32,000 nucleotides of DNA from Virgisporangium aliadipatigenens (GTDB taxonomy: Bacteria > Actinomycetota > Actinomycetes > Mycobacteriales > Micromonosporaceae), in the NCBI RefSeq assembly GCF_016863615.1, contig NZ_BOPF01000003.1, forward strand, positions 467,564-499,563. Reading direction: 5' to 3'. Both the position numbers and the translations under genes were made by a program. Shown here piece by piece: positions 1 to 32,000 of this stretch; within the stretch, counting starts at the first letter, position 1; every line of letters begins with the position of its first letter. The notes beneath the pieces are model-generated. The model worked only from the letters and a program-made list of their open reading frames with translations. It ran no database searches and was not told the DNA's origin.

Positions 1-677
1 GACAACCCGAGCACGACCAGCGCGGCCGGCACCCACCACGAGCCGGCGAGCAGGTACGCCACCGTGGCCGCCGCGACGAACACGGCCGCGCCGGTCGGGC
101 CGATCCACGGGCGCGGCCGCTCGCACAGCGCCCGGATCGCCCGCTCGGCGAGCACCGCCAGCCCGGGCGGCAGCAGCACCAGCACCGCCGCGAGGATCAG
201 CAGCGCCCCGACCAGCGGCTGCCCGACGAACCGCAGCGCGAGCACACCGAGCACCAGCAGCACCGCGCCGGCGACCGCGATCCGCGACGCCCACGGCAGC
301 GGCCGCACCCGCAGGCGCCCGACGCGCAGCTCCTCGTGCTGCCGGGCCGCGCTCACGCCCGCGCCGGCCGCGAGATAGAACGCCAGCGCCCCCACCACAC
401 CGAGCCCGCCCCGGTGCGTGAACGCGAAGAGGGCGAGGCACACCGCGGCGACGGCGGCGAGCGCCAGACCGGCCGGGGCCGGCACAGTCCACTGTCGATG
501 GTCGTCGAGGCTGTCCACGTACTGGCCGCGCACCCACAGCGTGGCCATCGCGATGAACACCACGAACGCCAGCTGCGTCACCGGCGTCGGCACCCCGGCA
601 CGGGCGAGGAACAGCAACACGATGACGGCGACCGCGAAACAGATCGTGCGGCGCAGCGGACCGTACCTGTCGACCAT
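1..677 (-). CDS. polytopic membrane protein of unknown function (3' end runs off the window)
   Basis: Not in the ORF track because no stop lies in the window. My minus-strand translation from the ATG (complement of 675-677) has no stops: MVDRYGPLRRTICFAVAVIVLLFLARAGV...LLILAAVLVLLPPGLAVLAERAIR...AYLLAGSWWVPAALVVLGL. It shows several hydrophobic helices and high GC3. Divergent from the next gene. Confidence 0.5.
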   Translation of the reverse strand, partial: MVDRYGPLRRTICFAVAVIVLLFLARAGVPTPVTQLAFVVFIAMATLWVRGQYVDSLDDHRQWTVPAPAGLALAAVAAVCLALFAFTHRGGLGVVGALAFYLAAGAGVSAARQHEELRVGRLRVRPLPWASRIAVAGAVLLVLGVLALRFVGQPLVGALLILAAVLVLLPPGLAVLAERAIRALCERPRPWIGPTGAAVFVAAATVAYLLAGSWWVPAALVVLGL

Positions 678-763
678 GCCCAGAACGGTCCCACCGCCGC
701 GCGGCCCGACGCGATCCCGTTCCACCGTCCGAGGCTGTCCGGTTGCGGACCTACGATGGGGCG

Positions 764-1357
764 ATGGCGTTGTTGCACCGGGCCACGCTGAGCCCGACGA
801 AGCTCGAACTGATGACGGACTGGCTGCCCCGGCAGGACTGGTGGGCCGGTGGTCCGATCGGGCGGGTGGCCTCGTACCGGTTTGACGACCCGGATGGCGA
901 GGTGGGTGTCGAGACGACGCTGACCCGCGGCGGCGACGCCGTCTACCAGGTGCCGCAGACCTACCGGGCGGCGCCGCTGCCGGACGCCGAACGTTGGCTC
1001 GTCGGCACCTCCGAGCACTCCGTCCTGGGCAAGCGGTGGATCTACGACGCGGCCGGCGACCCGGTGTACGCGGCGGCGCTGGCCCGTGCCGTGCGCACCG
1101 GCGAGGGCCAGGCCCGCGAGTACTTCGAGGAGAACGGCGTGCGCGAGTACCGGCCGTCGTCGCTGGAGATCGCCGTCGGGGAGCCCGGGACGGCGCTTCC
1201 GTCCGATGTGGACGGTGTCACCCTCGTGGTCGACGGGCTGGAACTGCTCGTGGTGCGCCGCCTCGATCCGGCCGGCGCGTTGTCCGGTGCGGTGCTCACC
1301 GGCACCTGGACGGGGCAGGAGGAGCCGGTCGCGCTGGTCTACGGCCGCCGCCTCTGA
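764..1357 (+). CDS. conserved actinobacterial protein, maltokinase N-terminal cap-like domain
   Basis: ORF 743..1357. The N-terminus MALLHRATLSPTKLELMTDWLPRQDWW and the later TSEHSVLGKRWIYDAAGDPV match my memory of the maltokinase-cap-like family. ATG at 764 is preferred over 743 because family members start at MA..H...L.P.KLEL. Balanced residue composition. Confidence 0.65.
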   Translation: MALLHRATLSPTKLELMTDWLPRQDWWAGGPIGRVASYRFDDPDGEVGVETTLTRGGDAVYQVPQTYRAAPLPDAERWLVGTSEHSVLGKRWIYDAAGDPVYAAALARAVRTGEGQAREYFEENGVREYRPSSLEIAVGEPGTALPSDVDGVTLVVDGLELLVVRRLDPAGALSGAVLTGTWTGQEEPVALVYGRRL

Positions 1358-1376
1358 GCCCTCCGTCGACCGTCCT

Positions 1377-1404
1377 CATCGGACGGTGGTTGCACCGTCC
1401 GATG
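1377..1404 (+). terminator. perfect 12-bp stem / 4-nt loop hairpin (terminator or operator palindrome)
   Basis: catcggacggtg-gttg-caccgtccgatg. It sits 20 nt after the TGA at 1355-1357 and 56 nt before the ATG at 1460. No U-tract, which is common in high-GC actinomycetes. Confidence 0.4.
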
Positions 1405-1459
1405 TCATCCGGGCCGTCCTTCTCCTGACCGGGCGGCCGCGCCGCTACAGTCCCGCGCT

Positions 1460-2158
1460 ATGACCGCGCCGCACACCGGTTCGCCGCCGGCCGGGGGCCT
1501 GTGGGCGCGGGCCGCCCCGCTGGCACCCGACTCGGTGCTGCGCGCCCTCGCGGCCGCGTGCGCGGACACCGAGATCGCCGGCCGGCCGGTCGTTCGGCTG
1601 CGCCTCGCCTCGGGACAGGTCGAGACCGGGCGCCTGATCCGGGTCGGCGTCGAGCGCACCGACGAGGTGGTGGTGCTCGGCCTTCCCGCCGAACGCCATC
1701 GGCCGCCGGACGAGGCGCTGTACGTGCGCGTGCGTTCGGTCGTGGCGGTCGGGGTGCTCGAGGCGGAGCAGCACCGCGACGTGCTGAGCGGCGGCACGCT
1801 CGCCGCACCCGTCACCGGCGAACCCGTCACCCGCCTCGCGCTGCGCCGGCGATACGCGCCGACCGCCGAACTCCCGCTGCGGCCGGACTGGGACACGTGT
1901 CCGGACACCCCGGAGGCGCTCGCCAACCTCGCGGCCGTGTTGGAGGCCGTCCGCACGGCCGCCGACGCGGTACGAGCCGACGCGCTCGGCCGGCAGGCGT
2001 GGGCGGCGGTCGGGGCCGTTCGGCTGGCGCACCGGCCCGGGGAACCCCTCACCGTCCGGCGCGGGCCGGACGGGCTCACGCTCGCCGTGGACCTGATCGC
2101 GGCGCTGCCCCGCCACCTCACGGACGAGGTCACGCGGGGAATCGAATCCGTGCTCTGA
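1460..2158 (+). CDS. hypothetical protein
   Basis: 232-aa ORF with balanced composition (not an Arg/Pro shadow) and high GC3. It is followed 11 nt later by the next gene. No family recognised. Confidence 0.65.
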   Translation: MTAPHTGSPPAGGLWARAAPLAPDSVLRALAAACADTEIAGRPVVRLRLASGQVETGRLIRVGVERTDEVVVLGLPAERHRPPDEALYVRVRSVVAVGVLEAEQHRDVLSGGTLAAPVTGEPVTRLALRRRYAPTAELPLRPDWDTCPDTPEALANLAAVLEAVRTAADAVRADALGRQAWAAVGAVRLAHRPGEPLTVRRGPDGLTLAVDLIAALPRHLTDEVTRGIESVL

Positions 2159-2169
2159 AGGGATTTCGC

Positions 2170-2577
2170 ATGGGACTGGCCGAACGTCGGGCGGCGGAGA
2201 GGTTCCGCACCGAGGAGTTCCCCGGCTGGAAGAGCAAGCTCGACGAGGCGGCGCACTTCCCGGTGCCGGTCGACGTCGAGTGGTCCGAGCTGGCGAACAA
2301 CGAGTTCCACGAGCAGTACACCGACCTGTTCGCCCGGGTCTACTTCGGGCCGCTGGTGCGCGCGCTCACCGCGATCACCGTGGACGACCTGGGCATCGAG
2401 GCGCTGCGCGAGGGGCTGAGCCGGATCGTCGTGCGCAACACCTACACGTACGCGAGCGAGACCGGGTTCTCGTTCGCCGACGGCGTGCTGACGATCGACC
2501 ACCGCGGCGACGCGAACATCGACCACGAGGACGACCGGGCCAAGTGGCTGCAGCAGCTCCTGGAGAAAAACCTGTAG
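2170..2577 (+). CDS. hypothetical protein (135 aa)
   Basis: Internal ATG of track ORF 1501..2577 at 2170 (in frame). MGLAERRAAERFRTEEFPGWKSKLDEAAHF...DDRAKWLQQLLEKNL has a normal globular composition, whereas the upstream part of that ORF is Arg/Gly/Pro junk overlapping the previous gene. Likely an operon with 1460..2158. Confidence 0.7.
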   Translation: MGLAERRAAERFRTEEFPGWKSKLDEAAHFPVPVDVEWSELANNEFHEQYTDLFARVYFGPLVRALTAITVDDLGIEALREGLSRIVVRNTYTYASETGFSFADGVLTIDHRGDANIDHEDDRAKWLQQLLEKNL

Positions 2578-2712
2578 CGCCCGTTCCGCGGGACCCGGGG
2601 CGCGCATCCCGCGGTGAGTCTTTCGGGTGTTTGTAACCGGAGACATCCCGTCGATCTCCCACGCTGGCGATACTTGGCCGTCGGTTGCCCGGCGCCTCGA
2701 GGGGAAGTCGTG

Positions 2713-4368
2713 ATGCGCGTCGACGTACTGATCGTCTCGGCGTTGCCGGTGGAGTTCGAGGAGGCGCGTGCCGCCGGCTCGGCACCGCCGCCGGCGGGCT
2801 TCGGCATCGCCGACTGGGTCGAACGCGACCGCGACGGCCCCGCGCCCTACCTCCTCGGCCGGGGAGTGCGAGCGGGCGGCCGGCGGGTGACGGTGGCGCT
2901 CGCGCGTCCGGCGCGGATGGGCGGCCGGACGGTCGGCGCGCTGACCGCCGTGCTGGCCGAACGGCTGCGGCCCGCGTGCGTCGCCCTGTGCGGCGTGTGC
3001 GCCGGAAACCCGGCGATCGTCGGCCTGGGCGATGTGGTGGTCGCCGAGATCGCCTACGCGTACGACGAGGGCCGGCAGACCGCCGACGGGCTGGTCGCCG
3101 ACCATCGCCAGACGGCTCTCGACCCGGGCTGGCTACGGGCGGTTCAGGACTTCTCGCCGGCCGGACTGCCGAGCCACGGGCCGGCGGACGACCACGAGGC
3201 GACGACTTGGCTGCTGGAGCAGCTCCTGCACGGGAGACAACCCGGTGGGCATCCGGCCCGGGACAGGTTCTTCCCGGGCGGCGCGTGGGCCGGTCGGCTG
3301 GCGGCGCTGGCGGAGGAGGGCGTCGTCGCGCGGCGGGATGCGGACTGGGTGCTGACCCCGCACGGTCGCACGGTGGCGGAGCGGGCCCTGCACGACGACG
3401 CGCGGGGGCCGGGTCGCCTGCCGTTCGCCGTGGTGGCGGGCCCGATGGCCAGCGGCAGCGCGGTGGTCCGCGACGGCGCCACCTGGGAACGGATCGGCGG
3501 CATGGGCGTGCGCACGGTTGCCGGGCTGGAGATGGAGGCGGCCGCCGTCGCGACCGTGGCGCAGCAGCAGCGGATCGGGCACTGGCTGGTGGCCAAGGGC
3601 GTGAGCGACCACGCCGACCGGGCCAAGGACGACCGCTACCGGCGGTTCGCCGCCCGGGCCTCCGCCGAGGTGCTCTACGCGCTGCTGGGCCGGTTGATGC
3701 CGCAGCCGCAACGGCCGGTCCGGTGGGCCGCGGCGGCGTCGGCCGGTGTGCTGGCCGTCGGGCTGGTCGCCGGCGGGTCGGCCTTCGGCGCACACCTGTC
3801 ATCCGACGACCGGGGTGGCGCCCCGGCGCCGTTGGTCTCGCGCACGGCGTCGGACGCCGCGCGGTCCGCGCCGTCCGCCTCGTATCCGGCGGTGCCGTCC
3901 GCCTCGTCCACGGCGCGCGGCCCGGACCCGGCGCCGGGTGCGCCCACCGCGGGCCCGCCGTCCGGCAGTCGCACGGGCGGTGCCGGGCCGACGGGCGGTG
4001 CCGGGCCGACCGGTGGTGCGCCCGCCACGGGCCGGTTCCACGGCGCGATCCTCTTCGACGAGAAATGGTTCGGCTGGACGCTGGCGACCGGACAGTCGAT
4101 CGACGGCACGGTCACCGGCTGGTCCGCCGGGTTCCAGGTCTGGCTGTTCGCGCGCGCGGAGAACACCGACGAGGTGATCGCGCAGGGCCCGTGCACCGTC
4201 GACGGTGGCCGGTGGACCTGCGCGAATCTCCAACTGGACGGCCCGGCGGGCACCCGGGAGCACCTCGACGTCGTCGTCGCCTCCGACGCCGAGGCCGCGA
4301 ACTACGCGGGCCGCTCGACGGTGCCGCGCACCGCCGCCGGCGACGCCACCCAGATCTACAAGGGCTGA
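2713..4368 (+). CDS. membrane-anchored PNP_UDP (nucleoside phosphorylase / MTA-SAH nucleosidase superfamily) protein with an inserted helical segment, one TM helix, a low-complexity linker and a C-terminal extracytoplasmic domain
   Basis: ATG at 2713 with ggggaag 6-12 nt upstream. Nucleosidase-fold motifs: MRVDVLIVSALPVEFEEA (first strand), CGVCAGNP (glycine-rich phosphate/ribose loop), VAGLEMEAAAVATVA and VAKGVSDHAD (the xEMEaaA and ISDxAD signatures). About 110 aa are inserted around nt 3100-3420. A hydrophobic helix WAAAASAGVLAVGLVAGGSAFGA lies around nt 3724-3792. A P/G/S/T/A linker contains the TGGAGP repeats. The last 110 aa or so carry two Cys. Confidence 0.75.
   Translation: MRVDVLIVSALPVEFEEARAAGSAPPPAGFGIADWVERDRDGPAPYLLGRGVRAGGRRVTVALARPARMGGRTVGALTAVLAERLRPACVALCGVCAGNPAIVGLGDVVVAEIAYAYDEGRQTADGLVADHRQTALDPGWLRAVQDFSPAGLPSHGPADDHEATTWLLEQLLHGRQPGGHPARDRFFPGGAWAGRLAALAEEGVVARRDADWVLTPHGRTVAERALHDDARGPGRLPFAVVAGPMASGSAVVRDGATWERIGGMGVRTVAGLEMEAAAVATVAQQQRIGHWLVAKGVSDHADRAKDDRYRRFAARASAEVLYALLGRLMPQPQRPVRWAAAASAGVLAVGLVAGGSAFGAHLSSDDRGGAPAPLVSRTASDAARSAPSASYPAVPSASSTARGPDPAPGAPTAGPPSGSRTGGAGPTGGAGPTGGAPATGRFHGAILFDEKWFGWTLATGQSIDGTVTGWSAGFQVWLFARAENTDEVIAQGPCTVDGGRWTCANLQLDGPAGTREHLDVVVASDAEAANYAGRSTVPRTAAGDATQIYKG
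3973..4022 (+). repeat. in-frame tandem 18-bp repeat (about 2.6 copies) encoding (TGGAGP)n in the linker
   Basis: acgggcggtgccgggccg occurs at 3973-3990 and again at 3991-4008, followed by the diverged partial copy accggtggtgcgcc. Confidence 0.8.
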
Positions 4369-4372
4369 GCGA

Positions 4373-5977
4373 TCACACCCGGAAGGTTTCGACCGCCTTA
4401 CGGAGTTCCCGCGAAATGTCGGCGAGGTCGACGGCCGCGTCCCGGGTCGCTGTCGCGGCGTCGCGGGCGCTGCCGGTCGCGGCGACCACCTCGCTGATCT
4501 CCGCGGAGATCTGGGAGGTACCCATCGCGGCCCGGTTGAGGTCGCCGGACATCGTGCCCGTGGTGGCGCTCTGCTGCTCGACGGCCGAGGCGATGGTGTT
4601 CTGGTAGTCGCTGATCCGCGCGATGACCTGGCTGATGCCGGAGATGGAGTGGACGGCGGTGCGGGCGTCCTGCTGGATGGCCTCGATGCGGCGGCCGATC
4701 TCCTCGGTCGCCTTGGCGGTCTCCTGCGCCAGGTCCTTGACCTCGCCGGCCACGACAGCGAAGCCGCGGCCGCTCTCGCCGGCGCGGGCCGCCTCGATGG
4801 TGGCGTTGAGGGCGAGGAGGTTGGTCTGGGCGGCGATCGCGGTGATCACCTTGACGACGCTGTCGATCTCGGCGGAGGAGTTGCCGAGCTTGACCATCAG
4901 GCTCTCGGCGTCGGCGGCCACCCCGACGGCCTGGGTGGCGACCTCGGCGGCCTGGGTGGCGTTCGCGGAGATCTCGCCGATCGAGGCCCCCATCTCCTCG
5001 GCGCCGCCGGCCACGGCGTGCACGCCGGCGGTGACGCTGCCCGCGGCGGTGTCGATCGACGCCACCCGCGACGAGGTGTGCTCGACCGTGGCGGTCAGGT
5101 CGCGGCTCGCCCCGGCGAGATCCTCCGAACGGGCGGAGAGGCCGGCGCTGGTGGCGGCGAGGGTGCTGACGGTGGCGCGCATCTTCGTGGTCGCCTGGTG
5201 CAGCGCCCGGGACATCTCGCCGATCTCGGTCTGTGACGTGTCGGCGGGGCGTTCGGTCAGGTCGCCCTCGGCGACGGCGGTGAGGCGGTCGCGGAGTTCG
5301 CGCATGCGACGGGCGAGACTGTGCGCGACACCGAGGGCGAACGCCCCCGCCAGCAGCACGCCGAGCACCAGGAACACGCCGGTGTACAGCCGTGCGCCCG
5401 CCGATGCGGCCTTGACGTCCTCGGCGGCCTGCTGCGCGTGGGTGAGCGCCAGTTGCTTGGCCGCCTCCAGGTCCTTGACCGCCTGGTTGGTGGCCGGGTT
5501 CAGTTTGGTGGTGCGGAAGTCCTGCCACTCCACCAGCCGTCCCGACTCCTTGATGCCGGCGGACTCCTTGCTCAGCGCGAGGTAGTTCTTCCAGGAGGCC
5601 TCGAAGGTGCGCATCGCGTCGCGCTCCGGGCCGGTCACGGCGAGGCTGTTGTACGCGGCGATCTTCTCCGTCACCTCGGCCCGCAGGGCGGTGGTCTCCT
5701 TGGCGTAGTCCGCCGCCTTCGCCGGGTCGGCGGCGGTCAGGTTGGACAGGCTGGACCAGCGCTGGTGCCACACGAGTTGGTGGATGTCGTCGATCGTGTG
5801 CAACGGCTTGAGCGACTGGTCGTACACCGCCTCCGTGCCGGCCGCGATGCGGTTGATCTGCACGATGCCCACGGTGCCGATCGCGGCGGCGGCCGCCAGA
5901 GCGAACCCCGCCGTCATGAGCAGAGTGGTGCGGATGCTGCGCCCGCGCAGCACGCCGGAGACAAGACCGTTCACCAT
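4373..5977 (-). CDS. methyl-accepting chemotaxis protein (four-helix-bundle sensor, HAMP, MA domain)
   Basis: Signature hairpin [31 protein letters not shown]. Two TM helices flank a periplasmic helical region of about 170 aa. The HAMP-like segment is [22 protein letters not shown]. The start may instead be GTG at 6007. Convergent with the previous gene, with 4 nt between stops. Confidence 0.9.
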
Positions 5978-6017
5978 GCGAGAACATTCGGCGGTGTCGG
6001 CCGTCACTTGATCGAGG

Positions 6018-6514
6018 TCAGTTCAAGAGGACGTATCGGTTGGCACCCGCTGCCGCCGACCGGGGGACAGCAGGCCGCATCGCCGGCAGTTCGACGTAGC
6101 GGTGCAGCAGTGCCGCACAGCCCAGGCACACCAGCAGGAACGCCAGCACCGCCGCCGGTCCGTGCCGGCCGGTGAAGCCGTTCGGGTGGTCGAGCAGGCG
6201 CAGGGCGGCGCCGATGAGCCGGCCACCAGCCAGGTGAACGCGAAGACGCCGGTCGGCGGGTGGCAGGAGTTCCTGCAGCGGCCACCAGCGGATCGACGGG
6301 CAACCCCCAGCACAGCAGCGCCACGAGCACCACGGCCCACATGACCGCGTGGCTCCGGAAGATCTTCGCGAGCCGCCGCCATGACCCGCATCGTTCCCAC
6401 GTGGTATCCGAAGACCAGCATCGCGGCGATCCAGCGCAGACCGGTCAGCGACGGCAGCCGGGCCGGGAGAGCGGACGCGTCCTGCTGGGGCGCGGCGGGG
6501 AGCACGGCGGTCAT
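6018..6514 (-). pseudogene. decayed acyltransferase family 3 (membrane O-acyltransferase) remnant
   Basis: Recognisable pieces lie in three different frames. N-terminus MTAVLP...RLPSLTGLRWIAAMLVFGYH is in the frame of ORF 6023..6679. AKIFRSHAVMWAVVLVALLCWGLP is in the frame of 6004..6342. The C-terminus SIRWWPLQELL...LIGAALRLL...AAVLAFLLVCLGCAALLHRYVELPAMR is in the frame of 6018..7697. The total is about 165 codons, against my recollection of several hundred residues for intact family members. Confidence 0.5.
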
Positions 6515-6635
6515 GAGTACGAGACAGTAACGTCCGGCTATCTGCCGGTTCGTCCGGAGTCGCTCGCGGGGTGCCGGGCGCCACAGCCTGTGGCAGAGTC
6601 GGGGAGGTGATCTCACCCGACGCGGGCCTCGACCG

Positions 6636-7121
6636 GTGACGGATCTCCTCGCGCACGCCCGCGACCTGCTGGCGCGCAACCGCTACCTCACCCTCGGGAC
6701 CGCCGATCCCGACGGCCGTCCGTGGCTGAGCCCCGTCTACTTCGCCGCCGCCGACGAGCGCGAGTTCGTCTGGTGCTCCGAGTCCGACGCCCGCCACTCC
6801 CGCAATCTGGTCGAACGCCCCCGGGTCAGCGTCGTCGTCTACGACTCGACGGTGCCGGCCTACCACGGGCGGGCGGTGTACGCGACGGCCACGGCGCGCG
6901 AGGTGCCGGACGACGGCCTCGACCGGGCGTTGGACATCTACCCCGGCCCGCCGGAGCGTGGGGGCGTGTCGTTGACGCGGGCGGACGTCACCGGTGCGGA
7001 GCCGTACCGGATGTACGTGGCGAGCGTGTCGCGGTTGTGGGTGCTGTGCCCGCGCGAACCCCGGACGCCGTGTGCGTTGCACGGCCTGTCGAAGGATCAC
7101 CGGGCGCTCGTCGAGCCGTAG
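6636..7121 (+). CDS. pyridoxamine 5'-phosphate oxidase family (FMN-binding split-barrel) protein
   Basis: 161-aa ORF. ARDLLARNRYLTLGTADPDGRPWLSPVYFAAADEREFVWCSESDARHSRNLVERPRVSVVVYD is a typical PNPOx-like N-terminal pattern. Confidence 0.8.
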   Translation: MTDLLAHARDLLARNRYLTLGTADPDGRPWLSPVYFAAADEREFVWCSESDARHSRNLVERPRVSVVVYDSTVPAYHGRAVYATATAREVPDDGLDRALDIYPGPPERGGVSLTRADVTGAEPYRMYVASVSRLWVLCPREPRTPCALHGLSKDHRALVEP

Positions 7122-7130
7122 CGTGGTGCC

Positions 7131-7985
7131 ATGAGGATTGACGCGCATCACCACGTGTGGGAGTTGGCGAGGCATCCACAGGAGTGGATGAGTGCCGACG
7201 AACGTGCCGTCATCGGGCGGGACTTCGCCACCGCCGACTGGGCGGCCGAGGCGGGGCCGTGCGGGATCAACTCGGGCGTTCTCGTGCAGACCGTCGCCGA
7301 TCCGGCCGAGACGCCGGACCTGCTGGACATCGCCGCCGCCGAGCCGGGCACCGTCGGGGTCGTCGGCTGGGTGGCGTTCGAGGGGGAGCCGGCGAACGCG
7401 CTCGACGCGCTGCTCGATCACCCGCACGCGCAGTGGCTGGTCGGCGTGCGCGATCTGACCGACGCGCGGGCCGCGGACGGGTTCCTGATCACCCCCGCCG
7501 CGAGCCACGCCGTCGCCGCGGTGGGCCAGCGGTCCCTGACCCTCGATCTCCTTGTCCGGGAACGTCATCTGCCCGCCGTCGCCGTCGCCGCTTACGCCCA
7601 CCCGGGCACGCGTATGGTCATCGACCACCTCGCCAAGCCCGACCTCGACGTCCTGCCCGCGGGCGAGTGGACGGCACTGATGCGCCCCGCCGCGCACGCG
7701 CCGAACGTGGCGGTGAAGTTCTCCGGGTTCGCCACCCAGGTGCGCGAGCTCAAGTCGGCCGGTGCGCAGGTGCGCGACTATCTCGACGCGGCGTTGACGC
7801 TGTTCGGGCCGGATCGGGTGATGTTCGGCAGCGACTGGCCGGTGTGCACGGTCGGCGCGCCGTACCCGGAGGTCGTCGCCGCCGTCGAGGACGCGGTCGG
7901 CCGGCTCGCCGACGGGGAGCGCGAGGCGTTCTGGTGGGGAACGGCCTCCGACTGGTACCGGCTCGACGCGGGAGGCCGCCGATGA
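7131..7985 (+). CDS. amidohydrolase 2 family protein (L-fucono-1,5-lactonase-like)
   Basis: The metal-binding N-terminus MRIDAHHHVW and the C-terminal VMFGSDWPV motif are characteristic of the amidohydrolase_2 lactonase/decarboxylase family. Confidence 0.85.
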   Translation: MRIDAHHHVWELARHPQEWMSADERAVIGRDFATADWAAEAGPCGINSGVLVQTVADPAETPDLLDIAAAEPGTVGVVGWVAFEGEPANALDALLDHPHAQWLVGVRDLTDARAADGFLITPAASHAVAAVGQRSLTLDLLVRERHLPAVAVAAYAHPGTRMVIDHLAKPDLDVLPAGEWTALMRPAAHAPNVAVKFSGFATQVRELKSAGAQVRDYLDAALTLFGPDRVMFGSDWPVCTVGAPYPEVVAAVEDAVGRLADGEREAFWWGTASDWYRLDAGGRR

Positions 7986-8935
7986 GGACCCGCCCCGGCC
8001 CGCACGGGCTCGCCCTCACCGAACTCGGCCTGGGCACCGGCCCGCTGGGCAACCTGTACGAGGCGATCACCGAGGCGCGGGCGGCGGAGACCGTCGCCGC
8101 CGCCTGGGACGCCGGGATCCGCCACTTCGACACGGCACCGCACTACGGCATCGGACTCGCCGAACGCCGCCTCGGGCGATGGCTGGCCGGTGTGCCACGC
8201 GAGGAGTACGTGCTCTCCACGAAGGCGGGCCGGATCCTGGAGCCCAACCCCGAGCGCGATCCCGGGCCGGACCCGGGCGGCTTCGTGGTCCCCGCGACGC
8301 ACGTGCGCCGCTACGACCTGAGCCGGGACGGCATCCGACGTTCCCTGGAGGAGAGCCTGCAGCGGCTGGGGGTCGACCGCGTGGATGTGCTGTACCTGCA
8401 CGATCCGGACGGTCGGGAGGACGAGGCGCTGCGCACGGCGTTCCCCGCGATGGTCGAACTACGCCGAGAGGGCACGGTGCGCGCGATCGGCGCGGGCATG
8501 AACCACGTCGGACCCCTCGCGCGTTTCATCCGCGAGTCCGACCTGGACGTGATCCTCTCGGCGGGCCGCCTCACGCTGCTGGACCGCGGCGCCGAGCCCG
8601 AACTCCTCCCGCTGGCCCGCGAGCGCGGGGTCTCCGTGGTGATCGGCGGGGCCTACAACTCCGGCATCCTCGCGACGCCGCGACCGCGGCCCGACGCCCG
8701 CTTCGGCTACCGGCCGGCCGACGACGCGGTGCTGCGGCGGGCATCGGCGCTGGCGGACGTCTGCGAACAGGCCGGCGTCGACCTGCCGACGGCGGCGCTC
8801 GGGTTTCCGCTCGCGCACCCCGAGGTGGCGTCGGTGCTGGTCGGGGCGCGCAGCCCGGCGGAGGTGCGCGAGGCGGTCGACCGCTGGTCCACGCCCGTCC
8901 CGCCGGACCTGTACGCGCGGCTCGCTCCGTCCTGA
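7982..8935 (+). CDS. aldo/keto reductase (D-threo-aldose / L-fucose 1-dehydrogenase-like)
   Basis: Internal ATG of ORF 7157..8935 at 7982, overlapping the upstream TGA (ATGA). Motifs: LGLGTGPLGNLY, IRHFDTAPHYG, STKAGR, VDVLYLHDP. The catalytic Asp, Tyr and Lys contexts are present. Confidence 0.9.
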   Translation: MRTRPGPHGLALTELGLGTGPLGNLYEAITEARAAETVAAAWDAGIRHFDTAPHYGIGLAERRLGRWLAGVPREEYVLSTKAGRILEPNPERDPGPDPGGFVVPATHVRRYDLSRDGIRRSLEESLQRLGVDRVDVLYLHDPDGREDEALRTAFPAMVELRREGTVRAIGAGMNHVGPLARFIRESDLDVILSAGRLTLLDRGAEPELLPLARERGVSVVIGGAYNSGILATPRPRPDARFGYRPADDAVLRRASALADVCEQAGVDLPTAALGFPLAHPEVASVLVGARSPAEVREAVDRWSTPVPPDLYARLAPS

Positions 8936-8959
8936 AGCGCGGCCCGGGCGGCGGCGTGG

Positions 8960-9712
8960 CTACGACCGGGCGGGGACGCGCAGGCCGGTGAAGCCGCCGT
9001 CGACCGCGAGCAGCGTGCCCGTCGTCGACGAGGAGAGCGGGCTCGCCAGGTAGGCGATCGCGTGCGCCACCTCCTCGGCGGAGACGAGCCGGCCCATCGG
9101 CTGGCGGGCGACCAGGGCCGCGAGGGCGGCGTCGCGGTCGTCGGCCACCTCCAGCAGGCGCTGCACCCACGGCGTGTCGGCGGTGCCGGGCACCACGGCG
9201 TTGACCCGGATGCCGTCGTGCAGGTGGTCGGCGGCCATCGCCAGGGTCAGCGCGGCGACCGCGCCCTTGCTGGCGCTGTACAGCGCCCGCTGCGGCACCC
9301 CCACCGGCGCCACGATCGAACAGGTGTTGACGATGGCGGCGGCCGGCGAGGTGCGCAGGTGCGGCAGCGCGGCCGTGGTGGTGCGGGCGATGCCGACGAC
9401 GTTGACATCGAGGACGCGGTGCCACTCCGCGTCGTCGTTCGCGGTCACGTCGCCGGCCGCGCCGATGCCGGCGTTGTTGCACAGGATGTCGATGCGGCCG
9501 AGCCGGTCGACGACGGTGGCGATCGCCGTCTCCACCGTGCCGCGGTCCCGCACGTCGCAGGCCACGGCGAGGTCGGCGGTCTTGTCGTCGTCCGGGTTCA
9601 GGTCGAGGCTCGCGACCGTGGCGCCCTTCTCCCGCAGGATCGTCGTGGTCGCCGCGCCGATACCGCTCGCGCCACCCGTCACCACGGCCACCAGTCCGTC
9701 GAACTCCGCCAT
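8960..9712 (-). CDS. SDR family oxidoreductase (2-keto-3-deoxy-sugar-acid dehydrogenase-like)
   Basis: TGGASGIGAAT Rossmann motif, NNAG, and the catalytic YSASKGAV. Start taken at MAEFDGLVAVVTGG (ATG 9712); the track ORF extends to 9739. Confidence 0.9.
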   Translation of the reverse strand: MAEFDGLVAVVTGGASGIGAATTTILREKGATVASLDLNPDDDKTADLAVACDVRDRGTVETAIATVVDRLGRIDILCNNAGIGAAGDVTANDDAEWHRVLDVNVVGIARTTTAALPHLRTSPAAAIVNTCSIVAPVGVPQRALYSASKGAVAALTLAMAADHLHDGIRVNAVVPGTADTPWVQRLLEVADDRDAALAALVARQPMGRLVSAEEVAHAIAYLASPLSSSTTGTLLAVDGGFTGLRVPARS

Positions 9713-9846
9713 CGCGCGCCTCCAGCCTTTTCGGATCAACCTACCTGTTCAGGCGCATCAGGTCAGCGATCTCGATCAGTTGCTGGGCGGTTACCGGGGC
9801 CTCCGGTCGGGTAGGCGTCGTAGTCGGTCGGGATGACGCGGTGGGA

Positions 9847-10329
9847 TCAGGTCCTGACGATGACGAAGCGCCAGGTCTGGTAGGGGCTGTCGTAGGCCCG
9901 GTCGTTCATCCGTACGCCGTGACTCGCGCTCCCGTCGAGGGCTTTGTCGAAGCCGTAAGCGTCGTTCATCAGTGACGGCATGCCCCCGAAGGACCAGATC
10001 TGCCACGGCTTCTTGTTGCACGGCAGCAGGCGCGCGCCCGACGAGACGCTGCCGTCCAGGCACATATCCGAGTAGGCCTCGTTCCTCAGCGCGATCGGTT
10101 CGAGGTCGTAGGGGTCGTGAAATGCGGGGGTCCAGCGCTGGTACTTGCTGGTCGTGCTGCACGTCATCATGCGAACGCCCTGCGAGGCGCTGCCGTCGAG
10201 GCACAGGTTGCTGCCCCCGTTCTTCAGCCAGTCGCCGCCCGGAACAGCCGCGGCCGGCTGGACGACGGCCAACTGGGTCGCAACGATCGCGACGAAAGCG
10301 GCGATCGCGGTGAGGATACTTCTGCGCAC
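9847..10329 (-). CDS. secreted ricin-type beta-trefoil lectin (CBM13-like), 160 aa
   Basis: Only the last 160 codons of shadow ORF 9847..12702 are credible. GTG start at 10329 follows gaaggga. Signal peptide RRSILTAIAAFVAIVATQLAVVQPAAA. Three repeats each carry a CLDG/LDGS motif and a Q-x-W motif (YQRW, WQIW, YQTW). Confidence 0.85.
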   Translation of the reverse strand: MRRSILTAIAAFVAIVATQLAVVQPAAAVPGGDWLKNGGSNLCLDGSASQGVRMMTCSTTSKYQRWTPAFHDPYDLEPIALRNEAYSDMCLDGSVSSGARLLPCNKKPWQIWSFGGMPSLMNDAYGFDKALDGSASHGVRMNDRAYDSPYQTWRFVIVRT

Positions 10330-10578
10330 GTCGTTCCCTTCAACAGTCGGCCCCGGATGCCGGGTGGCCGATGAGCCGTGCCGCGATCCTGCTGCGGCGG
10401 GCGCCGGCGGGACACGGACTCCACACGAATCCAAACGCGGATGACCGAGCGGGATCTCACGCATGGTGACGGCGCCGATGCGGCATCCCGGTGGTTCGCG
10501 GCGCCCGGACACGAGAGCGGCAGCACGTCCCGCGCATCGATCCATAAGATCTTGGCGCGACCATGGGGGTGACGTTGT

Positions 10579-13044
10579 ATGGCCGACGGGCCGCATGCCG
10601 ACCTGCCGGACCCGGGCGCCGCCGGCACGGTGGAGGAGCTGACGTCCTGCCTGCGCGCGTTGAAGGTCTACGCGGGTGACCCGTCGTTCACGGTGATCAC
10701 CGAGCGGGTCAACCGCGACCGGCGGGCCGACGGCCGGCCGGCCAACGAGGACGCCGCGCGGGGCACCGTGGTGGACTGCTTCAAGGCCGGGCGCAGGCGT
10801 CTCGACCCGGAACTCGTCGTCGCCGTCGTCCGGGCGCTGCACGGCGATCCCGGCTACGTCAACCAGTGGCGGCAGGCGCTGCGTGTCGCGGCCGGCCAGA
10901 GGGCGGCCGCTTCGCAGGTACGGGTCTTCGACGCGCTGCCACCGGAGCTGGCGGAGTTCACCGGGCGCCGGGCCGAACTCGCCGGCCTGGACACCCTGAT
11001 CGAAGACCCGGCCGACCTGATCCTGTCGATCGAAGGTATGCCCGGGGTGGGCAAGACCCAGCTCGCCGTGCGGATGGCGCACCGGATCCTGCGGCGCCGG
11101 CCGACCACCCGGGTCCTGTACGTCAACCTGCGCGGGTTCCATCCCGATCCGGTGCAGCCTTCGGCCGATCCGGCCGCCGTGCTCGACGCGTTCCTCCGGC
11201 TGCTCGGCGTCCCCGGCAACCGGGTCCCGCACGAATCCGCGGAGCGGCACGCACTCTTTCGCGACCGGCTGGCGGACAGGCCGACCCTCCTCGTCCTCGA
11301 CGACGCCGCCGACGAGGAGCAGGTGCGTCGGCTGCTCGCCGATGTTCCCGGTTGCATCACCCTGATCACCAGCCGGCGCCGCCTGGCACGTCTCACGTCG
11401 ACGACGGCGGCGGTGCACGCGTTCCCGCTCGACGTGTTCACCGTGGACGAGACCTGGGAGTACCTCGTCCGGGCCGTCCCCCGGATCACCGTCGGCGTCG
11501 ACCCGTCGGCCGTCGGCCGGCTCGCGCAGCGCTGCGGTGGCCTGCCGCTGGCGCTGCGCCTGGTGACCGGACACATGCGCGGCACACCCGGATGGACGGT
11601 GACCGACCACGCCGACCGGCTCGACGAGCGGCACGCGGCGCGGCGTATCGACTCCGGGATCGGCGTCGCTCTCGCGCAGTCCTACCAGAGCCTGCCGCCC
11701 GGTCACCGGTCGCTGTTCCGGATGCTCGCTCTCCACCCGGGGCCGGACCTCGACCGCTGTGCCGCCGTGGCGCTCGCCGATCTCGCGCCGGCCCGGGTCG
11801 ACGCGCTGCTGCATCATCTGGAACGCGAACATCTGGTGCGTCCGGCAGGAGAGGGCCGGTTCGTCATGCACGATCTGGTGCGCGCCTACGCCGCCGAACG
11901 CGGTGTCGACGAGGACAGTTCCACGCAGCGTCGGGACGCGTTGGGCCGCCTGCTCGACCACTACACGTCCGCCACGATCGCCGCGATGGACACGTTGCAT
12001 CCGGCCGACGCGGGCATGCGGCGCCGGCCGGAGACCACGGTCGCCCCGATCGTGGCGTTTCCCGACGCCGCCGCGGCGAAGGACTGGCTCGACACGGAGC
12101 TGCCGGTGCTGGTCGCCGTCTCCGACCATGCCGCGGAGCACGGCCTGCGGCGGCACGCCGTCGACCTGTCCGTCACCCTGTTCCGGTATCTCAGCGAACA
12201 TCCCGACGAGGCGCTGCGGATCCACGGCAACGCACGCGACGCCGCCCGCGCCGCCGCCGACGCCGCAGATGAGGCCGCGGCCCTGGTCGGGCTCGGTGCC
12301 GCACGCTGCATCCGCGGCGATCACCGGGCCGGGGCCGGTGAACTGCGCGCGGCGCTCGGCCTGTTCCGTTCCGTCGGTGACCGCCTCGGCGAGGCACGCG
12401 CCCTGATGAACCTCGGCAGCGCCACCCTCTGGCAGGGCGACCACGCGATCGCGCTGGAGCACATGACCGCCGCGCGCGCCCTTTTCGAGTGCCTCGGCGC
12501 GACCCAGGGTGTCACCCACACCCTGACGAACATCGCGTACATCGAGTCGCTCCTGGGACGCCACACGTCCGCGGTGGAGCACCTCGCACAGGCGATCGTC
12601 GGGTACCGCGGCATCGACGACGTCGCGGGGGAGGCGATCGCGCTGACCAACCTCGCAAACGCCGAGAACGCGTTGGGCGAGACCGAACGCGCCGTCACCC
12701 ACTTCCTCCGCGCCGCGGGCGCCAGCCGGCGGGTCGGCGATCGCACCAACGAGGCCGACGCGCTGGAGGGACTCGCGGGCACCTACCTCCGACTCGGCGA
12801 TCCCGCGCGCGCCGTCCCGCCCCTACGTCGCGCGCTCGACCTGTGCCGCCGGGTCGGCTACCGGCGCGGCGAGGCCAACTCCCTCACCCTGCTCGGCGAC
12901 GTGGCGCAGCACACCGGCGACCGGGCCGCCGCCATGGGGTACTACCTCGAATCGCTGGCTGTCGCGGGGATCGACCCCGCCCAACGGGACCGTGCCGAGG
13001 CCGGGCTCCGGCGGATCCTCGGCGGCTTCCCGCAAGCCGCCTAG
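10579..13044 (+). CDS. STAND NTPase: N-terminal HTH-like domain, NB-ARC ATPase, C-terminal TPR array
   Basis: Walker A GMPGVGKTQ, Walker B LLVLDDAAD, ITSRRR, CGGLPLAL (GLPL motif), then repeated TPR-like units (GEARALMNLGS, GEAIALTNLAN, NEADALEGLAG, GEANSLTLLGD). The N-terminal 100 aa resemble the XRE-like HTH heads of actinomycete NB-ARC proteins. Confidence 0.85.
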   Translation: MADGPHADLPDPGAAGTVEELTSCLRALKVYAGDPSFTVITERVNRDRRADGRPANEDAARGTVVDCFKAGRRRLDPELVVAVVRALHGDPGYVNQWRQALRVAAGQRAAASQVRVFDALPPELAEFTGRRAELAGLDTLIEDPADLILSIEGMPGVGKTQLAVRMAHRILRRRPTTRVLYVNLRGFHPDPVQPSADPAAVLDAFLRLLGVPGNRVPHESAERHALFRDRLADRPTLLVLDDAADEEQVRRLLADVPGCITLITSRRRLARLTSTTAAVHAFPLDVFTVDETWEYLVRAVPRITVGVDPSAVGRLAQRCGGLPLALRLVTGHMRGTPGWTVTDHADRLDERHAARRIDSGIGVALAQSYQSLPPGHRSLFRMLALHPGPDLDRCAAVALADLAPARVDALLHHLEREHLVRPAGEGRFVMHDLVRAYAAERGVDEDSSTQRRDALGRLLDHYTSATIAAMDTLHPADAGMRRRPETTVAPIVAFPDAAAAKDWLDTELPVLVAVSDHAAEHGLRRHAVDLSVTLFRYLSEHPDEALRIHGNARDAARAAADAADEAAALVGLGAARCIRGDHRAGAGELRAALGLFRSVGDRLGEARALMNLGSATLWQGDHAIALEHMTAARALFECLGATQGVTHTLTNIAYIESLLGRHTSAVEHLAQAIVGYRGIDDVAGEAIALTNLANAENALGETERAVTHFLRAAGASRRVGDRTNEADALEGLAGTYLRLGDPARAVPPLRRALDLCRRVGYRRGEANSLTLLGDVAQHTGDRAAAMGYYLESLAVAGIDPAQRDRAEAGLRRILGGFPQAA

Positions 13045-13116
13045 GTGTACTGCCCAGGCAGGTTGCAGAACGATTGCTGACAGCGGCCGCGCAACGGCTG
13101 TGCGAGTCTCCCCCCG

Positions 13117-15831
13117 ATGCTGGAGTGTCGGGTCCTCGGCCCGGTGGAGGTGCGCGTCGACGGGCGGCCCGTCGACGTCGGACACGCGCGCCAGTGCTGT
13201 GTGCTCGTGGCGCTGCTCGCCGACGCCGGCCGGTGCGTGCCGCCCGAACGGCTGGCGCACCGCGTGTGGGGCGACGAACCGCCGCCACGGGCCCGCAATC
13301 TGCTCTCCGGCTACGTGTCGCGGCTGCGCAAGACCACCGGGATCGACGTGGCGCGCGAGGGCACCGGCTACGTCGTGCGGGTCGACGAGTTCGACCTGAG
13401 CCGCTTCGACACGCTCCTGGCGCGGGCCCGGGCGGAGGCCGATCTCGCCCGGTACGACGAGGCGCTGGCGCTGTGGCGCGGCGAGCCGTTCGCCGGTCTG
13501 GACACCCCGTGGATCCGGGCGTGGCGCGAGGCCCTGACGGCGCGGCGGTTCGCGGCCGAACTGGACCGCACCGACCTGGTCCTCGCCGAGGGCGGCCACG
13601 CCGAGGTGGTCGACCGGCTCGCGGCGCGGATCACCGCACACCCGCTGGACGAACGCCTCACCGGCCAGTACATGCTCGCGCTGTACCGCTGCGGCCGGCA
13701 GGCCGACGCGCTGCGCGCCTACGAACGGCTGCGCCACGACCTCGCCGAGGAACTGGGCGCCGACCCCGGCCCGGCGCTGCGCCGCCTGCACCGCGGGATG
13801 CTGCGGGCCGATCCCGGCGTCGACCCGCACACGCTGCCGGTGCCCCGCCAACTGCCGGCCGCCCCGCGCGGCTTCGCCGGCCGCACCCGCGAACTCGCCG
13901 CCCTCGACGCGATAGCGGCCGCCGGTGCCGCCGGGGACGCCGTGGAGACCTCCGGCGGGGTCGTGTGCGTGGTCTCCGGTTCGGCCGGCGTGGGCAAGAC
14001 GACGCTGGCGGTGCGCTGGGCCCACCGGGTCGCGGACCGGTTCGTCGACGGGCAGCTGCACGTGGACCTGCGGGGGTTCGACACCCGGGAGGCCGTCGCG
14101 CCCGACGAGGCGGTGCGCGGGTTTCTGGAGGCGCTCGGTGTCGCCGCCGAACGCATGCCGACCGGCCCGGACGCGCGCGTCGGCCTGTACCGGACCCTGC
14201 TGCACGGCCGGCGGATGCTGCTGCTGTTGGACAACGCCCGCGACGCCGCCCAGGTGCGGCCGCTGCTGCCCGCGGCACCCGGCTGTCTGGTGCTGGTGAC
14301 GAGCCGGCGACGGCTGGCCGACCTGGTGCGCGCCGACGGGGCGTTCCCGCTGACGCTGGAGCTGCTCAGCGGCGCCGAGTCGGAGGACCTGCTGGCCCGC
14401 CGGATCGGTGCGGCCCGCGTGGCCGCCGAACGCGACGCCGTCGACCGGATCGTCGAGCGCTGCGCGCGCCTGCCGTTGGCCCTGGCGGTGGTGGCCGCCC
14501 GCGCAGCGGCGCACCCGGGCTTCACATTGGCGGCGCTGGCGGCTGAACTCGTTCCCCGGGAAGGGCTCTACGACGTGCGGGACGTCCTCGCGTCCTCCTA
14601 CCGCGCGCTCGACGAACGCTCGGCCCGGCTCTTCCGGCTCTTCGGCGCGCACCCGGGCCCGGACCTGTCGACGCACGCCGCCGCGAGCCTGGCCGGACTG
14701 TCCACAGTGGAGATCCGGCGACTGCTGGCGACGCTCAGCGACGCGCACCTGCTGACCGAATACCTACCCGGTCGCTACACCGCCCACGACCTCCTGCGCG
14801 ACTACGCCCGCGAGTTGTTGCTGTCCACTGTGGACAGCGAACCGGCGCGCCGGGACGCGACCGCCCGCGTGCTGGATCACTACCTGCACAGCGCCTGCGC
14901 CGCCGCGCTGGCCCTGCACCCGCACCGCGACCCGATCCCGTTGCCGCGCAAGGGATCCGGCGTGACGGCCGAGGCGCCCGGCTCCTACGCCGAGGCGACG
15001 CGGTGGTTCGCCGCCGAGCACCGCGTGCTGCTCGCCGTCGTCGAACACTGCGTGCGCGCCGGCGCCCACGAGCACACCTGGCGGCTCGCCTGGGCGATGT
15101 GGACGTTCCTCGACCGGACCGGCCGCTGGCAGGACCTGTGGGAGCTGGGCCGCGCGGCGGTCGACGCCGGCCGCGCGCTGCACGACCCGCACGCCGAGGC
15201 GGTCAGCCATCGCCTCCTGGCGCGCGCCACGATGAACCGCGACGACCTCGACGCCGCCATCGGGCACCTGAGCGCCGCGCTCGCCCTGTACCGGCGCACC
15301 GGCGACCTGGCCGGCGAGGCCAACACGCACAACAACCTCGCCGTCGTGCGGGAGGCACAGGGCCGCTACCGAGACGCCGGCGAGGAGAACCTGCGGGCCC
15401 TGCGCCTCTACACCGAGACCGGCAACGCGCGCGGCGGCGCCATGGCGCTGAACATGGCCGGCCGCTACGACTCGCTCTGCGGCGACCACGGGTCGGCGGT
15501 GGGACGCTGTGAGACGGCGCTGTCGATGTTCACGGCGCTCGGCGACCGGATCGGCGAGGCCATCGCCCGCGCCACGCTCGGGCATGTGCTGCACGGGCTC
15601 GGCAAGCACGACCGGGCCGTCGACTGCCTGCTGCCGGCCATCGCCGGCTTCGAGGCGCTGGACGACCGCCACCACGTCGCCGAGTCGCTCGTGGTGCTCG
15701 GCGACGCGCACCACGCCATGGGCGACCGGGACGCCGCCGAGCGGGCCTGGCGGCGGGCCCGCGCGATGCTGACCGAGCTGCGCCACCCGGACGCCGAACG
15801 GGTCGCGCGGCGGCTGGCCTCAGCCGGCTGA
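13117..15831 (+). CDS. AfsR/SARP-family regulator: OmpR-type winged helix + BTAD + NB-ARC + TPR
   Basis: SARP head MLECRVLGPVEVRVDGRPV...YVSRLRK. BTAD segment LALWRGEPFAGLD...YRCGRQADALRAYERLRHDLAEELGADPGPALRRLH. Walker A GSAGVGKTT, Walker B LLLLDNA, VTSRRR, ARLPLAL. TPR units follow (GEANTHNNLAV and others). Confidence 0.9.
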   Translation: MLECRVLGPVEVRVDGRPVDVGHARQCCVLVALLADAGRCVPPERLAHRVWGDEPPPRARNLLSGYVSRLRKTTGIDVAREGTGYVVRVDEFDLSRFDTLLARARAEADLARYDEALALWRGEPFAGLDTPWIRAWREALTARRFAAELDRTDLVLAEGGHAEVVDRLAARITAHPLDERLTGQYMLALYRCGRQADALRAYERLRHDLAEELGADPGPALRRLHRGMLRADPGVDPHTLPVPRQLPAAPRGFAGRTRELAALDAIAAAGAAGDAVETSGGVVCVVSGSAGVGKTTLAVRWAHRVADRFVDGQLHVDLRGFDTREAVAPDEAVRGFLEALGVAAERMPTGPDARVGLYRTLLHGRRMLLLLDNARDAAQVRPLLPAAPGCLVLVTSRRRLADLVRADGAFPLTLELLSGAESEDLLARRIGAARVAAERDAVDRIVERCARLPLALAVVAARAAAHPGFTLAALAAELVPREGLYDVRDVLASSYRALDERSARLFRLFGAHPGPDLSTHAAASLAGLSTVEIRRLLATLSDAHLLTEYLPGRYTAHDLLRDYARELLLSTVDSEPARRDATARVLDHYLHSACAAALALHPHRDPIPLPRKGSGVTAEAPGSYAEATRWFAAEHRVLLAVVEHCVRAGAHEHTWRLAWAMWTFLDRTGRWQDLWELGRAAVDAGRALHDPHAEAVSHRLLARATMNRDDLDAAIGHLSAALALYRRTGDLAGEANTHNNLAVVREAQGRYRDAGEENLRALRLYTETGNARGGAMALNMAGRYDSLCGDHGSAVGRCETALSMFTALGDRIGEAIARATLGHVLHGLGKHDRAVDCLLPAIAGFEALDDRHHVAESLVVLGDAHHAMGDRDAAERAWRRARAMLTELRHPDAERVARRLASAG

Positions 15832-16548
15832 GGGCGACCGGACGCCGACGGGCTCCTCGCGCAGCACCGCCACGTGCAGGCGGCGGGTCGGCGCGGTCGG
15901 GACGGTGCCGAGTTCGTCGGCGAGGGCGCGGCGCAGCCGCTCGTAGGCGCGCAGCGCGCCGGCCGGGTCGCCGCCGGCGAGGCAGGCGCGCATGAGCGCG
16001 CGGGTGGCCCGTTCGTCCAACGGGTCCGTCGCGAGGACCGCGTCGGCGGCCGCGCGCGCGGTCCGCGCGGCACCGGCCGCCAGCGCGGCGTCGGCCGTCC
16101 CGAGCAGGGCGTCGCGCAGCAGCGCCGCGTGCCGGTCGCGGGCGCGCGCCAGCCAGTCCACATCGGACACCCACGGCAGCAGCGGCCCGCGCCCCAGCAG
16201 TTCGGCCGCCTCCCGGGCGCCGCCGCGCTCCAGCAGCGCCACCGCCTCGTCGAGATCGGTGCCGACCGCGGTCGACAGCCGGTACCCGTGCCGGTCCCCG
16301 AGGACGGCGTCCGTGCCGATCGCCGCCCGCAGCCGGCTCACGAGAGTCGCCACGTTCGCCCGCGGATCCCGTGGAACGTCATCGGCCCACAGACTGTCCA
16401 CAATGGAGTCACCCGGCACCAGCACGCCCCGCCGCACGGCCAGCATCGCCAGCAGCACCCGCGCCTTCCGGCTCCCGAGCGCCGTCTCGACGGCCGACCC
16501 GTCCCGCCACACCTCGAACGTCCCCACCAACCGCAGCCACGTCGCCAT
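15820..16548 (-). CDS. small SARP-family transcriptional activator (winged helix + BTAD only)
   Basis: Start at MATWLRLVGTFEVWRDG (ATG 16548, inside ORF 15820..16680). BTAD motif GDPAGALRAYERLRRALADELGTVPTAPTRRLH. The 3' end overlaps the AfsR-like gene by 12 nt. Divergent from the NACHT gene. Confidence 0.85.
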   Translation of the reverse strand: MATWLRLVGTFEVWRDGSAVETALGSRKARVLLAMLAVRRGVLVPGDSIVDSLWADDVPRDPRANVATLVSRLRAAIGTDAVLGDRHGYRLSTAVGTDLDEAVALLERGGAREAAELLGRGPLLPWVSDVDWLARARDRHAALLRDALLGTADAALAAGAARTARAAADAVLATDPLDERATRALMRACLAGGDPAGALRAYERLRRALADELGTVPTAPTRRLHVAVLREEPVGVRSPSAG

Positions 16549-16568
16549 GCCGCCACGGTGCCCCGCAT

Positions 16569-16601
16569 CGATGGGACGGCTGTGGAATGCCGATGGAACG
16601 G
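16569..16601. promoter_or_regulatory. three direct repeats with 11-nt periodicity in the SARP/NACHT divergent intergenic region (candidate SARP box)
   Basis: cgATGGGACgg (16569-16579), ctGTGGAATgc (16580-16590), cgATGGAACgg (16591-16601). Repeats 1 and 3 match at 10/11. Repeat 2 matches repeat 3 at 7/11. Confidence 0.35.
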
Positions 16602-16682
16602 GCCCCGACTGTCGTTGATCGTCCCGCCGAACTGCCGCAACGGGTGGTGCGTGAGCCGGCCGCCGCTGGCGATGATGCACGC

Positions 16683-18878
16683 ATGGCGATCCGCTGGCGA
16701 CGGCGCGCGCTGCTGGCCGGCGTGGCGCTGCTCATCGCCGTTCCCACGATGCTGTTGTGGACCGAGGACGGCCAGAACGTCGCGGCAGCCGCCGGACTGT
16801 CGGTGGCGGTCGCGAGCGTCGTCGTCAGCTGGGCGGCGTGGCGCCATCCGCGGACGGCGTCGGCGGAACCGCTCGACGCGGCCGCGACCGCCCTTGCCGG
16901 CGCGCAACTGCGGCAGTGGACCGCCGAACAGCGCGCCCGGCAGGTCCTCGACCCGTATCCGCTGCCGGTGCGGTGGAGCGTCTCGGCGCGGGCGCGTGAG
17001 GTGATGGCCAGTTGGTCCTCGATCCGCGGCGCACCCGGTGCCGCCCCGATGGCGCTCGACGGCTCGTACGACACGATCGCCGATCTGTTCGCCGGCGCCG
17101 ACGCACCCCGCCGGCTGGTCGTCCTCGGCGAACCGGGCGCCGGCAAGTCGATGCTCGTCCTGCACCTCACCGTCGAACTGCTGCGCCGGCGCACCCCCGA
17201 CGCGCCGGTGCCGGTGCTGCTGACGGTCGCCGGCTGGGATCCCGCGACCCCGTTGGAGGAGTGGATCGCCGAACGGGTCGCCGCCGACCACCGCTCGCTG
17301 GCGCGGCCGATGCGGGCACCCGACGGCACCGAACGCAGCACCGCCCGCGAACTGCTCGCGACCGGCCGGATCCTGCCCGTTCTCGACGGGCTCGACGAGA
17401 TCGCCGCCGGCCGGCACGAGGCCGCGCTCGCCGGGATGGCCGCCGCCGGCACGCACGTCGTCGTCACCTGCCGAACGGCCGCCTACGAGGCGGCGGTCGA
17501 CGCCCACGGACCGCTGCCCGCCGCCGCCGTGATCGAACTGCTGCCACTGCGCCCCTCCGACGTCGCCCGGTATCTCGTCGACGGGACCGACCGGCCGGTG
17601 CCGCGCTGGAACCCGGTGCTCGCCCACCTGGCCGACGGCGCCGCTACGCCGCTCACGCACGCGCTCACGACGCCGCTGACGGCCTGGCTGGCCCGCGCCG
17701 CGTACCGGCACCGCGGCACCGACCCGGCGCACCTGCTGCACGCCGGCGCGACCCGCCACGACCTCGAACGCCACCTGCTCGGCCTGTTGATCCCGGCGGT
17801 GTACGGGATCGGCACGGCGTCGTGGCCGGCGCGCACCCCGGAGGAGATCGTGGTGATCCGGCGCCGGCTCGCCTGGCTCGCCCGCCACCTCCAGGAACGC
17901 CGCACCTACGACCTGGCGTGGTGGGAGCTGCACCGGGTCTTTCCGCGTCCGGTCGCGGCCCTGATCACCGGCGTCGCCTTCGGCTCGGCGGTCGGCGCGC
18001 TGGGCCTGCTCGGGCTGGTGATCGCCGGCTCCTCGAACCAGCCGCTGATCGGCATGCTGGCGCTGCTCATGGCGGGGCACGGGAGCGGCCGGCTGATGCG
18101 CTGGACGGTGATCGTCTACCTGGGTGTGCTCCTGGTGTCGTTCGACTTCGTGATCGTCGCGACGCAGGGCGAGCACACCCCGTTCGTGGCGGTGGTGGAG
18201 TTCGCGGTCGGCTGCGTCGCGGGTGTCGCGGTCGGCTTCTCCGTCTCCGCGCCCCGCCGGATCGTGCTCACCCCGCGCGGTGCGGCGCAGGGCCTCGGCC
18301 TGCTGCTCGGCGGGGTGGCGGTCGTCCTGGCCGGCTTCGCGCTGGCCGAGCGGGTCACCGGGTTGCTCGGCGAGGAGCGGACCTTCGTCGGCTTCGTCCT
18401 GCGCGGCTTGTCGGGCCTGGTGCTGAGCTATCTGCCCTTCGTGCTGCTGATGTCGCGGTTCGCCCGCGGGCTGGTCCGCGCGGCGGACGACGGACAGCGG
18501 GCGGTCACCCCGGCGCGGCTGCTCGCGGAGGACCGCGCGGCCGGGCTCCTGCTGACGGTCGCGGTGGCGTCGGTCTTCGCCGTGCTGATGGCCGGTCAGG
18601 TGCAGCTGTCCACGTCCTCATACTGGATCTACGCGGTGCTCCTCGCGGCGACCAGGTGGGTGGTGGTCGCGGTGGTGTTCTGGCTGGCGGTGGCGACGCT
18701 GAGTCCGTGGGGGCGGTTCACCGTGCTGCGGGTGCTGCTCGCCGCGCGGGGCCGCACGCCGCTGCGGCTGATGGCGTTCCTGCGGGAGGCGCACGATCGC
18801 GGCGTGCTGCGCCAGTCCGGCGGGGTGTACCAGTTCCGGCACAGCCGCATCCAGGATCACCTCGCCGGCGACCCGTGA
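16683..18878 (+). CDS. membrane-embedded NACHT-family STAND NTPase (two N-terminal TM helices, NACHT, about eight C-terminal TM helices)
   Basis: Walker A VVLGEPGAGKS and Walker B ILPVLDGLDE. The pre-NACHT motif DPYPLPVRW and the terminal GGVYQFRHSRIQDHLA are typical of actinomycete NACHT proteins. N-terminal TM helices: ALLAGVALLIAVPTMLLW and LSVAVASVVVSWAAW. Long hydrophobic stretches run from about 17950 to 18720. Start chosen at ATG 16683; in-frame ATG 16587 is an alternative. Confidence 0.85.
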   Translation: MAIRWRRRALLAGVALLIAVPTMLLWTEDGQNVAAAAGLSVAVASVVVSWAAWRHPRTASAEPLDAAATALAGAQLRQWTAEQRARQVLDPYPLPVRWSVSARAREVMASWSSIRGAPGAAPMALDGSYDTIADLFAGADAPRRLVVLGEPGAGKSMLVLHLTVELLRRRTPDAPVPVLLTVAGWDPATPLEEWIAERVAADHRSLARPMRAPDGTERSTARELLATGRILPVLDGLDEIAAGRHEAALAGMAAAGTHVVVTCRTAAYEAAVDAHGPLPAAAVIELLPLRPSDVARYLVDGTDRPVPRWNPVLAHLADGAATPLTHALTTPLTAWLARAAYRHRGTDPAHLLHAGATRHDLERHLLGLLIPAVYGIGTASWPARTPEEIVVIRRRLAWLARHLQERRTYDLAWWELHRVFPRPVAALITGVAFGSAVGALGLLGLVIAGSSNQPLIGMLALLMAGHGSGRLMRWTVIVYLGVLLVSFDFVIVATQGEHTPFVAVVEFAVGCVAGVAVGFSVSAPRRIVLTPRGAAQGLGLLLGGVAVVLAGFALAERVTGLLGEERTFVGFVLRGLSGLVLSYLPFVLLMSRFARGLVRAADDGQRAVTPARLLAEDRAAGLLLTVAVASVFAVLMAGQVQLSTSSYWIYAVLLAATRWVVVAVVFWLAVATLSPWGRFTVLRVLLAARGRTPLRLMAFLREAHDRGVLRQSGGVYQFRHSRIQDHLAGDP

Positions 18879-18918
18879 GGGGCGGAAAACTGTCGGACCC
18901 CTTCGATAGCTTCCGGCC

Positions 18919-19377
18919 ATGGGGATTCTGACCGATTACTTCGTGGCCACGCCCGAGGTGGCCGCCACCCTCGCCGATGCCGGCCCGCACGAGGCCGACC
19001 TGCCCAAGCTGGAGCTGAAGGGCGTGGATCCGGCCGTTCTGGGCAGCACGCTGTGGGCGGTCATCGAGGGCGTGCCGGTCGTGGCGCCCTACAGCGCGCC
19101 GTTCGACCTCGACCGGTACGACGCGATCGACGAGTGGCTCAACGACTCCGACGACGACACGCACGCGCTCGTGCAGCTCGACGACGGCTTCGTGCGGGCG
19201 CTCGCCACGCTGCCGGACGAGCGGGTCGCGCCGGTCGCCGCGCTGTGGGGGACCGCAGAGGAGTGGGGCGGGCCGGTCGAGCCGGGCGAGCTGGACGGGC
19301 TGGTGCTCGAGCTGCGCGACCTCGCCCGGGAGGTGCGTTCCGAGGAGCAGCACCTGTACGTCTGGTGGTCGCTGTAG
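18919..19377 (+). CDS. hypothetical acidic 152-aa protein, paralog 1 (MGxxTDYFVA ... LYxWWxx family)
   Basis: Clean ORF starting 40 nt after the NACHT stop, with high GC3. I recall this N-terminal MGI.TDYF.A and C-terminal LY.W.SL pattern from uncharacterised actinomycete proteins. No function is known to me. Confidence 0.8.
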   Translation: MGILTDYFVATPEVAATLADAGPHEADLPKLELKGVDPAVLGSTLWAVIEGVPVVAPYSAPFDLDRYDAIDEWLNDSDDDTHALVQLDDGFVRALATLPDERVAPVAALWGTAEEWGGPVEPGELDGLVLELRDLAREVRSEEQHLYVWWSL

Positions 19378-19379
19378 CC

Positions 19380-19838
19380 ATGGGCATGTTCACGGACTAC
19401 TTCGTGGCCACGCCCGAGCGGGCCATGACCCTCGCCGACGCGGGGCCGGGCGGCCAGGACGTGCCGAAGCTGGAGCTGAAGTGGGTCGAGCCGGGCGTTC
19501 TGGGCAGCACGCTGTGGGCGATCATCGAGGACGCCCCGGTGCCCGAGGGCTACGGGCTGCCGTTCGACATCCGGCGCTTCAGCGCGGACGGCCCGATGCT
19601 GTTCGCGTGCGAGGAGTACACGCACGGGCTGAGCCAGATCTCGGACGGCTTCGTGCGGGCGCTCGCGGCGCTGCCGGACGAGCGGATCGCGCCCGTCGCG
19701 GCCCGGTGGGCGACGGCGGAGGAGTGGGGCGTCGAGTGGGCGCCGGGGGAGTTGGACGACACGGTGCGCGGGCTGCGCGATCTCGCCCGCGAGGTGCGCT
19801 TTCCCGAGCAGCACATGTACCTGTGGTGGTGCATGTAG
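19380..19838 (+). CDS. hypothetical acidic 152-aa protein, paralog 2
   Basis: ATG at 19380, 2 nt after the paralog 1 stop, in frame with ORF 19053..19838. An ungapped hand alignment with paralog 1 gives about 97/152 identical residues. Confidence 0.8.
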   Translation: MGMFTDYFVATPERAMTLADAGPGGQDVPKLELKWVEPGVLGSTLWAIIEDAPVPEGYGLPFDIRRFSADGPMLFACEEYTHGLSQISDGFVRALAALPDERIAPVAARWATAEEWGVEWAPGELDDTVRGLRDLAREVRFPEQHMYLWWCM

Positions 19839-19892
19839 CGGGGGAGGCGGCCCCGGCCGGCGGCGCTGGCGGACGGGACCGGGCCGGGTGTC

Positions 19893-21227
19893 TCAGCGCG
19901 CCGCCGCCAGGCCGCGCGCCGGCGCGGGACGTGGGAGACCGTAGTGCTCGCGCAGGGTCGTTCCCTCGTAGTCGGTGCGGAAGAGGCCGCGCCGCTGCAG
20001 GATCGGCACCACGTGGTCGACGAAGTCCTCCAGCCCGCGCGGCAGTACCGGCGGCATGATGTTGAAGCCGTCGGCCGCGCCGTTGTCGGCCCAGTGCTGG
20101 ATCGCGTCGGCCACCTGCTCGGGCGTGCCGGCGAAGGTGCGGTGCCCGCGGCCGCCGCCGAGCCGGCCGATGAGCTGGCGGACGGTGAGGCGTTCGCGGC
20201 GGGCGAGCGTGACGATGAGCGTGTACCGGCTCTTGGCGCCCTGGATGCTGTCCTCGTCGGGCAGGTCGGCCGGCAGTTCGCGGTCGAGGTGCAGGTCCTC
20301 GGGCGACACGCGGAGGTGCTCGGCGAGCTGCGCCTTGGCGTACTCCGGCCGGATCAGCCGGTCGAGTTCCTCCTCCAGGGCGAGGGCCTCCCGTTCGGTG
20401 GCGCCGATCGCGGGCACGATCCCGGGCAGGATCTTCACCGTCTCCGGGTCCCGTCCGAGCGCCGCGGCCCGTCCCTTCAGATCCCGGTAGAACGCCTGCG
20501 CGTCCGCCAGCGTCTGCTGCGCGGTGAAGACCGCCTCGGCGTACCGGGCGGCGAAGTCCTTCCCGCTCTCCGACGAGCCGGCCTGCACCAGCAGCGGCCG
20601 CCCCTGCGGCGAACGGGAGACGTTCAGCGGGCCGGCGACCCGATAGAAGTCGCCGGTGTGCGAAGCCGGGTGCAGCCGGGCGTCGTCGCCCCACACGCCG
20701 GCCGTCTTGTCGGCCAGGACCGCCTCGTCGTCCCAGCTGTCCCAGAGCTTCAGCGACACCTCGACGAACTCGGCCGCCCGCGCGTAGCGGTCCCGGTGCG
20801 CCGGCAGGGCGGTGAGATTGAAGTTGCGCGCGGCGTCGAGACCGGCCGTGGTGACGATGTTCCAGCCGGCGCGGCCGCCGCTGATGTGGTCCAGCGAGGC
20901 GAAGCGGCGGGCCAGGTTGAACGGCTCGTTGTAGGTGGTGGAGGCCGTCGCGATGAGGCCGATGTGCCGCGTGGCGCCGGCGAGCGCGGTGAGCAGGAGC
21001 GTGGGTTCGAGCGCCGCGGCGGGTCGGCGGGCGATGCTGCCGCCCCACACCACCGGGCTGTCGGCGAGGAAGAGCGAGTCGAGCTTCCCGCGTTCGGCGA
21101 CGCGCGCCAGGTGCTGCCAGTGCGCCACATCGGTGGCGGCGTGCGGGTCGCTCTCCGGCAGCCGCCAGGCCGCCTCGTGGTGCCCGTTGTCCATCAGGAA
21201 CGCGTTCAGGTGCAGCCGTCCGGTCAT
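19893..21227 (-). CDS. LLM-class FMN-dependent monooxygenase (NtaA/SnaA/DszA/SsuD-like)
   Basis: Start at MTGRLHLNAFLMDNGHHEAAWR (ATG 21227 within ORF 19893..21431), the typical N-terminus of this family. Also SGGRAGWNIVT and the PPVLPRGLEDFVDHVVPILQRRGLFR tail. The start overlaps the upstream stop (ATGA). Confidence 0.9.
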   Translation of the reverse strand: MTGRLHLNAFLMDNGHHEAAWRLPESDPHAATDVAHWQHLARVAERGKLDSLFLADSPVVWGGSIARRPAAALEPTLLLTALAGATRHIGLIATASTTYNEPFNLARRFASLDHISGGRAGWNIVTTAGLDAARNFNLTALPAHRDRYARAAEFVEVSLKLWDSWDDEAVLADKTAGVWGDDARLHPASHTGDFYRVAGPLNVSRSPQGRPLLVQAGSSESGKDFAARYAEAVFTAQQTLADAQAFYRDLKGRAAALGRDPETVKILPGIVPAIGATEREALALEEELDRLIRPEYAKAQLAEHLRVSPEDLHLDRELPADLPDEDSIQGAKSRYTLIVTLARRERLTVRQLIGRLGGGRGHRTFAGTPEQVADAIQHWADNGAADGFNIMPPVLPRGLEDFVDHVVPILQRRGLFRTDYEGTTLREHYGLPRPAPARGLAAAR

Positions 21228-21952
21228 TCGGCGTCGACCCCCAGGGCGGTCAGCAGTTCGTAGCGGTACGACAGGAACGCCGGATCGCGGTGCGAGCGCG
21301 GCTGTGCCAGTTCGATCGGACGGTCCACCGCGATGGCGCCGTCGACCAGGACGACCACGCGGTCGGCGAGCACGATGGCCTCGTCCACGTCGTGGGTGAC
21401 CAGCAACACGGCCGGCCCGTGGCGCTGGCACAGCTCGCGCAGCAGGGCGTGCATGCGGATGCGGGTCAGCGCGTCCAGCGCACCGAACGGCTCGTCGGCC
21501 AGCAGCAGGGCCGGTTCGCGCACGAGCGAGCGGGCGAGTGCGACGCGCTGCTGTTCGCCGCCGGACAGTTCGCGCGGCCAGGCGCGTTCCCGGCCGGCCA
21601 GGCCGACCTCGGCGAGCGCGTCGCGCCCGAGCCGGTCGGCGTTCGGCCCGTCGAGCCCGATGACGACGTTGGGCAGGACCCGTTGCCAGGGCAGCAGTCG
21701 CGAGTCCTGGAAGACGACGGCCACCTGGTCCGGCACGTCGATCTCGCCCGTTCCCGCCACGCCGCGGTCGAGCCCGGCGAGGGCGCGCAGCAGGGTGCTC
21801 TTGCCGGAGCCGCTGCGCCCGAGCAGCGCCACGAACTGGCCGGGCGCGATGTCGAGGTCGAGTCCGCGCAGGACGGCGGTGCTCCCGAAGCCGCGCACCA
21901 GGTCCCGCACCCGCACCGCGGGGGTGGTTACCCGCTGAGTGTCGAGCGCCAT
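21224..21952 (-). CDS. ABC transporter ATP-binding protein (SsuB/TauB/NrtD-like)
   Basis: Start MALDTQRV (ATG 21952). Walker A GRSGSGKST, signature LSGGEQQRVALAR, Walker B LLLADEPFGALD, H-loop VTHD. Confidence 0.9.
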   Translation of the reverse strand: MALDTQRVTTPAVRVRDLVRGFGSTAVLRGLDLDIAPGQFVALLGRSGSGKSTLLRALAGLDRGVAGTGEIDVPDQVAVVFQDSRLLPWQRVLPNVVIGLDGPNADRLGRDALAEVGLAGRERAWPRELSGGEQQRVALARSLVREPALLLADEPFGALDALTRIRMHALLRELCQRHGPAVLLVTHDVDEAIVLADRVVVLVDGAIAVDRPIELAQPRSHRDPAFLSYRYELLTALGVDAE

Positions 21953-22746
21953 GCCAGCACCTTCCTTTCCACGAGGCGCAGCAGCCCGTCGGAGACGAAC
22001 CCGAAGAGGCCGTAGACGACGATCACCTCGGTCTGCGCGTAGTTCTGGGCCTGGAACATGAGATAGCCGATCCCGCTGGTGGCGTTGATCTGTTCGAGCA
22101 CGACCAGGGAGAGCCACGAACCGGTGACGGCGAGCCGCAGCCCGACGAAGAGCCCGGGCAGTGCGCCCGGCAGGACGACGAGCCGGATGAAGCGCGCCCG
22201 GCTCAGGTCCACGGTCTCGGCCAGTTCGACGTAGCGGCTGTCGATGCCGGTAAGGCCGGCGTAGGTCTGGATGTAGATGATGATGGCCACCACGATGGCG
22301 ATGATCACCACCTTGAACGTCTCCCCGATGCCGAGCCACAGGATCATCAGCGGGATGAGCCCGAGCGTCGGCACCGAGCGCTGCACCTGCATCCACCCGT
22401 CGACGACGGCTTCACCGGAGCGGCTGAGCCCGGCGAGGAGGGCCAGCACGATGCCGACCGTGGCGCCGATGGAGAAGCCGATGCCGGCCCGTTGCAGGGA
22501 CACGAGCAGGCTGTCCTGCAGCGTGCCGCGTTCGATCAGATCGAGGGCGGCGGCGAGAACGGTGTCCGGGGCCGGCAGCAGGCGGGGGTCGAAGAGGCCG
22601 CCGGCGGAGGCGCCCCACCAGGCGGCGAGCACCACGACGGGCCCGAGGACCCGGCCGTAGGGGATGGCCCGCCCGGGCCCGAGCCGCGGCCGCGTCGGCC
22701 GAACGTCCACAGTGGACTTCTTCGCGGAATCCAGCAGAAGGGTCAT
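21928..22746 (-). CDS. ABC transporter permease (SsuC/TauC-like, BPD_transp_1)
   Basis: Start MTLLLDSAKK (ATG 22746). Six hydrophobic segments. EAA-type loop ELAETVDLSRARFIRLVVLPGALPG. Overlaps the ATPase gene by 25 nt. Confidence 0.9.
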   Translation of the reverse strand: MTLLLDSAKKSTVDVRPTRPRLGPGRAIPYGRVLGPVVVLAAWWGASAGGLFDPRLLPAPDTVLAAALDLIERGTLQDSLLVSLQRAGIGFSIGATVGIVLALLAGLSRSGEAVVDGWMQVQRSVPTLGLIPLMILWLGIGETFKVVIIAIVVAIIIYIQTYAGLTGIDSRYVELAETVDLSRARFIRLVVLPGALPGLFVGLRLAVTGSWLSLVVLEQINATSGIGYLMFQAQNYAQTEVIVVYGLFGFVSDGLLRLVERKVLAWRSTLSG

Positions 22747-22748
22747 GG

Positions 22749-23780
22749 CTACTCCCGGTAGCTCGCCGGCGCGGCGTCGGAGGCGAACTTCTCGAACCGC
22801 CGGTCGAAGAGGTCGGCCGCGCGGACGCGAGGCACGAAGCCGCCGTCGGCCAGCAGGTCGGCGGTCTCCTGCTCCCAGGCGACGGCCTTGTCCCAGGAGG
22901 TGGGGAAGACGGGCTTCGGCGCCACCTGCAGGATGCGCTCCCCGTCGGCCTTGGTGACCTGCTGGTCCTTCACGTAGTAGGCGTCGATGTAGGAGGCCTG
23001 GTTCTCCCAGCCCCACACGGCACCGCGCACCCAGAACGGGATGAACGAGCGCACCGCCGCCGCCTTGGCCGGGTCGCTGAGCACGGCGACCGGCGACCAC
23101 AGCACCGACAGGTAGTCGACGGCCTTCATGGCGACGCCCTTGGCCCCGTCGCGCTCGAACTGGGTCAGGTACTTGGTGAGGTTCGGCTCGCCGAGCGGTG
23201 CCGCGTCGACCTGTTTGCTCTGCAGCGCGGTGAAGAACTGGTTGCTGGTCAACGGGACCAGCGTCACGTCGCTGTTCTTGAGGCCGAGTTCCTTGAGGGT
23301 GCGCAGCACCACCACGCCCTGCGCCTGCCCCTGGGAGAAGGCGATCTTCTTGCCCTTGAGGTCGGCGAGGGAGTTGATGCCGGAGCCCGGCGCCGTGGCG
23401 AACGTGTAGATCGGGATCGGCACCGTCTGCACGGCCACGATCTTCGCCTCGAAGTTGATGGCGCGGGCCTGGATGGGTGGGATCCCCGCGTTGTTGGCGA
23501 TGTCGATCGAACGGGCGCGGAAGCCCTGGATGATGTCCGGCCCGGCGCCGAGGTTGACCCACTCCTTGACCTGGAACGGCAGCTGGGAGATGAGTCCGGA
23601 GGCCTCCAGTTGCTTCTGGGTCGGCCGGATCGCGATGGACAGCGCGGTCTTCGGGTCGACGGCCTCGGGCAGCGCGGCGGTCCCGCTCAGCCCGCCGGAG
23701 GACTCCTCGCCGGCGCAGGCGGTCAACAAGGAGGCCCCGGCGGCGCCCAGCAGCGCACGCCGGGAAAGCGTGTATCTCAA
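22749..23780 (-). CDS. ABC substrate-binding lipoprotein (SsuA/NMT1-like), Tat-type signal
   Basis: Twin-arginine and lipobox signal: RYTLSRRALLGAAGASLLTACAG. I prefer the TTG start at 23780, preceded by cgagggag with 7-nt spacing. The ATG at 23807 has no SD and abuts a palindrome. Confidence 0.85.
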   Translation of the reverse strand: MRYTLSRRALLGAAGASLLTACAGEESSGGLSGTAALPEAVDPKTALSIAIRPTQKQLEASGLISQLPFQVKEWVNLGAGPDIIQGFRARSIDIANNAGIPPIQARAINFEAKIVAVQTVPIPIYTFATAPGSGINSLADLKGKKIAFSQGQAQGVVVLRTLKELGLKNSDVTLVPLTSNQFFTALQSKQVDAAPLGEPNLTKYLTQFERDGAKGVAMKAVDYLSVLWSPVAVLSDPAKAAAVRSFIPFWVRGAVWGWENQASYIDAYYVKDQQVTKADGERILQVAPKPVFPTSWDKAVAWEQETADLLADGGFVPRVRAADLFDRRFEKFASDAAPASYRE

Positions 23781-23809
23781 GACGGAACTCCCTCGGAAGG
23801 CGTGCATAC

Positions 23810-23822
23810 GTCCACAGTGGAC
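23810..23822. promoter_or_regulatory. perfect 6-1-6 palindrome GTCCAC-A-GTGGAC in the 5' leader of the transporter operon (candidate operator)
   Basis: Lies between the predicted -10 (23849-23854) and the TTG start (23780). The identical 13-mer recurs at 22705-22717. Confidence 0.35.
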
Positions 23823-23848
23823 AGAGCTTTGGGGGCCACCCGAGGGAG

Positions 23849-23878
23849 AATCTATCTCCCCTTATTCCTACGGGTCAA
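23849..23878 (-). promoter_or_regulatory. sigma-70 (HrdB-like) promoter for the SBP-permease-ATPase-monooxygenase operon
   Basis: The minus strand reads TTGACC (complement of 23873-23878), an 18-nt spacer, then TAGATT (complement of 23849-23854). This is close to the actinomycete TTGACN / TAGAPuT consensus. Local GC dip. The inverted repeat GGGAGA-ATCTA-TCTCCC overlaps the -10. Confidence 0.45.
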
Positions 23879-23885
23879 GTAGGGA

Positions 23886-24938
23886 TTAGCGCGAGAGTTC
23901 CTCGCGTACCACCGCCGCGAACGCGTCCACGTCGGCCTCGGTCGTGTCCCACGCCGTCATCCAGCGGACCAACCCGGCGTCGCGATCCCAGTCGTAGAAC
24001 CGCACCCGCTTGCGAATCCGCTCCGCCACGGCGGCGTCCACCAGGGCGAAGACGCCGTTGGCCTCGGTGGGGTGGCCGAATTTCACCCCGTCGCGTTCCA
24101 GAACGGTGCGCAGCCGGGTCGCCATGGCGTTCGCGTGGGCCGCCGTGCGCAGTCCGAGCCCGCCGTCGAAGAGGGCCAGCAGCTGCGCGCTCAGGAACCG
24201 CATCTTCGACGCGAGCTGCATGTTCATCTTGCGCAGGTACTCCAGGCCGGGTGCGCGGGACGGGTCGACGACCACGATCGCCTCCGCGCCGAGCAGGCCG
24301 TTCTTGGTGCCGCCGAGGCTGATCACGTCCACGCCCACGTCCGAGGTGAACGCCCGCAGCGGCAGGTCCAGCGCGGCCGCCGCGTTCCAGATCCGGGCGC
24401 CGTCCAGGTGCACCGCCATGCCGTGCCCGTGCGCGAACTCCGCCACCGCGCGCACCTCCTCCGGCGTGTAGAGCGTGCCGACCTCCGTCGCCTGGGTGAT
24501 GCTCACGGCGAGCGGCTGCGGCCGGTGCGGGTCGCCCCAGCCCCACGCCTCGCGGCTCGCCAGTTCCGGGGTCAGCTTGCCGTCGGGCGTGGGCACGGTC
24601 AGCAGCTTGAGGCCGCTGACCCGTTCCGGGGCGCCGGCCTCGTCGGTGTGCAGGTGCGCGCCGGAGGTGGTGATCACCGAACCCCAGCGGGGCATCACCG
24701 CGGTTAGCCCGATGACGTTCGCGCCGGTGCCGTTGAACACCGGGAACACCTGGGCCGCCGCACCGAACTCCGCCCGCACCACCTCCGCCAGCCGCGCGGT
24801 GTAGGCGTCACCGCCGTAGGCGACCTGGTGGCCGCCGTTGGCGGCGGCGATGGCGGCCATCGCCTCGGGGTGCACCCCGGCCGTGTTGTCGCTGGCGAAG
24901 GTGCGGATGTCGGGGTCGTGCAGGCGTTCGATCGTCAC
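23886..24938 (-). CDS. threonine aldolase family / beta-eliminating lyase-like PLP enzyme
   Basis: GTG start at 24938 (VTIERLHDPDIRTFASDNTAGVHPEAMAAIAAANGGHQVAYG). The PLP-lysine context is ISLGGTKNG. Also HLDGARIWNAAAAL. Confidence 0.85.
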   Translation of the reverse strand: MTIERLHDPDIRTFASDNTAGVHPEAMAAIAAANGGHQVAYGGDAYTARLAEVVRAEFGAAAQVFPVFNGTGANVIGLTAVMPRWGSVITTSGAHLHTDEAGAPERVSGLKLLTVPTPDGKLTPELASREAWGWGDPHRPQPLAVSITQATEVGTLYTPEEVRAVAEFAHGHGMAVHLDGARIWNAAAALDLPLRAFTSDVGVDVISLGGTKNGLLGAEAIVVVDPSRAPGLEYLRKMNMQLASKMRFLSAQLLALFDGGLGLRTAAHANAMATRLRTVLERDGVKFGHPTEANGVFALVDAAVAERIRKRVRFYDWDRDAGLVRWMTAWDTTEADVDAFAAVVREELSR

Positions 24939-26206
24939 GCAGCGAGTGTGCCATTCCCGCCGGTCGGAAGGTCCGCTCTCACGGCGAAGCCGCCGTCCTC
25001 CCGCGGGCCGGCCGTGAGCGTGCCGCCGAGGGCCGCCGCCCGTTCGCGCATGCCGCGCACCCCGTGCCCGGAGCCCTTGCCCGCCTCGGGTACCCGCCCG
25101 GGCGGGTCGTTCTCCACCCGGATCCCCAGCGTGCGCGGGCCGTACTCCAGGGCCACCCGCACCGGTGCGCCGGGCGCGTGGCGCCGCGCGTTGCTCAGCG
25201 ACTCCTGCACGATCCGGTACGCGGCGGCCCCCACCTCGGGAGGCAGGTCCCGGCGCTCGCCGTGGGTCGCCGTGGTCACCTCCGTTCCGGCCGCGCGCAC
25301 CGCGTCGATCATCCGGTCGAACTGGTCCAGTGTCGGCACCGCCGCCCCGTCGGCCGCGCCGTCGCCGCGCAGGACACCGAGCAGGCGCCGCAGGTCGGTC
25401 AGCGCCTCGACGGCCCCCTTGCGGATGGTGACCAGGGTGTCGGCCGCCTCCGGCGACAGGTCGGGGATGCGGTACGGCGCCGTCTCGGCGTGGATCGCGA
25501 TGAGCGACATGTGGTGCGCCACGATGTCGTGCAGCTCCCGGGCGATGCGGGTGCGCTCCTCCAGGATCGAACGGCGCACCCGCTCCTCCTCGTTGGCCCG
25601 TTCGAGGGCGGCGATGCGGGCCGTCGTGCGCCCACGCCCCCGCACGGCCGCCGCGGCGACCAGCACGACCGCCGAGAAGACCGTCATGATCGGCAGCTCC
25701 TCCGAGGCGTTCACCCCGGGCATCCGCTGGACCAGCACCGCGCCCGCGAGCAGGGTGACCAGCCACAGCACCACCGAGGTGAGCGGCCGTACCCGCAGGC
25801 CCACGACGGCCAGCACCACCAGGTGCACCAGCACGCTCGCCTCGGCCCACACCGGGGTGGCGGCGCCCTGACGGAGAAGTTCGCTGACGAAGGGACCGGC
25901 GACCACCGACAACCAGAAGCCGCCGACCGGGCGCACCAGCGCGACCATCAGGGGGACGGCCTGGGCCAGCCCGACCGCGGCCGCGGCCCCCGAACCCTCC
26001 GGCAACGACCCGGCGGTCACGCCCCACACCAGCACGGCGAACGCCAGCACGGCGACGTGCGGCAGGCGGCGCACCCGGCCCTCGAACCGGCCCCACGGCG
26101 GCACCGGTTCACCGGCGGTCGGGTTCAACTCCCGCAGCAGTTCCTTCACGCTGCGCATGGTAGGGAAAGGCCCGGACATCCGCGTCACACCGGGGGACCA
26201 GGCCAC
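24935..26206 (-). CDS. sensor histidine kinase, HisKA_3 (NarX/DesK-like) class, no cognate regulator adjacent
   Basis: H-box ERTRIARELHDIVAHHMS, N-box QESLSNARRHA, G-box GSGHGVRGMRERA, and 4-5 N-terminal TM helices. Start uncertain: GTG 26206, ATG 26179 or ATG 26158. The stop overlaps the aldolase GTG start (GTGA). Confidence 0.85.
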   Translation of the reverse strand: MAWSPGVTRMSGPFPTMRSVKELLRELNPTAGEPVPPWGRFEGRVRRLPHVAVLAFAVLVWGVTAGSLPEGSGAAAAVGLAQAVPLMVALVRPVGGFWLSVVAGPFVSELLRQGAATPVWAEASVLVHLVVLAVVGLRVRPLTSVVLWLVTLLAGAVLVQRMPGVNASEELPIMTVFSAVVLVAAAAVRGRGRTTARIAALERANEEERVRRSILEERTRIARELHDIVAHHMSLIAIHAETAPYRIPDLSPEAADTLVTIRKGAVEALTDLRRLLGVLRGDGAADGAAVPTLDQFDRMIDAVRAAGTEVTTATHGERRDLPPEVGAAAYRIVQESLSNARRHAPGAPVRVALEYGPRTLGIRVENDPPGRVPEAGKGSGHGVRGMRERAAALGGTLTAGPREDGGFAVRADLPTGGNGTLAA

Positions 26207-26283
26207 CTGTCAAACCCTGGTAGCAGGGAAAACGACGTACCGGCCCGCGTCGGCCTGATTAGATGAATGAGTGCCCGGCATCG

Positions 26284-26312
26284 TTAGTGAATCCGTTGGC
26301 GCCCACTAGAAT
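26284..26312 (+). promoter_or_regulatory. candidate promoter for the small peptide gene (and possibly the downstream kinase/regulator genes)
   Basis: TTAGTG (26284-26289), 17-nt spacer, then TAGAAT (26307-26312). The -10 is a perfect match to TAGAPuT. It sits in the lowest-GC stretch of the window, about 40 nt upstream of ATG 26353. Confidence 0.35.
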
Positions 26313-26352
26313 TTGCGGACAGACCCGCGTCAGCGAGAACGAGGTCGATGTC

Positions 26353-26508
26353 ATGAAGAAGTTCGCCAAGCCAGTCGCGATCCTACTTCTCGTGTTCATG
26401 ATCGCATTCCGCCCGGGGGAGAGCGCAGACGCCGTGAAGAACATCGTCGGGGTCTTCGGCGACATGGCCGACGGCGCCGGGACGTTCCTCACGAGCCTGC
26501 TGCAGTAG
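26353..26508 (+). CDS. 51-aa small hydrophobic / possibly secreted peptide
   Basis: ATG 26353 is preceded by gagg with 8-nt spacing. MKKFAKPVAILLLVFMIAFRPGESADAVKNIVGVFGDMADGAGTFLTSLLQ has a signal-peptide-like K-rich n-region, a hydrophobic core and an A-x-A-like ADA. Several rare codons (cca, cta, ctt, gca). The upstream part of ORF 26263..26508 looks non-coding. Confidence 0.45.
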   Translation: MKKFAKPVAILLLVFMIAFRPGESADAVKNIVGVFGDMADGAGTFLTSLLQ

Positions 26509-26513
26509 GGCGC

Positions 26514-26600
26514 CTAGCCCCACACCTCCTGCGCGGTACGTGCGTCACCGGGCGCGCTGCCGCCGGTGCACGGATTGAGCTCGCGTTGATCAACCGGGTA
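26514..26600 (-). pseudogene. orphan 3'-end relic of a methionine synthase II-like gene
   Basis: The minus strand reads ...TAQEVWG-TAG. That is the same last 7 residues plus a stop as the gene ending at 31103. A 19-nt exact match (26516-26534 = 31105-31123) covers the stop codon's last base and the final six codons. Upstream similarity is weak (ELNPCTGGS versus LSPQCGFSS). Confidence 0.3.
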
Positions 26601-26611
26601 ATGTCGGTCCG

Positions 26612-27769
26612 ATGAACGTGCTGGCAGCGCTGGTCGCGTTCGTTTTCGCTGCCCTTGGTGTCAGTCTCAGCACCGAGGGCATCTTCCGGCCGTCGGAGCT
26701 CCTTCCCGGTGCGGTGCTGAGCCTGGTGGCGAGTCTCGCCCTGCTGGCGGCCGTTCGCTATCCACGCGCCGCGACCGTCGTCGCGATCTGCTGCGAGACC
26801 GCCGCCTGCGCGGCCGGTTACCTGCCGACGCCCTTGCTGCTGGCCCCCCTGATCGGATGCCTGTACCGGCTGACGGTTCTCGGCGGCCCCGGGGCGGCCG
26901 GCTGGTGGACCGGCGTCGCGGTGATCGCGGTGATCGTGGGCGGGATGACGAGCGACCCGAAACCGACGGGCGGGTCGCTGCTCCTGCGCACCGTCGGTGT
27001 CGCCTTCTGGCTGTTGCCGGCGGTGTTCGCCGGGAGAATGACCCACGCCCAACGGGCGTACCTCCAGATGGTCCAGGCCCGTGCCGAGGATGCCGAACGC
27101 AGCCGGGACGGCGACATGCGCCGCCGGTTGAGCGAGGAACGGCTGCGCATCGCCCGCGACCTGCACGATGTGGTCGCGCATCACATCGCCGTCGCGAACG
27201 CCCAGGCCGGGACCGCCGCTCATCTGCTGGCGAAGCGTCCCGAGCAGGCACACGAGTTGCTTGCCGGGCTGGGCGGCTCGACCGCGGCCGCGTTGCGGGA
27301 ACTCAAGGCGACCGTAGGACTGCTCCGCAATCCCGGCGACGACTCCCCGACGGGCACCGCGCCGGCGCCCGGACTCGACCGGCTCCCGGGGGTGATCGAG
27401 GCGTGCCGGGCGGCCGGGCTTGACGTCTCCGTGGTCAGCAACGGAACGGCGCGGCGCCTGCCGCCGCTGGTCGAGCTCACCGCGTTCAGGATCATCCAGG
27501 AAGCGTTGACCAACGTCACCAAGCACGCGGTGCGCCCGGTCGTCACGATCTCCCTGGAGTATGGGGAGGACACCTTCTCCGCCGAGGTGCGCAACACCTC
27601 TGCCCTCCCCGCCCCGGCGGGAGCGGGAGGTTATGGACTCATCGGCATGCGCGAACGGGTTCACGCGGTCGGCGGGTCCGTCCGGGCGGGGCCGGCCGGC
27701 CCGGATCAGTACGCGGTCTCCTTCACCATCCCTCTGGCCCCGTGGCAGGAAGATCAGGAAGCCCGATGA
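26612..27769 (+). CDS. sensor histidine kinase, HisKA_3 class
   Basis: H-box ERLRIARDLHDVVAHHIA, N-box QEALTNVTKHA, G-box GGYGLIGMRERV, and about five N-terminal TM helices. Confidence 0.9.
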   Translation: MNVLAALVAFVFAALGVSLSTEGIFRPSELLPGAVLSLVASLALLAAVRYPRAATVVAICCETAACAAGYLPTPLLLAPLIGCLYRLTVLGGPGAAGWWTGVAVIAVIVGGMTSDPKPTGGSLLLRTVGVAFWLLPAVFAGRMTHAQRAYLQMVQARAEDAERSRDGDMRRRLSEERLRIARDLHDVVAHHIAVANAQAGTAAHLLAKRPEQAHELLAGLGGSTAAALRELKATVGLLRNPGDDSPTGTAPAPGLDRLPGVIEACRAAGLDVSVVSNGTARRLPPLVELTAFRIIQEALTNVTKHAVRPVVTISLEYGEDTFSAEVRNTSALPAPAGAGGYGLIGMRERVHAVGGSVRAGPAGPDQYAVSFTIPLAPWQEDQEAR

Positions 27770-28428
27770 TTCAGATCCTTCTCGCCGACGACCAGGCGCT
27801 GCTGCGCTCGACGTTCCGCATGCTGATCGACTCCTGCGACGACATGACGGTCGTCGCCGAGGCCGCGAACGGCGAGGAGGCGGTCGACCTCGCCCGGCGG
27901 CACCGGCCGGAGCTGGTCCTGATGGACATCCGGATGCCCGTCTCCGACGGACTGATCGCGACGCAGCGCATTTGTTCCACGCCCGACCTGGCACACACGC
28001 GCGTACTGATCCTCACCACGTTCGAGACCGACGAGTACGTGGCCCGCGCGCTCGAAGCCGGCGCCAGCGGCTTTCTCGGCAAGGACGTCACGCCCGAGGT
28101 CCTGCTCGCCGGGATCCGGACCGTGGTCGGCGGCGAGGCGCTGCTCTCGCCGTTGGCCACCCGCGCGTTGATCGACCGCTTCCTGTCCGCCCCCGGCAGC
28201 AGCCGCGAGCCGCTGCGGGGATCGCTGGCCACGCTGACCGAGAGGGAGCGTGAGATCACTGCACTTGCCGCTCATGGCCTGTCGAACCAGGAGATCGCCG
28301 AGCGGCTGGTCCTGAGCCCGCTGACGGTCCGGACGCACATCCACCGGGCGATGATGAAGGTGCAGGCCCGCGACCGCGCCCAGTTGGTCGTCGCTGCCTA
28401 CCAGCAAGGGCTGGTGCAGGTGCGCTAG
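27766..28428 (+). CDS. NarL/LuxR-family response regulator
   Basis: ATG 27766 overlaps the kinase stop (ATGA). Receiver motifs: MIQILLADDQALLR, LVLMDIRMP (phospho-Asp), LILTTFE. LuxR HTH: LTEREREITALAAHGLSNQEIAERLVLSPLTVRTHIHRAMMKV. Confidence 0.92.
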   Translation: MIQILLADDQALLRSTFRMLIDSCDDMTVVAEAANGEEAVDLARRHRPELVLMDIRMPVSDGLIATQRICSTPDLAHTRVLILTTFETDEYVARALEAGASGFLGKDVTPEVLLAGIRTVVGGEALLSPLATRALIDRFLSAPGSSREPLRGSLATLTEREREITALAAHGLSNQEIAERLVLSPLTVRTHIHRAMMKVQARDRAQLVVAAYQQGLVQVR

Positions 28429-28456
28429 GGCCGTCGCGGCATGTTCGGCGGGTGCG

Positions 28457-28489
28457 CCTCAGGGCCGCGCCGGGGGCGCGGCCCTGAGG
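28457..28489. terminator. bidirectional intrinsic terminator hairpin (15-bp perfect stem, 3-nt loop)
   Basis: cctcagggccgcgcc-ggg-ggcgcggccctgagg. It sits 29 nt after the regulator TAG and between convergent transcription units. Confidence 0.7.
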
Positions 28490-28519
28490 TAGGTCACCCG
28501 CGAGAGGTGCCGGATCGAT

Positions 28520-28762
28520 CTAGTGACAACCGGCCGCCGGCCCGCAGCCCGGCTTGGTCGTGGTGGTGCGGGCGACCGGTGTGTGCGGGTCGCACGTGAG
28601 ACAGATGTACGTCGTGCTCCGGATCAACTGAAGGGTGCAATTGAACCCGGTATAGATGTGGGCTACGAGCGTCGTCTGGCACGTGGCGCACCGGCGTGGC
28701 CCGCGCTCCTCCACGACGTCTCGGTGCACCGCGGTCGGCGCGGGCGAATCGCGCTCGGTCAT
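28520..28762 (-). CDS. 80-aa Cys-rich (double CxxC, zinc-ribbon-like) small protein
   Basis: ATG at 28760-28762 overlaps the MMPL TGA (ATGA). The sequence is MTERDSPAPTAVHRDVVEERGPRRCATCQ...YICLTCDPHTPVARTTTTKPGCGPAAGCH. GC3 is mostly high, but a rare-codon, lower-GC patch lies around 28600-28660. Only the last 80 codons of ORF 28520..28945 are used. Confidence 0.45.
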   Translation of the reverse strand: MTERDSPAPTAVHRDVVEERGPRRCATCQTTLVAHIYTGFNCTLQLIRSTTYICLTCDPHTPVARTTTTKPGCGPAAGCH

Positions 28763-30942
28763 CGGCCGATGCTCACTCGAGCCGGCCGCGGCCGCTGTTC
28801 GCTCAGCGACTCGCCCTCCACGTCGACGTGCGGCAGCGCCCGGTCGAGTCGTCGTGGCAGCCACCAGGCCCGTTCCCCGAGCAGCCGCAGGACGGCGGGC
28901 ACCAGCGTCAGGCGGACCACGAACGCATCGAAGAAGACCGCGCACGCGAGCCCGAGGCCCACCATCTTGATCAGCGGCTCGTGAGCGGCAGCAAACCCAC
29001 CGAACACCGCAATCATGATGACGGCGGCCGCGACGACGACCTTCGCGCTCTGCTCGAAACCGGTGACGATCGCTTCGTCAGCCGGCCTGCCGTGGGCGTG
29101 GGCCTCGCGCATCCGCGACACCAGGAAGACTTCGTAGTCCATCGCCAGGCCGAACACGATGCCCACCAGAAGAATCGGCATCAGGCTCATCACCGGCCCG
29201 GTCTGCTCGACGCCGAGCAGGTCCGCCGCCCAGCCCCACTGGAACACCGCGACGATCACTCCGAGCGCGGCGAAGAGCGACAGCAGGAAGCCGAGGGCCG
29301 CCTTGACCGGCACCCAGACGGAACGGAACACCACCAGCAGAAGCAGTACGGCCAGACCGATCACGATCGCCACGTACGGCACGAGCGCCGACCGTGTCTT
29401 GCGCGCCATGTCGATGTCCAGCGCGGTGCTGCCAGTGATTTCGTACCGAACGTGCTGGGCGGCCTCCACGTCCGGGCGTACGGTGCGCAGCCGCTCCACC
29501 AGATCTTCGGTGCGTTCGTCGGTCGGACCGGTCGAGGGCACGGCGGTGAGGATCGCCGTGTCGCCCTTCTGGTTGAAGGTCGCCTTCGACACCGACACCA
29601 CGCCGTTGACCTTTCTGATGCTGTCCGCCACGGTCTCCACCGCGGCCTGCGGTTCCTCCGCGCCGCGCGCGTCGACCACCACCGTCAGCGGACCGTTGAA
29701 CCCGGGCCCGAACGCCGCGGCCCGCAGGTCGAACGCGCGTCGCTGGGTTTGCGTCACCGGCAGCGACGCATCCCCCGGGGTGCCGAGTCGCAGCGACAGG
29801 GCCGGAACGGCGATCGTGGCCAGCACCGCGACACCTGCCAGCGTGATCGCAAGCGGACGGCGCAGCACCAGCCCCATCCAGCGGCGCGCCACCGGGTGGA
29901 TGACAGAGCTGTGGACGCCGCCACGGCGTTGCGCTCGCGCCAGGACCATGTTCGGCGCGAAGCCCAACAACGCCGGAACCAGGGTCAGCGCTACCAGGAC
30001 GGCCACCACCACCGCGCCGGCGGCGGCAAGACCCATCTTCGCCAGCGACGGGATCCCCACCACGCAGAGCCCGGCGAGCGCGATCACCACGGTCGTCCCG
30101 GCGAAGGCCACCGCCGAGCCGGCCGTTCCCGCCGCACGACGGGCCGCCTGCTCGGCGTCGTGTGTGCTGTGGCGCTCCTCCCGGTAACGCGAGACGACGA
30201 ACATCGCGTAGTCGATGCCTACCGCCAGCCCCAGCATCAGTGCGAGCATGCCGCTGGTGATCGCCATGTTTAGCGGACCGGCCACCGCCCAGACGCCGAG
30301 GAACGATATGGCGACCCCGATGATCGCCGTGATCAGCGGCAGGCCCGCCGCCACCATCGAGCCGAAGGTCATCAGCAGCACGACCGCGGCGATCGCCACC
30401 CCGGCGAGTTCCATGGCACTCATCTTGGTGCCGGTCTTGAGCGCCGAGCCGGACATCTCGGCCGTCAATCCGGCGCTGCGTGCCTGCGACACCGCCTTCT
30501 CCAACGCGGCGCGTGACTCCGCCGTGACCTCGGACGACGGCACCCCGTACGACACCGACGCGAAGCCGGTCGAACCGTCGATACTGATGCTCCCGCCGGG
30601 TGAGGGCGCGACGACCCGCACCACCTGTGGACCGCCGGAGACCGCCGCGAGCGCCGCTTCGATGGCCTTCGCGTTCTCCGCGGACGTCACTACCTCACCC
30701 GGCGGCGCAACGAACACCATGGTCGCCGACGCACCGTCCGCGGCGGTACCGGGAAAGCGCTCCGCGATGAGGTCGGACGCCTCCTGCGACTCGATTCCCG
30801 GCATGGTCGCCCTGGTACTGACCGGGCCATCCGACTTGACGGCGACCGCCACCGCCGCGCCGAGCGCGATCAGCCACAGTGCAACGACCAACCACCGCCG
30901 GCGATAGGAAAAACCACCAAGACGACTGAGCATGCCTGCCAT
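28759..30942 (-). CDS. MMPL-family (RND superfamily) membrane transporter
   Basis: N-terminus MAGMLSRLGGFSYRRRWLVVALWLIALGAAV is typical of MMPL proteins. There are two blocks of about 6 TM helices, each preceded by a soluble loop. Start at ATG 30942 (GGAG 9 nt upstream) is preferred over 30957. Confidence 0.9.
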   Translation of the reverse strand: MAGMLSRLGGFSYRRRWLVVALWLIALGAAVAVAVKSDGPVSTRATMPGIESQEASDLIAERFPGTAADGASATMVFVAPPGEVVTSAENAKAIEAALAAVSGGPQVVRVVAPSPGGSISIDGSTGFASVSYGVPSSEVTAESRAALEKAVSQARSAGLTAEMSGSALKTGTKMSAMELAGVAIAAVVLLMTFGSMVAAGLPLITAIIGVAISFLGVWAVAGPLNMAITSGMLALMLGLAVGIDYAMFVVSRYREERHSTHDAEQAARRAAGTAGSAVAFAGTTVVIALAGLCVVGIPSLAKMGLAAAGAVVVAVLVALTLVPALLGFAPNMVLARAQRRGGVHSSVIHPVARRWMGLVLRRPLAITLAGVAVLATIAVPALSLRLGTPGDASLPVTQTQRRAFDLRAAAFGPGFNGPLTVVVDARGAEEPQAAVETVADSIRKVNGVVSVSKATFNQKGDTAILTAVPSTGPTDERTEDLVERLRTVRPDVEAAQHVRYEITGSTALDIDMARKTRSALVPYVAIVIGLAVLLLLVVFRSVWVPVKAALGFLLSLFAALGVIVAVFQWGWAADLLGVEQTGPVMSLMPILLVGIVFGLAMDYEVFLVSRMREAHAHGRPADEAIVTGFEQSAKVVVAAAVIMIAVFGGFAAAHEPLIKMVGLGLACAVFFDAFVVRLTLVPAVLRLLGERAWWLPRRLDRALPHVDVEGESLSEQRPRPARVSIGR

Positions 30943-31028
30943 GGCACGACACTCCATTTCTTTCTCGAAGGTCGCCCACAGCCTCCTTTCCCGGCCCCAC
31001 CCACGTCGTCGTGCAGGTGCAGGCTCCG

Positions 31029-31089
31029 AATACGAAGATCGCAGTACGAAGGTCGCCCGGCGACGGCAGTACCTTCGTGCATACTTCGG
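31029..31089. promoter_or_regulatory. cluster of TACGAAG(G/A)TCGC direct and inverted repeats upstream of the MMPL gene
   Basis: Tandem 14-mers aatacgaagatcgc (31029-31042) and agtacgaaggtcgc (31043-31056). An inverted copy accttcgt (31071-31078) pairs with acgaaggt (31046-31053). A further copy ctcgaaggtcgccc lies at 30964-30977. The position is 70-150 nt upstream of the MMPL start and just after the upstream gene's stop. Confidence 0.3.
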
Positions 31090-31102
31090 CCCGAGGGCTG
31101 TC

Positions 31103-32000
31103 TCAGCCCCACACCTCCTGCGCCGTCTCGACGATGAGCCGCAGCTTCGCGACCTGCTCGTCGTAGCTGAGGTTGTTGCCCTCCACCGTGGACGAGAAGC
31201 CGCACTGCGGCGACAGGCACAGCTGCTCCAGCGGCACGTAGCGGCTCGCCTCGTCGATGCGCCGCTTGAGCGTGTCCTTGTCCTCCAGCGCGCCGCTCTT
31301 CGTGGTCACCAGCCCCAGCACCACCTGCTTGCCCGGTGGCACGAAGCGCAGCGGGGCGAACCCGCCGGAGCGCTCGTCGTCGTACTCCAGGAAGAAGCCG
31401 TCGACGGCGAGCTCGCTGAAGAGCGCCTCGGCCACGAAGTCGTAGCCGCCGCTCGCGGCCCACGCCGAGCGGAAGTTGCCCCGGCACATGTGCGTGGTGA
31501 CGGCCATGTCGGCGGGCCGGCCGGCGAGCGCGGCGTTGATCTGGCGGATGTAGCGCTCGTGCTGGTGCTCGGCGTCGTCGCCGCGCTTGTTGATCATGTC
31601 GCGCTGGGCGGGGTCGTTGAGGTACGCCAGGCTGGTGTCGTCGAACTGCAGGTACGTGCAGCCCAGCTCGCCCAGCCGCCGCACCTGCTCGGCGTACGCG
31701 GCCGACAGGTCGGCCCAGAACTGCTCCATGTCGGGGTAGATCGCCGGGTCGATCGCGGCGGGACCGCCCCGGTAGTGGACCATGCTCGGCGACGGGACGG
31801 TCAGTTTGGGCGTTCCCGAGGAGGCTGTTTCCCTGAGGAACGTGAACGCGTCACCGAAGATCGTCTCCTCGACCCGGATCGGGCCGTCGACCCGCAGTGC
31901 GGCGGAGGTGAAGCTGAGGTCGTCGTCCTTGGTGTGGAACTGGACCTCGATCTTCTCGTCGGTGGGGCGGATGCCACCGAGCTGGTAGATGAAGTCCATG
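31103..32000 (-). CDS. cobalamin-independent methionine synthase II family protein (MetE C-terminal-domain-like), 5' end outside window
   Basis: Zinc-ligand contexts THMCRGN and LCLSPQCGF, plus TYLQFDD and GFFLEYDDERSGGF. From my memory of this family's typical length, the Met at 31999 is probably internal, with several tens of N-terminal residues lying outside the window. Confidence 0.85.
   Translation of the reverse strand, partial: MDFIYQLGGIRPTDEKIEVQFHTKDDDLSFTSAALRVDGPIRVEETIFGDAFTFLRETASSGTPKLTVPSPSMVHYRGGPAAIDPAIYPDMEQFWADLSAAYAEQVRRLGELGCTYLQFDDTSLAYLNDPAQRDMINKRGDDAEHQHERYIRQINAALAGRPADMAVTTHMCRGNFRSAWAASGGYDFVAEALFSELAVDGFFLEYDDERSGGFAPLRFVPPGKQVVLGLVTTKSGALEDKDTLKRRIDEASRYVPLEQLCLSPQCGFSSTVEGNNLSYDEQVAKLRLIVETAQEVWG

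What the first reader, a model, noticed from the sequence alone, without database searches (positions are those of the whole stretch)
2713..4368. Nucleosidase-fold enzyme fused to a TM helix and an extracytoplasmic domain
Seen:
- The N-terminal half carries the PNP_UDP / MTA-SAH nucleosidase signatures (GVCAG loop, LEMEAAAVA, GVSDHAD).
- It has no signal peptide, so it is presumably cytoplasmic.
- It is interrupted by an insert of about 110 aa (TTWLLEQLLHGRQP...LAALAEEGVVARRDADWVLTPHGRTVAERAL) that looks winged-helix-like to me.
- It is followed by one TM helix, a P/G/S/T linker with tandem TGGAGP repeats, and a two-Cys domain of about 110 aa that I predict lies outside the cell.

Established: housekeeping nucleosidases are small soluble enzymes. 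Nucleosidase/PNP domains are also used as nucleotide-degrading effectors in defence systems and as N-terminal domains of NLR-type proteins.

Inference: this could be a one-component transmembrane device coupling an extracellular cue to intracellular nucleoside or nucleotide cleavage.
Basis: partly seen in the sequence, partly recalled or inferred. Interest (0 to 1): 0.65.

Follow-up and report, generated by a model that had tools for sequence, protein, structure and literature searches.

The report
Membrane-tethered immune-type nucleosidase with outside domain
This gene encodes a rare single-pass membrane protein that joins a cytoplasmic nucleotide-cleaving enzyme, of the kind bacteria use as a self-poisoning anti-phage effector, to a small antibody-like domain outside the cell, so it may be a receptor-like immune or conflict switch, although no signalling has been shown.

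Summary
The CDS at 2713-4368 (+) encodes 551 aa.

- **Enzyme module:** a PNP/MTAN-fold nucleosidase with its catalytic residues intact (E14, M274/E275, K295, D299).
- **Insert:** an insertion of about 90 aa splits the enzyme fold and folds as a winged helix.
- **Membrane and outside parts:** a TM helix, a variable A/G/P/S stalk with an 18-nt TGGAGP repeat, and a 111-aa Ig-like β-sandwich with two invariant cysteines.

The enzyme-plus-winged-helix module is not a housekeeping enzyme. It is 50-58% identical to a family, mostly from Micromonosporaceae and Streptomyces, whose C-termini carry Death-like, TIR, NACHT or EAD1 domains. It matches the Detocs DtcC model far better than E. coli MtnN does.

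The TM-plus-ectodomain version is rare: about five sequences, all metagenomic. It has no conserved neighbours. The same ectodomain follows an Avs1b-like protease plus TM in another protein. Other family members carry a TM helix plus unrelated C-terminal domains.

Best reading: a solo, receptor-like conflict or abortive-infection effector. It is a new variant of a known kind. The outside-in signalling step is inference only.

The parts
2713..4368 (+). Complete CDS, 551 aa plus stop: PNP-fold nucleosidase with winged-helix insert, TM helix, stalk and Ig-like ectodomain
   Evidence: ORF list. Homology to orthologs L001 and L002 is confined to 2707-4370. GC3 is 0.90. An RBS-like GAGGGGA lies upstream.
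2713..3147 (+). PNP/MTAN fold, N-terminal half (aa 1-145). Catalytic E14 is at 2752-2754 and the GVCAG loop at 2992-3006.
   Evidence: Pfam PNP_UDP_1. Alignment to MTAN structures. E14, G94, V95, C96 and G98 are invariant in 121 homologs. dN/dS is 0.15-0.20.
3148..3420 (+). Winged-helix domain inserted in the nucleosidase fold (aa 146-236). It carries the conserved HPARxR(Y/F)FP motif and is net acidic (10 K/R against 13 D/E).
   Evidence: AF2 pLDDT 83, H-H-H-hairpin-H. Foldseek hits are all winged-helix proteins. Weak profile hits go to S19e, IdeR and OxyR. The insert is present in all family members. The DtcC-type profile has only about 37 positions where the query has about 100 residues. 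Charge count. dN/dS is 0.37-0.60.
3421..3702 (+). PNP/MTAN fold, C-terminal half (aa 237-330). M274/E275 are at 3532-3537, K295 at 3595-3597 and S298/D299 at 3604-3609. The family-specific KDDRY motif lies here.
   Evidence: Alignments to MTAN. Invariant or near-invariant columns. PADLOC PDC-M60C stretch 238-328. dN/dS is 0.27-0.28.
3712..3792 (+). Transmembrane helix (about aa 334-360, WAAAASAGVLAVGLVAGGSAFGA), predicted N-in/C-out
   Evidence: KD 1.71 in the query, and 2.52 and 2.73 in the orthologs. It lies after the end of the enzyme module, where 38 of 121 homologs carry fewer than 50 further residues. Arg/Lys cluster on the N-side and Asp on the C-side in all three orthologs. Only its composition is conserved, with dN/dS 0.74-0.96.
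3793..4032 (+). Low-complexity A/G/P/S/T stalk (aa 361-440). Its length varies between orthologs.
   Evidence: Composition A17 G15 P14 S12 T7 of 80 residues. No nucleotide homology between orthologs over 3812-4028. Ortholog lengths differ.
3973..4019 (+). 18-nt tandem repeat, 2.6 copies, encoding TGGAGP-TGGAGP-TGGAP within the stalk
   Evidence: Tandem Repeats Finder: period 18, 93% matches, score 80. Sequence read directly.
4033..4365 (+). Extracytoplasmic Ig-like β-sandwich domain (aa 441-551) with an invariant Cys pair (C494 at 4192-4194, C503 at 4219-4221). No Pfam or NCBIfam model matches.
   Evidence: Profile search of 1.84 billion representatives gave 37 hits, 23 below 1e-10; in the full-length hits the domain is C-terminal and follows TM segments. 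The Cys pair is invariant in 31 sequences. AF2 pLDDT 95.4. Foldseek returns only generic Ig-like folds. No family hit. dN/dS is 0.26-0.53.

Best explanation
The gene encodes a solo, receptor-like conflict or abortive-infection effector of a Micromonosporaceae-like actinobacterium.

**Shown.**
- It is an N-in/C-out single-pass membrane protein.
- Its cytoplasmic part is a catalytically intact PNP/MTAN-fold N-glycosidase of the type used as an effector in NTPase-, Death-like-, EAD- and TIR-based conflict systems. It is closer to the Detocs ATP nucleosidase DtcC than a housekeeping MTAN is.
- A family-wide winged-helix domain is inserted just before the strand that forms the base-binding site.
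- A TM helix and a flexible stalk connect it to an Ig-like ectodomain with an invariant Cys pair (a predicted disulfide).

**Inferred.**
- The enzyme is kept inactive as a monomer or an unproductive oligomer.
- Engagement or perturbation of the ectodomain (by a phage, envelope damage or a neighbouring cell) clusters the protein in the membrane.
- The nucleosidase domains then assemble into the active oligomer typical of this fold.
- The active enzyme cleaves adenine nucleotides (most likely ATP/dATP, by analogy with Cap17 and DtcC), arresting growth.
- The acidic winged helix probably acts as an intramolecular regulatory or oligomerisation element rather than as a DNA binder.
For: **Fold and catalytic residues.**
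- E14=E12, M274/E275=M173/E174, K295=R193, S298/D299=S196/D197 and F312=F207 of E. coli MTAN.
- These positions are invariant or nearly so in 121 homologs.

**Not a housekeeping enzyme.**
- MTAN equivalog models score 43.6 against a cut-off of 169, and 26.6 against 73.8.

**Effector-type family.**
- The N-module is 50-58% identical to proteins fused to PF20690 Death-like (31), TIR (17), Ltp (4) and trypsin+NACHT domains.
- A 31%-identical PNP-EAD1 protein with the same insert lies next to a GASH gene on a Paraburkholderia plasmid.
- Relatives lie next to a CBASS operon and next to HerA/mad8-like NTPases.

**Closeness to DtcC.**
- PADLOC PDC-M60C scores 110.7 bits for the query against 42.5 for E. 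coli MtnN.
- PDC-M60 is Detocs: the same protein sets carry both names in PMC11811056 supplement file 6.
- DtcC and Cap17 are ATP nucleosidases (bioRxiv 10.1101/2023.01.24.525353).

**Topology.**
- The TM helix is strong in the orthologs and follows the positive-inside rule.
- The Cys pair is invariant.
- The same domain sits at the C-terminus of proteins with one or more predicted TM segments, several of them polytopic.

**Modularity.**
- The same ectodomain follows an Avs1b/LmuA-like trypsin domain plus TM in P0141.
- The same enzyme module precedes a TM helix plus unrelated C-terminal domains in P0077 and P0044.

**Selection and gene context.**
- All folded modules are under purifying selection.
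- The gene is a self-contained unit in three unrelated contexts.
Against: - No experiment or computation here shows activity, substrate, toxicity, oligomerisation or transmembrane signalling.
- The CBASS 'PN-superfamily' effector model does not discriminate: MtnN scores 54.6 bits against 65.8 for the query.
- No phylogeny with bona fide Cap17-clade sequences was possible.
- S76 of MTAN is V95 here, and the substrate pocket was not modelled.
- The query's immediate neighbours are not defence genes. They are two unknown genes, an MCP and metabolic genes.
- No partner gene is conserved.
- The full architecture is known from only about five metagenomic sequences.
- A single flexible TM helix plus a disordered stalk is a poor conduit for conformational signalling, so only a clustering mechanism is plausible.
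Confidence: 0.45

Rival explanations
1. Anchor-only model. The TM helix and Ig-like ectodomain only localise the effector at the membrane or cell wall, for example at sites of phage DNA entry or at hyphal or sporangial surfaces. Activation comes from the cytoplasmic side, through the winged-helix insert sensing a ligand, nucleic acid or protein.
For: - The winged helix is conserved in every family member whatever the C-terminal domain is, so it could be the common regulatory element.
- 38 of 121 homologs have no C-terminal domain at all.
- Foldseek gave only generic Ig-like matches for the ectodomain, and no ligand-binding site was looked for.
- Most carriers of the ectodomain are small polytopic membrane proteins with no effector.
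Against: - The ectodomain is under purifying selection and keeps an invariant Cys pair. That is more than a simple anchor would need, since a TM helix alone would anchor the protein.
- The enzyme module is combined with at least three unrelated TM-anchored C-terminal domains, and the ectodomain with at least two unrelated cytoplasmic domains. This is the shuffling pattern typical of sensor-effector pairs.
- The winged helix is net acidic, which argues against nucleic-acid sensing.
Confidence: 0.25
2. Physiological signalling enzyme. The nucleosidase releases a base or a ribosyl product as a second messenger, or tunes nucleotide pools in response to an environmental cue. It would be part of normal development or behaviour, such as spore germination or motility, rather than of conflict.
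For: - Kaur et al. proposed that conflict-system PNPases may generate a messenger by releasing a base (PMC7159879).
- In two of three contexts the immediate neighbour is a methyl-accepting chemotaxis protein: window 4373-6007 and L001 8196-9890.
- The window is rich in sensory and regulatory genes.
Against: - The two MCPs have different sensor domains (4HB against CHASE4). They also differ in position and orientation relative to the gene.
- The third context has a WD40 protein instead.
- A fourth, fragmentary context has a SNIPE/T5orf172 protein.
- The fusion partners of the family (TIR, Death-like, NACHT, EAD1, trypsin) are those of cell-suicide systems.
Confidence: 0.15
3. Ordinary salvage or cofactor-pathway nucleosidase (MTA/SAH nucleosidase, futalosine hydrolase or AMP nucleosidase) that happens to be membrane-anchored.
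For: - The closest solved structures by sequence are MTA/SAH nucleosidases, with AMP nucleosidase more distant.
- The MTAN catalytic residues are kept.
Against: - Scores lie far below every curated equivalog cut-off: MTAN 43.6 against 169, MTAN 26.6 against 73.8, futalosine hydrolase 14.8 against 124.7.
- The protein has a 90-aa inserted domain, a TM helix and an ectodomain.
- Homologs are fused to TIR, Death-like and NACHT domains.
- The distribution is patchy and non-syntenic, and includes plasmids.
- No ortholog was found in 185,579 species-representative genomes.
Confidence: 0.03

Closest known systems
DtcC of Detocs and Cap17 of CBASS (immune ATP nucleosidases; Rousset et al. 2023, bioRxiv 10.1101/2023.01.24.525353)
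   Same: - Both have a PNP_UDP_1-fold effector domain carrying the catalytic Asp (Cap17 D472, DtcC D353; here D299).
- The query scores 110.7 bits on the PADLOC model of the Detocs PNP protein, against 42.5 for E. coli MtnN.
- Both fuse an effector to a sensor or receiver module.
   Different: - The sensor here is neither a SAVED nor a receiver domain. It is a TM helix plus an extracytoplasmic Ig-like domain.
- A 90-aa winged helix is inserted in the fold. The DtcC-type profile has only about 37 positions there.
- There is no operon partner.
- Substrate was not tested, and clade membership was not tested by phylogeny.
PNPase effectors fused to bacterial Death-like domains, EADs or TIR in NTP-dependent conflict systems (Kaur, Burroughs, Iyer, Aravind 2020/2021; PMC7159879, PMC8195603)
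   Same: - The N-terminal 330 aa, including the winged-helix insert, are 50-58% identical to PNP-PF20690 and PNP-TIR proteins of Micromonosporaceae and Streptomyces.
- They are 31% identical to a PNP-EAD1 protein next to a GASH gene.
   Different: - The adaptor or second effector is replaced by a TM helix, a stalk and an ectodomain.
- No STAND NTPase or GTPase partner is adjacent or conserved.
- I found no mention of this architecture or of the insert in the passages retrieved by keyword searches of those papers; the papers were not read in full.
E. coli MtnN (MTA/SAH nucleosidase) and AMP nucleosidase
   Same: - Same fold and the same catalytic constellation.
   Different: - Sequence identity is 21%, far below the equivalog cut-offs.
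- S76 is replaced by V95 and R193 by K295.
- The protein has an extra winged helix, a TM helix and an ectodomain.
- The family context is conflict systems, not salvage.
Avs1b / Lamassu-type trypsin-like protease effector, as found in P0141
   Same: - P0141 has an effector domain, a TM helix, a P/S/T stalk and the same C-terminal Ig-like domain.
- This is the same membrane and ectodomain cassette with a different effector.
   Different: - The effector chemistry is a protease rather than a nucleosidase.
- P0141 is known only from a 1.8-kb soil contig.
Single-pass receptor logic of eukaryotic Toll-like receptors (ectodomain, TM, cytoplasmic TIR)
   Same: - An extracellular β-rich domain, one TM helix and a cytoplasmic immune-type enzymatic domain that, in related systems, is activated by induced proximity. 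This is an analogy only.
   Different: - There is no homology.
- The orientation is reversed (N-in/C-out).
- The effector is a nucleosidase.
- Signalling is unproven.

Membership tests
PNP_UDP_1 / MTAN-like nucleosidase fold (Pfam PF01048) | Profile match above the curated gathering score | tested here: met
   34.8 bits against a cut-off of 25.1, in two stretches flanking the insert. The family profile hits MTAN structures at 1.7e-9.
PNP_UDP_1 / MTAN-like nucleosidase fold (Pfam PF01048) | Catalytic residues equivalent to MTAN E12, E174 and D197 (plus M173, R193, F207) | tested here: met
   E14, E275, D299, M274, K295 and F312 align. E14 and E275 are invariant and D299 is at least 90% conserved in 121 homologs. 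S76 is V95.
Housekeeping MTA/SAH nucleosidase (NCBIfam NF004079, TIGR01704) or futalosine hydrolase (TIGR03664) | Score at or above the equivalog cut-off; small soluble protein of about 230 aa | tested here: not met
   43.6 against 169, 26.6 against 73.8, and 14.8 against 124.7. The protein is 551 aa with an inserted domain, a TM helix and an ectodomain.
Immune ATP-nucleosidase clade (Cap17/DtcC; Rousset et al. 2023) | PNP domain more similar to Cap17/DtcC than to housekeeping PNPs | tested here: inconclusive
   The DtcC-type model PDC-M60C scores 110.7 bits for the query against 42.5 for MtnN. The housekeeping MTAN model gives the query 43.6 bits. However, the CBASS PN-effector model does not discriminate (65.8 against 54.6), and no tree with Cap17-clade sequences could be built.
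Immune ATP-nucleosidase clade (Cap17/DtcC; Rousset et al. 2023) | Cleaves ATP/dATP to adenine plus ribose-5'-triphosphate | not testable with these tools
   This needs biochemistry.
Immune ATP-nucleosidase clade (Cap17/DtcC; Rousset et al. 2023) | Embedded in, or next to, defence systems | tested here: inconclusive
   The query's neighbours are not defence genes and no neighbour is conserved. One ortholog fragment abuts a SNIPE/T5orf172 gene. More distant relatives lie next to CBASS, GASH and HerA/mad8-like genes.
PNPase effectors of NTP-dependent conflict systems (Kaur et al. 2020/2021) | Enzyme module homologous to PNPases fused to Death-like, EAD or TIR domains | tested here: met
   50-58% identity over aa 1-330 to 31 PF20690-, 17 TIR- and other fused proteins. 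The EAD1 relative has the same insert.
PNPase effectors of NTP-dependent conflict systems (Kaur et al. 2020/2021) | Carries an adaptor (EAD or Death-like domain) or is encoded beside the regulatory NTPase | tested here: not met
   No adaptor domain is present. The nearest NB-ARC and NACHT genes lie 6-12 kb away behind metabolic genes. They are absent from the ortholog contexts.
Single-pass transmembrane one-component sensor-effector | One TM helix, with a cytoplasmic output domain and an extracytoplasmic input domain | tested here: met
   Met by prediction only: hydropathy in three orthologs, positive-inside flanks, an invariant Cys pair and the polytopic-protein context of the ectodomain. No experimental topology exists.
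Single-pass transmembrane one-component sensor-effector | Ligand- or cue-dependent control of the output domain | not testable with these tools
   Only indirect support exists, from two-way domain shuffling.

The most novel reading that the evidence does not exclude
This could be a bacterial receptor-like immune protein that detects an event outside the cell, such as phage adsorption, wall damage or contact with a non-kin neighbour. It would do so through an exchangeable Ig-like ectodomain and, by clustering across the membrane, switch on a cytoplasmic ATP-type nucleosidase that shuts down the cell. That would be a single-polypeptide, outside-in counterpart of Toll-like receptors. The same TM-plus-ectodomain cassette is also coupled to a protease effector. 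The family-wide winged helix embedded in the enzyme would act as its built-in safety catch.
Probability: 0.25. Interest if true: 0.8.

Novelty: new variant of a known kind. Interest (0 to 1): 0.55.

Why it matters
Known nucleotide-depleting immune effectors such as Cap17, DtcC, Avs-PNP and TIR proteins are triggered by cytoplasmic sensors or second messengers. A single chain that puts such an effector directly behind an extracytoplasmic domain would suggest that some bacteria can trigger abortive infection or kin discrimination from the cell surface, before or without genome entry. It would also provide a minimal, testable model for transmembrane activation by induced proximity.

Two by-products are useful whatever the mechanism:
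- An uncharacterised Ig-like ectodomain family with an invariant Cys pair, which has no Pfam or NCBIfam model.
- The recognition that the actinobacterial and proteobacterial 'PNPase' conflict effector contains an embedded winged helix. The DtcC-type profile has no room for this domain and MTAN lacks it.

The value is limited by rarity (about five metagenomic sequences) and by the absence of any functional data.

Tried and rejected
- **Orthologs in genomes.** A search of 185,579 species-representative genomes with the full protein found none. A second scan, with the family alignment, found only family members with other C-termini, plus housekeeping MTANs.
- **Word-index searches with the C-terminal domain.** Both the single sequence and the 31-sequence profile returned only fragments.
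- **Metagenome DNA scan.** The narrow alignment gave one distant, uninformative 2.4-kb locus.
- **Upstream hypothetical genes (1460-2158 and about 2155-2577) as partners.** They have no family hits and no counterpart near the orthologs. Rejected.
- **PADLOC CBASS 'PN-superfamily' hit as evidence of Cap17 membership.** The E. coli MtnN control scores almost as well. Rejected as discriminating evidence.
- **My impression that P0146's N-terminus is cyclase-like.** Pfam, NCBIfam, PADLOC and PDB-sequence searches gave no support. Dropped.
- **Phage origin.** No tblastn hit in 50,697 phage records.
- **Context of other ectodomain carriers.** Only contigs under 2 kb were found. P0077 is not on record.
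- **Foldseek of the ectodomain against PDB and viral models.** Only generic Ig-like matches came back, with TMq at most about 0.6 and no specific relative.
- **Other feature scans.** Rfam, tRNA, promoter and terminator scans found nothing.
Full report
**1. Checking the observation**

Three lines of evidence fix the gene as 2713-4368:
- Nucleotide homology to two independent metagenomic contigs, L001 and L002 (about 80% identity), begins at 2707 and ends at 4370.
- A GAGGGGA motif lies 7-13 nt upstream of the ATG.
- GC3 is 0.90 in this frame.

Pfam PNP_UDP_1 is matched above its gathering score in two stretches. HMMER alignments to solved MTA/SAH nucleosidases pair the following motifs:
- GVCAG 94-98 with GSAGG;
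- LEMEAAAVA with VEMEATAIA;
- GVSDHAD with AISDVAD.

This gives the residue equivalences E14=E12, M274/E275=M173/E174, K295=R193, S298/D299=S196/D197 and F312=F207. S76 is replaced by V95.

A Kyte-Doolittle scan finds only two hydrophobic peaks. One is a core strand at 85-113. The other is 335-364, which is much stronger in the two full-length orthologs (2.52 and 2.73).

The stalk is A/G/P/S/T-rich. It contains an 18-nt repeat of 2.6 copies at 3973-4019, encoding TGGAGP. Cysteines occur only at positions 89, 93 and 96 in the enzyme and at 494 and 503 in the C-terminal domain.

**2. The enzyme module and its insert**

A search of 5.8 billion proteins returned 321 relatives. In the best 120, the first 330 residues, insert included, are uniform in length and 50-58% identical to the query.

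Relative to MTAN, the query has 113 residues (125-237) where MTAN has about 33.

Residues 146-240 were modelled with a 52-sequence alignment. The result has pLDDT 83 and the order helix, short helix, helix, β-hairpin, helix. The 50 best Foldseek PDB matches are essentially all winged-helix proteins: MarR family, DtxR, BigR, Sso10a and MUS81-WH. Probabilities are about 0.99 and TMq is 0.54-0.62.

Weak sequence-profile hits also go to winged helices (S19e, IdeR, OxyR), as do weak Pfam hits (HVO_A0261_N and HTH_45).

The domain is net acidic, with 10 K/R against 13 D/E. DNA binding is therefore unlikely. Its most conserved feature is an HPARxR(Y/F)FP loop.

The insert is also present in rhizobial plasmid homologs and in a Paraburkholderia PNP-EAD1 protein. 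The PADLOC PDC-M60C profile has only about 37 positions at that site.

**3. What kind of nucleosidase it is**

It is not a housekeeping enzyme. The curated MTAN, 'nucleosidase' and futalosine-hydrolase equivalog models score far below their cut-offs.

Family members carry variable C-termini:

| C-terminal part | Number among 120 hits |
|---|---|
| None (tail under 50 aa) | 38 of 121, query included |
| PF20690, which UniRef names 'Bacterial Death-like domain' | 31 |
| TIR | 17 |
| Ltp repeats | 4 |
| Kinase-like region | at least 1 |
| Trypsin upstream plus NACHT downstream | 1 |

Relatives lie in the following contexts:
- beside a GASH (GTPase-associated system) gene, in the case of the Paraburkholderia PNP-EAD1 protein;
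- beside a CBASS operon on a Mesorhizobium plasmid;
- beside an integrase and transposase genes on a Rhizobium plasmid;
- beside HerA/mad8-like double NTPases, or co-directional unknown proteins of 900-1,090 aa, in Micromonosporaceae genomes.

This is the 'PNPase' effector of the conflict systems described by Kaur et al. (PMC7159879, PMC8195603).

PADLOC gives two hits, and I ran E. coli MtnN as a control.
- The CBASS PN-effector model does not discriminate: 65.8 bits for the query against 54.6 for MtnN.
- PDC-M60C does discriminate: 110.7 against 42.5.

The supplement of PMC11811056 lists identical protein sets as 'Detocs' (DefenseFinder) and 'PDC-M60' (PADLOC). PDC-M60C is therefore presumably the DtcC-type receiver-PNP protein, a demonstrated ATP nucleosidase.

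The query's enzyme thus leans towards the immune ATP-nucleosidase clade. I could not build the tree that would settle membership, and the substrate remains inferred.

**4. TM helix, stalk and ectodomain**

The hydrophobic segment lies after the point where the enzyme module ends; 38 of the 121 family sequences have fewer than 50 residues beyond that point. It therefore cannot be a buried core helix.

In all three orthologs, Arg and Lys cluster on its N-side and Asp on its C-side. This predicts an N-in/C-out orientation.

The stalk shows no nucleotide conservation and varies in length between orthologs.

A profile of the C-terminal domain was searched against 1.84 billion representative proteins. 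It found only 37 proteins, 23 of them below 1e-10. Apart from short fragments, the domain lies at the extreme C-terminus, and in most full-length hits it follows one or more predicted TM segments and a P/S/T-rich linker. Both cysteines are invariant in 31 aligned sequences.

AF2 gives a confident β-sandwich of about seven strands, with pLDDT 95.4. Foldseek finds only generic Ig-like folds in the PDB and among viral models. No Pfam or NCBIfam model matches. It is an undescribed extracytoplasmic domain family.

**5. Modularity, the main argument for a sensor-effector reading**

The same ectodomain occurs behind three kinds of N-terminal region:
- small polytopic membrane regions;
- an Avs1b/LmuA-like trypsin domain plus one TM helix, in P0141;
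- an unidentified 190-aa domain plus one TM helix, in P0146.

Conversely, the same enzyme module occurs in front of other TM-anchored C-terminal domains:
- P0077 of Polymorphospora rubra has a TM helix (KD 2.64) and an unrelated 145-aa Cys-containing domain;
- P0044 has a weaker TM-like segment and a 190-aa domain.

**6. Gene context**

Only the CDS itself is shared between the window, L001 and L002.

| Context | Immediate neighbours |
|---|---|
| Window | Two unknown genes upstream; a convergent 4HB-type MCP downstream |
| L001 | A divergent CHASE4-type MCP |
| L002 | A divergent WD40 protein |
| P0121 contig (fragment) | A SNIPE/T5orf172 gene |

The gene is therefore a self-contained unit without a conserved partner.

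dN/dS values (NG86, rough) are as follows:

| Module | dN/dS |
|---|---|
| Enzyme | 0.15-0.28 |
| Winged helix | 0.37-0.60 |
| Ectodomain | 0.26-0.53 |
| TM helix | about 0.74-0.96 |

**7. Mechanism**

What is shown:
- the architecture;
- the intact catalytic constellation;
- effector-type ancestry;
- the predicted topology;
- the modular shuffling.

What is inferred:
- PNP/MTAN-fold enzymes are obligate oligomers (established knowledge).
- Their immune relatives sit behind oligomerising modules: SAVED, NACHT, Death-like and TIR domains.
- The likeliest switch is therefore clustering of the membrane-tethered protein after the ectodomain is engaged. This would assemble an active nucleosidase that depletes adenine nucleotides.

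Rivals are an anchor-only role for the ectodomain with cytoplasmic activation through the winged helix, a physiological messenger-generating role, and housekeeping salvage. The last is strongly disfavoured.

**8. Novelty and verdict**

The enzyme family and its use as a conflict effector are known. Keyword searches within the three key papers turned up none of the following:
- the embedded winged helix;
- the fusion to a TM helix plus an extracytoplasmic Ig-like domain;
- that ectodomain family itself;
- the sharing of the cassette with a protease effector.

The full architecture is very rare: the query, P0001, P0002 and the fragments P0121 and P0122. It is absent from species-representative genomes and from the phage collection.

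I rate it a new variant of a known kind and of moderate-to-good interest. The outside-in signalling idea is attractive but unproven.

Noticed in passing
window 4373-6007 (-); L001 8196-9890 (-): A methyl-accepting chemotaxis protein is the immediate neighbour of the gene in two of three contexts. The sensor domains differ (4HB_MCP against CHASE4), as does the orientation (convergent with a 4-bp gap, against divergent). This could be coincidence in an MCP-rich, Actinoplanes-like genome, or it could be a weak functional link.
   Followed up: partly
window 10579-13044, 13117-15831, 16371-18878 (+): Three STAND NTPase genes lie in a row: NB-ARC+TPR; a SARP type with Trans_reg_C+BTAD+NB-ARC+TPR; and a NACHT protein with an N-terminal TM segment and a long multi-TM C-terminal region. 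They lie 6-12 kb from the nucleosidase gene, behind metabolic genes, and are absent from the ortholog contexts.
   Followed up: partly
L004 5233-7917, L005 4700-7978, L006 4787-7981, L007 4718-7972 (+): In four Micromonosporaceae genomes a protein of 894-1,092 aa with no Pfam hit lies directly upstream of a family member. It is co-directional and abuts or overlaps that gene. It is a candidate unknown partner of the PNP effectors. One of the four (L007) was also scanned with PADLOC and gave only a marginal hit.
   Followed up: partly
L011 9214-12378, L012 9216-12377, L016 9214-12981 (-): Proteins of about 1,050-1,255 aa lie convergent to family members in three Actinoplanes genomes. They have two P-loop regions (HerA/DUF87, AAA_22, weak nSTAND). 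The one scanned with PADLOC (L011) matches mad8 at 2.8e-23.
   Followed up: partly
L026 6548-7990 (Mesorhizobium ciceri plasmid pMc1192): A family member has the enzyme plus winged helix at its C-terminus and an extra N-terminal region of about 150 aa. It lies just downstream of a CBASS-like operon (patatin, DncV-like CD-NTase, ThiF-family E1). It could be a second CBASS effector.
   Followed up: no
L029 5791-7116 and 7138-8391 (Paraburkholderia sabiae plasmid): A PNP-EAD1 protein with the same winged-helix insertion lies next to a gene annotated 'GTPase-associated system all-helical protein GASH'. The insert is therefore not restricted to actinobacteria.
   Followed up: partly
P0020, P0067, P0084, P0107 (family members with Ltp repeats): Ltp repeats are normally part of surface-exposed lipoproteins. 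Here they are joined to the cytoplasmic enzyme module by a P/T/E-rich linker with no detectable TM helix (best KD at most 0.93). These Ltp domains would therefore be cytoplasmic, which is unexplained.
   Followed up: no
contig of P0121 (JGI sample 3300050046; no DNA available): The ectodomain is called as a separate 111-aa ORF after a 165-aa ORF that is cut by the contig end. This is probably a frameshift or a miscalled start. It is overlapped by a convergent 734-aa SNIPE/T5orf172/MUG113 gene.
   Followed up: no
window 1460-2158 and 2155-2577 (+): Two co-directional genes lie upstream of the nucleosidase gene, of 232 aa and about 140 aa. They have no Pfam, NCBIfam or PADLOC match and no counterpart near the orthologs.
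   Followed up: partly
window 743-1357 (+): A CG0192-related protein with a maltokinase N-terminal cap domain (NCBIfam NF047744, 4.9e-52). It is unrelated to the finding.
   Followed up: no

Follow-up and report, generated by a model that had tools for sequence, protein, structure and literature searches.

The question raised by this locus is what an array of membrane helices is doing inside a nucleotide-dependent switch. Switches of the NLR type are usually described as soluble cytoplasmic sensors, and the protein considered here, of 731 amino acids, is by its sequence and predicted structure a NACHT NTPase (of the NLR-like STAND kind) that is encoded by one gene and embedded in the membrane. 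It lies in a window of 32,000 nucleotides from the actinomycete Virgisporangium aliadipatigenens, the window being the whole stretch of DNA that was analysed, and its gene occupies 16683..18878 (+), with the stop codon at 18876-18878. The open reading frame and every motif quoted in a first-pass annotation of this DNA were found at 16683-18878 (+). On coding statistics and homology this is a genuine gene, since GC at third codon positions stands at 0.85 in this frame and relatives are found at 40-56% identity. The start at 16683 agrees with those relatives, in which the first transmembrane (TM) helix opens at about residue 10. Alternative starts upstream (a GTG at 16371 and in-frame ATGs near 16584) were ruled out, both because the relatives start some ten residues ahead of the first TM helix and because the upstream frame overlaps the start region of a SARP gene on the opposite strand.

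A Pfam search of the protein returns NACHT alone (PF05729, residues 143-299, scoring 35.8 bits where the cut-off is 26.7), placing the nucleotide-binding domain, with its invariant columns, at 17109..17579 (+). The NACHT clade is defined by a Walker A motif of the form GxxxxGK[ST] and a Walker B motif with a D[GAS]hDE signature. Here, the former is GEPGAGKS (residues 149-156, 17127-17150 (+)), in which G149, G154 and K155 are invariant, and the latter (17373-17399 (+)) carries the D-G-L-D-E signature D235-G236-L237-D238-E239, of which D235, G236, D238 and E239 are invariant in 81-85 sequences; sensor-1 is R264. To judge from these columns the catalytic motifs are intact, and the NACHT core recognised in the first-pass annotation is borne out by the Pfam score and by both motifs. 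The domain is preceded by a conserved region (residues 60-142, 16860..17108 (+)), in which the first alignment shows no variation at W79, E82 and R86, and followed by helical domain 1 (HD1; residues 300-379, 17580..17819 (+)), as delimited by the helices of an AlphaFold2 model and by alignment to NLRP3, NOD2 and NLRC4. The same annotation had noted neither a repeat sensor nor an enzymatic effector; indeed, Pfam, NCBIfam and PADLOC give no TPR, WD40, LRR or enzymatic domain in the protein, the domain searches having yielded NACHT only. An OmpR-type DNA-binding domain and a BTAD are likewise absent (Pfam).

Two groups of membrane helices accompany this core. An N-terminal TM hairpin (residues 7-53, 16701..16841 (+)), already proposed in the earlier reading, is predicted both by Kyte-Doolittle hydropathy in 19-residue windows, with peaks at residues 9-27 and 33-51, and by the AlphaFold2 model (pLDDT 82.5, pTM 0.78), with helices at 2-24 and 30-53. 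Two such peaks are present in most relatives, and the hairpin fills the slot that is taken by soluble N-terminal modules in relatives. The second group is a putative array of TM hairpins (residues 422-688, 17946..18746 (+)), which hydropathy resolves into seven strong peaks within residues 430-670 (1.84-2.44) and a weaker stretch at 455-466, and which AlphaFold2 models as helices at 422-448, 470-493, 501-518, 531-561, 568-597, 610-640 and 648-673. This part of the model has a pLDDT of about 50-80, falling below 50 at residues 452-474. The block behaves as membrane-spanning by prediction, and the original count of roughly eight helices over some 250 residues was a fair one. The number of TM helices must be even, since the flanks on both sides are cytoplasmic. 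Three hairpins are common to the relatives compared, and the 731-residue protein appears to have one more, modelled at low confidence, at about residues 449-499 (18027-18179). With respect to topology, the predicted inside loops of 70 relatives hold 1.8-3.3 lysine or arginine residues per sequence and the outside loops 0-0.34, and the soluble parts of the protein are all predicted to be cytoplasmic. The chain would pass in and out in turn, with residues 60, 470, 527, 605 and 690 on the inside. The hairpins score 23-28 against one another in hhalign, as compared with 3-9 for column-shuffled controls, but three of the shuffles gave unexplained scores of ~126-131, such that an origin of the three hairpins by triplication is only suggestive.

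The position of the array within the switch is where the initial description can be refined. It had placed the hydrophobic block between the helical region and a terminal motif, which is correct, and 'before' the winged helix, which can be stated more exactly: in the model, the block sits inside the winged-helix domain (WHD), interrupting it between helix 2 and helix 3. The first half (residues 380-421, 17820..17945 (+)) ends in the invariant pair W413-W414, and the second (residues 689-731, 18747..18875 (+)) supplies the third helix, a beta-hairpin and the final helix. The two halves are taken to flank the block because the two ends of a sub-model (residues 380-731) align to contiguous NLR WHDs, 66-77 residues spanning its positions 1..352 being fitted with an rmsd of 2.4-3.0. 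The whole model matches NLRP3, NOD2 and NLRC4 with Z of 15-17 over about 320 residues; in the case of NLRP3 the match is Z 16.6 over 315 residues, model 66..731 on chain 131..530. Moreover, the WHD of the model aligns only with closed or ADP-bound NLR entries, the active-state entries 8ej4, 3jbl, 6b5b and 8fvu aligning no further than residue 369. A C-terminal winged-helix extension that packs on the nucleotide-binding domain and bears a conserved histidine, a further criterion of the NACHT clade, is found in the predicted structure. The residue, His720 (18840-18842 (+)), lies in the second half of the domain, 30-odd residues past the last TM helix, and is kept in 68 of 70 sequences. In the WHD of animal NLRs a histidine holds ADP in the closed state, and His720 is, according to the model, the counterpart of that residue.

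A transporter or sensor fold of known function was also sought for the array itself, and profile and structure searches gave no convincing match. There was no family match in Pfam, NCBIfam or PADLOC, a protein atlas search gave no family (scores <= 0.82), and VIA-align against 48,161 PDB representatives found nothing at Z >= 8, the best match being the TM domain of YnaI (Z 7.8, rmsd 5.0, 115 residues), which is at the noise level for helical bundles. The array is widespread. More than 3,000 cluster representatives (50% identity) are picked up by a profile built on the module, and nearly all of the relatives examined have a TM block after the NACHT core, whichever N-terminal module or C-terminal WD40 is attached to it. 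The N-terminal modules have been swapped at least 13 times on a tree of 81 rows. In a Pfam scan of the terminal extensions of the relatives (81 proteins aligned, 80 relatives counted), a SARP head is borne by the NACHT-TM body in 8/80 and an XRE head in 5/80, and trypsin-like peptidase, SEFIR and PNP_UDP modules stand at the N- or C-terminus of some; SARP-fused, Clp_N-fused and WD40-tailed forms are all to be found.

The conserved positions of the block sit in its cytoplasmic loops (P524, R526, D603, P610, L614, D617, R618, W676 and R683). Five of these, D603, P610, L614, D617 and R618, lie in a single inter-hairpin loop (residues 592-619, 18456..18539 (+)), a short strand of which pairs with a strand of the P524 loop in the AlphaFold2 model. 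By contrast, conservation is poor in the TM helices, whose number also varies among relatives. Gating of a channel or pore, as the first-pass annotation had suggested, is possible and is not favoured by this pattern of sequence conservation, because it is the helices that vary and the cytoplasmic loops that are kept. A related idea makes the hairpins the weapon and not the sensor, such that nucleotide-driven oligomerisation builds a depolarising pore, from glycine zippers and/or the N-terminal hairpins, as an abortive-infection or programmed-death switch. The array does contain about 15% glycine and some 12 GxxxG motifs per block, the N-terminal hairpin occupies the effector slot of a protein that has no other effector, and conflict-type modules (the trypsin-like peptidase, SEFIR and PNP_UDP above) occur in some relatives. 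Nonetheless, we regard this as unlikely: the same array is retained where the output is a DNA-binding domain (the SARP and XRE forms), no conserved polar or pore-lining pattern is seen in the TM helices across relatives, the intramembrane charges D488, E506, R574 and R658 are not conserved, the 150 immediate neighbours of related genes contain no defence genes, and the sensor is left unaccounted for.

The same pattern of conservation bears on a second alternative, in which the array is an anchor and nothing more, the membrane merely placing the switch and the signal being sensed on the cytoplasmic side, either by the conserved loops next to the membrane or by the NACHT core. That conservation is limited to the cytoplasmic loops would fit such an arrangement, as would the gain and loss of hairpins, with block lengths of 116-288 residues in relatives, and outside loops of only 5-8 uncharged residues. 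A single helix would suffice as an anchor, however, and the keeping of at least six helices in the nucleotide-locking domain across more than 3,000 cluster representatives suggests coupling and not tethering, which makes this alternative rather improbable too.

The preferred explanation, whose likelihood we put at about even, is that of a STAND switch embedded in the membrane, whose hairpin array either senses the state of the membrane or merely anchors the protein. At rest, the protein would be closed and ADP-bound, a state which is proposed because only closed NLR structures are matched by the model. Some rearrangement of the hairpin bundle, caused by the state of the membrane or by a membrane-resident molecule or protein, would shift the halves of the winged helix against each other, and this shift would loosen the lock between winged helix and nucleotide-binding domain (NBD), leading to nucleotide exchange and to oligomerisation within the membrane plane. 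The output would then pass via the occupant of the N-terminal slot, which in relatives is a SARP, an XRE, a trypsin-like peptidase or another module. As there is only a TM hairpin in this slot in the 731-residue protein, its output would most likely be a membrane effect or the recruitment of a partner, although, with no recognisable output domain, this final step is a guess. It may be that the array senses a physical state, or is a simple anchor, and does not form a specific ligand pocket; its poor conservation and variable number of hairpins would suit a passive anchor no less than a sensor. A narrower version, in which the array is a mechanical or lipid-state transducer and the protein a one-component alarm for membrane integrity, appears decidedly improbable. 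Here, damage to the membrane or its invasion, for which a phage holin, a lantibiotic or a daptomycin-like agent could be responsible, would draw the two halves of the winged helix apart, the NACHT domains would oligomerise in the membrane plane and the N-terminal hairpins would cluster into a lesion. Where relatives have a SARP or XRE head, transcription would be turned on in the same way.

The surroundings of the gene were considered as a further source of clues to function. The SARP gene mentioned above (15820..16548 (-), with a probable ATG start at 16548) is divergently oriented, encodes a small regulator and is of interest as context only. Two genes for NB-ARC-TPR STAND proteins adjoin (10579-13044 and 13117-15831), the second of them SARP-fused, and two genes for 152-residue proteins lie downstream of the NACHT gene. 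It could be supposed that the NACHT protein, as the membrane sensor partner, and the SARP form a split SARP-NACHT-TM system that controls transcription, perhaps of the 152-residue protein genes, given that 134 bp separate the NACHT gene from the divergent SARP gene upstream of it, that the intergenic region contains two 11-nt direct repeats, CGATGG(G/A)ACGG, with 22-nt spacing, and that the eight relatives noted above have a SARP joined to the same NACHT-TM body. Such a system is highly improbable, in that adjacency is unremarkable in a genome with 55 BTAD genes, unfused SARP neighbours occur in ~4-5/80 loci, roughly the chance level, the SARP-fused proteins group in a clade of their own, distant from the 731-residue protein, and the 152-residue protein genes were found in 0/88 related loci (tblastn). 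Fission of a SARP-NACHT fusion was ruled out on similar grounds, the fused clade being distant on the tree and BTAD genes being so numerous. More widely, a tblastn comparison of the neighbouring genes in the window with 8 related loci, later extended to 80, found no conserved partner gene, and all-against-all clustering of 534 flanking proteins gave no family in more than 7/80 loci, the recurring families being of common types (ABC ATPases, kinases and MFS transporters). A defence-island context was sought with PADLOC among the 150 immediate neighbours from 76 loci, which returned generic Ser/Thr kinases only (3 members); the Pfam profile of these neighbours is heterogeneous.

In terms of significance, little about the locus is of a new kind. 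What it offers is a compact member, with neither soluble effector nor soluble sensor and from an actinomycete lineage of culturable type, of a very large bacterial family that puts membrane hairpins into the nucleotide-locking domain, an arrangement that would imply a direct route from membrane to switch. Were the alarm version to hold, the protein would provide the first demonstration of an NLR-type switch that reads the membrane directly.

Among known systems, the AfsR-type SARP-NB-ARC-TPR regulators combine a STAND switch with a SARP head, as do the eight SARP-headed relatives; they have an NB-ARC core, a soluble TPR sensor and no TM helices, whereas the present protein has a NACHT core and no SARP. 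The KAP family of P-loop NTPases, the subject of work by Aravind et al. in 2004, reportedly carries TM segments inside the NTPase domain itself. Going by the title of that work, the idea of a TM insertion is shared, but the NTPase family is a different one and the insertion is not in a winged helix. The animal NLRs, as represented by closed NLRP3, NOD2 and NLRC4, have the same NBD-HD1-WHD fold, and the histidine region of their WHD aligns with the terminal beta-hairpin and histidine of the present protein; in contrast to it, they lack a membrane insertion and have HD2 and LRRs after the WHD, and identity is only 12-15%. A further comparison is with the bacterial antiphage proteins tested by Kibby et al. 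(bioRxiv 10.1101/2022.07.19.500537), among them bNACHT01 and bNACHT25, which have the same NACHT module with its D[GAS]hDE signature. The tested bNACHTs, so far as they are described in that work, follow the same three-part logic, with the output at the N-terminus, the switch in the centre and the sensor at the C-terminus; they are soluble proteins whose N-terminal domains are enzymatic or helical and whose sensors are short C-terminal ones or repeats, while the present protein is polytopic and without an enzymatic effector, and its family shows no defence-island context.

The nearest counterparts are in Table S1 of the same study, where clade 5 includes actinobacterial NACHT proteins termed '68TM-wHTH', none of the clade 5 rows consulted carrying a tested bNACHT label. 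The novelty that the first-pass annotation implied for this architecture is accordingly lost. Like the 731-residue protein, the tabulated proteins are actinobacterial, with 6-8 TM helices in the winged helix and variable N-terminal modules, and the seven strong and one weak segment between its WHD halves identify it, by sequence and prediction, as a member of this '6-8 TM in wHTH' type, with a tentative placement in clade 5 by architecture and taxon. The examples in Table S1 are from Frankia sp. and Micromonospora (WP_047891492.1, NACHT+68TM-wHTH), and the latter has the layout of close relatives here, with NACHT from about residue 164 and ~690 residues in all; a Micromonospora relative (P0023 cluster) resembles it in genus, length and layout. 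The supplement to that study predicts intramembrane or periplasmic sensing for the class (10.1101/2022.07.19.500537), with which the earlier suggestion of 'sensing of envelope state' agrees. SARP-fused, Clp_N-fused and WD40-tailed forms, present among the relatives described here, do not appear in the four rows listed in Table S1 for such proteins. Likewise, as compared with the tabulated entries, it is the present analysis that gives the three-hairpin repeat, the topology and the exact point of insertion, a predicted model which would guide experiments on the class.

The reading frame at window positions 16683-18878 (+) spans 731 codons and contains all of the motifs quoted in the first-pass annotation, a gene call borne out by its relatives, many of them at 40-56% identity, and by a third-position GC of 0.85, as expected of a real gene in DNA of 74% GC overall. 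Its sole Pfam domain is NACHT (residues 143-299; 35.8 bits against a cut-off of 26.7), and neither NCBIfam nor PADLOC adds anything to the protein apart from P-loop matches. The ATPase looks functional, since 81-85 relatives show no variation in Walker A (GEPGAGKS), in R264 or in the NACHT-type Walker B (D-G-L-D-E at residues 235-239).

The hydropathy profile has two N-terminal peaks, at residues 9-27 and 33-51, in agreement with the two TM helices originally proposed there, and seven strong peaks between 430 and 670 (1.84-2.44 in 19-residue windows) together with a weaker stretch at 455-466. The long helices of an AlphaFold2 model built from an 85-sequence alignment (pLDDT 82.5, pTM 0.78) match these peaks, such that the large hydrophobic block of the earlier reading stands; they are followed by a short helix, a beta-hairpin and a final helix. 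When Lys and Arg residues are tallied per loop in an alignment of 70 relatives, the predicted cytoplasmic loops hold 1.8-3.3 per sequence and the predicted outside loops, which are only about 5-8 residues long, hold 0-0.34. TM hairpins that begin and end in the cytoplasm should produce such a distribution, which leaves almost no part of the predicted array exposed outside the cell. Three hairpins are common to the relatives compared; the target is about 40 residues longer in the region of the first, and this added stretch, mostly of low confidence (452-474 below pLDDT 50), probably forms a fourth. Glycine makes up about 15% of the array, and there are some 12 GxxxG motifs per block. Hairpin-versus-hairpin profile comparisons (hhalign) score 23-28, against 3-9 for shuffled columns, which suggests a triplicated unit, with the qualification that three of 84 column-shuffled controls also scored high (~126-131), probably as an artefact of the tool.

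The block had been described as preceding a winged-helix-like motif. The motif is indeed real, but the models place the block within the domain rather than before it. The whole model aligns to NLRP3 with Z 16.6 and rmsd 4.4 over 315 residues (model 66..731 on chain 131..530), and also to NOD2 and NLRC4; the alignment to NLRs skips ~350 residues and superposes the C-terminal motif on the last part of their winged-helix domain. Only closed or ADP-bound entries give this placement; with several active-state ones (8ej4, 3jbl, 6b5b, 8fvu) the alignment stops at residue 369. In a separate model of residues 380-731 (pLDDT 79.0), 66-77 residues spread across positions 1..352 align at rmsd 2.4-3.0 to the contiguous winged-helix domains, of ~75 residues each, of NLRP1, NLRP14, NLRP9, NLRC4, NLRP3 and NAIP5. 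The models therefore make the TM array (residues 422-688) an insertion within the winged helix that follows W413-W414, an invariant pair in helix 2, and precedes helix 3. His720, which is conserved, corresponds to the region of the histidine in NLR winged helices. As the protein ends with this domain, no HD2 or repeat sensor follows, and the reported absence of a repeat sensor holds. A structural search with the TM bundle gave no convincing match; its top hit, the TM domain of YnaI, has Z 7.8, a value that the guidance for the search counts as noise for helical bundles.

A search with a profile of the array and the two winged-helix halves that flank it recovers 3,123 cluster representatives at E ≤ 1e-30 (8,436 at E ≤ 1e-10), and relatives extend across many actinobacterial genera (Actinoplanes, Micromonospora, Streptomyces, Amycolatopsis, Nocardia, Parafrankia and Nonomuraea among them). 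The gene is patchy within its own taxonomic family (28 of 121 genomes at E ≤ 1e-40), its closest same-genus relative is only 43% identical, and its own genome holds one clear paralog. The distance from Walker A to the start of the block is 270-300 residues in nearly every relative examined, while the ends of the protein vary. Among 80 genome loci, 59 have a short N-terminus, usually with two TM helices, eight a fused SARP (OmpR-type domain plus BTAD), five an XRE helix-turn-helix, and two each a trypsin-like peptidase or Clp_N; C-terminal extensions, WD40 and NHL propellers among them, occur in 16, and SEFIR and PNP_UDP domains appear in the wider list of relatives. A tree computed from the NACHT and winged-helix columns implies at least 13 changes of N-terminal type and groups the target with short-N proteins of Actinoplanes and Paractinoplanes (support 100), distant from the main SARP-fused clade. 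In the relative P0103 (976 aa) and in WD40-tailed ones such as P0095 and L088, the N-terminal pair of TM helices and the inserted array are both retained, and the winged helix is followed by either a PNP_UDP_1 domain or a WD40 propeller; the array can thus coexist with a conventional sensor or effector.

The alignments and models together show an intact NACHT switch with a predicted cytoplasmic soluble body and TM hairpins in its nucleotide-locking domain. Because the array is constant while the terminal modules vary, it would be the sensor or anchor of the clade, not its weapon. In the most likely mechanism the hairpin bundle would couple some membrane property to the lock between winged helix and NBD, release of which would permit nucleotide exchange and oligomerisation in the plane of the membrane, with output through an N-terminal slot that in the target holds only a TM hairpin. 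The weightiest alternative is pore formation by the TM segments. Conservation is confined, however, to the cytoplasmic loops (P524, R526, D603, P610, L614, D617, R618, W676, R683) and the intramembrane charges of the target are not conserved, which speaks against a specific ligand pocket and against a conserved lining of a pore; the original interpretation of a STAND switch wired to a membrane domain is supported in part, with pore gating not favoured. The same loop-only pattern fits a sensor of physical state or an anchor, and that the array is purely an anchor ranks second among the alternatives.

Third in weight is partnership with a neighbouring SARP. The target is the last of three STAND genes within ~8.3 kb (10579-18878; NB-ARC-TPR, SARP-NB-ARC-TPR and NACHT-TM), and a small SARP gene diverges from it, probably starting at the ATG at 16548 (M-A-T-W-L-R-L) and not at the GTG at 16680. 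Given that start, the intergenic region is 134 bp (16549-16682); it contains two 11-nt direct repeats, CGATGGGACGG and CGATGGAACGG, at 16569 and 16591 (22-nt spacing), and a further repeat pair 85 nt apart. The direct repeats could be a SARP box, although short two-copy repeats often arise by chance. Unfused SARP neighbours are, however, found at only about 4-5 of 80 loci, roughly the chance rate given the 55 BTAD genes in this 10.3-Mb genome, which lie mostly within reading frames of 900-1200 aa. Downstream lie tandem 152-aa paralogs (18919-19377 and 19380-19838; 64% identical, gap-free), with no Pfam match, no further copy in the genome and no counterpart at 88 related NACHT loci. Clustering of 534 flanking proteins gives no family present in more than seven loci, and among 150 immediate neighbours PADLOC finds generic kinases only, and Pfam a mixture that includes another four NACHT genes, which makes some paralogs direct neighbours; no defence-island association is seen in these neighbours. 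With no conserved neighbour in any of these comparisons across related loci, the unit is a single gene. At Actinoplanes subglobosus locus L042, a SARP-NACHT paralog (846-3734, -) is divergent from a NACHT-TM gene (4005-7025, +). Elsewhere in the window, a 584-aa protein (2614-4368) matches PNP_UDP_1, a nucleosidase fold, over residues 247-353.

A full-text literature search found no paper devoted to this NACHT-TM family, a new member of an already catalogued, experimentally untouched design. In the bacterial NACHT survey of Kibby et al. (bioRxiv 10.1101/2022.07.19.500537), such a design is predicted to recognise intramembrane or periplasmic signals. Clade 5 of its Table S1 includes four actinobacterial proteins with a '68TM-wHTH' domain, and no clade 5 row examined bears the label of a tested bNACHT; the Micromonospora protein among the four has the same layout as the close relatives of the target.
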